Source: Thermodesulfovibrionia bacterium (GTDB lineage Bacteria; Nitrospirota; Thermodesulfovibrionia; JACRGW01). From it: a stretch of 64,000 bases of DNA. The notes beneath the pieces were generated by a model that did no database searches, had not been told where the DNA came from, and saw only the letters and a program-made list of their open reading frames with translations. Where the stretch lies: contig CAKKSD010000008.1 in assembly GCA_919902995.1 (NCBI GenBank), positions 10,922 to 74,921 on the forward strand, written 5' to 3'. This document shows positions 1-64,000 of this stretch, one piece after another. Each line of letters opens with the position of its first letter. Positions within the stretch are counted from its first letter, which is position 1. The translations under genes were made by a program, and so were the position numbers.

Positions 1-510
1 TCCCCTGAAGATGATAATCCTGTTATTGGAACGGTTTTTTACTACATAAAATTCCTTCAGGTTGCTCAGGAAATTATCAAAGACATCGGACTTCTTATAC
101 CCAATGATAACCTTCCAGGCGGAATGCGTCTCTGACGCTAATTCATAATAATAAAAGATAATCTCTTTTTCTGTCTCAGGGCATATAAAATATATTCCTG
201 ATGATAATCTTTTTTCTTCATCATCTGCTATTATGCGTACAGGTAGTTCATCCTGTGAATTAATCCCTATACCCTTTTTAGTAAATTGTATTTCCCCCGA
301 CAAAAGATAATCTTCAAGATATGTAAAAAGTTCTTCATCCTTACTCTCTGCAATAAAATGAAAATCCGATGGATTTCTCTTAAACTTATTTTTAAGAATA
401 ATGATAAATCTTTCGAATACCTCTTCTTTGACTAAAAATGACATTGGTTTTCCACCTCTTTCATATATAGGTCTTAATAATAACTCTCTCATTCTTTTTA
501 CCTCATCCAT
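1..510 (-). CDS. hypothetical protein, 3' end truncated by window edge
   Basis: Minus-strand ORF with ATG at 508-510 (MDEVKRMRELLLRPIYERGG...) that stays open to position 1. No family recognised. Confidence 0.35.
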   Translation of the reverse strand, partial: MDEVKRMRELLLRPIYERGGKPMSFLVKEEVFERFIIILKNKFKRNPSDFHFIAESKDEELFTYLEDYLLSGEIQFTKKGIGINSQDELPVRIIADDEEKRLSSGIYFICPETEKEIIFYYYELASETHSAWKVIIGYKKSDVFDNFLSNLKEFYVVKNRSNNRIIIFRG

Positions 511-877
511 TCTTTTTCATCAAATATTTTAACATGAGGTTATGACAGCAGGGTGTCAGTGGGGATTAAATAATAAAACCATAGGAAATCATCCAGTCCT
601 TGACAAAATCATTCATATCATTCATGTTCATATAATTGGCATGATGAAGAATATCAGCGATTAAGGAGTGTATAAGGGTACATAAGAATCAAGGATCCTG
701 CGGACAGGACACTCCTCTTTTTAAAGGGGATTCTTCAGGGTCTCCCCTCTATCAAGAGGGGATTAAGGGGTGTGTCTATAAGGGTATCCTGATTTTAGAA
801 GTGCAAAATTCCTTGTACCTTATTTTATGCGGAGGGAATCTAAGAGATTAGATTATTTTGGATAGTAATGAAATGCA

Positions 878-1117
878 TTATTTCAAGATATTTTCTATTT
901 CTTCATCGGTAAATCCAAATTGCCTGAAAATTCTGAGGACATATGCAGGCGAAAGCTCTTTTTCTCCCATATCTATAGGCACAACCCTCTTTTTACCCTA
1001 AAGATATCTCATATACAAACGATGGTCTCCTTTCCCTTCCCTATAAAAACTGCAATCTCCATTTTCTAAAATACGAATCAGCTCTTTTGGCTTAAGAGAA
1101 AGAATATTTTTAGGCAT
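878..1117 (-). pseudogene. hicA: HicA-family mRNA interferase toxin with in-frame amber stop
   Basis: Minus-strand translation MPKNILSLKPKELIRILENGDCSFYREGKGDHRLYMRYL*GKKRVVPIDMGEKELSPAYVLRIFRQFGFTDEEIENILK matches the HicA/YcfA pattern (KxxELIxxLExxG...GSHRxY...VPxH). TAG falls at plus-strand 998-1000. Confidence 0.55.
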
Positions 1118-1378
1118 GCACTGCCCTTAACTCATAGGTTTCCTTTGTGGGTTCTTTTTCTTCTACCGCTAAGAATTCATGAAGTTCTTTTATTGATATG
1201 GGAGCGCTATAAATATCACCTTCAGCTACATAAACATTTTCAATAGATTCAATTGCCTCTTTAAGTTTGTCTATAGCATCTTCCTTTGAAGCTCCCTAGC
1301 CTACCAATCCATTTTCCAAACATAAAGCTACCCAGTAAGTTCTACTTTTTCTTAACACAACAGTATAAAATTCCATCT
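1110..1378 (-). pseudogene. hicB: HicB-family antitoxin with in-frame amber stop
   Basis: Minus-strand translation MEFYTVVLRKSRTYWVALCLENGLVG*GASKEDAIDKLKEAIESIENVYVAEGDIY... matches the HicB N-terminal fold. TAG falls at plus 1298-1300. Its stop overlaps the hicA ATG, and an SD aggaggtag precedes the start. Confidence 0.5.
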
Positions 1379-1612
1379 CTACCTCCTATGCCTTCAAATA
1401 ACCTTCTTAAAAGAGAAACTGTAATATTACTATAATTTATAGCAATATTGAATTATAGATTAATATATGAGGATTGTAAAGATGTATTATGTAAGATGAT
1501 CCAATATCTTTATCGTATTCCTCTCAATATCTTTAAGCAGTCTGCAAAAACGACATGAAATGGGTCAAGTGGCTCGGTGATATCTAAATCTTAACAAATG
1601 GCTCTCCAAACA

Positions 1613-2128
1613 TCATGATTGGTTCTTTGCATCCGAGAGAACCTTTAGCCTCTTATGCATTATTATTTCTATGATTTCCTCGATTGCAGTTCGATCCTTG
1701 AGATCGAAATGGGAGACTTTCTTATTTATAATTTTTGGTACAGGCAGGTCTTTATTATTATCAACAATAAGGCATGGTGTATCGTCATCGGTCTCCCTGC
1801 AGAAACGGATATATTCATACCAGTAATTTTCACCCACGAGGTTTCTATCAATAACAGAGATGAAAAATGGAAGGGCGATTATATCCGGTGATGAAGGCTC
1901 ACCCCAGCAGACCTCGCAATTCAACCTCGTGGCTAATTCCCCAATCCTTGTTTCAAGATCCTTGTTTTCGAACATGCAGAAGATCGTCTTCATCCATGCC
2001 TTTTCCTTAAATTCACCGACTTCCATCCTATTTTCCCCTTCTCTAAAAGCAAGAAAAGATCCAGGATTGATTCCCATCGAAACCCCAGCCCCAATAAATC
2101 CCCTTAAAAAATCCCTCCTTTTAAGCAT
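1613..2128 (-). CDS. Tat-signal (RRDFLRG) exported protein of unknown function
   Basis: ORF track gives 171 aa. The N-terminal twin-arginine motif MLKRRDFLRGFIGAG is seen directly. The conserved island promoter/operator lies upstream at 2176-2193. Confidence 0.5.
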   Translation of the reverse strand: MLKRRDFLRGFIGAGVSMGINPGSFLAFREGENRMEVGEFKEKAWMKTIFCMFENKDLETRIGELATRLNCEVCWGEPSSPDIIALPFFISVIDRNLVGENYWYEYIRFCRETDDDTPCLIVDNNKDLPVPKIINKKVSHFDLKDRTAIEEIIEIIMHKRLKVLSDAKNQS

Positions 2129-2175
2129 AGCCCCTCCTTTTTATAAGATTTATAATTCATATTTATCATATTCCC

Positions 2176-2193
2176 CTGACAGCATTATGGCAG
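2176..2193. promoter_or_regulatory. 18-bp inverted-repeat operator-like motif CTGACAGCATTATGGCAG (copy A)
   Basis: Near-palindrome CTGACA-N6-TGNCAG. The flanking promoter region of about 75 bp is conserved with copy D. It lies upstream of minus-strand gene 1613..2128. Confidence 0.5.
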
Positions 2194-2290
2194 TATAAAG
2201 AATAATTTTCCGATAAAATATTTTTTATGGATGAATGCCAAGATAACTGGTTATTAGCTGCCTCAGATTAAAAAGAAAGACCTGACTCTC
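2176..2290. repeat. ~110-nt intergenic repeat family, copy 1 (starts with the operator motif)
   Basis: Shares ...gataactggtNattagctgNNNNagaNtaaaaagNaagNcc... with 3751-3850 and 4681-4790. Confidence 0.5.
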
Positions 2291-2456
2291 TTTGCCCTAG
2301 GAAGTCGAGGATTTTCAGATATAAGACTGGGGAATGAAGTTTGATGAGTAATACAGTAATAATCTCAGAGAAATAGGTTTTCGTACAAAAACTGCTTGAC
2401 AACAAACAAGAATCGTTGTACTTTGTAGTTATATAACTACAAAAATGGAGGATTAG

Positions 2457-2741
2457 ATGATAAAGGTAGGATTAAGAGAAGTAAACATCCATTTTTCAAA
2501 ATACATGAAAATGGTTAAAAAGGGCAGTGAGATTGTTTTGACTGATAGAGGATCACCTATCGCAGTTATTAAGCCTCTTGCTCAGAAGGAGGGTTCTCCT
2601 GAAGATAGAATCAAACTTCTGGAGGAGCAGGGTATTCTTCAAAAGGCAGTTAAGGTTAAGATTCCTATGCACAGGTTAATTAGTATTTCTGGAAAACCTG
2701 TTTCTAAGATTGTTATTGAAGGAAGGGAAAACAGGATTTAA
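2457..2741 (+). CDS. Phd/YefM-family type II antitoxin
   Basis: 94-aa ORF MIKVGLREVNIHFSKYMKMVKKGSEIVLTDRGSPIAVIKPL shows the typical Phd/YefM N-terminus. Stop overlaps the start of the downstream PIN gene (ATGA). Confidence 0.6.
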   Translation: MIKVGLREVNIHFSKYMKMVKKGSEIVLTDRGSPIAVIKPLAQKEGSPEDRIKLLEEQGILQKAVKVKIPMHRLISISGKPVSKIVIEGRENRI

Positions 2742-3178
2742 TGAAAGTCCCGTGGGGTTACTTCGATACCAGCACATATATAAAGCTCTATATCAAAGAG
2801 AATGGTTCTGAAGAGGCAAGAGAATCGGCAAGAAAAAATCGTATTCTTTCATCAGCTATACTACCAATAGAATGCTTTTCTGCTCTTTCATTGAAAAGGG
2901 ATATGGGTGATATTGTTAACGGTGAAATTGTAAAGCTGGCAACTATTATAAGAGAAGGCTTATCTTATGTTGAGCTTGTCAGGGTAACAGATGAGGTCTT
3001 AAAGAAGGCAGAGGAAATCTCTCTACTTGCTTCGGCAAGAGCCCTGGATGCCATTCACATAGCTTCGGCTTTGATCTTCAATGAGGCAACTGGGATAGAA
3101 TCTACTTTTATTACATCGGACAGTAAACAACTAAAGGTTGCTAATCATTTTGGCATGAAGACTTTATTTATCGGTTGA
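2741..3178 (+). CDS. vapC: PIN-domain ribonuclease toxin (VapC-like)
   Basis: 145 aa. YFDTS acidic motif near the N-terminus, further conserved Asp residues, and translational coupling to the antitoxin. Confidence 0.6.
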   Translation: MKVPWGYFDTSTYIKLYIKENGSEEARESARKNRILSSAILPIECFSALSLKRDMGDIVNGEIVKLATIIREGLSYVELVRVTDEVLKKAEEISLLASARALDAIHIASALIFNEATGIESTFITSDSKQLKVANHFGMKTLFIG

Positions 3179-3253
3179 TTATTTAAAAATAAATGCGGAT
3201 AAAAGTAGTAATAATTTAACAGGACATAGTCCAATTACCTTAGTGAAAATGTT

Positions 3254-3691
3254 TTAAAGTTGTCTGAGCCACGATCTCAATTCCTCAATATATTTCTCGG
3301 GTAGCCCCTGTTTTTCTGCGGCAGAAATAATCCTTTCCATATAACCATCCCAGGGAGAACCGATATCAGAATCTCCGGCAATATAGATTAATACTGAGGA
3401 TAACTTTCCATCCTGGGCCTCTATATCAACATAATCTTTCCTGTATGTCCCCCATCTAACGCCTTCATAAACATCCAGCGATTCCTCATCCCTTTTTGAA
3501 ATATTCCAGAGGATACCATAGACCACACCCGATGTATCTGGAACAACTGTGGCAACTCCATGTGTGTTAATAATAAATCGGTAACCCCGAAGGGTTGCCA
3601 TACTAACAGAAACTGCATCAGGACACCTTTCCCTTATCTGTCTATTGTCCATGTTCGAACCATATGCAAAATAGTACCTCTTACCAGACAT
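3254..3691 (-). CDS. gamma-glutamyl cyclotransferase (GGCT/AIG2-like) family protein
   Basis: YFAYGSNM motif at the predicted N-terminus (MSGKRYYFAYGSNMD...). The track ORF extends further upstream, but the internal ATG at 3689-3691 fits the family. Operator copy B lies upstream. Confidence 0.55.
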   Translation of the reverse strand: MSGKRYYFAYGSNMDNRQIRERCPDAVSVSMATLRGYRFIINTHGVATVVPDTSGVVYGILWNISKRDEESLDVYEGVRWGTYRKDYVDIEAQDGKLSSVLIYIAGDSDIGSPWDGYMERIISAAEKQGLPEKYIEELRSWLRQL

Positions 3692-3750
3692 GTTTATTCT
3701 CCACTCTACAATTATTTGCAAAACATTTAGTTCAACATTAACATATCCCC

Positions 3751-3768
3751 CTGCCAGCATTATGTCAG
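3751..3768. promoter_or_regulatory. operator-like inverted repeat CTGCCAGCATTATGTCAG (copy B)
   Basis: Same motif as copies A, D, E and F. Upstream of the GGCT-like gene and divergent from brnTA. Confidence 0.5.
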
Positions 3769-3850
3769 TTTGAAATGGATATTTCTGATTTACGAATGGA
3801 TACTGCCGGGATAACTGGTGATTAGCTGTATTGGACTAAAAAGCAAGGCC
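3751..3850. repeat. ~110-nt intergenic repeat family, copy 2
   Basis: High identity to 4681-4790 (ttacgaatggatactgccggg[a/c]taactggtgattagctgt...). Confidence 0.55.
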
Positions 3851-3993
3851 TAACCATAGCCCCTTGCCCTTGTCTCTGGAAGGATCTGCGAAGGGTTTTC
3901 CACATTGATATTGCCTTCTCATTAAAATAAAAGTATAATTGAATACGACTTTGTTTTAAGAAGGAAACAAAAAGTTTGCCATAGTATGTTTAA

Positions 3994-4302
3994 TACAAAG
4001 GGAGCATTCAACTGCCAATCATAATTGATGATATAATATGGCTGGATACAATAGTTGAAAAGATTGCATGGAAACATGGTGTGCTTCGGCACGAGGTAGA
4101 AGAAGTATTAACAGGCAATTGCAGGATATTCAAAAGAGAAAGCGGCAATATTGAAGGAGAAAATCTGTACAATGCCCTTGGCAGGGCTGAAAGCGGCAGG
4201 TATCTTTCAGTATTTTTTATCAGAAAGCTTAATAACAAGGCCCTAATTATAACTGCAAGAGATATGAACAAAAGGGAGAGGATAAGATATGAAAAAAAGT
4301 AG
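3994..4302 (+). CDS. brnT: BrnT-family ribonuclease toxin (DUF497); start codon unclear
   Basis: Open frame from 3994 encodes ...IAWKHGVLRHEVEEVLTGNCRIFKRESGNIEGENLYNALGRAESGRYLSVFFIRKLNNKALIITARDMNKRERIRYEKK, matching the BrnT core (KHGV...ITARxxxxxERxxYE). There is no in-frame ATG upstream of the conserved N-terminus. The track uses GTG at 4081. Confidence 0.5.
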   Translation, partial: YKGSIQLPIIIDDIIWLDTIVEKIAWKHGVLRHEVEEVLTGNCRIFKRESGNIEGENLYNALGRAESGRYLSVFFIRKLNNKALIITARDMNKRERIRYEKK

Positions 4303-4528
4303 GCGCAGAGAGATGACAATAACAGAGGCGAGCGACTATTTTGACGAGCACGATATTTTTGAGTTTAAAGATGTAAAAGAGGTCGCAGACATTAAATTCA
4401 GGCTGCAGAAAAAGAAATATGTGGGGCTTGATATGGAGCTTTTTAAGAAAATCAGAAGCAAGGCGAAAAAGCTCCATAAGAGCGAAGATATTCTTATTAA
4501 AGAATGGCTGATGGAGAAGGTAGGATAA
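4289..4528 (+). CDS. brnA: BrnA-family antitoxin
   Basis: 79 aa, overlaps the brnT 3' end. MTITEASDYFDEHDIFEF... is typical of BrnA (ribbon-helix-helix-like). Confidence 0.5.
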   Translation: MKKSRRREMTITEASDYFDEHDIFEFKDVKEVADIKFRLQKKKYVGLDMELFKKIRSKAKKLHKSEDILIKEWLMEKVG

Positions 4529-4680
4529 AAAACCTTATTTCCCCTGGAGCTAACCTTATCATTGGTGTAGGCTGGCCCCGCTGCTTTCCAATCCTGTTCC
4601 AATCTTTGTTAAGTCCTATAAAAAGAACACATGGATCCCTTCAATATATGAAATCAGGACAAAGGGAAGGGAATTAAAAA

Positions 4681-4790
4681 CTGCATTATGTCGGTTTGAA
4701 AATGGAGGGTTTAGATTTACGAATGGATACTGCCGGGCTAACTGGTGATTAGCTGTCTTAGACTAAAAAGCAAGACTTGACACTCCCAGC
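4681..4790. repeat. ~110-nt intergenic repeat family, copy 3 (carries only a half operator GCATTATGTCGG)
   Basis: Sequence identity with 3751-3850. Lies between brnA and the 3' end of the 68-aa gene. Confidence 0.5.
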
Positions 4791-4812
4791 TCTCGGTACT
4801 AATAATTATTGT

Positions 4813-5019
4813 CTAATTCAAAATGTATTTATTAAATTCTTCTATTGAATAATTGCCGCATTTATTGCTTCTCGCTTTAAAACAAGTTATTTCTCCTTTA
4901 TCAAAGAAGAATATATCATCGAAATCTGATTCCAAATTTTTATTTGGTTTTTTTAATGAGGATAGACTTTTATTATCACCATCAAAATCGCCTGCATTTA
5001 AGATTAATATTCTTTTCAT
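4813..5019 (-). CDS. small hypothetical protein (68 aa)
   Basis: The ORF is preceded by the same conserved promoter/operator region as gene 1613..2128 (copy D), which supports it being a real gene. Confidence 0.35.
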   Translation of the reverse strand: MKRILILNAGDFDGDNKSLSSLKKPNKNLESDFDDIFFFDKGEITCFKARSNKCGNYSIEEFNKYILN

Positions 5020-5185
5020 TTCAACCTCCTCTTTTATTGTTGTAAACAGCAGAGCCTAATAGCGAAAAGCATCAGGTCTTGAATTGTGAATCAAGCTGCC
5101 TCCTTTTTCAAATGCTAAGATCTGACGCCTCTTTTCTATTCCCTCCCTCTTTTAAAATTTATAACCCATATTTATCATATCTGCC

Positions 5186-5203
5186 CTGACAGCATTATGA
5201 CAG
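5186..5203. promoter_or_regulatory. operator-like inverted repeat CTGACAGCATTATGACAG (copy D)
   Basis: Perfect CTGACAG/CTGTCAG-type palindrome arms. The flank catatttatcatat is shared with copy A. Confidence 0.5.
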
Positions 5204-5360
5204 AGGAAATAATAATTTATTACGACAGGATTCTATTGGAAATAAGGGTGTAATGGATGATATATCTTTTAAAGAGGTTTTTCTCTGAATTGAAAAGACT
5301 GGCGGCAAAGGTTACCAGCACTAACTTTCTTATATTTAAATGCCTTACCATATGCTTCCT

Positions 5361-6674
5361 CTACTTAATGAATTTAATTGGCGTTTCTAAGATGCCTAAG
5401 CCTTCTCTGATTCTCTCCTTGATATCATCGATAAGATTATCCATTGAATCAAGTGCTTTTGCTTTTTCTGCAGGATACTCGTAGCTAAGACCTAATCCCG
5501 GGCAAACATTTATTCTATCCCGATTTGTTTTAAAGATCTGTGTGTCCAGTTCATCGTTCTTAAGAATTATTAGTTTTAATCTATCAAGTTCAGAAAGAAG
5601 TGTTCTAATTTCTTCTTTCCCATACTGATCAATTCTATTAACATTTTCTTTCCAGAAAGAATAGTAATCTTGCATAGATCCTTCAGGTGTTTTAAGCCAA
5701 ACAAGACCTAGTCGAATATGACTAAGATGAAAATTGGGGTCGCATTTCCATCCTTCATTGATAAGATGTTCAATTTTAGAATAATCTATTTTTCTATTGT
5801 AGAAAGACTTTGCTTGGCTTGATGTATCGCCAAAATACAGGCTTAACCAAAGACCTTTGAGTTTATCTTGATCAAAACCAATTTCAATTCCCACTTTTGC
5901 AATATCAGGCAGATCTGATTTGATATAATATGTCCAGCCCTTGTGATAATCCACTAAAGCTTCTTCCGTAGATACGCTCATAAGAATATTTTTTACTCTT
6001 TTTTCTATAAGTTCCCGATTGTTTTTGCAAAGGGTTAAATTATCATAAGGATTTAAGGAGGGAAAGTTTCTATTTATAAAGTCAAGAAAGTCTGAAATAA
6101 TTAACCCTTCTGCGCCTCCTACAGCATCTATCAAAAGTATTTCATTAAGCTTTTTGATTATTTCTTTCCATTCCAGTATGGCTGGGACTTTGACAAGTTG
6201 TGGTGTCGTATCCATATGTTCTTTATGTTCATCGATCCATTTCGACAGATTTGGATTAAGTTGTTCTTTCCACACATTTTCAGATTTAGGCTTGTTTTCA
6301 ATAATTAGAGTTAATTCATCTGAAAAAGATATAATGCCGTCGTATATCGCCCCACGATTAGAATTCTTTATATCGCTACTTATTTCTATTCTTTCATCAG
6401 TGATAAGAACGGATACAAATTGTCGAGCATTCTCTAAATTGCCAGTCTGTGTCCAAAACCTAATATTGGATCCCTTTATTTGAGATGTTTCTGGTATCTC
6501 TACAGAAATATATTCATTTCTCGCTAATCCTAACAAGCTGCTCCTCATGTAATCATAAAAAATAAATAACGCTAAAGGAGAATACCGCAGGACTATCAGA
6601 AAGGCTCGAGTTAATTGGTCTTCATGCCTGGCAATCTTCGAGATATAAGGTTCAAAATAGTTCAAGTAACTCAT
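5361..6674 (-). CDS. hypothetical protein with PD-(D/E)xK-like motif (putative nuclease)
   Basis: 437 aa. The segment ITDERIEISSD...GAIYDGIISFSDELTLIIENKPKS resembles D...(D/E)xK nuclease cores. Flanked by 14-bp direct repeats at 5371-5384 and 6748-6761. Confidence 0.4.
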   Translation of the reverse strand: MSYLNYFEPYISKIARHEDQLTRAFLIVLRYSPLALFIFYDYMRSSLLGLARNEYISVEIPETSQIKGSNIRFWTQTGNLENARQFVSVLITDERIEISSDIKNSNRGAIYDGIISFSDELTLIIENKPKSENVWKEQLNPNLSKWIDEHKEHMDTTPQLVKVPAILEWKEIIKKLNEILLIDAVGGAEGLIISDFLDFINRNFPSLNPYDNLTLCKNNRELIEKRVKNILMSVSTEEALVDYHKGWTYYIKSDLPDIAKVGIEIGFDQDKLKGLWLSLYFGDTSSQAKSFYNRKIDYSKIEHLINEGWKCDPNFHLSHIRLGLVWLKTPEGSMQDYYSFWKENVNRIDQYGKEEIRTLLSELDRLKLIILKNDELDTQIFKTNRDRINVCPGLGLSYEYPAEKAKALDSMDNLIDDIKERIREGLGILETPIKFIK

Positions 6675-6935
6675 GTTTACTCCCTTACCATAAGATTATG
6701 TTTATTAAGTTTCTCAACAAGACAAAGTGATGCTTCTCTATTCAAGTAATTTAATTGGCGTCAAGTCTTCTAATATCGTTTTTCATCTGCCGATTCTTCT
6801 TGATTGTTTTGCTTACTAATATTTTTAGATTTTAAATAATCTGTATTCTCTTTCAAATTATAGCCGAAAAGACTTGTGGATTCAAGTTTTGAGTAGTTTC
6901 AAGGCTATTATAAGACTCGACCTTTTTTAGATTTT

Positions 6936-7175
6936 TTAACCTTTCTCTATCTGTCTTGCCTTATTCCTAACTACCTCCAACGCCTTCTCTATATCCTCGG
7001 CATTTTCTTCTATGTAACTCAAGAAGGCGTTTTCTTCATCGCTTATAGGTTTATTTTCAAGCCTCTCATTAATCTTATTCCGTATGTCATAGGTATTTTC
7101 TTCAATTACATCGAGAAATATCTCTATTTCCTGAAATATATTTCTTGAATCGTTTTTCCTCAAGGTATCTGCCAT
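6936..7175 (-). CDS. small acidic hypothetical protein (79 aa), last gene of the nuclease operon
   Basis: ORF sits 5 nt downstream of the 346-aa gene on the same strand. Confidence 0.35.
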   Translation of the reverse strand: MADTLRKNDSRNIFQEIEIFLDVIEENTYDIRNKINERLENKPISDEENAFLSYIEENAEDIEKALEVVRNKARQIEKG

Positions 7176-7180
7176 ATTTT

Positions 7181-8221
7181 TTATTCCAGCACCTTTTTAA
7201 GCTCTTCAAGAAGGGTATTGGATTCTTCTTTGCTGAGGTAAGGAACCTTTATGGTTCTGTCCCAGAAAAATGATTTCCCTAATATTGATGATACATGGCT
7301 GAAAGGCAAGTACTTTTTGATGCCTTCAATCCTGCTGGGTATAGGTGCAAGAAATCTTACATCGCGGTATTTTTCTTCGTTAGCGTCATTATTCTTTGAT
7401 TGACCAATAACCTCTGCAGCAGCAATAATGCCGATCCATTTATGTGAATAAAATACTTTATCTTTGGGATGCAGATAATCCACATAATATCTGGCGTCTC
7501 CATAGGCAGAAACACGCTTATTCTCCAGCATATTCCAGATGGCATTTTCATCGTAACTTCGGTTTGTATCGAAAAGAACCCCTTTTATATCTCCAGGATT
7601 TCTATGTTTATCATAGGGTAAAGAGAAGAACTCGAAGTAATATTGGCCGGAAATACTGTAAACCCTATAAGGGATAAAATCCATTGAGATTCCCTGATGT
7701 TTCCAGTAATCAATAGCCTCAATCAGTTTTTCATCAGCTGCACTGCCAACAATCCATATATGCTGTTTCTGATTGAACTCATTGGGTAGTAGTTCTCTTT
7801 CGAGTTGAAAGGCTTCCAGATGGGCTTTCTGGAGTTCCTGACCGGTACTCTTCGAATATAACTTGAACTTTTCATTGAGTTCATTAAATGTCCATTGTCC
7901 AGCCTCCTGAGTATAACGAAGAGCCTGCTCAACAGCATTTCCACCAGCCTTAGATAGTTTAAGTTCAAAGATTATCAGATCACCTTTTTTGTTCAATGCA
8001 TATATATCCGCCACAGGTTGACCCCCTCTTTCTCTAAATATCGGCATTAATGGAACCTCTTCAAAAAGGATGTTAAATAAATTGTCTGTCAGTAATTTCT
8101 CTAAGTCCTCTTCTTTTTTCTGAAATACAGAAAAATCATAGAAAGGGATTGCATCTAATGCCTGTGGCAGCCCTTTTTCGATCGCAAACTTATAAAGCAT
8201 TTTAGCTTCCTCCTTCTTCAT
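7181..8221 (-). CDS. hypothetical protein with N-terminal PD-(D/E)xK-like motif
   Basis: 346 aa. PVADIYALNKKGDLIIFELKLSKAGGNAVEQALRY resembles a restriction-endonuclease-like core (D..D/E-L-K). Overlaps the upstream Cas4-like gene. Confidence 0.45.
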   Translation of the reverse strand: MKKEEAKMLYKFAIEKGLPQALDAIPFYDFSVFQKKEEDLEKLLTDNLFNILFEEVPLMPIFRERGGQPVADIYALNKKGDLIIFELKLSKAGGNAVEQALRYTQEAGQWTFNELNEKFKLYSKSTGQELQKAHLEAFQLERELLPNEFNQKQHIWIVGSAADEKLIEAIDYWKHQGISMDFIPYRVYSISGQYYFEFFSLPYDKHRNPGDIKGVLFDTNRSYDENAIWNMLENKRVSAYGDARYYVDYLHPKDKVFYSHKWIGIIAAAEVIGQSKNNDANEEKYRDVRFLAPIPSRIEGIKKYLPFSHVSSILGKSFFWDRTIKVPYLSKEESNTLLEELKKVLE

Positions 8222-9398
8222 TTAAAGTTCGTATATATATCTTTATCTCCTTATCACGTCGGGAAAAGTTAATGACCTTCATAATGATGTCTTTGTCCCA
8301 TGCTGATTCTGATAATATTTTCTCTAACTTATCTGTGCTTAAATTCGAGACTTCCTCCCATTTCCCTGCCTTCTTTATCAGTTCTTCAAGTTCAGCCCTT
8401 TCAGGTTCGCTTTTTGATGGAAACTTTAATGCATCCTTTTCGCTTATCTTCAGGATACAATCACTGCCCCTCAGTTGTGTTAAGCCTTCTTTATGGGCAT
8501 AGGAGATTATCTTCTCCCTCAGAACTTCAAGCTCATCACTAAATAATTTAACTTGTGCCTTTAATTCAACATAACGGTTTGCAAGGCTTACCCCATCGTC
8601 TTTAAGAAACTCTTCTGCTGGCAGGGTTTCCGTCTTTACGATATGTTTCTGGAATGGGCAGTATTCAGGAAAATCGCAGTATTCACATAGACTATTTTCT
8701 TTTGGCTTGAATTCAGTATCTGTCTTTATGGTCTCAATAAGTTCGACTGTCTTCTCCTCTGTTTCCTCAAGTTCTTCCTCTGTCTTCTCAATAGTGAATT
8801 CTTTATCAAATCTAAGATAGTGCCAGATGAGTTTTACCTTTTCGGCATCACGGTAATTCTGTTTGAGCCCTATCTGGTAGAGTGCAAGCTGTCTGTCGTT
8901 CTCGAGCCACTCATCGTGTGGCAGGTTTCTGGAGGTCTTGTAGTCATGAATCTCGTATATCTCACCATTACTAATATCAAGCCTGTCTATATACCCCCTG
9001 AAATTATATTTATCTTTGAGTTTAAAGGATAAATGTTTTTCTGTTGCAATAGTTCTTATATTGGTAAATGGCTGATAGCGTTTATAATAGTCCCTGATTA
9101 ACCTTTCACCTGTGTCATAGTAGTTCTCTTCAGAAATACCTTCTTTTCTGATAAGTATGTTCTGGTTCCAGTTCTTCGTCCACTCGGATTTATAGAAACT
9201 GAGGAGGTCATCAAGAGGATTTAATTTTGAAAGGATTAGGTCTTCATGGAGTTTTGCGAGGGTCTCATGAACCCTGATTCCAAGAAAAGCCTCTACACCT
9301 TCTATTTCCTCTACATCAACCTTATCTATATACTTAAGCTTGAACTTAAGGGGACAGGTTTCATAAGTAGAAATCATGCTATTTGAATATACTGGCAT
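8202..9398 (-). CDS. PD-(D/E)xK nuclease superfamily protein, RecB/Cas4-like with C-terminal Cys cluster
   Basis: N-terminal YETCPLKFKLKYI (RecB-family motif I), GYIDRLDISNGEIYEIHDYKTS (D..E.K core) and CEYCDFPEYCP (Cas4/AddB-type Fe-S Cys cluster). 398 aa with an extra C-terminal domain. Confidence 0.6.
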   Translation of the reverse strand: MPVYSNSMISTYETCPLKFKLKYIDKVDVEEIEGVEAFLGIRVHETLAKLHEDLILSKLNPLDDLLSFYKSEWTKNWNQNILIRKEGISEENYYDTGERLIRDYYKRYQPFTNIRTIATEKHLSFKLKDKYNFRGYIDRLDISNGEIYEIHDYKTSRNLPHDEWLENDRQLALYQIGLKQNYRDAEKVKLIWHYLRFDKEFTIEKTEEELEETEEKTVELIETIKTDTEFKPKENSLCEYCDFPEYCPFQKHIVKTETLPAEEFLKDDGVSLANRYVELKAQVKLFSDELEVLREKIISYAHKEGLTQLRGSDCILKISEKDALKFPSKSEPERAELEELIKKAGKWEEVSNLSTDKLEKILSESAWDKDIIMKVINFSRRDKEIKIYIRTLNEEGGS

Positions 9399-9450
9399 AT
9401 TATTTAGCCTCCTATATGTTTAAGTCTTGTTAGATTATATATAACTCTTA

Positions 9451-9467
9451 TGACAGCAGTATGTCAG
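9451..9467. promoter_or_regulatory. operator-like inverted repeat TGACAGCAGTATGTCAG (copy E) upstream of the nuclease operon
   Basis: Same motif family. 53 nt upstream of the start of the Cas4-like gene. Confidence 0.5.
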
Positions 9468-9518
9468 AAATAAATAGCCTGCTGAAAAAGTCTCCTTTTA
9501 TTATAGAGTCGTCTTGTT

Positions 9519-9588
9519 TGTCATTCCGCACTTGATGCGGAATCCAGTCTTTTGTTTATTTCTGGATTCCTGTTTCCACGGGAATGAC
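9519..9588. repeat. hairpin-rich intergenic element (gtcattccgcacttgatgcggaatcc ... ggattcc...gggaatgac)
   Basis: Nested inverted repeats. The track's spurious ORF 9514..9717 translates it (VIPHLMRNP). Positioned as a likely terminator downstream of the WYL gene. Confidence 0.4.
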
Positions 9589-9623
9589 TACTTTTTTAAA
9601 GAAATGCGAGTTGTTAAACAAGC

Positions 9624-10604
9624 TCAGTGTCCCTTTAATGCATCACCGAGTTCCCTTTTAACCTGTTTCCTGAGCCATTGGGGCTTAATTACTTCAACAT
9701 CTGGAATCCATGAATAGATCCATCTCTTGATTTCATCCACACCGGCAACAGTGAATGAGAGTTCCACATCCCCTGAAGGAAGGATATTCCTTTTTTCTGA
9801 GGGATGCCACTTTTCTCTCCTTGTGATATACTCGGCTACCTTCTTGGAAAACCTCAGGGTGACATCAACTGCATCATCCTCGTATATCCCCCAGCTCTGA
9901 GAGAGATGATCTTCAATATCAAATTCGCCACGAAAATAATGCCACCTCTCTTTTATGTCTTTAATCCTGTCAATATCAAAATGCCTTAACCTGTTCCTTA
10001 AATGACAGTACCCTATCAGAGTCCATGTCCCCTGATAGAATACCAGTCCGTAAGGGTCTACTTCCCTCTTTGTGACCTCTTTGCTATGGAGGGCTTTATA
10101 GATAATTTCGATCGAGCGTTTCTCTTTAATACAGTCTGAGATAATATTAAAATAGTTATTTAATCTCTCGGTCATGATAGCGTCAGGGATCTTTACGACA
10201 ATAGGAACCCTTGAGGGGAATTTGGTTATATTCGTCATATTAGTTATTAACCTCTTGAAATCTTCCTCAAAGGGCTTACCGAGATGTGAGACCGCCTCAC
10301 CCATTGTGAGGAGCAGCAGAAGTTCTCTATCAGAGAGGGCTGTTTTCTTTATGCGGTCAGTATTCACAAATCTATACCCCTTTCTCTCCTTGTCAAACTC
10401 TATAGTATCTATCATATTTATTATCTCAAGATACCTGTAAACAGTCCTTTCCTTTACTTCGAATTCCTCAGAAAGATATCCTACTGATGGGTATTTGTTC
10501 TGTGCAATCAGGGTGTAGGCTTTAAGGATATTGATAACCTTCTCTGATATGCCAGCAGGTTTGGATTTCTTATGTTTAAGGTTTTTAAAGGGAGGCTTTT
10601 TCAT
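9624..10604 (-). CDS. WYL-domain transcriptional regulator (BrxR/CapW-like, HTH + WYL)
   Basis: 326 aa. N-terminal wHTH (YLSEEFEVKERTVYRYLEII), central WYL-type segment (DPYGLVFYQGTWTLIGYCHLRNRLRHFDIDRI) and a C-terminal domain. Operator copy F lies upstream. Confidence 0.65.
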   Translation of the reverse strand: MKKPPFKNLKHKKSKPAGISEKVINILKAYTLIAQNKYPSVGYLSEEFEVKERTVYRYLEIINMIDTIEFDKERKGYRFVNTDRIKKTALSDRELLLLLTMGEAVSHLGKPFEEDFKRLITNMTNITKFPSRVPIVVKIPDAIMTERLNNYFNIISDCIKEKRSIEIIYKALHSKEVTKREVDPYGLVFYQGTWTLIGYCHLRNRLRHFDIDRIKDIKERWHYFRGEFDIEDHLSQSWGIYEDDAVDVTLRFSKKVAEYITRREKWHPSEKRNILPSGDVELSFTVAGVDEIKRWIYSWIPDVEVIKPQWLRKQVKRELGDALKGH

Positions 10605-10703
10605 GTTTTATCTTATCTGATTATTACCCTGTATTCCACTCCGAATAATTACCTTATTGACATAATGAAAAGGGCTTTAATATTTTAATTATAGCATATT
10701 TAA

Positions 10704-10721
10704 CTGACAGCACTATGACAG
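10704..10721. promoter_or_regulatory. operator-like inverted repeat CTGACAGCACTATGACAG (copy F) upstream of the WYL regulator gene
   Basis: Palindromic arms CTGACAG/CTGTCAG, about 85 nt upstream of the regulator start. Consistent with an autoregulatory site. Confidence 0.5.
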
Positions 10722-10793
10722 TTAAAATCCCCGTGCTTATTTTATAGGGAAAACGATTGCAATTAAACCTCTGAACCTATTATAATTATAACA

Positions 10794-11366
10794 ATGAAGC
10801 TTGTGTCGATCACAGGGGCACACAGCGGTGTGGGGAAGACCTCTCTCGCTGCTCTTATTTTAAGAGAAATCAAGGGCTTCTCCGCCATAAAGGTTACAAG
10901 GACAGAACTCTTTACCTCTATAACTATGGATGAAGAAATCATCTCTGAAAAAGGGAAAGATTCCTGTATCCTTAAAGAAAGCGGTGCCGATAAGGTTATA
11001 TGGGTAAAAGCAACCTATGATGATCTTAAAGAATGCCTTACACAGGCCCTATCAATGATAGGGAATACAGGTGGTGTGATAATTGAAGGTAACAGTCCTC
11101 TGGACTTTATAGATCCAGACCTTGTGATATTTATAATAAAAGATAATCTGACAGAGCTAAAACCGAGCGGAAGAAAGGCACTCGAAAGGGCAGATCTCGT
11201 AGTAATAAATACACAATTGGATGACCTCGAAATATTGAAGAAGGAAATCAAAGGTATAAATCCTTTAGTAGATGTATTTTTGAGTGATCTGTCAAAAGGT
11301 GAGATAGAGAAAGGATTTTTCGATATGGTAAAGAAAAAAATGGTGATGGAGCTTTCCTGTGGATAA
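10794..11366 (+). CDS. mobB: molybdopterin-guanine dinucleotide biosynthesis adapter MobB-like P-loop NTPase
   Basis: Walker A GAHSGVGKTSL. GKDSCILKESGA and IIEGNSPLD align with the MobB motifs GKDSYELRKAGA and LVEGFKHE. Confidence 0.5.
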   Translation: MKLVSITGAHSGVGKTSLAALILREIKGFSAIKVTRTELFTSITMDEEIISEKGKDSCILKESGADKVIWVKATYDDLKECLTQALSMIGNTGGVIIEGNSPLDFIDPDLVIFIIKDNLTELKPSGRKALERADLVVINTQLDDLEILKKEIKGINPLVDVFLSDLSKGEIEKGFFDMVKKKMVMELSCG

Positions 11367-11529
11367 GGCACTGATTGAGGCGATAAGGGTCGCCTCACCT
11401 GACAATCAGATTTCCTGTACAAAGGCAAGAGAGCTATCGGAGAGATTTGGTATTCCCCTGTCAGAGATAGGAAGATTGGCTAACGAACTCAAGATTAAGA
11501 TCGTTGCCTGTGAACTTGGGTGCTTCTGA
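11359..11529 (+). CDS. small ORF (56 aa, GTG start) bridging mobB and ccsA
   Basis: VDKALIEAIRVASPDNQISCTKARELSERFGIPLSEIGRLANELKIKIVACELGCF. Overlaps both neighbours and is not in the track (<60 aa). Confidence 0.2.
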   Translation: MDKALIEAIRVASPDNQISCTKARELSERFGIPLSEIGRLANELKIKIVACELGCF

Positions 11530-12344
11530 TGGATATCACCTTTTACTGGATAACCCTAAGTTTATATTTTATTTCAACATCCCTTTCTATAGTCTACATT
11601 TTCAGACGGCAAGGAATACTTTTCAAGGGTTCTCTCGCCTTTACAGCATTCGGTTTTTTTACACATACCCTAAGTATTCTAATAAGATTCTATGAGTCTT
11701 CCCATCTCCCAATAACGAACTTCTCTGAAGCAACATCTTTCTTCAGCTGGTGTATCGTACTGCTCTTCTTCTTTCTCGAATATAGATACAGGATAGGCCT
11801 TCTGGGTTCCTTTATACTCCCCTTTGTGGTCGTACTTCTTCTCTCTTCTTCCGCCCTTCCCTCCGAGATAAAACCCCTGAACCCTCTACTACGGAGTTAC
11901 TGGCTTGGAATACATACAGTTTTTGTCTTTCTCGGTAATGCAGCCTTTGCACTTGCCTCAGGTGTCGGGATTATGTATCTGATACAGGAAAAATATGTGA
12001 AGTCCAGACACCCCGGTGGTCTCTTCGAAAGGCTACCGAGCCTGCAGATCCTCGATGAGGTAAATTACAGACTTATAACCTTAGGATTTCCATTCCTGAC
12101 CCTCGCAATAATCTCGGGTGCATTATGGGCAGAGAAGACCTGGGGAAGTTACTGGAGGTGGGACCCGAAAGAAGTCTGGTCACTAATCACATGGTTTTTA
12201 TACGCCCTTGTATTTCATGTAAGATTTGTCTCCGGTTGGAGGGGAAAGAAGGCGGCGATACTTTCTATTATCGGTTTTGCCTCTGTTCTTTTCACATTCT
12301 TAGGGATCAGGTTCCTTATTAAAGGCATCCATATATTTGAATGA
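11520..12344 (+). CDS. ccsA: cytochrome c assembly protein CcsA-like (hemA-associated)
   Basis: Polytopic membrane protein with the WGSYWRWDPKEVWSL motif (WGxxWxWDxxE) typical of CcsA/ResC. Lies directly upstream of hemA. Confidence 0.7.
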   Translation: MLLMDITFYWITLSLYFISTSLSIVYIFRRQGILFKGSLAFTAFGFFTHTLSILIRFYESSHLPITNFSEATSFFSWCIVLLFFFLEYRYRIGLLGSFILPFVVVLLLSSSALPSEIKPLNPLLRSYWLGIHTVFVFLGNAAFALASGVGIMYLIQEKYVKSRHPGGLFERLPSLQILDEVNYRLITLGFPFLTLAIISGALWAEKTWGSYWRWDPKEVWSLITWFLYALVFHVRFVSGWRGKKAAILSIIGFASVLFTFLGIRFLIKGIHIFE

Positions 12345-13630
12345 GCATTATAGTAGTTGGTCTTAATCACAGAACTGCCGATATCGAGATGAGGGAGAGG
12401 TTTGCCTTCCCCAGAGAGAAGCTTGCAGAAGGTCTGAAAGAATTACTCTCAATCGAAGAGATAAGGGAGGGTATTATCCTTTCAACCTGTAACAGGGTTG
12501 AAGTCTATTGTGTTATCTTTGATCCTGCTGATGGTGAAAGGGAGATAAAGACCTTCCTCTCAGACTTCCACAATGTCCCCCTCGAAAAACTGGAATTAAT
12601 TCTATACACATATAAGAAGGAGGACGCAGTAAGGCATGTCTTCAGGGTTGCATCAAGCCTGGATTCGATGGTCTTAGGAGAACCGCAGATACTCGGCCAG
12701 ATTAAAGACGCATACAGTAAGTCACTTGTACTGAATACAACAGGTGTAATTCTAAACCGTCTTATTAAGAAGGCGATCTCTGTTGCAAAGAAGGTGAGGA
12801 CAGAGACGAGGATTGGAGAGAATGCAGTTTCTATAAGTTATGTTGCGGTAGAACTCGCAAAAAAAATCTTTGAGGATATACATGTAAGGACATCTATGCT
12901 CCTCGGAGCAGGGGATATGGCTGAACTCGCTGCAAGACATCTCTTGAAAAGTGGAGTAAAGGGTATAACAGTGGCTAACAGAACCTATGGGCGGGCTGTT
13001 GAGCTTGCAGCGGAACTCAAAGGAACAGCTGTAAAGTGGGAGGATTTCCTTAAAGAGATGCTTTATACGGATATAGTGATCTGTTCTACAGGTGCCTCAG
13101 GATATGTCTTTACAGATGAACAGGCAAGGAGATTGATGAAGGAGAGGAGACACAAACCGATCTTCATCATAGATATATCCGTTCCCAGGAATATAGACCC
13201 TGCTGTAAATGAAATCGACAATATATATCTCTATAATATCGATGACCTTCAGGATATCGTAGATTCAAATATTCTCGAGAGAAGAAAAGAGGCAGAGGCT
13301 GCAGAAGGAATTGTGGGTAAAGCGGTGGAGAGTTTCCTCGCCTGGGAGAAGTCCCTCGAAGCTGTACCAACGATAGTGGAAATCAAGGAAAGGATGGAAG
13401 TTATAAGAAAGGAAGAACTCGAAAAGATAATGAACAAACTTAACGGAATGAGTGAGAGGGAAATAAAGATAGTAGAGGCACTTACGGCTTCTATAGTGAA
13501 TAAGATCCTCCATCCTTCTCTATCAGTCCTCAAGGAAGAGATAGACCCTGAGAACAGGGCTACCTACATATATCTCGCAAGGAGGCTTTTCGGTCTCGAC
13601 AGGGAAGAGGGTATTGGAGAGGATAATTAA
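12341..13630 (+). CDS. hemA: glutamyl-tRNA reductase
   Basis: LSTCNRVEVY active-site motif, NADP-binding GAGDMAELAARHL, 429 aa. Confidence 0.9.
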   Translation: MSIIVVGLNHRTADIEMRERFAFPREKLAEGLKELLSIEEIREGIILSTCNRVEVYCVIFDPADGEREIKTFLSDFHNVPLEKLELILYTYKKEDAVRHVFRVASSLDSMVLGEPQILGQIKDAYSKSLVLNTTGVILNRLIKKAISVAKKVRTETRIGENAVSISYVAVELAKKIFEDIHVRTSMLLGAGDMAELAARHLLKSGVKGITVANRTYGRAVELAAELKGTAVKWEDFLKEMLYTDIVICSTGASGYVFTDEQARRLMKERRHKPIFIIDISVPRNIDPAVNEIDNIYLYNIDDLQDIVDSNILERRKEAEAAEGIVGKAVESFLAWEKSLEAVPTIVEIKERMEVIRKEELEKIMNKLNGMSEREIKIVEALTASIVNKILHPSLSVLKEEIDPENRATYIYLARRLFGLDREEGIGEDN

Positions 13631-14654
13631 GATAGGTACAAGGGGAAGCAGGCTCGCCCTGTGGCAGGCAGAGTGGATTAAGTCGAGACTCGAGGAATAT
13701 CGTAAAGACATTAAGGTTAAACTTGTCAGAATTAAAACAACAGGTGATAAGATTCTCGATGTTCCTTTATCAAGGGTTGGAGGGAAAGGGCTCTTTGTAA
13801 AAGAGATCGAAGAGGGGCTTCTGAAGGATACTATCGATCTGGCTGTCCATAGTATGAAGGATCTTCCTACGGAATTGCCAGCCGGCCTTTATATCGGAGC
13901 CATAACAGAGAGGGAGGATCCGAGGGATGCCTTGATAATTAAAGTTCAAAGTTCAAAGTTCAAAGTTAAAAGTTTTAAAGACCTGCCAAAGGATGCTGTC
14001 GTTGGGACGAGCAGTCTCAGACGTCAATCTCAGCTGAAAGCTATTAGACCTGACCTTAATATAATAAATCTCAGAGGAAATCTCGATACAAGGATAAGGA
14101 AGCTTGTTGAGGGAAAGTTTGATGCTATAGTAGTCGCCTCAGCAGGGGTAAGGAGGCTTGGATTGGGAGACAGAATCACAGAATACCTTCCACCTGAGGT
14201 GAGCCTACCTGCAATCGGACAGGGTGCATTAGGTATTGAGATCAGGATGAATGATAAATTCACAGGAGAACTTGTTGGTTTCCTTAATCATGAAGAAACA
14301 TCCCTCTGTGTTAAAGCGGAAAGGGCCTTTCTTAAAAGGCTCGAGGGAGGGTGTCAGGTACCGATTGCGGCGTATGCGAGAATACGCAGTCAGGAGTCAT
14401 CAGTCTTCAGTCATCAGTCAAAAAAGATATCTGAGAAAAACAATTATGGACGGAGGACAGAGGACAATGGACTGATTGTTATGGATGGCCTTGTAGGAAG
14501 CGTGAGCGGTGACAGGATTGTGAGGGGACATATCGAAGGTAAAACCTGGGAATCAGAGACTATTGGGGTCAAGCTTGCAGAAGATCTCCTGTCGAGAGGG
14601 GGACGGGAAATACTCAATGAGATCTATGGAAAGAGTGAATCTTTAAAGGTTTGA
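13614..14654 (+). CDS. hemC: hydroxymethylbilane synthase (porphobilinogen deaminase)
   Basis: KIGTRGSRLALWQA, GGKGLFVKE and VGTSSLRRQ motifs. Contains two in-frame heptamer-repeat insertions (13941-13980 and 14391-14424). Confidence 0.9.
   Translation: MERIIKIGTRGSRLALWQAEWIKSRLEEYRKDIKVKLVRIKTTGDKILDVPLSRVGGKGLFVKEIEEGLLKDTIDLAVHSMKDLPTELPAGLYIGAITEREDPRDALIIKVQSSKFKVKSFKDLPKDAVVGTSSLRRQSQLKAIRPDLNIINLRGNLDTRIRKLVEGKFDAIVVASAGVRRLGLGDRITEYLPPEVSLPAIGQGALGIEIRMNDKFTGELVGFLNHEETSLCVKAERAFLKRLEGGCQVPIAAYARIRSQESSVFSHQSKKISEKNNYGRRTEDNGLIVMDGLVGSVSGDRIVRGHIEGKTWESETIGVKLAEDLLSRGGREILNEIYGKSESLKV
13941..13980. repeat. tandem heptanucleotide repeat (aaagttc)n inside hemC, in frame
   Basis: aaagttcaaagttcaaagttcaaagttaaaagttttaaag encodes KVQSSKFKVKSFK. 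Confidence 0.7.
14391..14424. repeat. tandem heptanucleotide repeat (tcagtca)n inside hemC, in frame
   Basis: cagtcaggagtcatcagtcttcagtcatcagtca encodes QSQESSVFSHQS, an insertion relative to typical HemC. Confidence 0.65.
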
Positions 14655-14657
14655 ATT

Positions 14658-15584
14658 ATGGTATACAAAGAAGAATTAGAAGAAAAGGATATAGATTCGC
14701 TCGATGTAATAGAAGGTGAAACTTCATTAATACCCTATGATACCATCGGGCATTATCTTGCTGAGATCAGGAAGTATCCCTTTCTCTCTAAGGAAGATGA
14801 ATTCAGGCTGGCGGTGGATTATAAGGAGAAAAAGGATATGGATGCCCTTATCAAACTTATCCTCTCTAACCTGAGGGTGGTTGTATCTATAGCCTTTGAA
14901 TATAAAGATACGCATCTCAACCTTTCAGACCTTATTCAGGAAGGGAACATAGGACTGATGCAGTCCCTGAAGAAATTTGACCCTTACAGAGGTGTCCGCC
15001 TTTATACCTATGCCTCCTGGTGGATCAGGGCATATATCCTCCGTTATATCATCAATAACTGGAGACTTGTCAAAATCGGTACAACCGAATCCCAGAGGAA
15101 ACTTTTCTATAACCTTATGAAGGAAAAACAGCGTTTAGAGGCACAGGGTCTCGAATCTTCCCCGAAACTTCTTGCAGAGAAGTTGCAGGTTAAAGAGAAG
15201 GATGTGATCGAGATGTCTGAACGTCTGGGCAACTGGGAGTTATCTCTTGACCAGCCGGTATATGAAGGTTCAGAGGAGACCTTACTCGGTCATATAATCC
15301 CTGGTGGTATAAATGTTGAAGAAATACTGGAAGAAAAAGAATTAAAAAACCTCTTCGTGGAAAAATTGAAGGAATTCTCAAAGACATTGAATAAAAGAGA
15401 CCTTGAGATACTTCAGAGAAGGATACTCTCCACAAACCCTGAAACCCTTGATGATATAGGCAAGAGGAACAGGATTTCAAAAGAACGTGTTCGTCAGATT
15501 GAGAAGAAGATAGTTCAAAGAATTAAAGAATTTATGAAAAAGGAGATAAAGGACTTTGATATTATAAAAGATGGGCGGCCCTGA
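14658..15584 (+). CDS. RNA polymerase sigma-70 family factor, RpoH-like (heat-shock sigma)
   Basis: Regions 2 to 4 are present (DLIQEGNIGLMQSLKKFD, ASWWIRAYI) with an RpoH-box-like SQRKLFYNLMK. The adjacent divergent hsp20 supports a heat-shock role. Confidence 0.65.
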   Translation: MVYKEELEEKDIDSLDVIEGETSLIPYDTIGHYLAEIRKYPFLSKEDEFRLAVDYKEKKDMDALIKLILSNLRVVVSIAFEYKDTHLNLSDLIQEGNIGLMQSLKKFDPYRGVRLYTYASWWIRAYILRYIINNWRLVKIGTTESQRKLFYNLMKEKQRLEAQGLESSPKLLAEKLQVKEKDVIEMSERLGNWELSLDQPVYEGSEETLLGHIIPGGINVEEILEEKELKNLFVEKLKEFSKTLNKRDLEILQRRILSTNPETLDDIGKRNRISKERVRQIEKKIVQRIKEFMKKEIKDFDIIKDGRP

Positions 15585-15594
15585 AGGGCCGCCC
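15573..15594. terminator. GC-rich hairpin gggcggccctgaagggccgccc, probable bidirectional terminator between the rpoH-like gene and hsp20
   Basis: Perfect 9-bp stem. On the minus strand it is followed by a T-rich run. Confidence 0.5.
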
Positions 15595-15604
15595 TCCTCT
15601 CCCA

Positions 15605-16060
15605 TCAGGATTTTACCTCAATAGGTATCGCCTTTGGCTTTATTTCTTCCTTCTTTGGAAGATCAATCTTAAGAACACCTCTATCGTAGGTTGCCTTCAC
15701 CTTGTCAACCTCGACTGTCGAAGGAAGACTAAAGGTCCTGCAAAAACTTCCATATACCCTTTCTACTCTCTGATAATTCTCCTTTTTATCTTCCCCTTCA
15801 AGTTTCCTCTCTCCCTTAATAGTCAAGGTATTATTCTCAATCTTGAGATCTATATCCTTCAGGTCCATTTCTGGGAGTTCTGCCTTTATTAATAACCTTT
15901 CTGAATCCTCGTAGATATCAACAGCAGGTACCCAAGACCATATTTCACCATGGACCTCAGAGATAGAGGGCCTGAAGAAGGTCTCATGGAAGAGCCTATC
16001 GATTTGATCCCTCAGGGGAAGTACCTCTTTAAAAGGTTCCCATCTCATAAGTTTCATCAT
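15605..16060 (-). CDS. Hsp20/alpha-crystallin family small heat-shock protein
   Basis: Alpha-crystallin domain (VDIYEDSERLLIKAELPEMDLKDIDLKIENNTLTIKGERK...GSFCRTFSLP). The ATG at 16058-16060 has an SD ggaggtg. The track ORF extends upstream artefactually. Confidence 0.8.
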   Translation of the reverse strand: MMKLMRWEPFKEVLPLRDQIDRLFHETFFRPSISEVHGEIWSWVPAVDIYEDSERLLIKAELPEMDLKDIDLKIENNTLTIKGERKLEGEDKKENYQRVERVYGSFCRTFSLPSTVEVDKVKATYDRGVLKIDLPKKEEIKPKAIPIEVKS

Positions 16061-16182
16061 ATTCACCTCCTTCACTTTTAATTTCTGGTTATAATTTAAC
16101 CATTGTTTTTTAGAAGTCAAGGATTGCATAGTAAAAACTTCTTTACCCAAAAAACCTCCTGGTGGTAATATATATATTTATC

Positions 16183-18723
16183 ATGAAGGATAGTCTAATC
16201 ATCAAGGGGGCAAGAGAGCATAATCTCAAGAATATTAATCTTGAGATCCCGAGAAACAAATTAGTTGTAATAACAGGATTATCTGGTTCCGGAAAATCCT
16301 CCCTTAGCTTTGACACAATATATGCTGAAGGTCAAAGGAGATATGTCGAGAGTCTCTCTGCATACGCCAGACAGTTCCTCGAACAGATGGATAAGCCTGA
16401 TGTCGATTCCATCGAAGGTCTCTCTCCTGCTATCTCTATCGAACAGAGGACAACCGCAAAGAATCCACGTTCCACCGTAGGGACTGTGACTGAAATATAT
16501 GATTATATGAGGCTCCTTTTCTCAAAAATAGGCTACCCCTATTGTTACAACTGCGGTAGAGAAATCAGATCTCAGACAGTCCAGCAGATGGTTGATTCGG
16601 TATTATTGCTCTCTGCTGGTACAAGATTCCAGGTCCTCGCTCCTGTTGTTAGAGGAAGGAAAGGGGAATATAAAAAGGAACTCCTCGAGATGAGAAGGAT
16701 GGGATACAGTAAGGCAAGGATCGATGGGAAGATCACGGACCTCTCAGATGATATAACACTGAATAAGAATAAGAGGCATACAATAGAAATAATTATTGAT
16801 CGCTTAATCGTCAAGGAAGGTATAGAAAAACGGATTGCAGACTCCATTGAGATTGCTATAAGGCTTTCAAAGGGAATAGTCATTATAAACGAGCTGGATA
16901 AAGGAAGAGACATCCTTTACAGTGAGAAACTTGCATGTCTTTATTGTGGAATAAGTTATTCAGAAATAACTCCAAGAACCTTTTCCTTCAATAGCCCCCA
17001 TGGTGCCTGTCCGGATTGTGGGGGCTTAGGTATTGAGAAGGTCAGAGGTATTGAAGACGAGGATGAGCTTACAGGGAACCTTACCTGCCAATCCTGTGGC
17101 GGTAGTAGATTAAAGAGGGAGAGCCTCTTTATAAAGATTGGGGGGTTATCAATAGCAGAGATTTCTCAGATGTCTGCAAAGAGAACACTCAGTTTCTTAA
17201 ACAATCTCACACTTTCAGATAAAGAGTCTTTCATAGCTCAGAGGATACTTAAAGAGATAAGGGAGAGGCTCGGATTCTTGGTGAATGTAGGGCTTGATTA
17301 TCTCACACTCGACAGATCAGCTGCTACCCTCTCAGCAGGTGAGGCGCAGAGGATAAGACTTTCCACACAGATAGGTTCTTCCCTGACAGGTGTACTCTAT
17401 ATCCTCGATGAACCGAGTATCGGACTCCATCAGAGGGATAACAGAAGGCTCCTTGACTCCCTTTGCAGGCTCAGGGATCTGGGGAACACTGTCATAATTG
17501 TTGAGCATGACGAAGAGACTATGAGAAGGGCTGATTACCTTATAGATATTGGTCCTGGTGCAGGTATACATGGTGGAGGGGTTGTGGCACAGGGAAGTAT
17601 TGAAAGCATAATAAACACTGAAATGTCCCTGACAGGTATGTATCTCAAGGGAGAACTTTCAATCCCTGTACCAGAAAGGAGGAGGAAACCAAAAGGATTT
17701 TTGAGGATAATTGGCCCGAGAGAGAATAACCTTAAGGGAATAGATATTGGTATCCCTATAGGAATCTTAACCTGTGTCACAGGGGTCTCAGGGTCAGGGA
17801 AGTCAACCCTTGTCTTTGATATCCTCTATAAGTCCCTGGCTAAGATTTTATACCATTCACCAGAAAGGCCTGGAAAGCATAAGAGAATAGATGGCATGGA
17901 ACTTATAGATAAGGTTCTGGATATTGACCAGTCTCCGATAGGAAGGACACCGAGGTCAAATCCTGCCACCTATACAGGACTCTTTACCTATATAAGAGAA
18001 ATTTTCTCACATCTCCCAGAGGCGAGGATAAGAGGTTATAAACCAGGAAGATTCAGCTTTAATATTAAGGGAGGTCGTTGCGAGGCCTGCAAAGGAGACG
18101 GATCAATAAAGATAGCTATGCATTTCCTTCCAGATGTCTATGTCACATGCGATCAATGTAAGGGGAAGAGATATAACAGGGAGACCCTCGATATAAGGTA
18201 CAAAGGGAAAAATATCGCGGAGGTTTTGGAAATGACTGTGGAAGAGGCATTGATCTTCTTAGAGAATATACCACATATAAGAGAAAAACTTGATACCCTT
18301 AACGGTATCGGACTTGGCTATATAACACTGGGTCAGTCTGCCACTACATTATCAGGTGGAGAAGCACAGAGGGTGAAGCTCTCCAAAGAGCTTTCCAAGA
18401 GGGAAACAGGCAAGACACTCTATATCCTCGATGAACCTACAACAGGTCTCCATTTTGCTGATATACAGAAGCTCCTCGATGTCCTTAACCGTCTCGTTGA
18501 TACAGGGAATACAGTTGTGGTCATAGAGCATAATCTTGATGTAATAAAGACTGCAGACCATATAATAGACCTTGGTCCAGAGGGAGGAGATGATGGGGGA
18601 TGGGTTGTGGCTACCGGAACACCAGAAGAAGTATCAGGGATAGCCAATTCATATACAGGGCAGTTTCTTAAAAGGGTTCTTGGAGGGAAGATCGATCGTG
18701 AGAAGGTATTTGTCCATGCATAG
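16183..18723 (+). CDS. uvrA: excinuclease ABC subunit A
   Basis: Two ABC ATPase modules ([20 protein letters not shown]) and zinc-finger Cys clusters. The N-terminus [18 protein letters not shown] is typical of UvrA. Confidence 0.9.
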
Positions 18724-18741
18724 GAGAAAATGTTCGGATAA

Positions 18742-18830
18742 ATCAGAGATTGCTTCGCCCCTGACTGGATCAGAGGCTCGCAACGACACCACAATATCAA
18801 GGTTTGTCATTGCGAGTGAAACGAAGCAAT
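18742..18830. repeat. intergenic hairpin element (agattgcttcg ... cgaagcaatct with internal gtcattgcgag arms)
   Basis: Terminal 11-bp inverted repeats. Lies between uvrA and apbE and generates spurious ORFs. Confidence 0.4.
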
Positions 18831-18874
18831 CTTATTCTCCAGAGTTTTACAGAAATTTTATCACTAAAAAATAT

Positions 18875-19858
18875 TTGATAGGATATATCAGTCTTATCAC
18901 AATCCTTCTACTCCTCTCCTGCGCCAAAGAACTCCCTATCTTTAAAAAGACTAAATTCCTTATGGATACAGTGGTAACTATTACTGCTGTTGGACCAAAA
19001 GAAGAGGTTGAGAAGGCGATAGATGCAACATTCTCAGAGATAGAAAGACTCGAATCCCTTATGTCAGGTTTTAGAGAAGGGAACGATGTGGACAGGATAA
19101 ACAGGTCTGCTGGGATAAATCCAGTTAAAGTGGATAGGGATGTCCTAATTGTTATAACCAAGGCGATAGAAATCTCAGAGATGACCGGCGGTGCCTTCGA
19201 TATCACGATAGGCCCTCTCAGTAGTCTCTGGGGATTTGGGGTTAAAGAAAATTATATTCCTGCAAGGGATGATATTAAAAAGGCCCTTTCTCTTGTTGAC
19301 TATAGAAAGTTACATGTAAATGTACAAAAATCTGAGGTCTTACTTAAGGAGAAAGGCATGAAAATAGATTTGGGTGGAATAGCGAAGGGTTATGCAGCAG
19401 ATAAGGGAGTTGAGGTCCTCAAAGGAGAAGGAATAAAGGCAGGGATAGTGGCTGTGGCAGGTGATATAAGGGTCTTCGGAAAAAGGCCTGATGGCAAACC
19501 CTGGCATATTGGCATAAAACATCCGAGGGAAAAGGATAAAGTCCTTACTACGATTGACCTCGAGGATAGTTCTATATCAACATCCGGGGATTATGAGAGA
19601 TTTTTCGTAAAGGATGGAATCAGATACCACCATATCTTCGATCCTAAAAATGGGCTTCCTGCTCCAAATTGTCAGAGCGTTACAATAATATCAAAGGAAG
19701 GTATTCTTGTAGATGCCCTGGCAACAGCGGTTTTTGTTTTGGGACCAGAAAAGGGTATGGAGTTTATCGAGTCTAATAAATTAATCAAAGGGATAATCGT
19801 GGATTCAAGGGGAGAGGTTAAGATTTCCTCGGCACTCAGGAGGAAGGTTGGGCTTTAG
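18875..19858 (+). CDS. apbE: FAD:protein FMN transferase (ApbE family lipoprotein)
   Basis: Lipoprotein signal LITILLLLSC, then ApbE core (MDTVVTITAVG, IDLGGIAKGYAAD). Probable TTG start. The track ORF starts earlier inside a repeat. Confidence 0.7.
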   Translation: MIGYISLITILLLLSCAKELPIFKKTKFLMDTVVTITAVGPKEEVEKAIDATFSEIERLESLMSGFREGNDVDRINRSAGINPVKVDRDVLIVITKAIEISEMTGGAFDITIGPLSSLWGFGVKENYIPARDDIKKALSLVDYRKLHVNVQKSEVLLKEKGMKIDLGGIAKGYAADKGVEVLKGEGIKAGIVAVAGDIRVFGKRPDGKPWHIGIKHPREKDKVLTTIDLEDSSISTSGDYERFFVKDGIRYHHIFDPKNGLPAPNCQSVTIISKEGILVDALATAVFVLGPEKGMEFIESNKLIKGIIVDSRGEVKISSALRRKVGL

Positions 19859-20231
19859 GGATATTATAAAGGGAATGACTTTCTGGGATAAGGTTTTGAT
19901 ACTGTTACTTTCAGGAATAACAGTCTTAAGTTTCTTTGTCGTTAAAACAATCTTTCCTCAAGGTGCAGAGGCATCCATAGATGTAGAGGGAAGGAATATC
20001 GGCTCCTATTCCCTTGAAGAAAACAGGATACTCAAGATTAAAGGCCCCCTGGGGATAACAGAGATCGAAATCAAAAATGGTAAGGTAAGAGTTATTAAGG
20101 ACCCCTCTCGTTATAAGATTTGTATAAATCAGGGATGGATATCAAAATCTGGTGAGGCCCTTATATGTCTTCCAAGCAGGATAATTGTCTCTATTACGGG
20201 TGAGGGCAGGTACGATGCTATCAGCTGGTAG
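19848..20231 (+). CDS. NusG domain II-like protein (ApbE-associated)
   Basis: 127 aa with an N-terminal TM segment. Sits between ApbE and a Gx-transporter gene, as in many ApbE loci. Assigned by context and size. Confidence 0.35.
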   Translation: MGFRDIIKGMTFWDKVLILLLSGITVLSFFVVKTIFPQGAEASIDVEGRNIGSYSLEENRILKIKGPLGITEIEIKNGKVRVIKDPSRYKICINQGWISKSGEALICLPSRIIVSITGEGRYDAISW

Positions 20232-20235
20232 GAAA

Positions 20236-20760
20236 ATGGAACTGAGAGAGATGGTCTACCTCTCATTACTTTCAACATTCGCCATTGTGATTCATAGCCT
20301 TGAGATAGTTTTCCCTTCACCACTACCATGGCTGAGATTGGGGCTTGCGAATATAATTACACTTGTAACCCTCCTGCTCTTCGGTATTAAGGCAGGACTT
20401 TTTGTCACAACTATAAGGGTTCTTGTGGGTTCACTCATTACAGGCTCCTTTCTTAATCCAGGTTTTTTCCTGAGCCTTTCAGGTGGAGTGGTAAGCACAC
20501 TCGCTATGGGTCTTATGATCTCGTTATTCAGGAATGCCTTCAGCCCTATCGGCATAAGTCTCATCGGTGCATTCACACATAACCTTACCCAGATAGCTAT
20601 GGCATATATAATGATAGTAAAGCGAAAGGAGATCTTTCTTCTTACCCCTGTAATCCTGGGTTTTGCTATCATTACAGGGACCTTTAACGGGATTGCCTCT
20701 TCTCTTTTATCCGATCATCTTAGGGGTATAATAGGAATGAAGTCAGTGGGTAGGAGATAG
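20236..20760 (+). CDS. Gx transporter / heptaprenyl-diphosphate-synthase-component-I-like membrane protein
   Basis: Polytopic membrane protein with Gly-rich helices. Linked to ApbE and NusG-II. Start taken at MELREM. Confidence 0.4.
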   Translation: MELREMVYLSLLSTFAIVIHSLEIVFPSPLPWLRLGLANIITLVTLLLFGIKAGLFVTTIRVLVGSLITGSFLNPGFFLSLSGGVVSTLAMGLMISLFRNAFSPIGISLIGAFTHNLTQIAMAYIMIVKRKEIFLLTPVILGFAIITGTFNGIASSLLSDHLRGIIGMKSVGRR

Positions 20761-20767
20761 AAGGGAG

Positions 20768-22333
20768 CTATTGCCTGTTCTTTCTTTGGAGTTCTTCATA
20801 GATCCTTGCATTCTCGATAGCTGTTCCGCATACCTCTGCCAGTGAAGAAGAAAAGGAGATGTCCTCTTCTGAAAACTGTCGTGACCTGTCTGTGAGGAGC
20901 CTCAAGACCCCTATCACCTTTCCCTTCGCAATTATTGGTAATGTGAGCATACTTTTTATGCCCTCTTTTAGTGCCTCCTTCTGGTAATGGACCCTGGGGT
21001 CGGTGGTAACATCGTATATGGCGACGGACCTTGTCTGGAGAGCTTCCCTTACATTTTCTTCTGTATCAACAGGTCCTCTCCCAAGGTATTCCTCACTCAG
21101 GCCATAAGCTGAAACAAGTTCGAGTTTCTGCTCTGTAGAATCCAGCAACCTTATAGTGGCAGCCTTTAAATTCATAACCTCTGGCAGTTTCCTGACTATA
21201 AGGTTAAGAACTTCGTTCAATCTTAGTGTGGAACTTACTACCTTCGTAACTTCCTCAAATACCCTGAGGTATTCCTTTGCTCTTGATACAGTGGTCTCGA
21301 ATTTCCTTGCATTGACTATGGCAATGGCGGCCTGTTCAGCTATAGCCGTCATAAATTTCAGGTCTTCATCTTTATATTTCACTGGCTCAGAGGTATACAT
21401 CCTGAGAACGCCTATCACTTCATCCTTGAATTTAACAGGGATTGAAAGAATACTCCTTATCCCTTCGTCCTCTGCTTCTTTTTGATACTTTGCATTGGTA
21501 TCGGATGTTATGTCATATACGGATACTGCCTTGCCGGTCAGGGCATCGGATATACTTTCGTCGTAGGCAACAGGCCCTTTTTCCACATACCTTTTTCTCA
21601 AACCGTAATAGGCAGCAACCTCCAGCTGCTGTGTTTCCTTATTCATAAGTCTCAGCATGCTTGCCTTTACATTCATAACCTTTACTACATTCGTCACTAT
21701 CAAGTCCAGAACCTCATTAAGTGAAAGGCTTGAGCTTATAGCCTTGCAGATATTCTGATAGCTCTCGAGATAGACCCTTTTCTCGAAGATCGTCTCGGCG
21801 CAATCTGGACACATCCCATGGGTGAATACCCCAAATCCCTCCTCGGTCAGGTATTTCTCTATCTGTTCCCAGGACTTCTCGGTGATCTTTATCTTCTTGC
21901 ACCATGCGCATATCGGTACCAGTCTATCCTTTCTATGTTTCTTTATGTACGACTCTAAAAAGGAAAATACCCTTGAATTATCCCGAAGGAGAGAGACAGA
22001 GCCGATGACTTTCCCACCTCTGAAAACAGGAGAGGCCTGTTCTTCTATATATATCCTTTCGCTACTCTTATTTACAAGGAATAGATTTTTTACAGTTGTC
22101 CTTGAAGACTGTAAACATAGTATCGCGGGGTACTCGTAGGAGAGAAGGGGAGTGCCGGATTCATCTTCGTAAGAAATTATCTCTTCACAGTTCTTTCCCC
22201 TTACATCCTCTGCATTGTAACCAGTGAGAGCTTCTGCACCCTTGTTCCAGTAAGTTATCTTCCTATTGCTATCTACATGATAGACTCCGTCGAAGATGCT
22301 GCTCAGAATGTCGAGATAGATATTCCGAAACAT
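20768..22333 (-). CDS. PAS + tandem GAF domain sensor protein with no recognisable output domain
   Basis: N-terminal PAS (YHVDSNRKITYWNKGAEALTGY), Cys motif CAWCKK...HGMCPDC, then two GAF-like repeats (LNEVL.LIV..V...M). Confidence 0.6.
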   Translation of the reverse strand: MFRNIYLDILSSIFDGVYHVDSNRKITYWNKGAEALTGYNAEDVRGKNCEEIISYEDESGTPLLSYEYPAILCLQSSRTTVKNLFLVNKSSERIYIEEQASPVFRGGKVIGSVSLLRDNSRVFSFLESYIKKHRKDRLVPICAWCKKIKITEKSWEQIEKYLTEEGFGVFTHGMCPDCAETIFEKRVYLESYQNICKAISSSLSLNEVLDLIVTNVVKVMNVKASMLRLMNKETQQLEVAAYYGLRKRYVEKGPVAYDESISDALTGKAVSVYDITSDTNAKYQKEAEDEGIRSILSIPVKFKDEVIGVLRMYTSEPVKYKDEDLKFMTAIAEQAAIAIVNARKFETTVSRAKEYLRVFEEVTKVVSSTLRLNEVLNLIVRKLPEVMNLKAATIRLLDSTEQKLELVSAYGLSEEYLGRGPVDTEENVREALQTRSVAIYDVTTDPRVHYQKEALKEGIKSMLTLPIIAKGKVIGVLRLLTDRSRQFSEEDISFSSSLAEVCGTAIENARIYEELQRKNRQ

Positions 22334-22373
22334 GGCATATTATAACATCAGGACAATGATTTTTTCACATATG

Positions 22374-22934
22374 TTAGATTTTGTTATCTGTAGGCTTTAA
22401 CAGCTCAATATATGCCTTTTCTACAAGATCATTCTTGCTTATTCCCAGTTTCTCCATTATCTCATTTGCAATATGAATCCCTTCTGAAACTGTCTGCCGG
22501 GGAGATAGGACCACTTCGATTTCAACAAACGATCCGAGACTCTCGACATCATCGAGGTGAATTCGGGTTTGTCCCACAATGTAGAGTGTCCGCCTCTTAC
22601 GTATGACACCACGAACTCCTAAGGAGTTAGACAACACTTCACAGAGAGATCGGGGATCATGGGATGGTGAACGGATATACTGTGACTCCCTTGCCTCAGC
22701 TGAATCAGGACGCCGATAATAGATAAGCTCTCCTTCTGTCTCGGAAAACCTTCTGAGTTTCAGGTAACCATTGGGACATTGGAAAAAGGTATCTTCCTGC
22801 TTGGTCACAGAAGGCCCGCTATCAACAATCATCTCAGCCCGCTTCTGAATCAAGGCAAGGTCACTTACCCTTGCTTTGATTTCAACATTACGCCCCACCA
22901 GGGAACCAGGCTTACCAGCCGTCATATATGACAC
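22374..22934 (-). CDS. CYTH-domain protein (class IV adenylyl cyclase / triphosphatase family)
   Basis: NVEIKARV N-terminal ExK motif and YLKLRR...GELIYYRR beta-barrel signature typical of CyaB/ThTPase-like CYTH. Confidence 0.55.
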   Translation of the reverse strand: MSYMTAGKPGSLVGRNVEIKARVSDLALIQKRAEMIVDSGPSVTKQEDTFFQCPNGYLKLRRFSETEGELIYYRRPDSAEARESQYIRSPSHDPRSLCEVLSNSLGVRGVIRKRRTLYIVGQTRIHLDDVESLGSFVEIEVVLSPRQTVSEGIHIANEIMEKLGISKNDLVEKAYIELLKPTDNKI

Positions 22935-23043
22935 CTATTCTCAGTTCTTAAACAAGATTACTGTTCTCTGAAATAATCAAGTGTTGACATTTTACTTGAT
23001 GGTATGTTGGATAAAAGAGGTGCGAGAGGCAAAGCGTCTCTGT

Positions 23044-23409
23044 TCAATCGATAGGAAGACGCCTCCGGCGAATCCGAGTTTTCTCAATGACAACAATGGA
23101 ATTTGGCAACTCCTCTTCTGAAATCGTTTCGAGCGTTCGTTTTAAACGTTCTACAGATTCTTGTTCGCTATAATTTCCACCTCGAAAGAGTATTAACCCT
23201 GGACCTTCGGACTGCAACAAAGCCAGCAGTCGGGGATAATCTAAATCAGCCGTGATTACTACCCGCTTCTCATTTCGAGCATGCTCTAAGATTGTTGTAT
23301 CAGCGGCTCGATTTAATCCCGCATCCGTGGCATGAACAGCGTCATGACCTTGCCCCACAAGCCAGACAGCCAAATCTGGTGACAAAGGCATGTCGATGAG
23401 AAACTTCAT
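23044..23409 (-). CDS. DUF5615-family PIN-like toxin
   Basis: MKFLIDMPLSPDLAVWLVGQGHDAVHA...ADLDY. GC-rich relative to surroundings. Overlaps the DUF433 gene. Confidence 0.5.
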   Translation of the reverse strand: MKFLIDMPLSPDLAVWLVGQGHDAVHATDAGLNRAADTTILEHARNEKRVVITADLDYPRLLALLQSEGPGLILFRGGNYSEQESVERLKRTLETISEEELPNSIVVIEKTRIRRRRLPID

Positions 23410-23645
23410 TTTGCAAGTTCTACCGTCTCTTCTTCTGCAAGATAAGCCGCATATTGCAGGGCTTCATCAATATCCTCTGGTTCAAGGTAAGGATAAGCCT
23501 TGAGAATAGTTTCCTTTGTCTCTCCGGAGGCAAGAAGTCCCAGCAATCGGGAGACCGGAAGTCGTAGTCCGCGGATACAAGGCTTGCCTGTACAAACATT
23601 CGGGTTTACTGTAATACGTTCAAATTTCATTGTTTCCACCTCCAA
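23406..23645 (-). CDS. DUF433-family antitoxin
   Basis: ITVNPNVCTGKPCIRGLRLPVSRLLGLLASGETKETILKAYPYLEPEDI is the hallmark DUF433 sequence. Confidence 0.55.
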   Translation of the reverse strand: MEVETMKFERITVNPNVCTGKPCIRGLRLPVSRLLGLLASGETKETILKAYPYLEPEDIDEALQYAAYLAEEETVELAK

Positions 23646-23962
23646 ACATTCTCACACAATATAATATCTTTCTTCTCTTGTTATAACATAATCTTTTGGC
23701 CATAATGTTCTCTGTAAAATGTATTATATCACAAACTTTAGCCTTATCAAGTATTTTTATGTGTTGTGTTAGCTTTGACTTTTATAATATGTTTAAACCA
23801 GCTAATAGCTTAAATCACCTTATCTATCAGCCAGACCTCTTTAGCCTTTTGAGAAGTAAGTATCTTTTCTTCTTTGCATCGAATTATTAATAATCATAAA
23901 CATGAAAGATCTGAGAACACCCCTCCGGAGAGATGTAAATCGTGAAGAATCTTGTTACCTCC

Positions 23963-24140
23963 TATTATTTAATCGGATTTTCATCCATAACCTTTACAAA
24001 AGCTTCCTGGCATTTTTCGCACTCTTTCAGGTGCATCCGAATTCGAGCTTTCAGGTTAATTGCCAAAATCGCAGGCTCATTCCAGAATGTTTCCAGGTGC
24101 TTTGAAACCTCTTCACAAGAAATAGCAAATAATTCGTTTT
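23963..24140 (-). other. orphan zf-HC2 (anti-sigma-factor-like) reading frame lacking a canonical start
   Basis: The minus frame encodes ...ISCEEVSKHLETFWNEPAILAINLKARIRMHLKECEKCQEAFVKVMDENPIK* with HLxxCxxC. An ATG (MNKTNYLL...) lies in a different frame just upstream, so a 1-nt frameshift is possible. Confidence 0.2.
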
Positions 24141-24218
24141 ATTCATAAAAAGTATTCCATCCGTAACCCCAAAGTAATACCTGACAAACCGTCTTTTTCC
24201 TAATATCCTCATCCATTC

Positions 24219-25292
24219 TTAATCCCATCCATATATAAAATCGGTAAGTTTCTTACTAACCTCATTTGCAATATCTTCTTTCATCCTGTTTAACGCCCTT
24301 TCTTCAGCGTCTTTTATGGTGAGATGTCCTTCTTTTCCTGAGTTATTGATACTCCCGATGACTTTTCTGGTACTTTTATCAATCAATTTAAAATTTGCTG
24401 TCCACCGCACAAACTTAAATTCGGGATTCTCAATATATACTTCTTTAAACTCTACTTCGCCCTTTATGCTCAGATCTTCCGTCTGGTTTCCTTTAGCAAC
24501 AGAAAACCCCTGTATATTCAATCCCTCAATGATGGCGTTCTTTACATCATCACCCTTTTCTCCTGTTACCTCTACTCCGATAGAAAAGTCATTTTTTAAA
24601 AAATTCTCGAGTTCAGTACTTATCTCTGAAAGGCTGATAGGGCTATCTATCCCAAGACCGGATAGATTAATAACCCTCAAATCTTTGTTATATGCCTCTC
24701 TTCGAAGTAGAATCCTGATAGCACCTTTCATGCTCTTTATCTTCTGAGTTTTATCTGTAATTTCTCTCCCCCTTTTAACCGTCTCTTCTGCCTGCAAGTC
24801 AAAAGAGTGAATCTGTTCTTTAAGGGAATTGCCTGCCTTTATCCTGTCTATAATTGCGAGGGCATAATAAACCTTTTGTTCGCTGTCATGCCATATCTCG
24901 ACTATAACAACATTCTCCAAAACCTTATCCGTAGTTACCTTCGTTATCCGCTCGATCTCCATTTCTTCCTGAGTATCAGTTTTATCCATTGCTTTGACCT
25001 GTGCATATCTTTCATAGTCCCTGCTGATTGAGGAAACATTAGCAGAAAATATCCTTGAAATAGCTCCATAGGCATCTTTCTCAGCAATCTCTCTTGTCTC
25101 TCCATAACCTACACCTATAAGGTACTGCTTCTCAGGATAAGAATTGCTCCGCCCATCCACCCAGTCGGGTTTCATTTCAGCAAAGGAAGAGATTGGCGCT
25201 ATAATAATTAGTGTCATAACAATAATATAAAACAGTTTCTCTTTTATCGTTTCCTTATATTTAAAACTCACATAAACTTTTACACTCATCAT
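24219..25292 (-). CDS. LPP20/FlgP-like lipoprotein family protein
   Basis: Signal peptide, then KQYLIGVGYGETREIAEKDAYGAISRIFS, the LPP20-domain pattern. Confidence 0.45.
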   Translation of the reverse strand: MMSVKVYVSFKYKETIKEKLFYIIVMTLIIIAPISSFAEMKPDWVDGRSNSYPEKQYLIGVGYGETREIAEKDAYGAISRIFSANVSSISRDYERYAQVKAMDKTDTQEEMEIERITKVTTDKVLENVVIVEIWHDSEQKVYYALAIIDRIKAGNSLKEQIHSFDLQAEETVKRGREITDKTQKIKSMKGAIRILLRREAYNKDLRVINLSGLGIDSPISLSEISTELENFLKNDFSIGVEVTGEKGDDVKNAIIEGLNIQGFSVAKGNQTEDLSIKGEVEFKEVYIENPEFKFVRWTANFKLIDKSTRKVIGSINNSGKEGHLTIKDAEERALNRMKEDIANEVSKKLTDFIYGWD

Positions 25293-25309
25293 GCCTTTAT
25301 CCTCAATTC

Positions 25310-26314
25310 TTATCTGCTCAGTGGGATGTTGCGGAGAACGGCTTTAGAGAGTTTACCATCCCACCTGGGATGTATAAAATCAACGACAATATTTGCATAT
25401 TTTGCTACTGATGAAACCTCATCATACCGTAGCACTAAATTCATAGATAAATTTGGTGGGACATCATGCCAGATATCAAAAATATAAATTGCACCATATT
25501 CCCTTGCACTCCTATTTTTCCCAAACTGTGCTATTGCTACCGAGTATTGATTACCCAAATCATCAACCATAATAGAGTTAGTGGGGCTGTGGATAATAAT
25601 ACCAATTTCTCTAGTTTTTTGGTCATTGTTTATTACAGATATACTACATGTTACTTTTTGTCCAGATACCTTGCATTCCTTTGCTTCAAAAATAAAATCT
25701 TTTACCTCAACTTTTGGCATCGCTTTTGGTTGTGAGGGTTTAGTTATAGTCGTGCCAGTTTCAGTTATCCTTCCACTTTTCATAAGTTTCACAATAGCAT
25801 CGCTCTTCTCAAGAAACGAGCTTGCTACTGCAAGCACATTTGCACGCTCTGTCCCTAACATCCGAATATTAATGTCAACTTCTCCTCCCAAATCGGTAAT
25901 CGTCCCTATCACGAGCGCATCAGCACCCAGAACCTTTCCAATAGACTGGGCAGTTTTATCGTCAATTATGCCTGTCATGCCGAGTCTCATCTCCTTTAAG
26001 GCAGATTCAAGTCGGGTTCGCTCTACAACCTCAAATTTATCCCGATAGCGAAAAAGACTGTTAGTTAATTTATCGGAAAGATATAAACCAAGCTCTGTTA
26101 TTTCCCCTGTCTGGAGTGTAAAATTCATAACAGCGACCCTTCTTTTATTCTGTTCCAGCATGGTTGAAGATATCTGCTGAGATAGTTGCGAGATGACTGT
26201 ATTAACATCCACCTTTTTAGACTGTTCTGTTACCTGAACCTGCGATTGGGTTGTAGCACAGCCAATTATGAAAAATACTGCTACTAAGGAATTTAATATA
26301 TATCTCCGCATCAT
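25310..26314 (-). CDS. CsgG/LpoB-like periplasmic lipoprotein
   Basis: Lipoprotein signal MMRRYILNSLVAVFFIIGC. RVAVMNFTLQTGEITELGLYLSDKLTNSLF...VVERTRLESALKEMRLGMTG...GADALVIGTITDLG matches the CsgG/LpoB fold pattern. The track's N-terminal extension to 26470 runs through a hairpin repeat and is rejected. Confidence 0.45.
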   Translation of the reverse strand: MMRRYILNSLVAVFFIIGCATTQSQVQVTEQSKKVDVNTVISQLSQQISSTMLEQNKRRVAVMNFTLQTGEITELGLYLSDKLTNSLFRYRDKFEVVERTRLESALKEMRLGMTGIIDDKTAQSIGKVLGADALVIGTITDLGGEVDINIRMLGTERANVLAVASSFLEKSDAIVKLMKSGRITETGTTITKPSQPKAMPKVEVKDFIFEAKECKVSGQKVTCSISVINNDQKTREIGIIIHSPTNSIMVDDLGNQYSVAIAQFGKNRSAREYGAIYIFDIWHDVPPNLSMNLVLRYDEVSSVAKYANIVVDFIHPRWDGKLSKAVLRNIPLSR

Positions 26315-26329
26315 CTTCACACTCCTATC

Positions 26330-26394
26330 TGTCATCCCAAACTTGTTTCTGGATCGCATGATAATAGATGCTGAAACAAGTTCAGCATGACAAC
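26330..26394. repeat. hairpin repeat family, copy 1 (gtcatcccaaacttgtttctggatc...gctgaaacaagttcagcatgacaa)
   Basis: Homologous to 55626-55696. Both sit in the 5' leader of minus-strand genes. Confidence 0.55.
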
Positions 26395-26538
26395 CCTTGG
26401 GAAGGTGTTCGCCATGAGTGAACGTATATCTCGTTCCCTTTTCTAATGTCTCCCGCGTATCCTCCATCATGTCTACCTTTTCCTTTTCAACTTCTTTAAA
26501 AAATGAAACCTCTTGGTTTTAATCCCCATCTTCTTCCA

Positions 26539-27126
26539 TTATTCACCTCTCAGTTTTTTCTCCTCTTTTTCGAGCAGTTCGTGCAGGCGTTCTGCATTCT
26601 TTCTTATGTAGTCTCTGGTTTTGGGATCGAGCGCCCTTACTTTCTCAAGGTTGGCTTTGAATCCTTCAAGGTCAAGTCTTGCAAGGGCATATAATTCTTC
26701 TGTTACAGGGTGTTGCCAGTGGTCAACAATTTCGACATTTGATAGGGTCGATGCAGTAACCGTCTTTATTGCCTGCTCTACATGCTGCTCTTCTGCCGTA
26801 ACCCTGACATCGCCTGCCATTGTGGATGCCATGTAGTCCCTCATTAGAGATGCGGTGTAATACTCAAAGAGTTTCGTTATATCATTCCTTGCCCTGTTTT
26901 CGGCAGTTGCTCTCAGCAGAGAATAGTTCTTTATCCCCATCGCAGAGGCGACTCCATAAAATACCTTTCCCCTTTCACTTGAAAAGGCGCCGCTACCCTT
27001 AATCACCCATTCCGGCGCATTCCATTCTTGAATGGGTGTTGTTTCAGTTATCTTCTTGCTTGCACATCCCGTGCTTAAGACCAATCCCAGCAATAAGACA
27101 ATAAAAAGTCTTACCATCCTTTTCAT
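26539..27126 (-). CDS. LPP20-family lipoprotein
   Basis: Lipobox LVLSTGC. FYGVASAMGIKNYSLLRATAENRARNDI is the LPP20 signature. Confidence 0.5.
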   Translation of the reverse strand: MKRMVRLFIVLLLGLVLSTGCASKKITETTPIQEWNAPEWVIKGSGAFSSERGKVFYGVASAMGIKNYSLLRATAENRARNDITKLFEYYTASLMRDYMASTMAGDVRVTAEEQHVEQAIKTVTASTLSNVEIVDHWQHPVTEELYALARLDLEGFKANLEKVRALDPKTRDYIRKNAERLHELLEKEEKKLRGE

Positions 27127-27224
27127 TTTCGATACCTCCTTCAGTTTAATTTTGATTCTTACTTTTTATTAGACGGACGAGATCTCTCTTTTTAAAATAG
27201 GCAACCGAATGTTCCCCTTATATT

Positions 27225-27671
27225 CTACCTGCCCGGAAAAATTATTCCATCCGTAACCTCTATGTGATGCCCGACAAACTTTCCCCTTACCCTGACTATG
27301 TCATGGCCGTTCAGAAACACTGGTATCTCCCTTGTTGCCACAGGTCTGTAAATATCACGATAACGGTGGTTTTCGGCATATGCAGTAATCACAACCCTGT
27401 AGTTTCCAGGCTGGGGTAAAGAAAAAACCGTATATTGCCCCTGTTTTAGAAAGTCGGTTGAGATTGGATAAGTGATCTTGATCCAGCGGGTTGACCTGTT
27501 TTCAACAAGAACCAATAAGGCAGAGTCCTCACGGGGAACTGATTGGAATTCAACAGGTATATTAAACTGAAGTCCATTACATCCTGCTACCACGAAGATA
27601 CAGAGTGCAGTTAGTATTATACTATTTCTTATCCTGAAATATTTTTTACTCATCTGTTCCTCCCATGACAA
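27225..27671 (-). CDS. putative lipoprotein (148 aa)
   Basis: Signal peptide with lipobox VVAGC. No family recognised. Confidence 0.35.
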   Translation of the reverse strand: MSWEEQMSKKYFRIRNSIILTALCIFVVAGCNGLQFNIPVEFQSVPREDSALLVLVENRSTRWIKITYPISTDFLKQGQYTVFSLPQPGNYRVVITAYAENHRYRDIYRPVATREIPVFLNGHDIVRVRGKFVGHHIEVTDGIIFPGR

Positions 27672-27692
27672 TAACTAAAAACCCTAAAATCC

Positions 27693-28031
27693 TCAGATAC
27701 TCCTCCTGAAAAATATAGATCTAAGAATACTGATAAGAAGTCTAAAAGGTGCGATGAGGATATTGGAGATCAGAGATGCCACCACTGAATCAGCAGCATT
27801 TCTGCCAAAAATCAATCTTGCCATCCATTGAAATAGAAGGAGTGTGAGGGTAACACTTAAAATTAACAAAAGCCAGTTGTCTAATCCTTTTATCTCAGAA
27901 CTGAGAAAGGGCAGAATAATTGCACTCAGAAGAATAACCCCCAAAAGATTAAAGGCAACCCTCAGCCTCATTGCTCCTATCATCAGGAGAAATCCTGTTA
28001 TGAGAATCCCGAGTGTTAAGATCTCGTACAT
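27693..28031 (-). CDS. small integral membrane protein (112 aa)
   Basis: Three predicted hydrophobic helices. Overlaps the radical SAM gene start by 16 nt. Confidence 0.3.
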   Translation of the reverse strand: MYEILTLGILITGFLLMIGAMRLRVAFNLLGVILLSAIILPFLSSEIKGLDNWLLLILSVTLTLLLFQWMARLIFGRNAADSVVASLISNILIAPFRLLISILRSIFFRRSI

Positions 28032-29182
28032 TCTTTTCCTCTCTGTATCTCAGGATAACCTGAGGAAGTTACAATCAATCCAGATTTGTTTGTATAATCC
28101 AATACCTGAATGATTTCTTTTAAGCTGATGCATCGGTTCATTTCTTTGTCCTCTGATGTTACCCTCCATAACGGGAGATATTGCCCCATCGGATGGAAGA
28201 TAACCCGATCCTTTAAATGCTGTGAAAGATATTTAATAAGTGGCCTTTGACAGCAATCCCAGTGCCCTGGCAATATTAAATGACGCACTATTACTGGTGA
28301 AAAAGCATTAGTATTACAGATAGCTTCCAGTGCAGACATAGCGGTCTCTTTGTAATTAGGTGCTTGACTCAGATAAAGGGCACAATTGTTATTAAAATAC
28401 TTAAAATCAAATACCCATATATCTACCAATCCCCATAAAAGCATATATAACGCAGGAGACGAATATCCGTTTGTATGCCATACTATAGGCAGATGGGATG
28501 CCCAGTCAGGTGATTGCTCCAGAAAATCCAAGACACTTAAAAGTGACTGATCAGGGTTCCCGCCTAAAAAGGAAATATTACTGAACTCCTCCTGATGATA
28601 CTCATTCTTTAGAACATCCCAGAGGGCAGGAGTAAATGGTTTGACTCTAACATCTTCCGGGTTTATCAATTCTCCTTTCTGGCAGAATTTGCATCTCATG
28701 TTACACCCTGTAAGCTCTATGACGAGAGTCCTGCCTATCTCTTCCTCTTCTCCCACATGTATAAAATGTTGATGATAAAAAGAAGGACTTCCCATCGGAC
28801 ATTCACCCATAATTGCCCTTTTCCCTTTACACCTATACCCACATAGGCAACATCGTTTTAGAAATCTTTTCAAGAGGGTTCTTTTAAGTTCAAAGAGGCT
28901 ATAGCCATAATCATTCTTTTTGCCTTCACCTGATAAGGCTTCCTTCACCTTCTCATTATGAACAGCAAGGAGTCTCTTATGTCCTCCGTGCAGGGATAAC
29001 GGAATTCTATAATCCCTTAGGAGCTTGTATCTTGGCGACAACTCAGGGTAATACCTTGAGCATTGGTTTTCAGGTAATTTGATGCCAAGGCGTTTTAAGA
29101 CTGTAATCTCTAATGGTGATGGGTCCTCAACTATCGCTGTTCCATCTCTCTCTATAAAAAGTCTAACTTCTTGTTTTGGCAT
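28016..29182 (-). CDS. radical SAM protein (activating-enzyme-like) with an additional Cys cluster
   Basis: CNMRCKFCQ (CxxxCxxC) preceded by CCLCGYRCKGKRAIMGECPMG. 388 aa. Confidence 0.6.
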   Translation of the reverse strand: MPKQEVRLFIERDGTAIVEDPSPLEITVLKRLGIKLPENQCSRYYPELSPRYKLLRDYRIPLSLHGGHKRLLAVHNEKVKEALSGEGKKNDYGYSLFELKRTLLKRFLKRCCLCGYRCKGKRAIMGECPMGSPSFYHQHFIHVGEEEEIGRTLVIELTGCNMRCKFCQKGELINPEDVRVKPFTPALWDVLKNEYHQEEFSNISFLGGNPDQSLLSVLDFLEQSPDWASHLPIVWHTNGYSSPALYMLLWGLVDIWVFDFKYFNNNCALYLSQAPNYKETAMSALEAICNTNAFSPVIVRHLILPGHWDCCQRPLIKYLSQHLKDRVIFHPMGQYLPLWRVTSEDKEMNRCISLKEIIQVLDYTNKSGLIVTSSGYPEIQRGKECTRS

Positions 29183-29194
29183 AGATATATACCT

Positions 29195-29998
29195 TCATTT
29201 TTTTATTTGAATGACATCCTGTTTCTTCTTAATCTGATGTCCTGAATTCCTGTTTCTATTTGGCTCCTTTAGTTTTTGAGAAATCAACTGGTGAATCAGG
29301 TCGCACTTCGGTCTTCTGGACTTCCTTGTGTCAACGTGTACTACAGCACTCTCTTTATCAATCTTAATTTCTATATTGTTCTTTTCTTTATCATTGGCAG
29401 TAATCACATTGCTCTTACCTTTTTCCTCAACTGTAACTTTTAACCCCATTTCCTCCAGCACCAGTGAGATCTCCTGTGTGGCAAATCCCTGGATAGAGGA
29501 CTGAATCAGGTCATTGCTTTCCGAAATAAGGCCTATACCATCAGAAGAATTAACTACAAACAGCCTCTCAGAGGTCAATGGATTAAAGGCAACGGACAGA
29601 CCCAAATCAGGAGTGGTGACCTCAGGATTAAGCTTAAAACCCTGTCCTTCAAGCATATGTGCGAGGCCATCGAAATTAGAAATAGGCGTATAAGCCATCT
29701 TGAGGTTTTCAACAGGGTATTTCCCCTCTTTGCATAACTTGTACACCTCTTTACAACCCTTTACTGTGCCGGCGCCTATCTCCCAGCAGACGGCTCCAGC
29801 GGCTTTAGCTGTTATAGCAATTACTCCTGCTGCAACAGCGCATGTCCCAGCAACAACATCTGACAAACCTGAGTCAGTAAAAACATCTGATAAACTTGTG
29901 GGTGTTGTAGAAACTGGAACCTGTTTTGACTCTGACATATAAAACCCTCCTATTTCTCCGGTGGCAACCCGGCTGGTTTGCAGTATGCCCTTGCCCAA
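29195..29998 (-). CDS. hypothetical protein with Gly/Ala/Cys-rich segment
   Basis: VAGTCAVAAGVIAITAKAAGAVCWEIGAGTVKGCKEVYKLCKEG is encoded by a locally GC-rich patch (about 29750-29900). Confidence 0.35.
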   Translation of the reverse strand: MGKGILQTSRVATGEIGGFYMSESKQVPVSTTPTSLSDVFTDSGLSDVVAGTCAVAAGVIAITAKAAGAVCWEIGAGTVKGCKEVYKLCKEGKYPVENLKMAYTPISNFDGLAHMLEGQGFKLNPEVTTPDLGLSVAFNPLTSERLFVVNSSDGIGLISESNDLIQSSIQGFATQEISLVLEEMGLKVTVEEKGKSNVITANDKEKNNIEIKIDKESAVVHVDTRKSRRPKCDLIHQLISQKLKEPNRNRNSGHQIKKKQDVIQIKK

Positions 29999-31476
29999 TT
30001 CCTTAATGGGTCATACTGGGCCTTCATGGTCTCAACTCTCCCTCTGTTTTCATCCACCAATTCCATAAGTCTATTTTTGAATTGCTCGCTATCAGGGCTA
30101 TACTTGTAATGCCTGGATTCAACGATAACCTCATTTATCAGCCACACAAGGTCTGCACCGCTAAAATAACAGGTCTTTTCTGATAGTTCCTTTATCAGGT
30201 TCTCCGGGACATTTACACCTTTTCTTTCAAAGTTCGCCTTAGAGATTTTATGCCTTGCCTCATAACACGGCTCTCCAACCCAGTAAATTTGAGAGAACCT
30301 GCCCTTCCTGGTGAGTGCAAGGCCATGCTGGGGATCAAGGTTATTTGCAGATGCAAGCAAAAATATTGGCGCATTTGTATCGTTCAACCAGGTAAACAAT
30401 ATCCCCATAGCCCTCGTCATGGTGCCACCATCCATTTCGTGTCCGCTACTTACAGCCTTTTCAAACTCATCCATGTAAAAGACGCATGGGGCAAAGGTTT
30501 CAAGAACCTTGCAGAGGTTGTACATATTCTTTTCCGTTTGTCCCACCAGAGAGTTCATAATAGAACTGATATTAAATGAGATGGCAGGATAACCAAGTTG
30601 ATAACCGAGATATTTTGCCAGAAGACTCTTCCCTGAACCCGGTGTTCCGATAAGGAGCCAGCCCTTTTCCCTATCCTGTCCCTCTGCACAGATTAGGTGA
30701 CTGTGAACCTTAAGATCCTCCATGAGGAAATCTAAGCCATAGGGTATATCATCACTGGTGGGTTTCAGGATACTCATCCCCAATGTATGTGCAAGGATTT
30801 CCTCCTTCTGACGATTAAGATAATCAAGGAGTCCCTTTTGTATGTCCATATTATCCTTGCACCTATCCAGTGCGATTCTTAGCATCTGTTGTGACCCTGT
30901 ATAGGTCAATCCCAGAAGTGCAGAGGATAGTTCTGCCTCCTTATCACTTAGCTCTATCTTTGCCTGAAGCATCTCCCTTCTTACCATCGGGATTAGTTCC
31001 TCCCTTGAAGGATAAAGCTCTGTCACTGAGCTGATGTATGGGGCTACAATATTAGGATATTGAGTTCCCAGTGGTTCCAGAAACACTAAGAACTTCCTGG
31101 TAGCCTTTGGACTCAGAAGGAACTGGGGTATAAAGCACCTTACCGATGGTTGACCGTCTCTATCATCGAGCCTCTGGGCAATATCCCAGAATATAAAAAC
31201 AGCCAGGGTATTGCGGCTCTTTTCAACCGTCTCAAGAGATTTCTCAATAGAGAGTTCCTGTGGTTGTCCCCAATCTGCCCTGTCCCAGAAGTATTCTGTG
31301 ATTCTGTCAGGTCTTACCATGTAAAGGGCAGGCTTCTCTTCACTGTTCATAAGCATGATCATATCAACGATCTCATGGGTGGTGTGGACAAGGTCTGGTG
31401 TCTCTATTTTTATAGCCCCATTTTCACCGTTTGTCCTGATACGGGTAAATACATCTTGGATTTTACTTGGTATCAT
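29950..31476 (-). CDS. AAA+ ATPase (classic clade) with large N-terminal domain
   Basis: Walker A GTPGSGKS, Walker B VFYMDEFEK, second region of homology ASANNLDPQHGLALTRKGRF. 508 aa. Confidence 0.7.
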   Translation of the reverse strand: MIPSKIQDVFTRIRTNGENGAIKIETPDLVHTTHEIVDMIMLMNSEEKPALYMVRPDRITEYFWDRADWGQPQELSIEKSLETVEKSRNTLAVFIFWDIAQRLDDRDGQPSVRCFIPQFLLSPKATRKFLVFLEPLGTQYPNIVAPYISSVTELYPSREELIPMVRREMLQAKIELSDKEAELSSALLGLTYTGSQQMLRIALDRCKDNMDIQKGLLDYLNRQKEEILAHTLGMSILKPTSDDIPYGLDFLMEDLKVHSHLICAEGQDREKGWLLIGTPGSGKSLLAKYLGYQLGYPAISFNISSIMNSLVGQTEKNMYNLCKVLETFAPCVFYMDEFEKAVSSGHEMDGGTMTRAMGILFTWLNDTNAPIFLLASANNLDPQHGLALTRKGRFSQIYWVGEPCYEARHKISKANFERKGVNVPENLIKELSEKTCYFSGADLVWLINEVIVESRHYKYSPDSEQFKNRLMELVDENRGRVETMKAQYDPLRNWARAYCKPAGLPPEK

Positions 31477-31482
31477 ATCTTC

Positions 31483-32151
31483 CTATTCCTCCTCTTTGAA
31501 GATGATTTGAGTCACCTTCGCTGTCTTTAATTCCTCAGGGAGTTTTACCGTAATTTTTAGTCCCTTTTCATTCAGAACCTTTCCCCACTCACGCCATTCC
31601 TTATAGGGTACATAGAAGGCATAGGTTTCAACACCTTTTAATCCATCCCATGGGAAATCAGAAGGCGGTGGAACAACCTCTATATCCTGAGGGAAATAAT
31701 CAGGCATGGAGTGTTTCATATCAGAGAAGACGAGTAAAACCTTTTTCCGGGATTTTGCCTTTCCTAAGAAGTATAATGCCTTATTTACAGCATCCGTTAG
31801 ATTTGTAAACATAGCTGTTTCGTTTCTGAGTCTATTTGAGAGGTCATCATAAGCCCTCTGGAGGTCTCTTGATAATCCACTGTATATAATAGTTGCCTTA
31901 GTATCTATCATGACAAGACTCACTTCAGCCTCAGGATATTTTGCAGCCACATGCTGGAAGACACCTTTGACCTGAACAAGGGTATCCTCGATGAATGGTT
32001 TATATGAGATGGAGTTGTCAAAGAGGATTACCACCTGGATGTCCTGAAGGGATTCGTCCTGCGCCATTATTGCCTTAGCCTTCTTAAGCCTTTCACTATC
32101 ACATGCTGTTAGGCTTAACAAGATTGTTCCTAAAATCAATATTTTTCTCAC
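31483..32151 (-). CDS. vWA-domain lipoprotein
   Basis: Lipobox LSLTAC and MIDAS-like DNSIS (VVILFDNSISY). Confidence 0.5.
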   Translation of the reverse strand: MRKILILGTILLSLTACDSERLKKAKAIMAQDESLQDIQVVILFDNSISYKPFIEDTLVQVKGVFQHVAAKYPEAEVSLVMIDTKATIIYSGLSRDLQRAYDDLSNRLRNETAMFTNLTDAVNKALYFLGKAKSRKKVLLVFSDMKHSMPDYFPQDIEVVPPPSDFPWDGLKGVETYAFYVPYKEWREWGKVLNEKGLKITVKLPEELKTAKVTQIIFKEEE

Positions 32152-33251
32152 CTTAACACCTCCATGTGGTTATTCATCTTCTCATAAAACTCTCTTGTAT
32201 AAATCAGGTACAAAATCTCACCGGTTTCTGGGTCACGCCTCTCTTCTACAACATAGAGGTCAGGATATTGCCTTGCTATATTGGGTGTTATAGTATCACC
32301 ACCACCGATAACTCTCACAGGCTGGTCAGTCAGAGAGAGAGGCTCAGCCTCTATTCCTTGATCAAGTGTTTCTGTTGCCGGGGTCGCATAGTTTTCTGAA
32401 TTCATGTTACCTTTCTCTCTTGGCGGAGTACCCTCTATTACAGGTGTTGGAGTTAAACCTGCCTGTCTCGAAGCTTCCATAAGAGTGGATTCCTGTTGGC
32501 GATTCCAGAACCTTCTGATACTTTGGGATAGCCCCGATAATCGCTCACTGCCTCTACCAATAACCTCCTCAATTCTGTCCTCAATTTTACTAAGATTAGT
32601 CATTACATGCAGGAAAAACACCTCCGTTAAGAGTGAAGCTATTATATGAAAGATTAATAGTACAAATGGAAAAATGATTACTATTTTTCTATAAAACTCC
32701 CCTTCATGTCTCTTTAGGATGATATTAAAATCTGGAGTTGTTTGTTGTATTACCTTTATAGCATCCCCCTGTAGAACTTTCTGGAAGTCCATAGGCCAAA
32801 AGTACTTTGCCATTTGCATCTGAGTCACAGGTATCATCCACAGGTTGAATAAACCACCATAGAGGAGTAAAGCTATAACGGTTGTTATTATTAAAGGCTG
32901 TAACAATGAAATAACTTCAGTTTGATTTCGGTTCAAAATGAGCCTTTGTGTGGTTCCTATAACTCCTATAAGGCTATAAATAATATAGAAGGTTCCTATA
33001 AACATTAACATAGTTGTTGCAAAACCAAATACCATACCAGGGCTTATATACCCGGATGGAATTCCTAAAAATGTCAGTAATGCTTCAATCTCCTTAGGGA
33101 ACTTCACATTAGGAAGTGCCAATTTTGCACCACTAGCCTCAATATGCATGGTGGAGATAATTACTGACAAATCCACAATGACCACAAAGAATAAAAATCC
33201 CAGAAATCTTAGTGTGGAAATAATATTGTTGATATTGATTCTTTCTGGCAT
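32148..33251 (-). CDS. polytopic membrane protein with C-terminal soluble domain
   Basis: Multiple hydrophobic helices and a hydrophilic 100-aa tail. Overlaps the vWA gene start. Confidence 0.4.
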   Translation of the reverse strand: MPERININNIISTLRFLGFLFFVVIVDLSVIISTMHIEASGAKLALPNVKFPKEIEALLTFLGIPSGYISPGMVFGFATTMLMFIGTFYIIYSLIGVIGTTQRLILNRNQTEVISLLQPLIITTVIALLLYGGLFNLWMIPVTQMQMAKYFWPMDFQKVLQGDAIKVIQQTTPDFNIILKRHEGEFYRKIVIIFPFVLLIFHIIASLLTEVFFLHVMTNLSKIEDRIEEVIGRGSERLSGLSQSIRRFWNRQQESTLMEASRQAGLTPTPVIEGTPPREKGNMNSENYATPATETLDQGIEAEPLSLTDQPVRVIGGGDTITPNIARQYPDLYVVEERRDPETGEILYLIYTREFYEKMNNHMEVLR

Positions 33252-33450
33252 TATACTTTACCTCCTTTCCTCTTTTGCTACATCATCATATGGTACAGCC
33301 AGATACCATGGTATGAAAAAAACACTTTTGATAACTGCTACCAGTGCAATTAATGCTAAAAATATTATTAAAACCTCTATGACCATCTTTTATCCTCCAT
33401 TTTTATAAATTTCAATTTTTAATTGGCAAACCTTTGTTCCAATTTAAACA

Positions 33451-33999
33451 TCAAATAACCTCATCTATTAACCCAAACTCCTTTGCCTCTTCTGATGTCA
33501 TTTCTTTCGCCTCTCTGCATGCCTTTATAACTTCTTCCATTGTCCTACCTGTCCTTTCAGTAAGAATCTTATAAATAGATTGTTGGTCTCTTTTAGTATC
33601 GTGCAGGGTTTTCTCTAAATTCTCCTCAAATTCATGCCATTCCTTAGTTGTCTTTATGTTATGTAAGACTATCTGGCTATGTCTAAGTGCCTTTCTCGTC
33701 TTGCAGGCCTGGAGGACAATTGATGCCATAGAGTTTGCGCACCTGAACACTATCCCTGTAATAGGAGCCTTTGAGTGCCTCACGATATCGTAGAGGTCTA
33801 AGCCTGCTGTCACAGTCCCCCCGGCACTATTTATATAAAGGATTATCTCACTTGAATCGTCCTGGGCATTCAGCCATAAGATAGATGAACCAATCCATTT
33901 AGCCATCTCATGGGTAACTTCTCCCTCTATATAGAGGGTTCTCTTTTTAAGAAGGTCATCCAGGAATTTTTCCCGGTTCATATCATTTACTTGGCACAT
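33451..33999 (-). CDS. ClpP-family (S14) peptidase-like protein
   Basis: ILYINSAGGTVTAGLDLYDIV / CANSMASIVL / IVLHNI align with ClpP LYINSPGGVITAG / GQAASMG / VMIHQP (Ser and His present). The Asp position is not obviously conserved. Confidence 0.65.
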   Translation of the reverse strand: MCQVNDMNREKFLDDLLKKRTLYIEGEVTHEMAKWIGSSILWLNAQDDSSEIILYINSAGGTVTAGLDLYDIVRHSKAPITGIVFRCANSMASIVLQACKTRKALRHSQIVLHNIKTTKEWHEFEENLEKTLHDTKRDQQSIYKILTERTGRTMEEVIKACREAKEMTSEEAKEFGLIDEVI

Positions 34000-34002
34000 T
34001 TT

Positions 34003-34344
34003 CTACTCCTTTGGTTTCCACCTTTGATTTATTCTGAATATCTCTTTACCAATATGGGAAGATAAAGCCTGACAGCATTCATTCTCAAGAACATCTTTTG
34101 TCTCTTTATACTCTAACTCCATAGCCTTTTCACCGCATTCAGTAAGCGTCTCTTTTGCCCTGTCTACAATTTTGAATGTCGGAGGGGTCTGTATGCTCCC
34201 ATCTTTGGCAAAGAACCAGATTACATTAATCCAAGACTCGATCCTCTTAGCCCACTCTCTCTCAAACCTTTCAGGATCTTCCTGAGCAAGCCTTGCTAAG
34301 AACTTCCTGCGTCTTTCTTTCCTTCTTGTTGTTGCTTTACCCAT
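34003..34344 (-). CDS. hypothetical protein with basic N-terminus (113 aa), first gene of the operon
   Basis: ORF only. The MGKATTRRKERRRK tail suggests nucleic-acid binding. Confidence 0.3.
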   Translation of the reverse strand: MGKATTRRKERRRKFLARLAQEDPERFEREWAKRIESWINVIWFFAKDGSIQTPPTFKIVDRAKETLTECGEKAMELEYKETKDVLENECCQALSSHIGKEIFRINQRWKPKE

Positions 34345-34510
34345 ATTTTCTTTTTCCTTTAAATAAACACTTTTGGTGTTTATTCCTGCCTATTCGGTTA
34401 GCCCTTTCGGCTTATTTATAATTTCTATCTTGCTATACCTTTAGCATAGTCCTTCGCATATTAAAATCCTGCACATATCCGTTTTATATCTTTCTTAATT
34501 CTTTCCCCTT

Positions 34511-34857
34511 TTAGGCTATCTCCTCGCCAGCGGAAAGAACGAGATCGAGACCTTCTTCCAGCGCACTTGCTATCTCATTCAGGTCTGTAGCTCCACGTTT
34601 CTTAAAGCGGACTTTAATGTCCAAGGTTTCGCTGGCAATTATTGCCCGTTCATTTTCTATGGTAATTTCACCCTTCATTTCTTTTATCACCCTCTTTCTT
34701 AATGAGTCGTGATATTTACTGTTGGATACATCCAGATTATCGATTTATACTTAACCATTGTTATTGACATATCCCGAATCTCATCTTCAGTGCCGAACAT
34801 TGTGAAATAGTCTATTGTAAGTTTTTCGTTATATGCCGCCATTGTTTCCTCCTCTTG
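34511..34857 (-). other. GC-rich patch with two short coupled ORFs (48 aa and 55 aa), possible degraded TA or acquired module
   Basis: MAAYNEKLTIDYFTMFGTEDEIRDMSITMVKYKSIIWMYPTVNITTH and MKGEITIENERAIIASETLDIKVRFKKRGATDLNEIASALEEGLDLVLSAGEEIA. An SD precedes the second ORF. Confidence 0.2.
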
Positions 34858-35067
34858 AATATAGTTTCATAAATAACGATGAAAAAATAAAAATTACATA
34901 ATGGTTCGAAAAAGATACTCAGGCTGATAAGCTGTCGCTGAATCTTTTGGGGTATTGAATTTCTCTACATGTATCCTCATGATTGCAGGATACGAGAAAT
35001 TCTGGAGGAATACTATTACAGGATTATCCGAAGATTATCTTTGAGAACTTTAAGATTAGGATAGGTT

Positions 35068-35949
35068 TTATTTGTTCTTCTGGGGAGATTTGAAATTTAA
35101 TGCCTTTTCTATCAAGTCTAATCTTTCTTCTATATCTTTTTTAAATTTTTCAAATTGCGATTTGGTAACATATGGGTTTTTGGGAATCCTTGGGTCTGAG
35201 AGAGGAACTACCGAACCTATTACCAGTTTAAGCTGCCCTTTTGCACAGCTCTCTTTAGTTAAAATACCCCAAGTATTCCAGTCGGTTCCTTCACGGGCAT
35301 TATTATTAATCATGTTATGTGCCTTATTTAATTGATCTGAGGCGAGTGCAACACTAACAGGTCTATTTGGTGAGGATATACAATCCTGAATAGCCTGTTT
35401 TGCAGTTATCGGGATATTAATACCAAAAGATTTCTCTCCCATGGAAAGAGTTATAGTCTCCATTCCATCGTATTCTAAGTGCCAGCCCTTATTTTCACAA
35501 TCCTCAATAACAGCTCGAGAAAGATTTTTCAGTTTTCCTTGAGTGTCTGTAGAAGAGAGTTCCTTTTTGACAACATAGTGAATAACATTGCGTTTATGTC
35601 CTAAACTAATTTTAGTTCCAGTTTTAGTAACGCGGGTTAATACAATAACTTTTAGCTCTGGTCTGTTCTTTATTAAGTCTTTTGCGATTTCATCTCCCTG
35701 TTTTTTCTGCCGAGTAAATTCAATATCAAGTAATACTAATTTAATATTGTTATCCTTCTTCGCAGCATCGATTCCTTCTTCACCAAGAGTTTCAAATACT
35801 ACTTCGTAAGGAGTCAACTTATAAATGCCTTCAAGAATTTGTTTTAAGGTTGTATTTACAGAAGTATCAATTATTTGATCGGGGGTATCATCAATGCATA
35901 ATATTTTAGTTTTAGCCATTGCTATCTTCTCCCTTGATTTTGTTTTCAA
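35068..35949 (-). CDS. receiver (REC)-like domain protein with unknown C-terminal domain
   Basis: KILCIDDTPD...KLVLLDIEF...KVIVLT shows the Asp, Asp, Thr, Lys spacing of a CheY-like fold. Confidence 0.4.
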   Translation of the reverse strand: MKTKSREKIAMAKTKILCIDDTPDQIIDTSVNTTLKQILEGIYKLTPYEVVFETLGEEGIDAAKKDNNIKLVLLDIEFTRQKKQGDEIAKDLIKNRPELKVIVLTRVTKTGTKISLGHKRNVIHYVVKKELSSTDTQGKLKNLSRAVIEDCENKGWHLEYDGMETITLSMGEKSFGINIPITAKQAIQDCISSPNRPVSVALASDQLNKAHNMINNNAREGTDWNTWGILTKESCAKGQLKLVIGSVVPLSDPRIPKNPYVTKSQFEKFKKDIEERLDLIEKALNFKSPQKNK

Positions 35950-36541
35950 GCCTTTTGCCTATTCCATGTGCTATCGAAGACCAATCCTTTTCTTTTTCAA
36001 TATCTTTTGTTGTATCCTCTATTTCCTTTGTTAGCTTTTTATCCTTTAAATAATTGCCTGTCGTGTGTAATATTTCTATGCACCGTTCCTTATCTTTAAG
36101 CAAATCATGGCTTAACAGCTTTAGTAAGTATCCTTTATAACCAGAATCACTTCCGCAGATAGCTTTCCTTATAGCCTGACTGGAAATAGGAATCATATTT
36201 TTTAATAAATCAATAAACTCCTTCAGGTTAAAAGGAATCCTTATATAGGCATGATTATAAGGATGGTCATGAAATATTGGGAACTCCTTTTCAAAAGATT
36301 CCTTTTCCTTAAATCCAATTACAACAATAGGATTAAGGTGTTTTGACCTTATCGTTTCATAAAACAACTCGTGTATTCTATCTTCAGGGGTTGATATTAG
36401 TACCACTCTATTTTTTTTCTTTAAAGAGTCATTCGTAAATAGAAGCACGGTCATGCTGCCTACTGCACTTAGTGCCCTTTTAAAGGATTTATAAAGTTCT
36501 TCATTTTTAGAGATAAAAACTATTTTTTTATTACTTCTCAT
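35912..36541 (-). CDS. hypothetical protein (209 aa), possibly degenerate receiver-like
   Basis: KIVFISKNEE...VVLISTPED...PIVVIGF alternate as in a flavodoxin-like fold. Confidence 0.3.
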   Translation of the reverse strand: MRSNKKIVFISKNEELYKSFKRALSAVGSMTVLLFTNDSLKKKNRVVLISTPEDRIHELFYETIRSKHLNPIVVIGFKEKESFEKEFPIFHDHPYNHAYIRIPFNLKEFIDLLKNMIPISSQAIRKAICGSDSGYKGYLLKLLSHDLLKDKERCIEILHTTGNYLKDKKLTKEIEDTTKDIEKEKDWSSIAHGIGKRLENKIKGEDSNG

Positions 36542-36657
36542 ATATTGTCCTTCTCACTATCTCTTGTGTCCTCTAAGCTTAAATTATCTTATATCTTATA
36601 ACACAAAAGAATATCTCAGAGATATCCCTTAAATATTACCTTATGTAGAACAAATCT

Positions 36658-39384
36658 TTAAGGCTTACTCTTTGCCCTCAAATATTCTTTTGTCAGGCGG
36701 AATGAAACTTTATTGCTTTCTATTTCTACTGGTGTATACATCTCGGGCTTTAAAGTACCGAAGGGTGAATCGATACTTCCATCATCCATTTTAACTCCGA
36801 GCCACAAACCATCTTTAAATGGCGGACAGAACTTTCTCTCATCTTCTTCATGCGAAAGCCTGGACTTAATTAGATTTAAGAAAAATAGTGGAATCTGTCT
36901 TTTTATTCTATCAAGACATAATACAAAATAGAGATATCTAAAAAGATTATGAGTTTTTTTAGCTTCTGCAGTTTGCAAATTGTTTTCAAGCATAAGAAAC
37001 ATCGCTTTCTTTAAGATGTCCTTATCAGCGAGGTCACAATATTCGTCCGCAAAAGAACAATCTTGTGGGCAAGCATTGTTGCAGATAGAATGAATCATAT
37101 CTTCCACTAATTTTGGTGTAAGTTCCCATTTTGAGCAAGGGTCTTGCCAATCAGTCTCCATATCTATACCAAGGGCTTTAAAGATAGCAAGAAAGGCAAA
37201 AAGTGCATCAGTAAATCTTAGATCAACATCTGGATGCGCAGCCGAATGACGAAGCTGGAAGGCAATAAAAGGATAGATATTCTTATCTTTTGACAATTTC
37301 CCTTTTGTTAATCTGATATACATTTTTAACGGGTTATAAATTTGAGAGTTTGTATCTCCTCTTTCCCAAACCAATTCTATGATGTTGCCCAACATTATGA
37401 GGGTTCCAATAAGATAGGACGAATCCCTCTCTTTAAGATATCTTTTTAAAGAAGAATACGCTGCTTCTAACAGCAGAACCGTTTCATTCCTCTTTATCTC
37501 GCCAATTGTTGAAAATCTATTGAAAGTTTCAATACCCTTCCAAATCTTTCTTAGGGCCTTCCTCTCCTGACATGTTGTATTTTCAATCAAATTCTTAAAC
37601 TCTGTATAGTATGCCACCGCTTCATTTTCACTCTGATATTTGCTTTCTTTTTGGAAATATCCATCTATTCCTCCTTTTATTTTTTCAGCATCTTTTATAT
37701 TGAAATGTCTGGTCGTTGCAGTAAAAAGAATTACCGGAACTGCAATATCTCTTTTTCTTATTTCTCTTAAAAGACTTATGCCACTGAACTCTTTATGCAG
37801 TGGTTTACCATGAGGATACTTTTTCTTTATCTCTTCATCTTCTTTTGTAAGGTATAAATCCAGCAAAATAAGATCATAATCGGTTAATCTGCGTGTAGCT
37901 TCATTTATTCTGGAGTCATTCAATAAATCATCCCCACTTTGCCATTCTTTGCCTATTGCCTCCACTATATCATTTCCGAATAAAACCTTAATGGTCTCTT
38001 CCCATCCTGCCTTTTTTGCTTCATCATCTATAAGTAATACCTTTTTACCTCGTAATATTTCCGAAAGAGGTCTTTCCACTGATAATTTGTGCGTCTGTTC
38101 TGATAATGTCTCATCGCCTGTATCAGTTATGCCTACTGCTATAGCATCGTAAATTTCAATTTCTTCCCAAGCATTTTTATCTCTTTCTTGCAATTTTTTT
38201 AATACTCCTCTATAGCTGGCGCTATCAATATTATCAACATAATAAGCACCTTTTAGGAGTGAATAAGGGGCGGTGAAATTTCTCCATGCGTGTTGCAGAA
38301 TACCTTCTGAGGTTAAATCACAGCTTTGTTTTATATACTCTTTCAGTGTTTGAGCGGACAATGATTTATTTGCATTTTTTTGTATCATGCTCATGACGTC
38401 TATTAAGGAGAAGGGAATAGTTACAAACTCAACACCTTTTGCAAGTAATACAAAGTATCTTCTGTCTTTTTCAATAAGATCCTGGAGTCTATTTAAGGAA
38501 ATAAAAATGACTGGAGGGGGATTATTTTTATATTTGATAATCTCTGCCCAATACCTTCTTACAAAATAAATATAATCGGAGTTGACTTCAAAGTCTAAAA
38601 TAATAATAAGGGAAACATCCTTTAGTAATTTTTCAACTGCTTTTTGTGCGGAATCGATAAATGATTTACACTCCCATAAATATGAATTCTGAGATGTTGT
38701 TTGTGAAAGCTCTAAATACCTCTTACTTCTCTCCTCTATCATTTCCTGCCAATATTCCTCTAATAATACTATATGAGCTCCTTCAGGTATTTGTAATATA
38801 AGGTTCTCCATTTCTTTTACTATAGACACATATTTTTTATAAAACTCCATTAATCTCATGGCATTTTGTCTTTTTAATCTATCCTCTATTCCCTCAAGAT
38901 TATTTAGTCTGTTATTCTCTATAGCTTTTTTTTCATTTTCTAAATTTTGTTTTTTTATCACTAATAAATTAAAATTCTCTATTATTTCGGGCATTCTTAT
39001 GTTACCTTCGCTCTTTTTATATGCCCCTGCCATAATTTCCCCCAGCCTATTTATCTCCCTCCCTATTAAATCAATTTGTTCCTGCAACTGACTACATATA
39101 TCCTCTGTTAATCTTTCAAGTTCTTCGTTTATTTTCGTCTTTTTACTCTGCTCAAGTCTGTTATTTAAACTTGTTTGTAGTTCCTCTGCCTTTTTTTTAA
39201 ATTCCTGTGGTAATTCTCTAAAAGCATCTGATATTTGCCTTTGTATTTCCAATAGAACTTTACTATAAGATATGATCTGAAGATCATATTGGTTGTAAAA
39301 AAGTGAGTTTAATGCCCTTTGAAGTGATATGGAGGTTTCGTTAAGGCCATCAGAAACAATCAACACTTTCCTTTTCTTATCCAT
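36658..39384 (-). CDS. large multidomain protein (908 aa) with central REC domain and coiled-coil region
   Basis: KKVLLIDDEAKK...DLILLDLYL...PVILFTATT...GYFQK is a canonical receiver. RHSAAH near the C-terminus could be an Rx4H HEPN-like motif (speculative). Confidence 0.5.
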   Translation of the reverse strand: MDKKRKVLIVSDGLNETSISLQRALNSLFYNQYDLQIISYSKVLLEIQRQISDAFRELPQEFKKKAEELQTSLNNRLEQSKKTKINEELERLTEDICSQLQEQIDLIGREINRLGEIMAGAYKKSEGNIRMPEIIENFNLLVIKKQNLENEKKAIENNRLNNLEGIEDRLKRQNAMRLMEFYKKYVSIVKEMENLILQIPEGAHIVLLEEYWQEMIEERSKRYLELSQTTSQNSYLWECKSFIDSAQKAVEKLLKDVSLIIILDFEVNSDYIYFVRRYWAEIIKYKNNPPPVIFISLNRLQDLIEKDRRYFVLLAKGVEFVTIPFSLIDVMSMIQKNANKSLSAQTLKEYIKQSCDLTSEGILQHAWRNFTAPYSLLKGAYYVDNIDSASYRGVLKKLQERDKNAWEEIEIYDAIAVGITDTGDETLSEQTHKLSVERPLSEILRGKKVLLIDDEAKKAGWEETIKVLFGNDIVEAIGKEWQSGDDLLNDSRINEATRRLTDYDLILLDLYLTKEDEEIKKKYPHGKPLHKEFSGISLLREIRKRDIAVPVILFTATTRHFNIKDAEKIKGGIDGYFQKESKYQSENEAVAYYTEFKNLIENTTCQERKALRKIWKGIETFNRFSTIGEIKRNETVLLLEAAYSSLKRYLKERDSSYLIGTLIMLGNIIELVWERGDTNSQIYNPLKMYIRLTKGKLSKDKNIYPFIAFQLRHSAAHPDVDLRFTDALFAFLAIFKALGIDMETDWQDPCSKWELTPKLVEDMIHSICNNACPQDCSFADEYCDLADKDILKKAMFLMLENNLQTAEAKKTHNLFRYLYFVLCLDRIKRQIPLFFLNLIKSRLSHEEDERKFCPPFKDGLWLGVKMDDGSIDSPFGTLKPEMYTPVEIESNKVSFRLTKEYLRAKSKP

Positions 39385-39437
39385 CGCGGACTCCTCAACA
39401 GGAAATATCTTTATAAAATTTTATTTTTTAATTCTAT

Positions 39438-40223
39438 CTATTCATTACTTCTATAGCTTTCTCTAAGACATTCAGCAAGGGCGCAATACCAGTCGTGGAA
39501 GGAGTTAATCTCCTTGTCCTTCCAAGAATCTTTTAAAAGCCTTTTGGGATCGTTTTCTCTTTTAATAAGGTTTTGGAAAAAAACCTGAGCATCATTAATG
39601 ATGCCACTAAGCCTATTTTTATCTATTCCCTCGATTTCCGACAGTTCTTTTATCTTCGATTGTAATATTCCAAATTTATCATAATAATCAGTATTGTCAT
39701 TATACATTTGGTTTAAGTAATCTCCTTTTTTATTTTCTTCCAAAAGTTCCAATGCCTGCATGTCTATGTCGAGAGGGAGGAAGAGGTGGAGGAGATAGGT
39801 TGTAATCTCTGACAGTTTTTCTTTAGATCTCCACGAGTCTCGCAAGCTTACTATTGTATTTACATTCCAATTACCCTCATTACATTTCTCTTTTACATAA
39901 CTACCTACACCGCAGATGTCAAACCATTTACATTGTCGAGCAATATTAATAAATTCTGAAGCCTCGGATTTGCCTATTTTAAGGACAAGTCCTGAAGGAA
40001 ATTTGCTATTTATAGCAGTAATTTTTTCTTTCAGCTCTGAGCTGTCTATACCAGAGGCAGATAGATGCCATAACAGAACTATATTTTTAGGGTCGCTTGA
40101 AGACTTTAAGAATGATTCAATCGTATCAAAATGCGATCTTAATTTTTGAGGAAATTTCCCTTCCCCAAAAAAATCATTGAAAAAACTCTCTTTCTCAACT
40201 GTTATAAAGGTATAATTAGACAT
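39438..40223 (-). CDS. hypothetical protein (261 aa)
   Basis: ORF in a tight operon. No family recognised. Confidence 0.35.
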   Translation of the reverse strand: MSNYTFITVEKESFFNDFFGEGKFPQKLRSHFDTIESFLKSSSDPKNIVLLWHLSASGIDSSELKEKITAINSKFPSGLVLKIGKSEASEFINIARQCKWFDICGVGSYVKEKCNEGNWNVNTIVSLRDSWRSKEKLSEITTYLLHLFLPLDIDMQALELLEENKKGDYLNQMYNDNTDYYDKFGILQSKIKELSEIEGIDKNRLSGIINDAQVFFQNLIKRENDPKRLLKDSWKDKEINSFHDWYCALAECLRESYRSNE

Positions 40224-40226
40224 ATT

Positions 40227-42098
40227 TTACCTCCACATCAAAGGGAACTTTATTTCATAAGTAACAGAAGATTCTGAATTTTTTAAGTCTTTTTCTTCGT
40301 ACATGTCTTTTTTTACTGTAATCTCTTTGTTTTTTTCCCTAAACACTATTGATAAATCTGAAAGATCATCTCTGAAGCGATCCATTATCCACTGAATAAT
40401 ATAATGTCCAAGCCCTGTTAACTTAGTCCAGTTTATATCCTCACCGTTCAGATATCTATGAATATCTTTAGGAGTAACTTTACGCTGGCCTTCAGAAAAT
40501 CCAAATTTAAAATTTTTACCCTTTTGAATATATGTCAATTTATTGGCTATAAATGAAATATCTGTATATTGTATATTTGCATCTTCGTAATTTTGAAAAG
40601 TGTTTTTTATCAGGTTGTATAGAATACATTCAACTGCTGGCAAATAAATATATCTCTCTGGGGGGATATCCATTTTAGGGAGTTCGATATTATCCTTTTG
40701 TCGATTTTTTCTATATACGTCATTAAATATTTTCCATATTTGAATTATTTCATCTTTAAGATGGACATCTGTTAAAGGATCTTTATCATCGGTTATCTTT
40801 TCACCGAACAGTTTAACCATAAGCTTAGTTCTCCTATCAATTACTCCTTTTATGAAATCTATGTTTTCAATACTTATATCGCTCATAAGTCTTGTAGTAT
40901 CATGTCCGTAACCCTTATGGAATTGTATATTCTTTTCTGTGATTTTTATTAAGCCAAGAACATCATCAATTGCTAACTCTATTCCTTTTGAATACATTTC
41001 CAGTATGTTTTCTTCAAAATCAAAATATAAAATAAAAGCTATATCTTCTTTCTTGATATACAAACCACTTTTCGGTTTTAAGTATTTATCGGTGTTATGA
41101 ATATTACATATTTCACCTAAAGATATTATTTTAATTGAAGCATTCCCATAACTGAAATTATTACATATTACACATGATATTTCTTTCCATTCAGGAAACA
41201 ATTTAGAACCATCCTGCTTATCAAACGATAGGCGTCTAAATATATTGTCTTTTTCTCTCATACATGCACCAGTAATATTAAATAAGATTGGTAGTCTTAT
41301 AAAGACAGTTTTCAAAACGTCAAAGCCATTGCTCGGAAGGTCTTGAAGAACTACTGATAAGAATTCAAATTCCTTTGCATCTTTGATTGAAGTAATACCT
41401 AATTCTTTTACTAATTGTAAAAACCGTAGATAATCATAGGGGGTAAATTTCTCTTCTGTCTCTGCGACAAAAGCAATCCCTGCTATTTGACCATATAAAG
41501 GAATATGAGACATTATTGCACTTTTTATTTTAAGCCCTTCCCAGAAGAACCCTTCTAAAGTGTTAATTATAGATGTAAATGAAATTTGTTTATTAGCTAA
41601 TATTAAGTCATTTTCAATATATTCTTCTGCACCACTATACTTATTAAATTGCCCTTCATTATAAAAAAACCTTGGAACTCTCGTATGAAATGTTTGCCCT
41701 GTTACTCCGTAATGGCGACTTATCGGGGTGTTTAACAATAAGTCCACGAAAATATCAATTAAATTATTTTTATCACCATTTGCGTTTTTAGGTAAGCTGT
41801 TATTTAAAAAAGCTTTAGTGTTTTCATTTGATACCTCTTCATACCACCTTTTTATTTCTTTGTCAGAATTAATTACTTCCTTTGCTTTATTTAAAGCCTC
41901 AGTTAATCTTTTTAGATCCACATTATTAGAGCGGATATATTCTTTAAAGTATTCCCTGCCATAATAATGAAAGCATTGGGTTTTAGATTTTAAAAGTATT
42001 ATAAATGGAGGTGTTTTCAAATAGAACTCGTCTTGAAATCTCTTTGCTATTTCTGTCAGAGTACTATCTATATCTTTTTTACTGCCCATCTCTTGCAT
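40227..42098 (-). CDS. hypothetical protein (623 aa) with possible C-terminal histidine-kinase-like ATPase
   Basis: Candidate H-box GYGHDTTRLMSDI, N-box-like ILYNLIKNTFQ and G2-like LTGLGHYIIQWIMDRF about 100 aa apart. Weak. Confidence 0.35.
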   Translation of the reverse strand: MQEMGSKKDIDSTLTEIAKRFQDEFYLKTPPFIILLKSKTQCFHYYGREYFKEYIRSNNVDLKRLTEALNKAKEVINSDKEIKRWYEEVSNENTKAFLNNSLPKNANGDKNNLIDIFVDLLLNTPISRHYGVTGQTFHTRVPRFFYNEGQFNKYSGAEEYIENDLILANKQISFTSIINTLEGFFWEGLKIKSAIMSHIPLYGQIAGIAFVAETEEKFTPYDYLRFLQLVKELGITSIKDAKEFEFLSVVLQDLPSNGFDVLKTVFIRLPILFNITGACMREKDNIFRRLSFDKQDGSKLFPEWKEISCVICNNFSYGNASIKIISLGEICNIHNTDKYLKPKSGLYIKKEDIAFILYFDFEENILEMYSKGIELAIDDVLGLIKITEKNIQFHKGYGHDTTRLMSDISIENIDFIKGVIDRRTKLMVKLFGEKITDDKDPLTDVHLKDEIIQIWKIFNDVYRKNRQKDNIELPKMDIPPERYIYLPAVECILYNLIKNTFQNYEDANIQYTDISFIANKLTYIQKGKNFKFGFSEGQRKVTPKDIHRYLNGEDINWTKLTGLGHYIIQWIMDRFRDDLSDLSIVFREKNKEITVKKDMYEEKDLKNSESSVTYEIKFPLMWR

Positions 42099-42721
42099 AA
42101 TTTTTCACCAGTCTTATTTAAAGGCCCTAAACCATTTTCGCCACATGCTTTCTCTCGATCATCTGTAAAAAAACAATCGTGTTGCTCATTCGATAAAAAT
42201 AACTCTCTAGCAGTTTGTTGCAAAAAACAAGCTGTAACATGACGAGATATATATTCTTTAATATCCTCAATATCCTCTATAGGCTGAAGTCTTGAAAATA
42301 AGAGGAATGAACCAATTTCTTTCTTGGAACAGTAGCCACGCTCCTTATCAATTTTTTGAAAACAGCCTACTACCTTAATTGGGATATTGAGGCAACTTTT
42401 GGCTACACTGATATGAGGAATGCTGTCTTTCAGTTCTTTGCAGGATTCGCAATGTTCACGATTTAGCCACCATGAATTTTTTGAGGTTTTTAGAAGTCTT
42501 TTTAAATCATTTTTTTGCTTTTCTAATAAACAACTTGTAGCTATTATATCTTCTTCTATATAGGCAGCACCTAACGTAAGATCAAAAAGAGGTTGGAAAT
42601 ATTGTAAGAAAATTCGGAAAAGGTCATTACTGGGATATATCGAAACTAAATCAGCATAAATATATGAAAAGATTACATCGATATCTGTCTTATCTCTTGG
42701 TGCATCAGGCAAAAGAGACAT
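42068..42721 (-). CDS. hypothetical Cys-rich protein (217 aa)
   Basis: HCESCKELK...CLNIPIKVVGC...CSKK Cys pattern. Confidence 0.3.
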   Translation of the reverse strand: MSLLPDAPRDKTDIDVIFSYIYADLVSIYPSNDLFRIFLQYFQPLFDLTLGAAYIEEDIIATSCLLEKQKNDLKRLLKTSKNSWWLNREHCESCKELKDSIPHISVAKSCLNIPIKVVGCFQKIDKERGYCSKKEIGSFLLFSRLQPIEDIEDIKEYISRHVTACFLQQTARELFLSNEQHDCFFTDDREKACGENGLGPLNKTGEKLCKRWAVKKI

Positions 42722-42739
42722 ATCATTCCCCTAATTGAT

Positions 42740-43789
42740 TCATCTCCAGCAGGCTGGATCAGAAGCAAAGACATCACCAGTCATTGCAAAGGTTCTGCAC
42801 CTGCATCCAAAACATTCACCTTTCAATGCACAACTGCCGCATTTCCCTTTTAAATTGTCCTCCATGTTTCTAACATTTCGTAAAAAGTCGCTATTCCATA
42901 TTTTCTTTAAAGACTGTTTACGAATATTGCCTGCATTTATAAATATACTATAACATGGCCTTACATCGCCCTGAATACCAACAACCATATTCACATATAC
43001 AAGTTGACATTGTGAAGCAACAAAAGGTGGTCGTGGTTCCCATGTGTACCCAAATTCAGATTCATCGATCTCAAGCAGTTTATAAGTCAAATCTCTAAAT
43101 TGCTCGTTAGTTATATCGAGGTCTTTTCCCTTTGCCCTCCCCGAAAGGAATACTCTACAAATATATGGAAATATATTGTTTCTTCTTGCAAAGCGAAAAA
43201 TCTCGGATGCTTCTCTGACAGTTTCCTTAACTATAAAAGAGTCTATAGCAATTCTTGTGGGATTTACTTTATTAAAGCCGGCATCCATCAGGTTATGAAT
43301 CCCCTGCATCATCTTTTCATAAGCCCAGGGAACACCACCACATAGTTTGTTTTGCACCTCAGGCCTCATGCTATTCAGAGTAGCCACAACTGTCACAGGA
43401 CTTTCATATAAAATCTTCGCAGTGCTTTTGTCAATCAATGATGCGTTTGAATAAAGTATGAGATACAAACCTCTTTCTTCAATTAATTTGAGGATCTTAA
43501 AGAAATTGGGATCAAGAAGAGGTTCTCCAGCGCCAGCGATGGCTACCTCTCTTGCACCGAGTTCTACTGCCTGGTCAAGTATACTCTTATATTCATCGAG
43601 TGTTAATTCATTAGCTAGTTTTTTCCCTGCATCCGTATAACAATAAATGCATCTAAGGTTACATATATTGCTGGTTTCTATGCTAATGACAAGCATTCTG
43701 TTTTGTGCCCTCGCCTTTTTAATTTCTTCGAAGGAGAAATCAAGTCCTTTAAGTTTAGGAGGGCTGCTTAATGCTATAATAGTTTTCAT
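42740..43789 (-). CDS. radical SAM enzyme with C-terminal SPASM/twitch domain
   Basis: CNLRCIYCY (CxxxCxxC) at the N-terminus. C-terminal CGSCALKGECFGCRCRTFAMTGDVFASDPAC is typical of SPASM auxiliary clusters. Confidence 0.7.
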   Translation of the reverse strand: MKTIIALSSPPKLKGLDFSFEEIKKARAQNRMLVISIETSNICNLRCIYCYTDAGKKLANELTLDEYKSILDQAVELGAREVAIAGAGEPLLDPNFFKILKLIEERGLYLILYSNASLIDKSTAKILYESPVTVVATLNSMRPEVQNKLCGGVPWAYEKMMQGIHNLMDAGFNKVNPTRIAIDSFIVKETVREASEIFRFARRNNIFPYICRVFLSGRAKGKDLDITNEQFRDLTYKLLEIDESEFGYTWEPRPPFVASQCQLVYVNMVVGIQGDVRPCYSIFINAGNIRKQSLKKIWNSDFLRNVRNMEDNLKGKCGSCALKGECFGCRCRTFAMTGDVFASDPACWR

Positions 43790-44574
43790 ATCTTTGTCCC
43801 TCTAAGGATATTGATATCCTTAGATTCATTCTCCAATTGCATTTTCTTAATGTTTTCGAAACCCGCATTTTTAAAGGCCCTTAATAAATCATCTTCAAAA
43901 ACGAAATACCCATCTATTGTTACCAATTTATGAGAAATGCTATTACTCTCCCTATCGAAAAAGACAAAAAAGATATTATATGTCCTTGAGTTCTCTTTGT
44001 AATCTAAAATATAAAAGCTTACAATATCTTTTGAGCCAAATTGTAAATGTGCTCGGTGCTCAAATAGAGGTTTTTCCTGGATTACTGCTTCATAGTTTCT
44101 TATATCAATATAGCAAAGTCCGCCTTTCTTTAAAAGAGTGCCCATATTTTTAATTGCTATCTCAAAATCATTAGGTTCGATATGAGAAAAAGAATTGCCC
44201 CTGCAAATTACTGCATCAAATTTCTCCTTAATATTCGATGATAAATCAAGAATATTTGTTTGAAAGAAATTTATATTTTTTATTCCTGCTCTGATAGCAT
44301 TAGAGATTGATCTCTCTATCATTTTGCCGCTTATATCAGAACCAGTAACCTCATATCCAAGCTTTGCAAGTTCAATGATCATATGGCCGGTTCCGCATGA
44401 GCAATCCAAGATTTTCTGAATACCTAAAGGTTTCAAAAGTTTCAAATCAAGTTCTTGGGCTATTTTTTTATTTATCCCTTCAATATCAGTATAGAGAAAG
44501 TGATAATATTCAGACAGTTCATCGTATAGTATCTCTACTTGCTGATATGATGACGTTTCTAATTGTAGTTTCAT
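43786..44574 (-). CDS. class I SAM-dependent methyltransferase
   Basis: Motif I ILDCSCGTGHMIIELAKLG, followed by D-acidic and CRGNSFSHI motifs. Confidence 0.7.
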   Translation of the reverse strand: MKLQLETSSYQQVEILYDELSEYYHFLYTDIEGINKKIAQELDLKLLKPLGIQKILDCSCGTGHMIIELAKLGYEVTGSDISGKMIERSISNAIRAGIKNINFFQTNILDLSSNIKEKFDAVICRGNSFSHIEPNDFEIAIKNMGTLLKKGGLCYIDIRNYEAVIQEKPLFEHRAHLQFGSKDIVSFYILDYKENSRTYNIFFVFFDRESNSISHKLVTIDGYFVFEDDLLRAFKNAGFENIKKMQLENESKDINILRGTKI

Positions 44575-44581
44575 TTCTGAG

Positions 44582-45694
44582 TTACTCCTTTATAGGTACA
44601 AACTGCTTGTTCTTTACGGTCTTAAACATTACTGATTTAATGACATCCCCATTCCTATCAAAATTGGTCTTCCCTGAAACGCCAGGATAATCCTTTAGCT
44701 TGTATAAACCATCCTTTATTGCATCAGGATTATAACCGGTTTTTCCGATCATTAGTGCCATAATTTTTGTTGCGTCATATGTAGTTGCAGCAAAGATTTC
44801 GGACTTCTTTCCGAATTTTTTCATATATTCTTGCTGATATGCTTTTACTGTTGGATCATGACTATCCGGATCGAAGGCAGGGGCAGTATAAACCAACCCT
44901 TCAGCACTGTCTCCCGCGATATTGATCAAATCAGGTCCTTCTATCCCGACGGTACCTAATATCTGAGCCTTTATATTTAGTTCCCTTGCTTGCTTCACAA
45001 CATGACCATTTTCTTTTGCATGACCGACTAAATAGATTGCTTCTGGATTGTATTTCTTAATTTTTATAAGTTGTGGTCTCATATCAGAAATACCTTGTTT
45101 ATATGTTTCAGTAATTAAAACTTTCCCCCCCTGCTTCGAGAACTCTGTCTTAAATACATTTGCTACCCCGAGACCATATTCATTATTAATATGTAAAATT
45201 GCAACGTTTCTATATTTCTTTTTAATGACATAATTGGCCATAGCAGACCCCTCAAAATCATCTGATGGCCAGTTGCGGAATATGTAATCGCCAGCCTTTG
45301 TGATTGCAGGACTTGATGACGAGGACATAATAACCACCTTTGCTTTCTCACATATTGGTGCAACCGCAAGTGTTACAGTGCTTGGTATGGGTCCTATTAT
45401 TACTTTAACCTTATCAACATTTATTAACTTATTTACCGCTGAAACTCCTTTTTTAGGTTCAGCAGCATCATCCTCATAAACAACCTCTATCTTTTTACCG
45501 TTGATACCCCCTTTTGAATTTATTTCATCCACAGCAAGGCTAATTCCACGCTTTCCCCATTCTCCATATTGTGCAGCGTCTCCACTAAGAGGCAATATCG
45601 CTCCAATCTTATAAACCTCCTCTGCAATTGAAGTTGTTATAACCCCAAAAACCAGAATGATGGCCAAAGCTATTACTAATAATCCTTTCTGCAT
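44582..45694 (-). CDS. livK: branched-chain amino-acid ABC transporter substrate-binding protein
   Basis: Signal peptide and the LivK/LivJ family pattern YKIGAILPLSGDAAQYGEWGKRGISLAVDEIN. Confidence 0.75.
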   Translation of the reverse strand: MQKGLLVIALAIILVFGVITTSIAEEVYKIGAILPLSGDAAQYGEWGKRGISLAVDEINSKGGINGKKIEVVYEDDAAEPKKGVSAVNKLINVDKVKVIIGPIPSTVTLAVAPICEKAKVVIMSSSSSPAITKAGDYIFRNWPSDDFEGSAMANYVIKKKYRNVAILHINNEYGLGVANVFKTEFSKQGGKVLITETYKQGISDMRPQLIKIKKYNPEAIYLVGHAKENGHVVKQARELNIKAQILGTVGIEGPDLINIAGDSAEGLVYTAPAFDPDSHDPTVKAYQQEYMKKFGKKSEIFAATTYDATKIMALMIGKTGYNPDAIKDGLYKLKDYPGVSGKTNFDRNGDVIKSVMFKTVKNKQFVPIKE

Positions 45695-45747
45695 TTCAGA
45701 CCTCCTTAGTCTTTATATGTTCATAAATTTCTATGCATTTTCCAACA

Positions 45748-46449
45748 TCAAGCATGAACAAGCCTCCCGCTGATAGCTTCTTTTATATTTTCAGGTAAGC
45801 CTTCAAATGCGACCTGACCGTTTTTTAAGAGATAACCTCTGTGAGCTATCTTTAATGCCTCTCCCACTTTTTGTTCCACAAGCAAAATAGCCATGTTATA
45901 GGTTTTGCTAATTTCAACAATCTTCTCCATAATTCCTTTTACAAGCCTTGGAGCAAGTCCTGCAGATGGTTCATCAAGCAGGAGAAGTTTTGGTCTATTA
46001 AGCATTATCATGCCAAGTGCAAGCATCTGTCTTTCACCACCAGAGAGAAGCCCAGCCCTTTTATTGAGTTTATCTTTAAGCAATGGGAAAAGGTTAAGGG
46101 CACCTTCTACCCGTTCTTTAAAGATAGATTTCTTAAGGTTTGCCCCTCCCATCTCAAGGTTTTCATATATACTCATGTCATTAAAGACCGCTCCACCCTG
46201 AAGAAAGTAACCCATCCCCATTGATATTCTTTTATTGGTTTCTAAACTGGTAATGTCAATACCATCAAAAACTATTTTACCGCTCCTTGGGGAAATAAAA
46301 CCCGATATAGCCTTAAAGACAGTTGACTTCCCAGCGCCATTAGGCCCAATGAGGGCTACTATCTCATCTAAATTAACTCTTATAGAAGTGCCTGTAAGAA
46401 TCTCTCTGCCATTATATCCGGCATGTATATTCGTTAGTTCGAGCAGCAT
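45748..46449 (-). CDS. livF: branched-chain amino-acid ABC transporter ATP-binding protein LivF
   Basis: GPNGAGKST Walker A, LSGGERQML signature, LLLDEP Walker B. Confidence 0.8.
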   Translation of the reverse strand: MLLELTNIHAGYNGREILTGTSIRVNLDEIVALIGPNGAGKSTVFKAISGFISPRSGKIVFDGIDITSLETNKRISMGMGYFLQGGAVFNDMSIYENLEMGGANLKKSIFKERVEGALNLFPLLKDKLNKRAGLLSGGERQMLALGMIMLNRPKLLLLDEPSAGLAPRLVKGIMEKIVEISKTYNMAILLVEQKVGEALKIAHRGYLLKNGQVAFEGLPENIKEAISGRLVHA

Positions 46450-46451
46450 CT

Positions 46452-47201
46452 TTAAATCCCTATATAAGCATCCATAACTTTTTGATTGTTAAGAATTTCC
46501 TCTGGCAATCCTGCCGCTGTAATTTTACCAGAATCCATAAAATAAATATAGTCAGAGATTGCCTCCACTGCATCCATATTATGCTCTACAGCAATTATCG
46601 TTTTACCAAGCCCTTTAAGCTCTTTTATTTTCTCCAAAATGGTATCTGCCATGTCAGGGTTGACCCCGCTTACAGGCTCATCTATAAGCAATAACTCAAA
46701 ATCCCCGCATAAAAGCCTTGCAAGGCTCAAGAGCTTCTGCTGACCCCAGGAAAGATTCTCCGCAAGATGGTCTTTCTTATCAGCAAGTCCAACAAAATTA
46801 AGCCATTTCATTACTGTCTCGATTTTTTTTCTCTCTTTTCCATTCCTTCTCCCAAAGATAGCCCTGAAAGGATTTTCAGAATTATCATTGAATGTGACAA
46901 GGAGGTTCTCAAGAAGGGTAATCTTTTTAAAGACCCTTATATCCTGAAAGAGCCTTCCGATTCCTGATACAGCCCTCCTCCAGGGATCTAATAGAGTAAT
47001 ATCTCTCTCTTTATAGATTATTCTGCCCTTGTCCGGGTATAGGTAGCCACATATGAGATTAAATAGCGTAGTCTTACCAGCACCATTCGGCCCTATTATG
47101 GCTGAAATCTTGCCTGCCTCTACCCCCAGATCAAGGTTGTCTATCGCCTTAAGCCCGTCAAAGTTCTTTGTAAGGCCCTCTAATCTCAGTATATTACCCA
47201 A
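46452..47201 (-). CDS. livG: branched-chain amino-acid ABC transporter ATP-binding protein LivG
   Basis: GPNGAGKTTLFN, LSWGQQKLLSLAR, LLLIDEP. Confidence 0.8.
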   Translation of the reverse strand: MGNILRLEGLTKNFDGLKAIDNLDLGVEAGKISAIIGPNGAGKTTLFNLICGYLYPDKGRIIYKERDITLLDPWRRAVSGIGRLFQDIRVFKKITLLENLLVTFNDNSENPFRAIFGRRNGKERKKIETVMKWLNFVGLADKKDHLAENLSWGQQKLLSLARLLCGDFELLLIDEPVSGVNPDMADTILEKIKELKGLGKTIIAVEHNMDAVEAISDYIYFMDSGKITAAGLPEEILNNQKVMDAYIGI

Positions 47202-48063
47202 ACCTGTACTCCCCTGCTAACCCCCATGGCCTGAACCTCATGAGAAGTATCAGTACCATGGCGTATATTATCTGCCTGACATTCGGCGCTACACTGTCCG
47301 GGATTCCAAGGAACCTTAAGCCCTCTGGCAGGAGGATCATCAACAGGGTACCTATAACAGGTCCTCTGAGGTTTCCTGAGCCACCAACTAATACAATCGA
47401 GAGTATAAATATAGACTCATCAAGGTTGAAACTTGTAGGGTCTATATATGTTACATAGGATGCATATAGCGCACCAGCCACTGAAGCCATACCGCTACTT
47501 ATAGCGAAGGCAAGGATTTTAAATTTCTTTACATCCTTACCAATGGAGGTGGCTGAGAGTTCATCCTCCCTTATGGCTTTGAGCACGAGTCCGAAGGGGG
47601 ATGAATAGAGTCTTTTTGCTATTAAGAAAACCCCAAGGGCCAGCCCTCCTGAAAGGACAAAGAACTTATAAAGGTTGTCAAAACTTATACCTAAAATCTC
47701 TGGTCTCGGTATGCCAGGGATTCCATAGGGCCCTCTTGTGAGGTCAATCCAGTTGTATAGGATTGTAAAGATAATTATCTGAAAGGCCAGGGATGCAAGT
47801 ATAAAATAATCGCCATGCAGTCTGGTGGATGGATAAGAGACTAAAAGTGATACAGCTGCGGAAAAAACAATTGCAATTGCCATACAGACAAAGAAGTTAA
47901 TCCCCATTTTCATCATAAGAAGTGTCATCACATAGGCACCGATGCCGTAGAAGGCAGCCTGTGCAAGGCTTAAAAGGCCGGTATAACCCACAGGAAGGTT
48001 TAACGAAAGTGCAAGGATTGTGTATATAGATATCATAATCAGGATGTGAAGCAGGTAGTTCAT
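47194..48063 (-). CDS. livM: branched-chain amino-acid ABC transporter permease LivM
   Basis: Polytopic permease with the LivM-type GYTGLLSLAQAAFYGIGAY pattern. Confidence 0.75.
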   Translation of the reverse strand: MNYLLHILIMISIYTILALSLNLPVGYTGLLSLAQAAFYGIGAYVMTLLMMKMGINFFVCMAIAIVFSAAVSLLVSYPSTRLHGDYFILASLAFQIIIFTILYNWIDLTRGPYGIPGIPRPEILGISFDNLYKFFVLSGGLALGVFLIAKRLYSSPFGLVLKAIREDELSATSIGKDVKKFKILAFAISSGMASVAGALYASYVTYIDPTSFNLDESIFILSIVLVGGSGNLRGPVIGTLLMILLPEGLRFLGIPDSVAPNVRQIIYAMVLILLMRFRPWGLAGEYRFG

Positions 48064-48935
48064 ATCTCCTCAACCCTCTTCTTTACAACAAAAAGTCCTC
48101 CTGATTTATAAAGAAGGACTAATATGAGGATAAAGAAGGTTACCGCTGACTCCCACCTTGCAGAAAACTGCCAAATAACAAGGTTCTGTAATATGCCGAT
48201 AAGTAACGACCCTATGATTATACCCTCAATCTTTTTTATTCCCCCAATGATGACTGCAACAACAGCATTCAGAAGTGCAAGCATCCCTATATGTGGGTCG
48301 ATCCCAACATCTATGCCTGTAAGTATCGAGGCCAGCCCTGCAATGGCAGAGCCTATAGCAAAGACCATCCCTTTAACCCATCTTTCGTTAAGCCCTATAG
48401 CCTTAAATAATACAGGATTGTCACCAATAGCTCTAATTGCTCTGCCAGACTTTGTCCCTTGCACAAAAGAATATGTGAGTATAAAAAGTATCAGAAATGA
48501 CAAAAATTGATAAACCTGTATCCATGTAAGGATAATATTCCCAAAGCTAAGGCTCTCACTTAATCCTTCAGAGAGTATCTTTGTCTCATTTCCAAAAATA
48601 AGGGCGATTATGTTGACCATGAATATGTATATAGCCAATGAACTTATGAACTTTATTCCTGCCGAGGCATTCTTTTTCTCAAGGGGTCTATAAACTATGA
48701 AATACATGACAAGGCCAAAGATGATGCTTGAGATTAACGATAATACTAATGCTATTGATAGGGAGATGTCTTTAGAGACATAAAGGCTATAAAAGACATA
48801 AGCGGATGCTGTATAGACCGCACCATGAGCTATATGGAACAGATTGGTAGCCCTATAAATAAACCAAAACCCAATAGCCATAATGGCTATCAGAGAGCCT
48901 GAAACTATCCCATTTACTATGAATTGTAATAACAT
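48060..48935 (-). CDS. livH: branched-chain amino-acid ABC transporter permease LivH
   Basis: Polytopic permease. First gene of the operon, overlapping livM. Confidence 0.75.
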   Translation of the reverse strand: MLLQFIVNGIVSGSLIAIMAIGFWFIYRATNLFHIAHGAVYTASAYVFYSLYVSKDISLSIALVLSLISSIIFGLVMYFIVYRPLEKKNASAGIKFISSLAIYIFMVNIIALIFGNETKILSEGLSESLSFGNIILTWIQVYQFLSFLILFILTYSFVQGTKSGRAIRAIGDNPVLFKAIGLNERWVKGMVFAIGSAIAGLASILTGIDVGIDPHIGMLALLNAVVAVIIGGIKKIEGIIIGSLLIGILQNLVIWQFSARWESAVTFFILILVLLYKSGGLFVVKKRVEEI

Positions 48936-49135
48936 ATTGTAACCCTATACCAGCATAGATAATATCAGACCCTTCAGATAAAAAATATCCCCAAAATATC
49001 CGAGAATTAACTTTATAAGTTAGTATATTTTAGGAATATTATGCGGATTTTTATTTAAGTTGCAATAGATTATTCTGTCTATATGAAAGAGGCCAATTCA
49101 ATAAACTTTAAGAATCGAAAGAAAGGAGGAGTAAA

Positions 49136-49648
49136 ATGAGTAAACTTCCAGGGCAAAGGGTGGCTATCTTAATTGATGGGCAAAACATTTATCTGTCCGC
49201 AAAGGCAAGAGGTGCTAAACCAGATTATAACAAAATCATGAATGCAGTGAATGGCAGAGAAATTGTCAGGGCGATTATCTACAATATCCTGCTAGATGGG
49301 GTTGACCAGAGCAAGTTTGTCTACGCAATGGAGAGCATGGGTTATGAGGTCAGATCGAAACGGCCACGCACACTTCCAGACGGCTCTTTCAAAGCAGACT
49401 GGGATATGCAAATTGCCATTGATGCTATTGCCCTTGCTGATAAGGTCGATGTCATGGTTATCCTAACCGGGGATACAGACTTTGTACCACTCGTCCATGC
49501 CTTAAAGTCTAAAGGCGTTAAGGTCGAAGTAATGTCATTCCGCGAGACAACAGGGAAAGAGCTAATCGAAGCCGCTGATGTCTATATAGAAATAACTGAT
49601 GATATGTTGATACACGAAAACCGGCCATGTGCAAGTTCTTACAAATAG
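49136..49648 (+). CDS. NYN-domain (LabA-like) protein
   Basis: VAILIDGQNIY ... VMVILTGDTDFVPLV conserved Asp motifs of NYN/LabA ribonuclease-like proteins. SD aaaggagga. Confidence 0.65.
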   Translation: MSKLPGQRVAILIDGQNIYLSAKARGAKPDYNKIMNAVNGREIVRAIIYNILLDGVDQSKFVYAMESMGYEVRSKRPRTLPDGSFKADWDMQIAIDAIALADKVDVMVILTGDTDFVPLVHALKSKGVKVEVMSFRETTGKELIEAADVYIEITDDMLIHENRPCASSYK

Positions 49649-49657
49649 AATACCTGT

Positions 49658-49686
49658 AGAAAAAATGAAGTTGATTCATTTTTTTC
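49658..49686. terminator. AT-rich hairpin gaaaaaatgaa-gttgat-tcatttttttc downstream of the NYN gene
   Basis: 9-bp stem followed by a T run. Immediately abuts the first cassette repeat. Confidence 0.35.
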
Positions 49687-49740
49687 TCTTCTTTATCAAT
49701 GTCAACAGATCATTTAACTGGTGGTTGTCGATGAGTCGCA
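49686..49740. repeat. cassette-boundary repeat R1 (divergent copy)
   Basis: tcttctttatcaatgtcaacagatcatttaactggtggttgtcgatgagtcg, compared with the consensus TTCTCCTTTATCAATGTCAATAAATCATTCGGCTGGCGGTTGTCGATGACTCGTAGAGAAGTA. Confidence 0.55.
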
Positions 49741-49767
49741 TCTAAATAAAGTGTCTCAAAGGTTTTT

Positions 49768-50169
49768 TTACTTAAATATCTCTTCAAAATCTTTGGGCTT
49801 TATAATTTTTGTATTATGAAATGGATTTAAAGCAAGGAGATCTTCATCTCCTGTAACGAGATGATCAGCTTTTCCCTCCAATGCTACTTCAAGCAGAAAA
49901 TTATCCTTTTCATCCCTGCAGGCATTAACCTTCTGGCTTGGCGAAACTACTATTGCATAACCATCAAGAAGTGAAAATAGCTCCTTGATTCTCCTGGAAG
50001 TAAAAATATTCTTAAATTTTGGGCGGCTTGATACTTCACTAAGCTCTTTCAACATCTCATCTGATAAGACAACTTTTATCTCTTTTGAAAGTATCTTTTC
50101 ATCTATGCCCTGTAAAAGGCTTCCGAGCAAGTAACTGATCCATATATTGGTATCAATTACGACTTTCAT
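49768..50169 (-). CDS. PIN-domain toxin (VapC-like)
   Basis: MKVVIDTNIWISYL start with conserved Asp. 133 aa. Overlaps the antitoxin gene. Confidence 0.6.
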   Translation of the reverse strand: MKVVIDTNIWISYLLGSLLQGIDEKILSKEIKVVLSDEMLKELSEVSSRPKFKNIFTSRRIKELFSLLDGYAIVVSPSQKVNACRDEKDNFLLEVALEGKADHLVTGDEDLLALNPFHNTKIIKPKDFEEIFK

Positions 50170-50398
50170 ATCGTTCTTGTCTTACAGCCTCTACCTCTTT
50201 GGTGATCTCCTCTATTGTTATAGGATATTTTCTTGCAGACTCTCTAAACTCCTTTAAAAGACTTTTAAATCTCGTAGCAAAAAGTTCTTCTTCCAACATT
50301 GTCAATACTTTTATTTTCATTTCTACTGGCAAATTCTTTACAGTCTTTTTAATTTTATTTAAGTCTGCATTCGAAATTGTTTTTAACATTACCAACAC
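50153..50398 (-). CDS. putative antitoxin partner of the PIN toxin (81 aa)
   Basis: Small upstream overlapping ORF. An identical copy exists at 51592..51837. Confidence 0.45.
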   Translation of the reverse strand: MLVMLKTISNADLNKIKKTVKNLPVEMKIKVLTMLEEELFATRFKSLLKEFRESARKYPITIEEITKEVEAVRQERYESRN

Positions 50399-50554
50399 CT
50401 CCTTAGTCCTCTTGTATTGTTTTTTATATTGGGATTTCCGTATCTATAATATGGGTCATAACTTATTCTTGAAAAGAGTATTCATATTTTTTGATTTCTT
50501 CTAAAGTTTCCTATATATATTCTATGTGTTCTTACCCATTTATACAATATTTAT

Positions 50555-50603
50555 TTTTCTTTTATAAGTGTCAATAAATCATTCGGCTGGCGGTTGTCGA
50601 TGA
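50555..50603. repeat. cassette-boundary repeat R2
   Basis: ttttcttttataagtgtcaataaatcattcggctggcggttgtcgatga. Confidence 0.6.
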
Positions 50604-50646
50604 TTAGTATAGCAGATGAGCGTGCAGGTACACTTTTGTAAAACCT

Positions 50647-50994
50647 TTATAAAGGCAAGAATTCTACTCTATTAGCCAAATCTTCAGGTTCTCCGGATTG
50701 TGCAATTATTTCTAAGTCCTTGATGCAGGCTCCAATTGAAATGTTTAAAGGAGATGTATAAATTACTCCCGAAAATGGAATTGATAACCTTTGCCTTTTT
50801 GCAGCCTCTACCAATAAATCATCATCAAAAGTAAAAAGCACACGATTTAATACAGTCGCACGCTCTAACAATTCAGAATCGGAAAGTTTATCAGCATTGT
50901 CTTCTTGCGCTGTAAGAAGATCAATTCCTCGTAACCGGAGTCCATTTGTAACAGCCTTTGGTATATGGGCATCCATATAAAGCTTAATAGCCAC
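50647..50994 (-). CDS. DUF5615-family PIN-like toxin
   Basis: MAIKLYMDAHIPKAVTNGLRLRGIDLL. Paralogous to 23044..23409. Confidence 0.5.
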   Translation of the reverse strand: MAIKLYMDAHIPKAVTNGLRLRGIDLLTAQEDNADKLSDSELLERATVLNRVLFTFDDDLLVEAAKRQRLSIPFSGVIYTSPLNISIGACIKDLEIIAQSGEPEDLANRVEFLPL

Positions 50995-51311
50995 TACAAT
51001 AACCCAGAGGCCTTTAATCTTTCTTTCAAGGGAGATTTTTCAGGGGCTTTATATTGCATAATACCCTTCAGGCGTTGCTCAATATCTTTATTAAGTTTCT
51101 CTTCATTGTCATAATAATAGGCCAGCGCCGAATGGATCTGCCCCAAGGTCAAATAAGGGTGCTGTAGATGTAATTCCTCAGGACTCCACCCATACGCTAC
51201 CTTTTCGGCCACAAGTTCAACCACCTTCATGGTAGTGCCTGCAATAAAAGGAATCCCTTTCTCGTCAATAGTAATATGCTCATATTTAGTTTCTACTGAA
51301 TGCATATGCAC
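50994..51311 (-). CDS. DUF433-family antitoxin
   Basis: ITIDEKGIPFIAGTTMKVVELVAEKVAYGWSPEELHLQHPYLTLGQIHSALAYYYDNEE. Paralogous to 23406..23645. Confidence 0.5.
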   Translation of the reverse strand: MHMHSVETKYEHITIDEKGIPFIAGTTMKVVELVAEKVAYGWSPEELHLQHPYLTLGQIHSALAYYYDNEEKLNKDIEQRLKGIMQYKAPEKSPLKERLKASGLL

Positions 51312-51382
51312 CTCCCTATTATTGCTTAATTATACCATAGATAGTGAAATAGCTCTTTATTATTTTTAATGCGATGAAAATT

Positions 51383-51468
51383 TCTTCTTTTATCAATGTC
51401 GCCAATAAATCATTCGGCTGGCGGATGTCGATGACTCATTTACGACCCGTAGGATAGAGAAGTAGCAC
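51383..51468. repeat. cassette-boundary repeat R3 (long form with a 20-nt insert)
   Basis: ttcttcttttatcaatgtcgccaataaatcattcggctggcggatgtcgatgactcatttacgacccgtaggatagagaagtagcac. Confidence 0.6.
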
Positions 51469-51480
51469 TTTTCTTTTCAA

Positions 51481-51530
51481 TCAATGCCTTTAAGTTGTTA
51501 TGAGCATCGGGTTGGTGGTTCTAATTAAAG
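51481..51530. repeat. degenerate cassette-boundary repeat R3b
   Basis: caatgcctttaagttgttatgagcatcgggttggtggttctaattaaagtg aligns with R1 caatgtcaacagatcatttaactggtggttgtcgatgagtcgcatctaaataaagtg. Confidence 0.4.
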
Positions 51531-51540
51531 TGTCTTAAAG

Positions 51541-51606
51541 GTTTTTTACTTAAATATCTCTTCAAAATCTTTGGGCCTTATAATTTTGGTATCAATTACG
51601 ACTTTC
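51541..51606 (-). pseudogene. vapC (PIN) remnant with internal deletion
   Basis: Only the 3' end (ttacttaaatatctcttcaaaatctttggg.cttataatttt) and the start-codon region (gtatcaattacgactttcat) of the 49768..50169 PIN gene remain, fused together. Confidence 0.55.
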
Positions 51607-51837
51607 ATATCGTTCTTGTCTTACAGCCTCTACCTCTTTGGTGATCTCCTCTATTGTTATAGGATATTTTCTTGCAGACTCTCTAAACTCCTTTAAAAGA
51701 CTTTTAAATCTCGTAGCAAAAAGTTCTTCTTCCAACATTGTCAATACTTTTATTTTCATTTCTACTGGCAAATTCTTTACAGTCTTTTTAATTTTATTTA
51801 AGTCTGCATTCGAAATTGTTTTTAACATTACCAACAC
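51592..51837 (-). CDS. putative antitoxin, exact duplicate of 50153..50398, now orphaned
   Basis: Identical 81-aa translation in the ORF track. The upstream leader is also duplicated. Confidence 0.45.
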   Translation of the reverse strand: MLVMLKTISNADLNKIKKTVKNLPVEMKIKVLTMLEEELFATRFKSLLKEFRESARKYPITIEEITKEVEAVRQERYESRN

Positions 51838-52004
51838 CTCCTTAGTCCTCTTGTATTGTTTTTTATATTGGGATTTCCGTTCTGTAGCTTTATCAATACC
51901 TCTTTCATTAGAATCTACCTCCTTCTTCTGTAAGAATATTTCTTAACAATTTTAGGATTCCTATACATATTCTATGTGTTCTTACCCATTTATACAGTAT
52001 TTAT

Positions 52005-52070
52005 TTTTCTTTTATAAGTGTCAATAATTCATTCGGCTGGCAGTTGTCGATGACTCGTAGAGAAGTATAT
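52005..52070. repeat. cassette-boundary repeat R4
   Basis: ttttcttttataagtgtcaataattcattcggctggcagttgtcgatgactcgtagagaagtatatgag. Confidence 0.6.
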
Positions 52071-52145
52071 GAGTAGTCTCTCAAGACTCTTCCTTTTGAA
52101 ATTTTCGTTTTTAAATCGTTGCTGACCTATTTGAGATACAACCAG

Positions 52146-52355
52146 TTAATGGGCCAGTGTCTTGGTATGAATGATTTTTAGACCCAGTGCTTTAACTGTA
52201 TCCTCAGTAGCCTTGCGAGTTTTTTCAATAAGTTCTCTTGGAGAGAGATTTTTTGTTTCGTTGTAGTCTTCTTCTCGGACCTTGTGAATCCATTCCAAAG
52301 ATTTATATCTCCATTTCTTCATATTCAACCACCTCCTCTGGTGATATAATCTCAA
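52146..52355 (-). CDS. small basic protein (69 aa), probable partner of the upstream PIN protein
   Basis: Overlaps the PIN gene's 3' end. No family recognised. Confidence 0.3.
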   Translation of the reverse strand: MRLYHQRRWLNMKKWRYKSLEWIHKVREEDYNETKNLSPRELIEKTRKATEDTVKALGLKIIHTKTLAH

Positions 52356-52806
52356 TAGGCTTATAGCCCATCCTTAAATTGATACTATTAATCACTCTCC
52401 GCACGGTTATATTCACCATATGCCTGTAATTCCAGGAGACAATGAAATCAACTTCATGGTATACGCCGATTGCAATATGTCTGGCATCATTGCGATACTT
52501 AGCAGGAATAACCTCATCATTTACATAGACGTCTGATAACTCAATACATTCCTCGGTCTCTTCAAGTATCTTTAATCCCGCTTCAGTAATCGCACTCTTT
52601 AATTTTTCCTGTATTTCATGGGGAGCCTTCAAAATCTCCTCTAAGGTAAGAAAAGAAATAAATCCTTCATAAAGTCCATCTTTGATTAATCTGATAAGGC
52701 TCTCTGCTTTTTTTATTCTTTCAGCATCCGCTATATCAAAAAGCCCACCAAGAACTGATGTATCTATATACAGACTTGCCTTTTTCATCCATCCTTCTTT
52801 TCTCAT
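52303..52806 (-). CDS. PIN-domain protein (VapC-like)
   Basis: ASLYIDTSVLGG...YRNDARHIAIGVYHEVDFIVSWN shows PIN acidic residues. Confidence 0.5.
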   Translation of the reverse strand: MRKEGWMKKASLYIDTSVLGGLFDIADAERIKKAESLIRLIKDGLYEGFISFLTLEEILKAPHEIQEKLKSAITEAGLKILEETEECIELSDVYVNDEVIPAKYRNDARHIAIGVYHEVDFIVSWNYRHMVNITVRRVINSINLRMGYKPIEIISPEEVVEYEEMEI

Positions 52807-52949
52807 CTCTTCTTATCTCTACGACATGAGATAAGAGGGTAAAGTATTTTTGAATTAGTATACCCCAAAATAAGATAAGGTAAAAGCAAAAAAATCAGAA
52901 TAATAATATCGAATATGAGAAATAAAGGAGTTTGACATGCTCAGGACTT

Positions 52950-53013
52950 TTTCCCCTCTATCAATGTCAATAAATCATTTGGCTGGCGGTTGTCGATGAC
53001 TCGTAGAGAAGTA
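52950..53013. repeat. cassette-boundary repeat R5
   Basis: ttcccctctatcaatgtcaataaatcatttggctggcggttgtcgatgactcgtagagaagta. Confidence 0.6.
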
Positions 53014-53071
53014 AATAAGCAGTTTTCAAGATCTTTCCTGATGCTTCAATCCACCAGTGCATAGATATCAA

Positions 53072-53302
53072 TTAGTTTCTTCTATACGCTTGATCGTGAG
53101 GACCTAAATCAATAAACTTTATAGTATCGTCTGAACATTTATTGCAATCACTGCAGAGGACTATCTCACTATCGCCTTTTTTGCGGCATACCCTGCAGTA
53201 TAAGTAAATGATTAGAAAATTCTTTTGTATCGGGCAACTATAGTATCCCCTTAAATTTCCCTTCAATGGCTCACCCAGGGCAATAGGGTTTTCTATAATC
53301 AT
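53072..53302 (-). CDS. RelE/ParE-like toxin with C-terminal zinc-ribbon-like Cys motif
   Basis: LKGNLRGYYSCPIQKNFLIIYLY matches the RelE core (L.G.L.G.Y..RI...YRIIY), followed by CRVC...CSDCNKC. Confidence 0.35.
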   Translation of the reverse strand: MIIENPIALGEPLKGNLRGYYSCPIQKNFLIIYLYCRVCRKKGDSEIVLCSDCNKCSDDTIKFIDLGPHDQAYRRN

Positions 53303-53384
53303 ATCTACCTTCTTCTTGATGAACTTTTTTATTGAGCTGTATTTTTTAGTGAATCTTTAAAGGCATCGCTAAAGAGAACCTCCA

Positions 53385-53645
53385 TCAAAAGACCTCTTTA
53401 TACCTGAACCATTTCACCTTACCAGATCTTATTCTCGAAATAGTTTGAAGCAGGCTTTCCCTGAAATCTGGATCTGAAAGGATTACCTCGGTTGGGTTAC
53501 TTTCTATTGTACGTTTTAGGTTAAGAAGAAACTGCGTGATGATCTCTGAAACTGAAGTTCTCTGTTGCTCTGCATAAGTTTTGGCATAGTCTATCAGGTC
53601 TTTGTCCAATGTAATGTTTATTTTACCCTTCTGCATCAAAATCAC
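53385..53645 (-). CDS. putative antitoxin (86 aa) upstream of the RelE-like gene
   Basis: Position and size only. Confidence 0.3.
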   Translation of the reverse strand: MILMQKGKINITLDKDLIDYAKTYAEQQRTSVSEIITQFLLNLKRTIESNPTEVILSDPDFRESLLQTISRIRSGKVKWFRYKEVF

Positions 53646-53841
53646 CTCCTTATGCTTATAATATACGCCTGTTATACATCTTTGTCAATATCTCTCGAGC
53701 ATCCTCAGCACCCAAATCTTTGGCGTTAACCCTGGGGTTTACAACTCTCTTGGATGCCCACTATATTCTTGCCAACTCAGGTTATCAAATTTAATCAGAC
53801 ATTTCGGGAGCTTTCAAAAATAGGAAGTATACGAAATTCAT

Positions 53842-53925
53842 TTCTCCTTTATCAATGTCAATAAATCATTCGGCTGGCAGTTGTCGATGACTCGTCTGCG
53901 ACCTGTAGGGGAGAGAAGTAGAGGA
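53842..53925. repeat. cassette-boundary repeat R6 (long form)
   Basis: tttctcctttatcaatgtcaataaatcattcggctggcagttgtcgatgactcgtctgcgacctgtaggggagagaagtagagg. Confidence 0.6.
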
Positions 53926-53939
53926 ATGTTCTGAAAATT

Positions 53940-55595
53940 CTACACCTCAATTATCAGAGGCAGGATCATTGGTTTTCTGTCCATCTTCTTGAGTATATAT
54001 TTTCTGAGGGTACTCTTTACACCTGCCTGAACAAGGGGCCATTCGGACTTTATCTCTTTACCCATAGACTCGAGGGCCGTTATTACGACTTCCTTAACCT
54101 CTGTAAGGAGTTCCTGGGAGGCATCCTCAAAGACAAATCCCCTTGAGATTATATCGGGTCCGGTAACGACCTTTCCAGTTAGTTTTTCGATTCCAATGAT
54201 AACGATCACTACACCGTCATGGGCGAGTCTCAGTCTGTCCCTGAGGACGACATCTCCAACATCCCCTATACCCTTTCCATCTATAAATGCCCTTCCTGCG
54301 GCTACCCTTCCGGCCCTCCAGGCCCCATCCTTACCGAACTCCACAACATCTCCGTCCTCGAGGATAAATATATTCTCAGGCTGAACCCCTGTCTTTTCTG
54401 CAAGCCTTGAATGATAGAAGAGATGCCTGTATTCACCGTGGATGGGGATAAAATACTTAGGCCTGACTATACTGAGCATGAGCTTCAGTTCTTCTTTGGA
54501 TGCATGTCCTGAAACATGGATCTCCGAGACCTTTTCGTATATAACATCTGCACCCCTTTTTAAAAGGTGGTTTATTACCCTCGCTATTGCCCGTTCATTG
54601 CCGGGAATCATCTTGGCAGAGAGGACTACCGTATCACCTTTCTTGATCCTGATATGTTTATGCTCATCCATAGCTATTCTTGAAAGGACAGAAAGGGGTT
54701 CCCCCTGGCTTCCTGTCGTTATAAACACGGTCTCATTTTCAGAAAGTCTCTTCATCTCATCCATCCTGAGCCATGTCCCTTTGGGTATCTTGAGGTAGCC
54801 GAGCTCTAAGGCTATCTGGGCATTAGAGATCATGCTTTTACCATTAAGGATTACCTTCCTTCTGAACATGGCGGCCACATCAATGATCTGCTGTATCCTG
54901 TGTATATTTGATGAGAATGTGGCGACAATAATTCTTCCCTCAGCCTTTGAGAAGATATCTTCTAAGGCCCTTCGCACCTCCTTCTCTGAAAAGGTATACC
55001 CTCCTTTTTCCGAGTTGGTACTGTCGGAAAGAAAAAGAAGCGTCCCCTTATCCCCGTACTCAGAAAATTTATGGAAATCCATCAGCTCCCCATCGACAGG
55101 TGTTGGGTCGAGTTTAAAATCCCCGGTGTGGACGATCCTCCCTACCGGTGTGGTTATTCCGAGGCCGACGCCATCTACAATACTATGGGTGACCCGCATG
55201 AATTCTACAGTGAAATCCCCGAGATGGATTATATCCCTCGGCCTGACAGGGTTGAGTTCGATACCCTCGAGACGATGCTCCTTTAATTTCTCCTTCACGA
55301 GACCGAGGGTAAGAAGGGTACCGTATACTGGGACACTTATCTGTCTGAGGAGGTACGGAAGGGCACCTGTATGGTCCTCATGTCCATGGGTAAGGATTAT
55401 TCCCCTTATCTTTTCCTTGTTATCGAGGAGGTAGGAGAAATCGGGGATAACCATATCTACCCCGAGCATATCCTCTTCAGGGAACATCTGGCCTGAATCA
55501 ATAACTATGATGTCATCCCCGTATTCCATCACCATCATGTTCAGGCCGATCTCACCAAGACCTCCTAAGGGGATGATAGAAAGTGTGTCGTTCAT
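53940..55595 (-). CDS. rnj: ribonuclease J (metallo-beta-lactamase/beta-CASP)
   Basis: HGHEDHTGALPYL metallo-beta-lactamase motif, beta-CASP region, 551 aa. Confidence 0.85.
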   Translation of the reverse strand: MNDTLSIIPLGGLGEIGLNMMVMEYGDDIIVIDSGQMFPEEDMLGVDMVIPDFSYLLDNKEKIRGIILTHGHEDHTGALPYLLRQISVPVYGTLLTLGLVKEKLKEHRLEGIELNPVRPRDIIHLGDFTVEFMRVTHSIVDGVGLGITTPVGRIVHTGDFKLDPTPVDGELMDFHKFSEYGDKGTLLFLSDSTNSEKGGYTFSEKEVRRALEDIFSKAEGRIIVATFSSNIHRIQQIIDVAAMFRRKVILNGKSMISNAQIALELGYLKIPKGTWLRMDEMKRLSENETVFITTGSQGEPLSVLSRIAMDEHKHIRIKKGDTVVLSAKMIPGNERAIARVINHLLKRGADVIYEKVSEIHVSGHASKEELKLMLSIVRPKYFIPIHGEYRHLFYHSRLAEKTGVQPENIFILEDGDVVEFGKDGAWRAGRVAAGRAFIDGKGIGDVGDVVLRDRLRLAHDGVVIVIIGIEKLTGKVVTGPDIISRGFVFEDASQELLTEVKEVVITALESMGKEIKSEWPLVQAGVKSTLRKYILKKMDRKPMILPLIIEV

Positions 55596-55625
55596 GATAA
55601 TTTTAAAGTTGGTTAGTTATCGAGA

Positions 55626-55696
55626 TGTCATCCCGAATCTGTTTCAGGATCTCTGTTATTGAAAAAGAGCTGCTGAAACGGGTTCAGCATGACAAG
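55626..55696. repeat. hairpin repeat family, copy 2 (gtcatcccgaatctgtttcaggatc...gctgaaacgggttcagcatgacaa)
   Basis: Homologous to 26330-26394. Lies in the RNase J leader. Confidence 0.55.
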
Positions 55697-55710
55697 GCAC
55701 ATTTCCTATT

Positions 55711-56634
55711 TCAGTTAGTCATTAACATCTCAAGGATCGCCTTCTGTGTATGGAGTCTGTTTTCAGCCTGATCAAGTACTATAGAATATTTTCCATCAAT
55801 CACCTCATCTGTGATTTCTTCTCCCCTGTGGGCGGGGAGGCAGTGCATCACGAGGACATCAGGTTTAGCAACCTGAACTATCTTACTGTTCACCTGATAG
55901 GGACTGAAGACCTTGAGCCTCTTCTCCCTTTCTGATTCCTGACCCATACTTGCCCATACATCTGTATAAAGTATATCTGCCCCTTCTGCTGCCTTTAATG
56001 GGTCTCTCAATATCTCTATATGAGATCCACCCTTCCCTTTTTCGGCTATCGCCTCTCTTACAATCTCTTTAAGAGGCTCATAACCATCGGGACAGGCGAG
56101 GGTAAGATTTATCCCCACTCTTGTAGCGCCTTCTATAAGGGAGTTGGCCACATTATTCCCATCTCCGATATAACATAGCTTAAGACCATTGAGTCTCCCC
56201 TTCTTTTCAAATATCGTAAAGAGGTCAGATAAAACCTGACAGGGATGATGTATATCTGTGAGACCGTTAATCACAGGGATTGTGGCATATCTTGCTAACT
56301 CTTCGACTACCTTCTGAGAGAATGTCCTCACAACTAAACAATCGATATAACGTGACAGGACCCTTGCGGTATCCGCAATTGTCTCACCCCGACCTATCTG
56401 CAAATCCTGATAGGTAAGAAAGATTGCTTGACCACCAAGTTGATAGATGCCGACCTCGAAGGAAACCCTTGTCCTCGTAGATGCCTTTTCGAAAAACATT
56501 CCAAGGCTCTTTCCTATAAGTGAACAGTGAGTTTCACCCCTTTCCTGTTTTTCCTTTAACAGGCTGGACCTTTTTAGAATATTCTCTATATCCTCTTTGG
56601 TGAGGTCTCCTACTGTTAAAAGGTCCCTTTTCAT
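55711..56634 (-). CDS. argF: ornithine carbamoyltransferase
   Basis: FEKASTRTRVSFE (STRTR) and HCLPAHRGEE motifs. Confidence 0.85.
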   Translation of the reverse strand: MKRDLLTVGDLTKEDIENILKRSSLLKEKQERGETHCSLIGKSLGMFFEKASTRTRVSFEVGIYQLGGQAIFLTYQDLQIGRGETIADTARVLSRYIDCLVVRTFSQKVVEELARYATIPVINGLTDIHHPCQVLSDLFTIFEKKGRLNGLKLCYIGDGNNVANSLIEGATRVGINLTLACPDGYEPLKEIVREAIAEKGKGGSHIEILRDPLKAAEGADILYTDVWASMGQESEREKRLKVFSPYQVNSKIVQVAKPDVLVMHCLPAHRGEEITDEVIDGKYSIVLDQAENRLHTQKAILEMLMTN

Positions 56635-57854
56635 CTCTCAGGCAGAATCCTGTGGAATACGTCATCCAGCACATCAAGAAGGGCATCGATTTCTTTTTCT
56701 GTGATTATAAGTGGAGGCATAAAACGGAGGACATTACCCTCAGTACAGTTAATCAGAAACCCCCTTTCGAGACAGTCTGTCACAATATTTGAACATTCGG
56801 TATTAAGTTCCATCCCTATGAGAAGCCCAATCCCTCTCACCTCATTGATAAACGAATAGTCTTCTTTTAGTCTTTCAAGACCTTTTTTAAAATAATCTCC
56901 CATCCTCCTCGAATTCTCAAGAACAAACCCATCCTCAAGAATAGCCTCAACAGCTGCATTTGCAGCCGCACAGGCGATGGGGTTCCCACCAAAGGTTGAT
57001 GCATGGGAACCAGGCACAAAAGCCCTGGCAAATTTTTCCTTAGATAAGGTTGCCCCAATAGCCACGCCACCTCCCAGCGCCTTGGCTAGGGTCATTATAT
57101 CAGGCTCTATTGTATAATGTTCGTAGGCAAAAAGTTTCCCTGTCCTCCCCATGCCTGTCTGGACCTCGTCAAGGATAAGGATAAGTTTTTTTTCATCACA
57201 TATCTCCCTGAGACCTTTGAGGTAGCCTTCCTTAGAGATCCTCACCCCGCTCTCACCCTGTATTGGTTCTACCATTACCGCACAGGTTCTGTCTGTAATT
57301 GTATTCCTTAGTGCATCGAGGTCATTGAACGGGACATACCTGAATCCGATAAGAAGTGGCTCAAACCCCTTCTGAAATTTCTCCTGACCTGTAGCGGAAA
57401 GTGTAGCAAGGGTTCTCCCGTGGAAGGAACCCAATGTGGTTATAATCTCATATCTTTCATTTCCAAAGTTTTCTTTAGAATATTTCCTTGCAAGTTTTAT
57501 AGCTGCCTCATTAGCCTCTGCCCCACTATTAGAAAAAAAGACCTTGTCAGCAAAGGAATGCTCAACGAGTATCTTGGCGAGTCTTATCTGAGGTTCTATA
57601 TGATAGAGATTCGAGATATGGATAAGTCTCTGTGCCTGTTTCTGTAAGGCAACAACTACCTTTGGATGACAGTGTCCAAGATTATTTACTGCAATACCGC
57701 TCACAAAATCAATATATTCTTTGCCATGAGAGTCGTAGACCTTTACCCCTCTTCCTTTCACGATGACAATGGGGAAACGCCTATATGTATCCATAAGATA
57801 GGTCTTTGATTCCTCGAGCATTTTCTGAGTTGTCATAGATACGATTAATACCAT
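56631..57854 (-). CDS. argD: acetylornithine aminotransferase (class III PLP aminotransferase)
   Basis: Class III aminotransferase motifs (GxxxBACA-like, DEVQTGMGRTG). Operon with argF. Confidence 0.85.
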   Translation of the reverse strand: MVLIVSMTTQKMLEESKTYLMDTYRRFPIVIVKGRGVKVYDSHGKEYIDFVSGIAVNNLGHCHPKVVVALQKQAQRLIHISNLYHIEPQIRLAKILVEHSFADKVFFSNSGAEANEAAIKLARKYSKENFGNERYEIITTLGSFHGRTLATLSATGQEKFQKGFEPLLIGFRYVPFNDLDALRNTITDRTCAVMVEPIQGESGVRISKEGYLKGLREICDEKKLILILDEVQTGMGRTGKLFAYEHYTIEPDIMTLAKALGGGVAIGATLSKEKFARAFVPGSHASTFGGNPIACAAANAAVEAILEDGFVLENSRRMGDYFKKGLERLKEDYSFINEVRGIGLLIGMELNTECSNIVTDCLERGFLINCTEGNVLRFMPPLIITEKEIDALLDVLDDVFHRILPER

Positions 57855-57997
57855 ACTTAGGATTAAAAATCAAATTTTATTTAAAATCATCAATAACTCA
57901 TAGTGAGGCAGATTATAAAGAAAAAAGGAGTTGACAATATAGAGGGAGTCGCTTAATAATATGACCGCAAACCAAAGATATAAAGGAGGATAATAAC

Positions 57998-58813
57998 ATG
58001 GACTGGGGAATGAAAAACCGTATGGCACAGTTGATACAACCTGATGGTCGCGCCCTCTTTTTGCCTATAGATCATGGATATTTTCAGGGCCCTACAAGAA
58101 GACTGGAAGAACCAGGAAAAACTATTGAATCGCTTCTTCCTTACTGTGATGCCCTTTTTGTCACGAGGGGGGTATTACGCTCATCAATAGATCCAAACAA
58201 TACTAAACCGATTATTCTTAGGGTATCTGGCGGAACCAGTATGGTCGGTAAAGACCTGTCTGCTGAAGGTATCACAACCTCTATTGAAGAAGCGATCCGT
58301 CTTAATGTGTCTGCAATAGGTATCTCAATATTTGTGGGCAGTGATTATGAGCGTGAATCACTATTAAATCTGGCAAAGCTTGTTGATGAAGCCGAAAGGT
58401 ACGGGATACCTGTGATGGCAGTAACCGCTGTGGGGAAAGAACTTGAGAAAAGAAGTGCCCGTTACCTTGCTTTATGCTCTCGCATTGCTGCCGAATTGGG
58501 GGCACGTGTTGTAAAGACCTACTGGTGCGATGATGGCTTTGAGAAGGTGATCAGGGGTTGTCCAGTCCCGGTTGTTATGGCAGGTGGACCTCAGGTGGAC
58601 ACTGAGTTCGAAGTATTCAAGTTCGTCCATGATGGTATCCAGAAAGGGTCTATCGGTGTCAACTTAGGGAGAAACATCTGGCAGAATGATTTTCCTTTAG
58701 CGATGATTAAGGCGATCCGTGCTATTGTCCATGAAAATGCCACTCCCGAAGAGGCTAATGATATATTCAATAGCATAAAAGAGGATTCGAAGATTCAGAT
58801 GGCAAGGAAATAA
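57998..58813 (+). CDS. DhnA-type class I aldolase family protein (fructose-bisphosphate aldolase / ADH-synthase / LsrF-like)
   Basis: 271 aa, LFLPIDHGYFQGP N-terminus and the VVKTYW lysine region typical of the DhnA family. Confidence 0.55.
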   Translation: MDWGMKNRMAQLIQPDGRALFLPIDHGYFQGPTRRLEEPGKTIESLLPYCDALFVTRGVLRSSIDPNNTKPIILRVSGGTSMVGKDLSAEGITTSIEEAIRLNVSAIGISIFVGSDYERESLLNLAKLVDEAERYGIPVMAVTAVGKELEKRSARYLALCSRIAAELGARVVKTYWCDDGFEKVIRGCPVPVVMAGGPQVDTEFEVFKFVHDGIQKGSIGVNLGRNIWQNDFPLAMIKAIRAIVHENATPEEANDIFNSIKEDSKIQMARK

Positions 58814-58822
58814 AGATACCTA

Positions 58823-59851
58823 ATGCGAGTTGCTGTCTACTATAACAACCATGATATAAGGATAGAAGAGAGACCTGTACCAAAGATAGACAAAGGTGAG
58901 ATACTTATACGTATCGAGGCGAGTGGAATCTGCGGTAGTGATGTAATGGAGTGGTATCGCATTAAAAAGGCACCGCTTGTGCTCGGTCATGAGATCGCAG
59001 GTGAAATAGTAGCTGTAGGAGATGGAGTAACGCATTATAAGGTTGGCGATCGGGTCTCGGCAGCACATCATGTTCCCTGCAATATCTGTTATTACTGTCT
59101 TAAGGGTCATCATACCATTTGCGACACCCTCAGAAAAACGAATTTTGATCCAGGGGGTTTTGCTGAATATGTGCGCCTGCCATCAATAAACGTAGACCGG
59201 GGGGTTTTTCTTCTCCCTCATGAAGTATCTTATGAAGAGGCAACATTTATAGAACCACTTGCCTGTGTATTACGCGGGCAAAAAAAGGCAGGAATAGAAC
59301 CAGGCGAGAGTGTACTTGTCATTGGCAGCGGCATCTCAGGTCTGCTCCATATACAGCTTGCCTGTGCACTCGGGGCAGGTCTTATTGCAGCAACGGATAT
59401 CTCCGAATATAGACTGAACGCAGCAAAGAGATTTGGGGCAAACCTTGCCATACATGCAGAAGATGATGTACCCTCTCTCCTGAGGAAGGCAAACAATGGT
59501 CGTCTTGCAGACCTTGTAATAGTATGCACTGGTGCCACAAAGGCATTTATCCAGGCGCTTCAATCTGCGGAAAGAAATGGTACTGTCCTCTTTTTCGCAC
59601 CGACAGAGAATGGAGTTACCATACCGATATCAGTGAATGATCTTTTCTGGCGGAATGATATAACCCTTACCACCTCCTATGCAGGGAGTCCTTCAGACCA
59701 TATGGTGGCATTAGAACTTATTAAGTCACACCGTGTGAATGTGCTTGAGATGATTACTCACAGGCTTGGTCTTTCGGAAACTGGTACTGGTATTGGGCTT
59801 GTTGCCAACTCACGTGATTGCATAAAGGTAATTATCGAACCCAAGAGATAG
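58823..59851 (+). CDS. zinc-dependent medium-chain dehydrogenase (threonine/sorbitol dehydrogenase-like)
   Basis: GICGSDVMEWY, GHEIAGEIVAVGDGV, Cys-rich structural Zn site CNICYYC, Rossmann GSGISGL. Confidence 0.7.
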   Translation: MRVAVYYNNHDIRIEERPVPKIDKGEILIRIEASGICGSDVMEWYRIKKAPLVLGHEIAGEIVAVGDGVTHYKVGDRVSAAHHVPCNICYYCLKGHHTICDTLRKTNFDPGGFAEYVRLPSINVDRGVFLLPHEVSYEEATFIEPLACVLRGQKKAGIEPGESVLVIGSGISGLLHIQLACALGAGLIAATDISEYRLNAAKRFGANLAIHAEDDVPSLLRKANNGRLADLVIVCTGATKAFIQALQSAERNGTVLFFAPTENGVTIPISVNDLFWRNDITLTTSYAGSPSDHMVALELIKSHRVNVLEMITHRLGLSETGTGIGLVANSRDCIKVIIEPKR

Positions 59852-59951
59852 GCGGCGAAGAAGTTCTGATATCAGGGTAATTTTTCATAGGGCATAGGGT
59901 ATAATTAGATTCTTTAGTAAAGATTCTTCATGATTCTCAGTAAGGTTTACC

Positions 59952-59980
59952 TTGACAGGTTGGCATTTAATTGTTAAATT
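59952..59980 (+). promoter_or_regulatory. candidate sigma-70 promoter of the rpsU operon (TTGACA-17-TAAATT)
   Basis: cTTGACAggttggcatttaattgtTAAATT lies about 90 nt upstream of the rpsU ATG. Confidence 0.35.
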
Positions 59981-60071
59981 ATTGCAAACTTATTGATTAA
60001 TCCTGACTGTTATCTCTATGAGTTGCAGACAGGAAGGGTATAATAAAAATTATGGGAGGAGGCGAAAATGA

Positions 60072-60260
60072 ATGCCAGTTGTAAGGATAAAAGAGACCGA
60101 GTCCTTCGAAAACGCTCTCAGGAGATTCAAGAAACAGTGTGAAAGAGAGGGTGTACTGTCTGAGATAAAGAAGAGGGAGCACTATGAAAAACCCAGCGTC
60201 AGAAGGAAAAAGAAGGCCATAGCAGCACGTAAAAAGAGCATGAAGCGGGTAAGATTCTGA
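60072..60260 (+). CDS. rpsU: 30S ribosomal protein S21
   Basis: [42 protein letters not shown] is near-canonical S21. Confidence 0.9.
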
Positions 60261-60268
60261 GGTAGGGG

Positions 60269-60712
60269 ATGTCCCTGAAGGAGAGATTTTCCTCAGAACT
60301 CAAAGACTCACTGAAAGCCGGTGACAGGCTTAAGCTATCCACTATTCGCTTAATCATGGCATCCCTGAAGAATAGGGAGATAGAGAAAAGGGGTAGCCTA
60401 TCTGAAGAAGAAATAATCGATCTCCTGGTCTCACTTTCAAAGCAAAGAAAGGAATCAATAGAAGAGTTTAAGAAAGGTGGAAGACAGGATCTTGTTGATA
60501 AAGAGACTGAAGAACTCAAGATAATTGAGTCCTACTTGCCTCAGCAACTCACACCTGAGGAGATAAAGAAGATAATAGGCGAGACCATAACAGAAACCGG
60601 CGCATCAGGTTCTAAAGACATAGGAAAGGTGATGAAGGTTCTTATGCCCAAAGTGAAAGGCAGGGCAGATGGTAAGCTGGTGAATGAGATGGTAAAAGAA
60701 CTCCTTGGATAG
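60269..60712 (+). CDS. GatB/YqeY domain protein
   Basis: Conserved rpsU-downstream gene. KDIGKVMKVLMPKVKGRADGKLVNEMVKELL C-terminus. Confidence 0.75.
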   Translation: MSLKERFSSELKDSLKAGDRLKLSTIRLIMASLKNREIEKRGSLSEEEIIDLLVSLSKQRKESIEEFKKGGRQDLVDKETEELKIIESYLPQQLTPEEIKKIIGETITETGASGSKDIGKVMKVLMPKVKGRADGKLVNEMVKELLG

Positions 60713-60736
60713 AATCTAACTTATAAGGAAAGAACT

Positions 60737-61708
60737 TTGAAGCTTAAGGATTTATATGCCTTTATTGTCCAAAGAGGGATTGAGGTCGATCCAAGAGGAA
60801 AAGATGTAGTAGAAAAGGATCTCCAGAGGAAAAAGGAGAACTTTGATACCCTGAAGCCCGATGATCCTGATTCCTTGTCTTTTGATAAAGAAAGTTTCAC
60901 AAACCCTTATCCTGATACCAGAATCCTTTTTGGTAATCCTGAGCTTGAGGTAAGGAACTTTCTCATCGGAATCGACATCGAAGTCGGTGAGATACTGTTG
61001 GCAGAGAGACTACTCTCTAAGGGGAAAAAGATTGACCTTGTCATTTCCCATCATCCAGAAGGAAGGGCCTATGCCAACCTCTACGAAGTTATGCATATGC
61101 AGGCAGATATTCTAAACAAATTCGGTGTACCCATTACTGTTGCCGATGACCTCCTCGATAAGAGGATAAAGGAGGTCGAAAGAAAACTGATGCCTGTAAA
61201 TCATACAAGGACTGTAGATGCCGCTAAACTTCTCGGTATCCCCCTCCTCTGTATGCATACCCCTTCAGATAATTTTGTTGCTAATCATCTCCAGAAACTC
61301 TTCGATGAAAGGAAACCTGATACTCTGAAAGATATACTTAATATCCTTAGAGAGATTCCTGAATATCAAGATGCTATCAGGGAGACCGCAGGCCCGAAGA
61401 TCACCCTTGGTTCTAAGGAAAAAAGGGCAGGCAAGGTATTCGTCGATATGACAGGTGGGACAGAAGGATCCAAGGATATCTTCGAAAGGATCAGCCAGGC
61501 AGGGGTTGGCACCATTGTTGCGATGCACCTAAGCGAAGACCACAGAAAAGAAGCCGAAAAACACCATGTAAACGTAGTGATAGCAGGCCACATATCAAGT
61601 GACAATCTCGGTATGAATCTCCTTCTCGATGGGATCGAAAAGGCAGAACCCTCTGGTCTGAGTGTTCTCTGTTGCTCAGGGTTTAAGAGATTTAAAAGAA
61701 TTCAATAA
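60737..61708 (+). CDS. Nif3-like dinuclear metal-centre protein (YqfO/DUF34 family), tentative
   Basis: VISHHP and AGH metal-ligand-like motifs, size and position in the MMS operon. Family call not certain. Confidence 0.4.
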   Translation: MKLKDLYAFIVQRGIEVDPRGKDVVEKDLQRKKENFDTLKPDDPDSLSFDKESFTNPYPDTRILFGNPELEVRNFLIGIDIEVGEILLAERLLSKGKKIDLVISHHPEGRAYANLYEVMHMQADILNKFGVPITVADDLLDKRIKEVERKLMPVNHTRTVDAAKLLGIPLLCMHTPSDNFVANHLQKLFDERKPDTLKDILNILREIPEYQDAIRETAGPKITLGSKEKRAGKVFVDMTGGTEGSKDIFERISQAGVGTIVAMHLSEDHRKEAEKHHVNVVIAGHISSDNLGMNLLLDGIEKAEPSGLSVLCCSGFKRFKRIQ

Positions 61709-61732
61709 AATGTCTACTGCGAACCGTCAACG

Positions 61733-63544
61733 GTGAACCGTATGGTTGAGGGCTATATCCAGGAAGAGATCATCGACCGTATCCGTAATAGCATCGATAT
61801 AGTAGAGGTCCTTTCTGACTATCTGCCTCTCAAAAAGTCTGGCCAGAACTATAAAGGGTTATGTCCCTTTCATTCAGAAAAAACACCTTCCTTCATCGTA
61901 AGTCCATCCAAGCAGCTTTACCACTGCTTTGGATGTGGATCAGGAGGAGATGTATTCAACTTTCTTGTCCAATATGAAAACCTTTCTTTTCCTGAGACCG
62001 TACGGATTCTGGCAAAAAAGGCAGGAATAAAGATAGAAGTTAAAACCAGAGATCCAAGACTAAAGACAGAGAAAGAGTCTCTACTGAAAGTAAACAAAAC
62101 GGCTGAAGAATATTTCCATAAGATCCTTATTGGCCCTCAAGGAAAGGTTACAAGGGAATACCTATTTAAAAGAGGGATTAAAGATAAGACCATAGAAGAT
62201 TTTAAACTAGGCTTTTCTCTTCCTGCATGGGGAGGACTCCTTACTACTATGGGAGAGCGAGGCTATTCACCAGAAATTTTACAGAAGACTGGTCTTATAA
62301 TACCGAGGGAAGATAGAAAAGGCTATTATGATAGATTCAGGGGAAGGATAATCTTTCCTATCTACAATATAGAAGGCGATGTTATTGGATTTGGAGGTAG
62401 AGTTCTGGATGATACCCTGCCGAAGTATCTCAATTCTCCTGAGACCCTTATTTACAGAAAAGGTGAAAACCTCTATGCCCTAAACAAGGCAAAAGATTAT
62501 ATAAGAAAAGAACCCCTTATCCTTGTGGAAGGCTATATGGATGTTATAGCGTTACATCAAGCAGGCATCACGAATACAGCAGCCACACTCGGGACTGCTC
62601 TCACAAAAGGTCATCTTAAAGCGATTACAAGGTTTACAAAAAAGGTGGTAATTATATTCGATGCTGATCCAGCAGGTAAGAAGGCAGCCTCTATGGGTCT
62701 TGATATCTTTGTTGAGGGGGGCATAGATGTGAGGATTGTTTCGCTTCCTTCAGGGGATGACCCTGACAGTTTCATGATGAGGGAGGGAAAAGATAAGTTC
62801 ATGAATCTACTTCACGGAGCATCAAACCTTATCGATTTCAGTTTAAAGCAGATATTAGATCAAGACACAGGATTTTGGACGGTTAAGAACCAAGAGTTAA
62901 GTGAAAAAATCAGTAAAGTGGGTGAGGCCCTTGTTATAATATCCAAAATCCCCAATAATATAGAAAGGGGCTATTATCTTAAAAGATTATCCGAAAAGAC
63001 AGGTATAGAAGAGACCTTCTTGTTAGAAGAATTCAGAAGAATGAAGGTACAAAAAAGGGTCCACAGTCCACAGTCCACAGTCCACAGTCAGCGGTTAAGA
63101 CCAAAGGCAGAAGAAATCCTGATCCATCTTATGTTGAAGGACAAAGATATAGCAAACGAAATACTTAATGCACTGAACCCCGAGGATATTACTTATCCAC
63201 CTTTCAGAACTATAGCGAAGGCAATAGAGACATCACTCGTAAAGTTTAAAGAGATAAGACCTGAAAAGTTTATTAATAATGAAAAGGATCCAGAGGCTTT
63301 TAATCTTTTCTCTGAGCTATCAATAAAAGAAATGGAATACGAAGATGAGAGAAAAGTGATGGAAGACTGCCTCCTTCACATAAACAATCGTGAGAAAGAT
63401 AAGAGGCTTTCAGAACTCCAATTCAAGATCAAGGAGGCTGAAATTAAAGGAACAGAAGAAGAAGTTCTTAACCTTCTGTCAGAAAAACAGAGATTAGCAA
63501 AAAGCGTGTCAATGACCAGCAGGGAAGTTAAAATGAAAGGTTGA
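61733..63544 (+). CDS. dnaG: DNA primase
   Basis: Zinc ribbon CPFHSEKTPSF...CFGCG, RNA-polymerase domain, TOPRIM EGYMDVIAL...DADPAG. Carries an in-frame heptamer repeat at 63059-63090. Confidence 0.9.
   Translation: MNRMVEGYIQEEIIDRIRNSIDIVEVLSDYLPLKKSGQNYKGLCPFHSEKTPSFIVSPSKQLYHCFGCGSGGDVFNFLVQYENLSFPETVRILAKKAGIKIEVKTRDPRLKTEKESLLKVNKTAEEYFHKILIGPQGKVTREYLFKRGIKDKTIEDFKLGFSLPAWGGLLTTMGERGYSPEILQKTGLIIPREDRKGYYDRFRGRIIFPIYNIEGDVIGFGGRVLDDTLPKYLNSPETLIYRKGENLYALNKAKDYIRKEPLILVEGYMDVIALHQAGITNTAATLGTALTKGHLKAITRFTKKVVIIFDADPAGKKAASMGLDIFVEGGIDVRIVSLPSGDDPDSFMMREGKDKFMNLLHGASNLIDFSLKQILDQDTGFWTVKNQELSEKISKVGEALVIISKIPNNIERGYYLKRLSEKTGIEETFLLEEFRRMKVQKRVHSPQSTVHSQRLRPKAEEILIHLMLKDKDIANEILNALNPEDITYPPFRTIAKAIETSLVKFKEIRPEKFINNEKDPEAFNLFSELSIKEMEYEDERKVMEDCLLHINNREKDKRLSELQFKIKEAEIKGTEEEVLNLLSEKQRLAKSVSMTSREVKMKG
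63059..63090. repeat. tandem heptanucleotide repeat (gtccaca)n inside dnaG, in frame
   Basis: gtccacagtccacagtccacagtccacagtca encodes HSPQSTVHSQ in the inter-domain linker. Confidence 0.7.
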
Positions 63545-63549
63545 AAGGT

Positions 63550-64000
63550 ATGGAACAGGATGAAAGAATGGCCGAGATAAAACATCTTATGAGCCTCAAT
63601 AAAGGAAAGAGGGATCTCACCTTCGGCGACTTAAATGAAACCCTTCCTCCAGACATTTCCCCTGAAAGACTTGATGGCGCCGTATCCATTTTTGATGAAA
63701 TAGATATAGACATTGTTGATACGCCCTATATTGACCAACGCGCCCAGAACCTTGTGGAGCCTGAAGAAGAGATAGAAGAAGATTTCCTGAAGGAAGGGAT
63801 TGAAGATCTTGAAGATATAGACAAGGAAGAGATAATTGCTGCTGGATTTGGGAAGACCGATGATCCAGTAAGGATATATCTTAAGGAGATGGGAATAGTT
63901 CCACTTCTTACGAGAGAAGGCGAGGTAGAGATTGCCAAACGGATTGAAGAAGGGAAGAGAGATATAAATTTTATCGTTTTTACCATGCCTTTAACTATAA
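63550..64000 (+). CDS. rpoD: RNA polymerase sigma factor RpoD, 5' part (continues beyond window)
   Basis: MEQDERMAEIKHLMSL... acidic region 1.1, then DPVRIYLKEMGIVPLLTREGEVEIAKRIEEG (region 1.2). No stop before the window end. Confidence 0.85.
   Translation, partial: MEQDERMAEIKHLMSLNKGKRDLTFGDLNETLPPDISPERLDGAVSIFDEIDIDIVDTPYIDQRAQNLVEPEEEIEEDFLKEGIEDLEDIDKEEIIAAGFGKTDDPVRIYLKEMGIVPLLTREGEVEIAKRIEEGKRDINFIVFTMPLTI

Follow-up and report, generated by a model that had tools for sequence, protein, structure and literature searches.

To our knowledge, no well-described system other than integrons stacks gene cassettes, whether promoterless or self-expressed, at a dedicated site; the folded attC is the mark by which integrons are recognised. 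Xer-dependent modules include IMEX at dif and the pdif modules of Acinetobacter plasmids, many with toxin-antitoxin (TA) genes; pdif sites alternate in orientation, and the dif site spans 28 bp, with 11-bp XerC/XerD arms around a 6-bp spacer and an ATAA-N6-TTAT core. TA modules are also often found at island ends. A CALIN is defined by at least two sites, co-oriented and each behind a cassette, within a stretch of a few kb (PMC4889954); chromosomal integrons typically contain TA cassettes, and integrons have been reported in Nitrospirota (PMC9668308; PMC4889954). Integrative elements have been documented to accrete in tandem and then decay, leaving integrase-less elements between attL and attR (PMC5704250).

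The stretch of DNA analysed here (the window, 64 kb of a groundwater Nitrospirota chromosome) carries, between rnj and an NYN-domain gene that is followed by liv permease genes, five type II TA cassettes bounded by six copies of a repeat (70-86 nt each, window 49682-53923; Table 1). The copies share one orientation, with a start-to-start spacing of 619-946 nt, and every cassette boundary has one copy, as do the two ends of the array; distally, the right part of c1 adjoins the 3' end of the NYN gene, which is convergent. The initial annotation had described a unidirectional array of five TA modules, wedged between livH/NYN and rnj, with repeats in the gaps between modules. This description is borne out module by module (DUF6364 with RelE/ParE-like, PIN_3-like with a small ORF, VapB15-like with a deleted PIN, DUF433 with DUF5615, and VapB15-like with PIN), as is the minus-strand orientation of the repeats, of which there are six and not seven; the insert of the long form (c3 and c6) measures 16 nt instead of the 20 nt first given.

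A 27-nt core of the repeat gave 5 matches at ≤3 mismatches, versus 0 in 100 shuffles, and a relaxed nhmmer search found no further copies in the 64-kb window. MITE/REP-type repeats have inverted termini and are scattered in either orientation among unrelated intergenic regions; within the 64 kb, the six copies form one array in one orientation, with 0 elsewhere. A wider search of GTDB species representatives, IMG/VR, plasmids and phages gave no match to the repeat, nor did the JGI contig set, the last a weak negative, as that scan also missed a known positive contig (L044). The G+C content of the array is 0.34-0.37, versus 0.42-0.46 in the flanking core genes. The toxin of cassette 1, frameshifted in the window, is intact (104 aa) in contigs L037, L042 and L043 and deleted (window 53022-53279) in L002, L036 and L038, and most of the PIN gene of cassette 2 (52343-52689) is deleted in L002, L037, L039 and L041.

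Table 1. Repeat copies, cassettes and flanking genes, in window coordinates.
Feature	Position	Strand	Remarks
rnj (RNase J)	53940-55595	-	conserved gene, proximal array end
Repeat c6, long form	53838-53923	-	starts 16 nt past rnj stop codon
c6 switch-point octamer GTCAATAA	53857-53864		written on + strand
Cassette 1, promoter-like site	53688-53660		TTGACA-17-TATATT
Cassette 1 antitoxin, DUF6364	53385-53645	-	83 aa (53385-53636) in other assemblies
Cassette 1 toxin, RelE/StbE-ParE-like	53072-53385	-	frameshifted in window (76-aa ORF, 53072-53302)
Repeat c5, short form	52948-53015	-	octamer 52966-52973
Cassette 2	52146-52806	-	weak PIN_3-like protein (52303-52806; 161 aa called from 52788) and overlapping small ORF (52146-52355, 58-69 aa)
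Repeat c4, short form	52001-52069	-	octamer 52020-52027
Cassette 3	51520-51837	-	VapB15-like antitoxin 51592-51837 and remnant of deleted PIN gene 51520-51591
Repeat c3, long form	51382-51467	-	3-nt insertion at switch point (GTCGCCAATAA, 51398-51408)
Cassette 4	50647-51311	-	DUF433 antitoxin-like 50994-51311 and DUF5615 PIN-like toxin 50647-50994
Repeat c2	50551-50621	-	octamer 50570-50577
Cassette 5	49768-50398	-	VapB15-like antitoxin 50153-50398 and PIN toxin 49768-50169 (TIGR00305, PIN_3)
Repeat c1	49682-49751	-	most divergent copy, 5' end truncated
c1 octamer variant GTCAACAG	49701-49708
NYN-domain gene	49136-49648	+	distal flank in window strain (type A)

In its layout the array resembles sedentary chromosomal integrons and CALINs: small co-oriented cassettes are each followed by one homogeneous repeat, the six direct copies are clustered with one per boundary, the site is split asymmetrically with the larger share kept by the upstream cassette, the content is TA-rich and strain-variable, and no integrase is adjacent. 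These features, with a site 3' of each operon and a switch close to the site's 3' end, beside a TT, could reflect a true integron cassette array whose divergent attC sites fold as single strands and whose IntI is encoded elsewhere, and the TA content and Nitrospirota host would suit it (PMC9668308; PMC4889954). However, no R''...R' box pair (RYYYAAC...GTTRRRY), 50-160 nt apart, occurs on either strand of 49600-54000, in keeping with the earlier remark that a canonical R' box was not obvious. The folding check proposed with that remark revealed no end-to-end hairpin: DNA folds of the six copies on both strands range from -2.5 to -9.4 kcal/mol and do not differ from shuffles (z -0.83 to +0.99), whereas a control, attC_aadA7, reaches -18.3 kcal/mol (z -4.7). 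The consensus fold amounts to no more than one local hairpin of 8-10 bp, with 0 compensatory pairs and no covariation, and the imperfect palindrome of the initial annotation reduces to two 4-5-bp complementary patches without a folding signal; L boxes are absent as well, and extrahelical bases are not definable. Rfam scans gave nothing relevant (Rfam holds no attC family), and the 64-kb window encodes no IntI integrase nor any other recombinase, consistent with the earlier statement that no integrase was in view. Unlike in integrons, the site at the end of the conserved gene is the same repeat and not attI, every unit is a two-gene operon, some with their own promoter-like sites, and the mapped switch (below) falls at the putative inner (L') box position, not at the outer R' box. 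Lacking an R''/R' pair and covariation, and folding like shuffled sequence, the repeat is very unlikely to be an attC; the CALIN identity originally proposed is not supported, and a true integron array appears very improbable.

Like Xer/pdif modules, the cassettes are small, carry TA genes and are bounded by short sites with a recombinase, if any, encoded elsewhere; unlike pdif, the copies are all direct, and the site spans 70-86 nt, not 28 bp. The best matches of the dif consensus to the repeat (12-16 of 28) equal the window background (mean 13.8), and the ATAA-N6-TTAT core is absent from all six copies; a Xer/dif-type site is not supported on these grounds. The subterminal imperfect hairpins of IS200/IS605-type units (PATEs) are missing from the two unit ends: each repeat has one weak local hairpin, in its left part, and no hairpin is formed by the ~15 conserved nt at the opening of each cassette. 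The initial annotation had also held a shared promoter or operator element in reserve. This reading is weak: the next start codon may be as close as 35 nt or as far away as about 195 nt, no gene lies in front of c1, some cassettes contain better promoter-like sites internally, and a DUF2281-PemK module in another organism, 85% related in amino acid sequence to one found in strains of type C (below), stands without the repeat.

The repeat is bipartite. In gene direction, a left part of 45-65 nt (TACTTCTCT + optional 16 nt, CCCTACRGGTCGYAG-like + ACGAGTCATCGACAACYGCCAGCCGAATGATTTATTGAC) follows each upstream operon and closes that cassette, and a short right part of ~15 nt (ATTGATAAAGGAG-like) goes with the downstream cassette, which it opens; the switch point lies inside TTATTGAC. 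Comparison of assemblies of the same species, as suggested earlier for detecting cassette gain or loss, revealed three array architectures that diverge at repeats. In type A (the window and L030), c2 is followed by the VapB cassette; in type B (L028, L029 and L044, with representatives in NCBI, ENA and JGI assemblies), the left part of c2 is followed by csx3-cas6; and in type C (8 separate Logan run assemblies), which is without cassette 4, the last repeat stops after TTATT, followed by unrelated DNA. The initial annotation had named as evidence against its proposal a promoter-like element spread through the genome with no cassette variation between strains; what we observe is such variation, with the repeat absent elsewhere in the window.

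The c2 left part is identical in types A and B, which diverge from the base after ...TTATTGAC; c2 and c4 have an identical right part (ACTTATAAAAG...) followed by a VapB cassette, and their left parts differ, the closest difference lying 9 nt ahead of the junction. Taken jointly, the A-B and c2-c4 comparisons confine the switch to 8 nt. The 3-nt insertion of c3 (at TTATT^GAC) and the end of the type C array both fall at this point, where a putative dyad, TTAT-N8-ATARA, short and AT-rich, is present in five of the six copies. Directly behind the repeat, some strains carry a csx3-cas6(-RT-cas1-cas2) block; in relatives csx3 belongs to type III CRISPR-Cas operons, where its upstream sequence is unrelated, and the right part before csx3 in type B is thus repeat-derived. 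All contigs agree in the three cassettes closest to rnj, variation being confined to the distal end, and the related contigs showed neither an empty site nor a circular junction nor any re-ordering of cassettes. Sister species with RNase J 87-90% identical have neither array nor repeat after rnj, where the region is variable, with a GAF gene, an SNF2 helicase or nothing.

In some comparisons, left part and upstream cassette are uncoupled. From rnj through cassette 3, types A and C differ by 0.2-0.4%, but their allelic c3 left parts show a divergence of 9-12% and an indel of 11 nt. Likewise, the paralogous VapB cassettes share 93-100% identity, yet the left parts that follow them (c1 and c3) are ~70% alike, counted on the alignment. 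Repeat-confined conversion tracts would yield such uncoupling if the repeat were a portable homology or intergenic module, acted on by RecA-dependent recombination, gene conversion, duplication and deletion between copies and paralogous cassettes without a dedicated site-specific recombinase, possibly after DNA uptake from other strains. This semi-independence of the left part extends to the downstream side at c2; cassettes 3 and 5 share 298 nt at 100% identity, a sign of ongoing conversion or duplication; the remaining differences between strains are simple deletions whose ends fall outside the repeats; and the window and related contigs yielded no recombinase. On the other hand, a homology module leaves unexplained why five unrelated TA modules and csx3 occupy the same position relative to the repeat, and why a 3-nt insertion and an array end share one switch point. 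Deriving the A-versus-B exchange at c2 from the present c2 and c4 would further need a crossover within the last 8 shared nt, probably too short for RecA-type recombination, and we consider this explanation somewhat unlikely.

The position beside rnj invites a different history, in which integrase-bearing islands, phages or ICE/IMEs repeatedly entered an attB after rnj and each decayed to a terminal TA module flanked by att sites. Such tandem accretion would suit the TA modules common at island ends and the variability of sister species after rnj. Direct repeats flank every unit, the first (c6) adjoining the 3' end of this housekeeping gene, as in ICESt1-type accretion, and like CIMEs the units have no integrase of their own and would rely on one in trans or in cis (PMC5704250). 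Unlike CIMEs, however, the five units are clean single TA operons of 0.6-0.95 kb in one orientation, with only these operons between the repeats and no integrase, integration, transfer or phage debris; five independent decays to one minimal form are unlikely. No strain with a larger element at any repeat was seen, except perhaps for those with the csx3-cas6 junction, no integrase-bearing variant was found among about 30 related contigs, and the array varies at the end far from the target gene. We therefore regard accretion as quite unlikely.

We tentatively favour the reading that the repeats are duplex att-type sites for a recombinase encoded outside the window, the "distinct recombination site" that the initial annotation had kept as a fallback. 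It is supported by the presence of exactly one direct copy per boundary, including both ends, and 0 elsewhere in 64 kb; by the unrelated TA families of the cassettes and an array G+C below that of the flanking core genes; by the sister species without array or repeat after rnj; by the 8-nt bracket, with the c3 insertion and the type C end at the same point; by the recovery of types B and C from independent assemblies; and by the separability of the repeat from the genes it flanks (the csx3 context and the DUF2281-PemK module). Counting against att-type sites are the failure to find a recombinase in the 64-kb window or on any related contig, a repeat found nowhere else in the databases searched, a variation that is distal only, with no empty site, circle junction or re-ordering, the short, AT-rich dyad, and the uncoupled left part of c3; the disparity between the VapB cassettes and the left parts of c1 and c3 would require additional gene conversion or a different mechanism.

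If the repeats are att-type sites, small self-contained TA cassettes would have accumulated one by one at a site immediately past rnj. Each cassette, once excised, would form a circle of 0.6-0.95 kb with one complete site, which the recombinase would pair with a resident copy as duplex DNA, not as a folded strand, exchanging strands inside TTATTGAC. The enzyme would most likely be a tyrosine recombinase, although a serine recombinase is also possible, and AWYGAY and ACGRGTC direct repeats to the left of the switch could, judging from their sequence, be accessory binding sites. Because promoter-like sites lie near antitoxin starts, some cassettes may be expressed without an array promoter. The array is now largely sedentary and decaying, its toxins frameshifted or deleted.

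A more far-reaching and rather doubtful proposal is that this locus represents non-integron gene-cassette capture, in which a dedicated recombinase acts on a linear (unfolded) 70-86-bp site and lines up addiction or defence cassettes with promoters of their own behind rnj, and which may also move larger modules such as the csx3-cas6(-RT-cas1-cas2) block. If true, integron-like bookkeeping with an unfolded, sequence-conserved site would suggest more than one evolutionary origin of cassette stacking; such arrays may escape IntegronFinder-type searches, and a recombinase-site pair not yet described would await discovery and could serve as a tool. The array would also provide a tractable case of the build-up and decay of TA modules in an uncultured Nitrospirota lineage. 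If the repeat is a mere homology patch, the locus is a TA island of the ordinary kind whose intergenic repeat is unusual.

Five two-gene toxin–antitoxin (TA) cassettes, every one on the minus strand, lie between rnj and an NYN-domain gene, and direct copies of a 70–86-nt repeat occupy all four internal cassette boundaries and both array ends. A 27-nt core of this repeat gave five matches at ≤3 mismatches versus none in 100 shuffles, and a relaxed nhmmer scan of the 64 kb found no seventh or partial copy. The boundary repeat described in the initial annotation is thus real, with small corrections: it has six copies, and its long form carries an extra insert of 16 nt.

Positions and content of the TA array, its repeats (c1–c6) and its flanking genes; cassettes are numbered in gene direction from rnj
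Feature	Position	Orientation	Content
rnj	53940–55595	minus	proximal flank of the array
c6	53838–53923	direct copy	long form; array end by rnj
Cassette 1		minus	DUF6364 antitoxin + RelE/ParE-like toxin
c5	52948–53015	direct copy	internal boundary
Cassette 2		minus	weak PIN_3-like protein + small 58–69-aa ORF
c4	52001–52069	direct copy	internal boundary
Cassette 3		minus	VapB15-like antitoxin + stump of deleted PIN gene
c3	51382–51467	direct copy	long form; internal boundary
Cassette 4		minus	DUF433 + DUF5615
c2	50551–50621	direct copy	internal boundary
Cassette 5		minus	VapB15-like antitoxin + intact PIN toxin
c1	49682–49751	direct copy	array end by NYN gene
NYN-domain gene	49136–49648	convergent to array	distal flank

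RNase J homologues place the source lineage among uncultured Nitrospirota, and genes identical to those of the window are present in assemblies from Hainich groundwater and in several further runs. Data sets with this lineage include GCA_038068675.1, ENA ERZ1292634, ERZ1292639 and ERZ1292641, JGI 3300045072, and the runs SRR22387816, SRR22387921, SRR22387928, SRR22387975, SRR22388050, SRR22388108, SRR22388158, SRR22388322 and SRR16110236. The two VapB cassettes are paralogues with 93–100% identity to each other. The RelE gene of cassette 1 is frameshifted in the window, and plain deletions have removed toxins in other strains (window 53022–53279 and 52343–52689); the TA array is undergoing decay. 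A second DUF433/DUF5615 pair (79 and 121 aa; 23044–23645, minus strand) adjoins the CYTH gene; it is oriented like the array and has no repeat copy.

The initial annotation had read this arrangement as an integron-like array of CALIN type with no integrase in view. The latter point holds, as Pfam scans of unrecognised ORFs and reading of the translations revealed no recombinase in the window. The repeats themselves fail as attC sites on R boxes, single-strand folding and covariation (defining features taken from PMC4889954). Neither strand of the array contains an RYYYAAC…GTTRRRY pair 50–160 nt apart. Folded as single-stranded DNA on either strand, the six copies reach −2.5 to −9.4 kcal/mol (z −0.83 to +0.99 versus shuffles), while a control attC (aadA7) forms an end-to-end fold of −18.3 kcal/mol (z −4.7). 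RNAalifold on eight distinct alleles returned only a local 8–10-bp hairpin (TCATCG…CGAATGA), with no compensatory changes in it, and the proposed terminal "mirror" symmetry amounts to just 4–5 bp of pyrimidine/purine complementarity. In bookkeeping the array is like an array of integron cassettes, and in these features it is not; judged on them, it is not an attC cluster, and a true attC/CALIN origin is highly improbable.

The array contains 15 promoter-like sites versus 15.9 expected, which is no enrichment, and the TTGACA of the repeat pairs with a −10-like hexamer in some copies only. A shared promoter or operator is further disfavored by the variable distance to the next start codon (35 to ~195 nt), by c1, which faces no gene, by the best promoter-like site for cassette 1, which lies inside the cassette, and by the lack of the repeat at a DUF2281–PemK homologue in another organism. 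There are no terminator-like sites in the array, ARAGORN found no tRNA or tmRNA fragment, and Rfam gave no match at the gathering threshold (a lone chance mir-320 match at E<1). A plus-strand micro-ORF (MSINHSAGGCR*) seemed conserved, with a 3-nt insertion of c3 in frame, but was rejected, its start codon being AAG in the copy of three related contigs (L028, L029 and L044). A dif/Xer site or terminus was also rejected: matches to dif equal background, and GC skew tracks gene orientation only.

Comparison of all alleles from the window and related contigs shows that the repeat is bipartite. In gene direction, its left part reads TACTTCTCT, an optional CCCTACRGGTCGYAG, and ACGAGTCATCGACAACYGCCAGCCGAATGATTTATTGAC, beginning 16–77 nt past the upstream stop codon; its right part is ATTGATAAAGGAG-like. 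Direct motifs AWYGAY and ACGRGTC stand left of the octamer TTATTGAC (read by eye from the sequence), and an apparent short dyad, TTAT-N8-ATARA, is found at the octamer in five of six copies. An identical 16-nt deletion (TCTACGAGTCATCGAC) affects c4 in one sample and c5 in another (L040 ~398–439 and L043 ~1818–1862, contigs of other assemblies); recurrence, templating and an assembly artefact are all conceivable.

The initial annotation had regarded an array without strain-to-strain variation as telling against its reading; cassette content does vary, with three architectures within the species. Type A comprises the window and contig L030. Type B, found on one NCBI MAG contig, one ENA contig and one JGI contig, is identical to the window through c2 and continues with csx3 and a Cas6-like gene; the junction with the exact Csx3 occurs only on contigs of ≤3 kb. 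The csx3 and Cas6-like (AF_1859_N) genes start 35 nt past a repeat (L028 1090–1695; L044 2606–3078; L029 1025–1170). Relatives carry these genes within type III CRISPR-Cas operons, where the upstream sequence is unrelated; those loci include RT-Cas1/Cas2. A CRISPR-repeat origin, raised by this neighbor, was rejected, the sole CRISPR-like repeat in the relatives' loci (one pair, on contig L048) being unrelated.

Type C, in eight Logan run assemblies, has rnj through cassette 3 in common with the window; past its last repeat come DUF2281 and a truncated MazF/PemK fused to the CYTH 3′ end, then PAS/GAF and the Hpre block. The truncated gene is in frame with the last ~17 CYTH codons (window ~22374–22418), which marks a deletion. 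In the window, unlike type C, array and CYTH are separated by a 27-kb stretch (22419–49685) holding lipoproteins, radical SAM genes, an AAA ATPase, a ClpP-like gene, large response-regulator-like proteins, a liv ABC transporter and NYN (versus L036–L041, type C contigs). Within it, 34000–44000 is low in G+C (0.30–0.36), encodes large proteins (908, 623, 261, 293 and 209 aa) with no Pfam or weak receiver-domain matches, and looks like acquired DNA. Elsewhere in the window, 2741–10604 (G+C 0.35–0.38) carries a PIN gene, an AIG2-like cyclotransferase, a PD-(D/E)XK/Cas4-like nuclease, a WYL-WCX regulator and two ORFs (437 and 346 aa) without Pfam match, and may be a defence or mobile island. Searching through DUF2281 for a type C-like end without the deletion led to nothing but type C contigs and unrelated contexts.

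Comparisons between alleles locate the switch point. The left part of c2 is the same in types A and B, and the sequences part from the base after …TTATTGAC, type A continuing with ACTTATAAAAG and the VapB cassette and type B with TTTGATAAAGG and csx3. Conversely, c2 and c4, each ahead of a paralogous VapB cassette, have a common right part and different left parts, the nearest difference lying 9 nt before the seam. Together, the two comparisons bracket the seam to the octamer. The 3-nt insertion of c3 falls at TTATT^GAC, and the last repeat of type C strains stops at TTATT|, with unrelated DNA beyond. Every observed variation sits at the rnj-distal end.

Left parts do not always follow their upstream cassettes. 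Types A and C differ by 0.2–0.4% from rnj through cassette 3, but the c3 left part (window 51404–51467 versus the type C contigs L037, L042 and L043) differs by 9–12% and an 11-nt indel, apparently through a conversion or replacement event limited to the repeat. The left parts after paralogous VapB cassettes (c1 and c3) are only ~70% alike by our own count on an alignment. Both divergences indicate that the left part is sometimes uncoupled from the upstream cassette, which is not predicted by a simple integron-like or attP/attB model and points to gene conversion among the repeats, perhaps also involving copies outside the window. Homologous recombination acting on the repeat as a portable homology patch, with no dedicated recombinase, is an unlikely though serious alternative. 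The 3′ part of rnj in L037 (436–1319 versus window 53940–54824) carries 3.7% SNPs, while its array is 99.6–99.8% identical to that of the window, a pattern suggesting that recombination imported a segment whose end lies close to the rnj/array border.

In sister species (RNase J 87–90% identical), the region after rnj lacks both the array and any trace of the repeat, and no unoccupied attB was found; there, rnj is followed directly by the GAF–Hpre block (a GAF gene, SNF2 helicase or nothing, then Hpre_diP_synt_I, NusG_II, ApbE and UvrA). Circle junctions, empty sites and re-ordered cassettes were not seen among the contigs compared. IMG/VR, plasmids and phages gave no repeat matches, and GTDB representatives gave 18 single matches whose flanks lack similarity, as expected of chance. 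The JGI contig set gave two chance matches, a weak negative since the scan also missed the known positive L044, which shows the collection to be incomplete. That the array is what remains of decayed integrative elements (a CIME-like graveyard; PMC5704250) seems more doubtful still than the homology patch.

The most economical account, which we favor tentatively, treats the repeat as an att-type site. A recombinase encoded elsewhere would insert unrelated TA operons at it, and in some strains the csx3–cas6 block, acting on duplex DNA and exchanging strands within TTATTGAC; gene conversion, deletion and rearrangement may then shape the array further.

Follow-up and report, generated by a model that had tools for sequence, protein, structure and literature searches.

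Layout of the locus

The window, by which we mean the whole 64,000-nucleotide stretch of DNA analyzed, comes from an uncultivated groundwater Nitrospirota, and the closest matches to its RNase J are in Nitrospirae and Thermodesulfovibrionales MAGs. Between the RNase J gene (rnj, 53940 to 55595) and an NYN-domain gene (49136 to 49648, plus strand), both assigned with Pfam, lies an array of five toxin-antitoxin (TA) cassettes and six co-oriented direct repeats of about 95-100 nt. The rnj gene is the proximal flank and is the same in every contig reaching that end, while the NYN gene is the distal flank only in the window-type configuration (L015, L016 and L208). Apart from the NYN gene, every feature of the locus described here is on the minus strand, and all five cassettes are transcribed in the direction of rnj. 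The cassettes measure 0.6-0.95 kb, and the GC content is 31-39% in the array versus 41-48% in the flanking genes.

The five cassettes belong to unrelated families (PIN_3/VapB15-like, DUF5615/DUF433, PIN-like and RelE/DUF6364). Cassette 2 (50647 to 51305) consists of a DUF433 antitoxin (50994 to 51305) and a DUF5615 PIN-like toxin (50647 to 50994), as indicated by Pfam and by the gene calls of L014 and L205. Cassette 4 (52146 to 52806) has a gene for a 167-aa PIN-like protein (52303 to 52806), whose match to Pfam PIN_3 is weak (0.0012), and a 58-aa partner (52146 to 52322). Cassette 5 (53072 to 53636) was assigned with Pfam to a DUF6364 antitoxin (53385 to 53636) and a RelE/StbE-family toxin, which is a pseudogene in the window: an A7 tract reads A6 at about 53341 to 53347 and leads to a stop at codon 19. 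The intact 104-aa form of this toxin in L007 scores 35.3 bits against TIGR02385 (cut-off 27.9).

Cassettes 1 and 3

Cassette 1 encodes an intact PIN-domain toxin of 133 aa (49768 to 50169), with matches to Pfam PIN_3 (8.8e-21) and NCBIfam TIGR00305 (111.9 bits against a cut-off of 29.15). The toxin keeps all of the near-invariant residues of 11 homologues, the conserved acidic residues being D6, E38/E42, D86/D89 and D108/D110. The family matches and acidic residues are those of a VapBC-type PIN toxin, and the protein looks catalytically intact. The 78-aa antitoxin (50153 to 50389; gene callers also use the 78-aa form) starts with an ATG at 50389, 8 nt after AGGAGG, and there are 17 nt of overlap between its 3' end and the toxin start. 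It is VapB15-like in NCBIfam, although its score of 55 bits falls short of the cut-off of 80, and Pfam gives no match. Environmental genomes are rich in this family, with 256 relatives at E ≤ 1e-10, of which the 120 listed are 78-100% identical. No close relatives were found on plasmids, where matches are at most 41% identical, and there were none in phages.

The antitoxin of cassette 3 (78 aa, 51592 to 51828) is nucleotide-identical to that of cassette 1. An in-frame deletion of 339 nt has removed codons 8-120 from its PIN toxin gene (133 codons when complete), which leaves the 20-codon stub MKVVIDTKIIRPKDFEEIFK (51546 to 51608; 63 nt with stop) made of the first 7 and last 13 PIN codons. The stub retains only one catalytic residue, and the deletion junction, ATACCAA followed directly by AATTATAA, lies between imperfect ATAC(C/A)AA repeats. 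The original prediction had recognized this fusion of first and last codons but placed it a few bases off (51541 to 51606, 66 nt). It was right that the second copy lost its toxin and kept its antitoxin: the loss is an internal deletion, and the antitoxin reading frame, its ribosome binding site and the 52-nt proximal leader are untouched. Cassette 3 therefore carries an orphan antitoxin, an intact reading frame beside a stub and derived from a complete module.

Alignment bears out the idea that the two antitoxin segments are near-identical copies of one cassette, which is of the VapBC type. A block of 298 nt (50144 to 50441 in copy 1, 51583 to 51880 in copy 2) is identical at 298 of 298 positions. 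It takes in the first 7 toxin codons, the whole antitoxin gene and 52 nt of the 5' leader in front of it, and the identity extends on neither side. Upstream of it, copy 1 has a leader block of 66 nt (50442 to 50507) that has no homology to, and could not be aligned with, the 77-nt block of copy 2 (51881 to 51957). A replaced leader block had been predicted, at about 90 nt; the block exists and the size does not hold. The copy-2 block supplies the start and ribosome binding site (GAAGGAGG) of a 26-codon upstream reading frame (51908 to 51828), the stop of which overlaps the ATG of the cassette 3 antitoxin. The distal leader and repeat follow, with 4 mismatches in 96 positions (50508 to 50603 versus 51958 to 52053). 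At the other end, the last part of the toxin gene and the tail behind it (49741 to 49814 versus 51520 to 51592) show 3 substitutions and 1 indel between the copies, and the junction base also differs.

High identity ends on the right at ...GTCGATGA (50603/52053), with weaker repeat-family similarity for about 40 nt beyond. On the left, homology ends 6 nt from repeat r1 in copy 1, and in copy 2 at a degenerate, truncated repeat, r3b (about 51475 to 51519). The original prediction had placed the ends of homology exactly at the boundary repeats and had missed r3b. Cassette 2 lies between the copies, and the orphan antitoxin and the intact module are 1.4 kb apart.

Boundary repeats

A profile search of the window found exactly six copies of the repeat, all at cassette boundaries and on one strand, and profile and motif searches found none in the other 60 kb. 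The core is TCATCGAC-N8-GCCGAATGA, followed by TTTATTGACATTGATAAAG; a 25-mer core occurs 5 times within 3 mismatches (0.00 expected) and a 12-mer core 6 times (0.18 expected). Repeat r1 (49677 to 49767; nhmmer E 4e-16, with motif search and alignment) is the most diverged copy, with the core TCATCGAC-AACCACCA-GTTAAATGA, and lies at the distal end of the array by the NYN gene. Repeat r2 (50543 to 50637; profile search) is where the strain configurations described below diverge. Repeat r3 (51375 to 51475; E 1e-22) is a long form with the extra segment CCTACGGGTCGTAAAT, seen by alignment, and is followed by r4 (51994 to 52092; E 1e-22), r5 (52942 to 53040; E 2e-23) and r6 (53830 to 53930; E 5e-26), the last again a long form, which follows immediately after the RNase J stop codon. 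Each cassette is ended by one repeat of about 95-100 nt, and the bulk of the repeat travels with the upstream cassette. The 5'-truncated r3b (51475 to 51519) was read from alignments and is below profile detection. Because r1 and r3b have the AACCACCA variant in common, we infer that r3b is what remains of the 3' repeat that copy 2 originally had, and the same shared variant suggests that the 5' part of the repeat moves with the upstream cassette.

These repeats match no known recombination site and are the unexplained part of the locus. DNA folds of the six repeats on both strands gave no conserved secondary structure (z -0.9 to +1.4), and alignment folding gave 8-10 pairs with 0 compensatory changes. 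A regular-expression scan of 49600 to 54000 on both strands found no canonical attC core pair (RYYYAAC...GTTRRRY); relaxed AAC...GTT pairs mark the boundaries inconsistently, and one of three ends inside the r1 core. Against three dif/pdif sequences the repeats have 12-16 mismatches in 28 positions, where the control mean is about 14. No tyrosine recombinase was found with Pfam in about 30 ORFs (79-908 aa) from about 7-46 kb and 55-62 kb of the window. The repeat had 0 matches among GTDB species representatives, was not found in 68 related rnj loci or in the other TA arrays examined, and gave no att-like match in viral contig scans. An origin as tRNA- or tmRNA-derived island sites was rejected, since the window contains no tRNA or tmRNA and the repeats have no Rfam match.

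The repeats could instead serve as punctuation of a read-through transcript from rnj (processing sites, insulators or shared promoter parts), their boundary position reflecting the needs of expression and not mobility. All of the cassettes are co-oriented with rnj, no intrinsic terminators are predicted in 4.4 kb (2.4 expected), and the repeat contains TTGACA, which in combination with AATAYT resembles a promoter at 10 of 12 positions in front of cassettes 1 and 3. Such matches are not enriched, however (15 versus 15.9 expected), and the best promoter-like sites of cassettes 4 and 5 are outside the repeat core. A role in RNA also sits poorly with the lack of conserved structure, compensatory pairs and Rfam matches described above, and it leaves the strain-specific changes of content at the repeats without an explanation. 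We consider it very unlikely.

Support from independent assemblies

Both copies and their order are real, as confirmed by independent assemblies, all of them from short reads. L207 (ERR3858122), from a different sequencing run, covers the tail of cassette 3, cassette 2, r2, and the leader and antitoxin start of cassette 1 at 100% identity, and joins the copy-2 tail through cassette 2 and r2 to the copy-1 leader. L015 and L016 connect cassette 1 to the NYN gene, and L014 covers cassettes 4, 3 and 2 and r2. If the window contig were chimeric or expanded, no genome would have both copies, and some observations point that way: the Hainich contig names report a coverage of 2-5, contigs of other assemblies (L001, L002, L015 and L207) stop at repeats and where the 298-nt block begins or ends, and two configurations coexist in one well. 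Against this stand the three joins just described and the distinct flanks of the two copies, which are not those of one collapsed or expanded locus. An assembly artefact is accordingly the least credible of the explanations considered and can be set aside with little hesitation.

Variation among strains

The deleted toxin copy is present in 9 of 9 retrieved contigs covering slot 3, from 9 samples, always with the same junction and the copy-2-type leader block; the index lists the antitoxin in 27 blocks, and the look-ups return exact protein matches only, which biases them toward identical antitoxins. These contigs include the allele of L010, which is about 4.5% diverged over the stretch of cassettes 4 and 3. 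The intact toxin protein was found only in Hainich well H51, in the source contig of the window and in L016, with a 99% variant on L015.

The repeats had been proposed as recombination sites, and it is at or next to them that array content varies among strains, as seen at r2. Past r2, the window and L207 run from cassette 2 into cassette 1, and L014, L205 and L206 run from the same cassette 2 into a csx3 gene; the two configurations are 100% identical up to ...GATTTATTGAC (...TTGAC). One assembly of well H51 yielded both L206, of the csx3 type, and L015, which carries cassette 1. This is the only clean repeat-bounded swap. At the next repeat, synteny with the strains of L006-L013 stops at 51404, inside r3, but base differences begin in the tail of cassette 3, before the break in r3, and the strain types differ by about 10% inside r3. 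Homologous or illegitimate events would produce such a pattern as readily as site-specific ones. The locus has in common with integron cassette arrays its same-orientation cassettes, five of them with six repeats, and a content that varies at r2 and at or next to r3. The order of cassettes 5, 4 and 3 is constant in every contig, and cassette shuffling is therefore rare or extinct.

Toxin genes in the array have been damaged repeatedly. The cassette 5 toxin has a 258-nt deletion in L002, L006 and L008 and the A7-to-A6 frameshift in the window and L003, and about 348 nt of the cassette 4 PIN-like gene are deleted in L002, L007 and L011. The lesions in cassettes 4 and 5 are polymorphic. Counting the deletion in cassette 3, three toxin genes have been hit four times independently, by three microhomology deletions (258-348 nt) and one homopolymer frameshift, and the antitoxin is spared in every case. 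Decay of a toxin gene while its antitoxin persists is common, and many orphan antitoxins are known from well-studied species; the population data form an unusually clean natural series of toxin erosion within one array. One strain type ends in a MazF stub fused to the 3' end of a CYTH gene (at about 22418 of the window), and L010 has a 21-nt deletion inside r4.

Age of the pair and the orphan antitoxin

The original prediction read the pair as a recent duplication caught in the act of losing a toxin: a cassette would have been duplicated in place via its boundary repeats, and the toxin of one copy then deleted. The 298 identical nucleotides, the distal leader with only 4 differences in 96 and the members of the repeat family that bound both copies would all suit such a history. 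The strain data do not. The same junction and leader block occur in every contig covering slot 3, including the diverged L010 allele, and the intact copy is limited to one well. The alignable flanks of the pair differ by about 5% (8-9 differences in 142-170 nt) and carry the non-homologous 66/77-nt block. Strains, by contrast, differ by only 0.2-0.4% over the array that they share, and the copies must therefore have separated before the sampled strains diversified. In copy 2 the 3' repeat is already degenerate. Copy 1 cannot have been derived recently from copy 2, because a deleted copy cannot yield an intact one, and a single unequal crossover does not explain the pair, because cassette 2 lies between the copies. 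Recent duplication is thus unlikely, and neither it nor the "snapshot" of toxin loss is supported: cassettes 1 and 3 are old paralogues, and the orphan antitoxin has become fixed.

The central block has 0 differences in 298 nt against 8-9 in 142-170 nt of the flanks (Fisher p ~3e-5), and gene conversion confined between two heterologies accounts best for its identity. A combination of purifying selection and chance is less likely; by our own rough estimate, the probability of zero changes in the central block is 0.01-0.07 if only synonymous and untranslated sites are neutral.

Since the two antitoxin proteins are identical, the orphan antitoxin can be predicted with some safety to neutralize the intact cassette 1 toxin in trans, and the orphan, whose gene stays intact, is probably still expressed. 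The intact PIN paralogue survives only alongside the identical orphan antitoxin. Such a pairing is a prediction of the anti-addiction model and of the "cassette loss killing" model for integrons.

Origin of the array

The reading that we favor, and hold to be reasonably probable, is that of a repeat-bounded TA array with an old paralogous pair, a fixed orphan antitoxin, gene conversion and putative recombination sites. The repeats would be present or past duplex recombination sites served by a recombinase encoded elsewhere, and the array may have grown one insertion at a time, always at a single site downstream of rnj. In cassette 3, the 339-nt in-frame deletion between short imperfect repeats removed the catalytic body of the PIN toxin; the 3' repeat decayed and the deleted allele became fixed, and in all alleles the orphan antitoxin now lies behind a leader with a coupled upstream reading frame. 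On this reading, cassette 1 is a rare, distal and dispensable member of the array. Because the orphan antitoxin should neutralize its toxin, cassette 1 would be non-addictive and hence free to be gained or lost.

The array may also have arisen without a dedicated recombinase, a possibility that we regard as doubtful but worth retaining. The repeats would then be nothing more than shared sequence on which RecA-dependent or short-homology recombination and gene conversion act, for example remnants of an att site from successive integrative elements that inserted downstream of rnj and have since decayed, or a 3'-UTR element that has spread, and strain differences would come from ordinary deletions and homologous exchange. 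Several observations point this way: the r3 differences are spread through the repeat and not concentrated at one point, the illegitimate MazF-CYTH fusion has no repeat at its junction, the L010 deletion falls within r4, the proximal cassette order is fixed, and the ORFs searched nearby (about 30) contain no recombinase. This account, however, does not explain why a same-orientation element of about 100 nt surrounds five unrelated TA pairs and occurs nowhere else in 60 kb. Cassettes of 0.6-0.95 kb are too small to be decayed self-mobile elements, and the viral contig scans contained no att-like match.

Relation to known systems

An array of putative recombination sites, as we favor, invites comparison with integrons. 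As in integron arrays and CALINs (attC clusters without an integrase), the cassettes are small, co-oriented and repeat-ended, with the bulk of the repeat at the 3' end; the repeats are homogeneous within the array and lineage-specific, and TA cassettes carry promoters of their own. Contigs are interrupted at the repeats, one cassette occupies two non-adjacent slots and no integrase is nearby, which would still be compatible with a CALIN. Known attC sites, however, vary in sequence and have conserved bulged hairpins with RYYYAAC/GTTRRRY cores (PMC9024848, PMC4889954), whereas the repeats of this array are conserved in sequence and have neither hairpin nor attC cores. The proximal site is a full repeat and not a distinct attI, both ends of the array being full repeats; every cassette is a TA pair, and the order is nearly fixed.

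The module of cassettes 1 and 3 resembles VapBC type II systems in its PIN toxin with acidic residues and in the small upstream antitoxin that overlaps the toxin start, and differs in the antitoxin score mentioned above, which is under the VapB15 cut-off. Known examples for orphan antitoxins and the anti-addiction model include the chromosomal CcdA of Erwinia chrysanthemi and Klebsiella orphans (PMC7192599, PMC7354431). In those systems, as here, an antitoxin is left by toxin decay, a homologous intact module exists in the cell or gene pool, and neutralization is predicted; unlike them, the orphan and the intact module share one array and have identical antitoxins. Excision of TA cassettes from integrons has been seen only when they were duplicated (PMC13108822), and a non-addictive cassette 1 matches both this observation and the anti-addiction idea.

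Xer-dependent modules (dif/pdif, IMEX) and CIME-type accretion involve small modules, including TA pairs, with short recombination sites and a recombinase encoded elsewhere, and the array shares with them its site-bounded small modules at one location. It differs in that its repeats are no more dif-like than random 100-nt windows, are direct repeats and not inverted pairs, and measure about 100 nt against the 28 nt of a dif site; no tRNA or tmRNA target is present. A sequence-conserved, unstructured repeat of about 100 nt fails every defining attC and dif test, and the ORFs searched near it encode no recombinase. Should it prove to be a true recombination site, integrons would not be the only cassette arrays, and such arrays would escape tools that look for attC, IntegronFinder among them.

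Other uncultivated bacteria have long TA arrays (L209 and L224-L226) in which the same antitoxin-PIN module, 82-89% identical, lies among co-oriented TA cassettes separated by a boundary element. That element is unrelated to the repeat described here and consists of clusters of a 9-nt periodic unit, followed at several boundaries by a TGACATCTGAAGATG-like palindrome. Somewhat speculatively, all of these could be versions of an undescribed cassette-capture system with an integron-like outcome, in which a recombinase encoded elsewhere would act on sequence-specific duplex dyad sites (TCATCGAC-N8-GCCGAATGA in the present array) instead of folded attC sites and the L209 and L224 elements would be further variants. 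Were this so, repeat-bounded TA arrays would be a general and overlooked platform for gene cassettes. The L209 and L224-L226 arrays are much longer than the one studied here (at least 19 kb) and visibly shuffled, the cassette order differing between contigs.

The duplicated cassette pair

A duplicated segment had been described in what proves to be a toxin-antitoxin (TA) array between the NYN gene and rnj (RNase J), and reading, repeat listing and alignment all bore out this description with small coordinate corrections. The segment alignment and the repeat listing give 50144-50441 and 51583-51880 as identical at 298/298 positions, and the identity extends not one base further on either side. 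This block contains the 78-codon antitoxin gene together with 52 nt of 5' leader, and it runs into the PIN toxin as far as codon 7. The antitoxin ATG is at 50389 in copy 1 (cassette c1) and at 51828 in copy 2 (cassette c3), in each case 8 nt after AGGAGG. Upstream on the coding (minus) strand are non-homologous leader blocks of 66 nt in copy 1 (50442-50507) and 77 nt in copy 2 (51881-51957), beyond which the copies realign over 96 nt, with 4 mismatches, to ...GTCGATGA.

Copy 1 has an intact toxin that retains all of the near-invariant residues of its family. Copy 2 is missing 339 nt, corresponding to codons 8-120 of the 133-codon PIN gene, and the deletion junction joins ATACCAA to AATTATAA, between imperfect ATAC(C/A)AA repeats. 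The final 74 nt of the toxin region realign between the copies with 3 substitutions and 1 indel. What is left of the copy 2 toxin is a 20-codon in-frame stub (51608 to 51546) beside an intact antitoxin gene, so that the proposed orphan antitoxin is indeed present. The copy-2-specific leader also brings a 26-codon upstream ORF (MKEVLIKLQNGNPNIKNNTRGLRRCW; 51828-51908, minus strand) with a strong RBS (GAAGGAGG) and a stop codon that overlaps the orphan antitoxin ATG, and the near-palindrome TAAGAAATATTCTTA, with 6-nt arms, lies just upstream of this ORF. Copy 1 has neither the ORF nor the near-palindrome, and the ORF is present in all copy-2 alleles.

The cassette array and its boundary repeats

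There are six occurrences of the boundary motif ...GGTTGTCGATGA at 49.7-53.9 kb, and as a component of the repeat it is found nowhere else. A profile made from eight copies identified exactly six units of about 95-100 nt, all on the minus strand: r1 (49677-49767), r2 (50543-50637), r3 (51375-51475), r4 (51994-52092), r5 (52942-53040) and r6 (53830-53930), the last of which adjoins the RNase J gene. The profile found no unit in the other 60 kb of the window. Between the six repeats are five cassettes of 619-946 nt: c1, with a PIN_3/TIGR00305 toxin and a VapB15-like antitoxin; c2, with DUF5615 and DUF433; c3, with the antitoxin alone; c4, with a 167-aa PIN-like gene and a 58-aa partner; and c5, with a RelE/StbE-family toxin and a DUF6364 antitoxin. 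The NYN gene lies beyond r1. Every cassette is transcribed in the same direction as the RNase J gene, and the GC content of the array is 31-39%, compared with 41-48% in the neighbouring genes.

A seventh repeat, r3b (~51475-51519), follows the copy 2 stub. It is degenerate and truncated, which indicates that copy 2 no longer has a sound 3' site. The AACCACCA variant is common to r3b and to r1, the repeat that follows copy 1, indicating that the 5' part of the repeat travels with its upstream cassette. Read as duplex DNA, the conserved core is a short dyad, TCATCGAC-N8-GCCGAATGA, whose 8-nt spacer differs among copies (variants AACCGCCA, AACTGCCA and AACCACCA); we regard this dyad as a lead rather than a result. 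One strain has a natural site mutant, in which a 21-nt deletion in r4 (contig L010, ~376-449) removes CTCTACGAGTCATCGA, the left arm of the dyad. A second DUF433/DUF5615 pair, at 23044-23645 on the minus strand, is solitary, lies outside the array and is much closer to the Pfam models than c2 is. This pair has no boundary repeat, indicating that the repeat belongs to the array and not to the TA genes of this genome in general.

Comparison of the repeat with known elements

We rejected assignment of the repeat as an attC site on the basis of structure and core motifs. On neither strand does any of the six repeats fold more stably than shuffled controls (z -0.9 to +1.4), alignment folding gives just one hairpin of 8-10 pairs within the core, with no compensatory changes, and no RYYYAAC...GTTRRRY pair marks the cassette boundaries. 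This is the opposite of the pattern in integron attC sites, which are described as keeping their structure while their sequence varies (PMC9024848, PMC4889954). The array is like an integron or CALIN in layout but fails the tests that define attC, and we have therefore called it cassette-array-like rather than filing it as an integron.

A dif site was also rejected, as the repeat is no more dif-like than random windows. No Rfam family matched the repeat, a tRNA search found no tRNA adjoining it, two scans of viral contigs returned only chance 19-20-mers, and none of the roughly 30 ORFs tested at ~7-46 kb and 55-62 kb matched a recombinase domain. The weakly complementary ends of the repeat (CTTCTCT ... 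AGAGRRG) raised the possibility of a MITE, which was rejected because the six copies are all co-oriented and confined to cassette boundaries, with none in the other 60 kb. A promoter role for the TTGACA of the repeat is plausible only for c1 and c3, and promoter-like matches are not enriched overall. The 25-nt repeat core had no matches in GTDB species genomes. A 19-nt core, which is too short a pattern for JGI metagenomes, gave at least 120 single chance matches there, and among those listed none extended beyond 19-24 nt of the repeat. At 68 rnj loci from related Nitrospirota and other organisms, neither the repeat nor a comparable array was found beside rnj.

Strain configurations

Exact-protein look-ups in Hainich groundwater data (ENA, Logan), SRR2238xxxx runs, JGI and NCBI records yielded independent contigs of the locus, which we mapped to the window. 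All contigs reaching that stretch have the order rnj-c5-c4-c3, and past c3 the mapped contigs have three configurations. Configuration A continues as c2-c1-NYN (the window, L207, L015 and L016). Configuration B has c2 and r2, then a csx3 gene and another gene not in the window (L014, L205 and L206). Configuration C (L006-L013) has a DUF2281 antitoxin and a 12-codon MazF stub, then a PAS/GAF gene; the stub, which derives from the array, is joined at window ~22418 to the 3' end of the CYTH gene. These contigs lack about 29 kb of the window (22374-49700 compared), a stretch that includes curli-like lipoprotein genes, radical SAM genes and a branched-chain amino acid ABC transporter. It looks as if this stretch was either lost in one large deletion or gained by insertion in the window strain.

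The repeats had been proposed to act as recombination sites, and their role as junctions has moderate support. Configurations A and B are identical across r2 to ...GATTTATTGAC and unrelated afterwards, and one assembly from the Hainich well H51 holds both L206 (B) and L015 (A). Synteny of configuration C with the window, on the other hand, stops at 51404, within r3, and the r3 of C already differs by about 10% from that of A and B, so the switch to C is no clean exchange inside a single site. That the repeats serve as true recombination sites is the least certain point of this reading. A chimeric window is argued against by L207, from a separate run, in which the copy-2-specific tail, c2, r2 and the copy-1-specific leader appear linked at 100% identity.

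In configuration B the genes after r2 are a 79-aa Csx3-family gene and an AF_1859_N-domain gene (L014 2619-3078; L205 1102-1695; L206 1041-1169). In some strains from the same well the array may thus adjoin a CRISPR-associated gene cluster; the identical Csx3 is confined to contigs no longer than 3 kb, which stop short of the far end of configuration B. The RNase J gene of L007 (1-1061) differs from the window (54198-55258) at 33/1061 positions (3%), compared with about 0.3% in the adjacent array. Either the array has been exchanged between strains or rnj is recombinant.

Toxin erosion

Toxin erosion is general across the array. In L007, L012 and L013 the c5 toxin is complete at 104 aa. It has a 258-nt deletion in L002, L006 and L008 (window 53022-53279), and is a pseudogene in the window and L003, where an A7-to-A6 frameshift (~53341-53347) leads to a stop at codon 19. 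The frameshift may be genuine slippage in the homopolymer or a sequencing error common to the Hainich assemblies. The c4 PIN-like gene has a deletion of about 348 nt in L002, L007 and L011 (window 52343-52689) and is intact elsewhere. Junction microhomology of 3-6 nt is present at each of these deletions, the contigs include c4 and c5 in all four pairings of intact and deleted forms, and every lesion spares the partner antitoxin.

Age and history of the pair

The duplication had been described as recent and as a snapshot of toxin loss, and neither description survives comparison with other strains. Apart from the non-homologous block, the alignable flanks of the two copies are about 5% different, compared with a strain divergence of only 0.2-0.4% across the shared array. 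Slot 3 is covered by nine listed contigs, and in every one it contains the deleted copy, its junction and 77-nt leader block unchanged. The two copies therefore parted long before the sampled strains diverged. Records of the intact toxin protein are limited to the source contig of the window and L016, and L015 has a 99% variant; all three contigs are from H51. The deletion is thus old and fixed, with the intact copy being the rare one.

An identical centre with heterology on both sides is the pattern expected of a gene-conversion tract, and the difference between 0 changes in the central 298 nt and about 5% in the flanks is significant (Fisher p ~3e-5). The identity could also reflect purifying selection on the antitoxin combined with chance, a weaker alternative that a rough estimate makes improbable. 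We dropped special conservation of the antitoxin gene across strains as an argument, since the array diverges by just 0.2-0.4% and the look-up itself requires identical proteins.

The most likely history has four steps. A recombinase presumably encoded elsewhere would have inserted TA cassettes stepwise at a single site downstream of rnj. An old VapBC cassette copy in slot 3 would then have lost its toxin and 3' site and become fixed. The intact paralogue would have persisted, or been re-inserted, at the distal end in some strains, and conversion between the copies would have homogenised the centre. Because the orphan antitoxin is identical to that of c1, it should neutralise the c1 toxin, making c1 dispensable. 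This reading agrees with the anti-addiction concept (PMC7354431, PMC7192599) and with the observation that excision of integron TA cassettes has been seen only for duplicated ones (PMC13108822). Orphan antitoxins as such are already known, and the new part is the boundary repeat and its array; our literature search found no paper on TA arrays bounded by non-attC repeats.

Related modules in other lineages

A cut-off of E<=1e-10 gives 256 relatives of the PIN toxin, and the 120 of these listed are 78-100% identical, mostly on short contigs. One 89%-identical PIN protein occurs on at least 24 contigs with a new neighbour every time, and two of these contigs, L209 and L224, carry 16-19 kb of co-oriented TA cassettes. 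The repeat of the window is not present in these two arrays. Between the cassettes of the other lineages lie clusters of 9-nt periodic units, and at several boundaries a TGACATCTGAAGATG-like palindrome comes next. The clusters consist of 4-12 tandem units, such as CCAGATAAA and CCAAATAAA. Long co-oriented arrays of other uncultivated bacteria were seen in L209 (1-19146), L224 (1-16529), L225, L226 and L210-L214, with the same cassettes in differing orders. In L224 a two-cassette block is present twice (3841-5093 and 10301-11553) along with an IS (DDE_Tnp_1), and L209 has a group II intron RT. One 78-aa gene standing alone in L224 was considered as a parallel orphan antitoxin and rejected, having no tblastn similarity to the antitoxin; on reading it appears to encode a cysteine-rich, zinc-ribbon-like protein.

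The module also occurs as a singleton between housekeeping genes (L215). Distant members of the PIN family (<=41% identity) are found on about 600 plasmids, and none were found in phages. L216 (1609-1746) and L217 (1598-1735) have a 46-aa remnant of this PIN toxin (78% identity) immediately upstream of a complete antitoxin-PIN module, a decayed paralogue beside a live copy in a different lineage.
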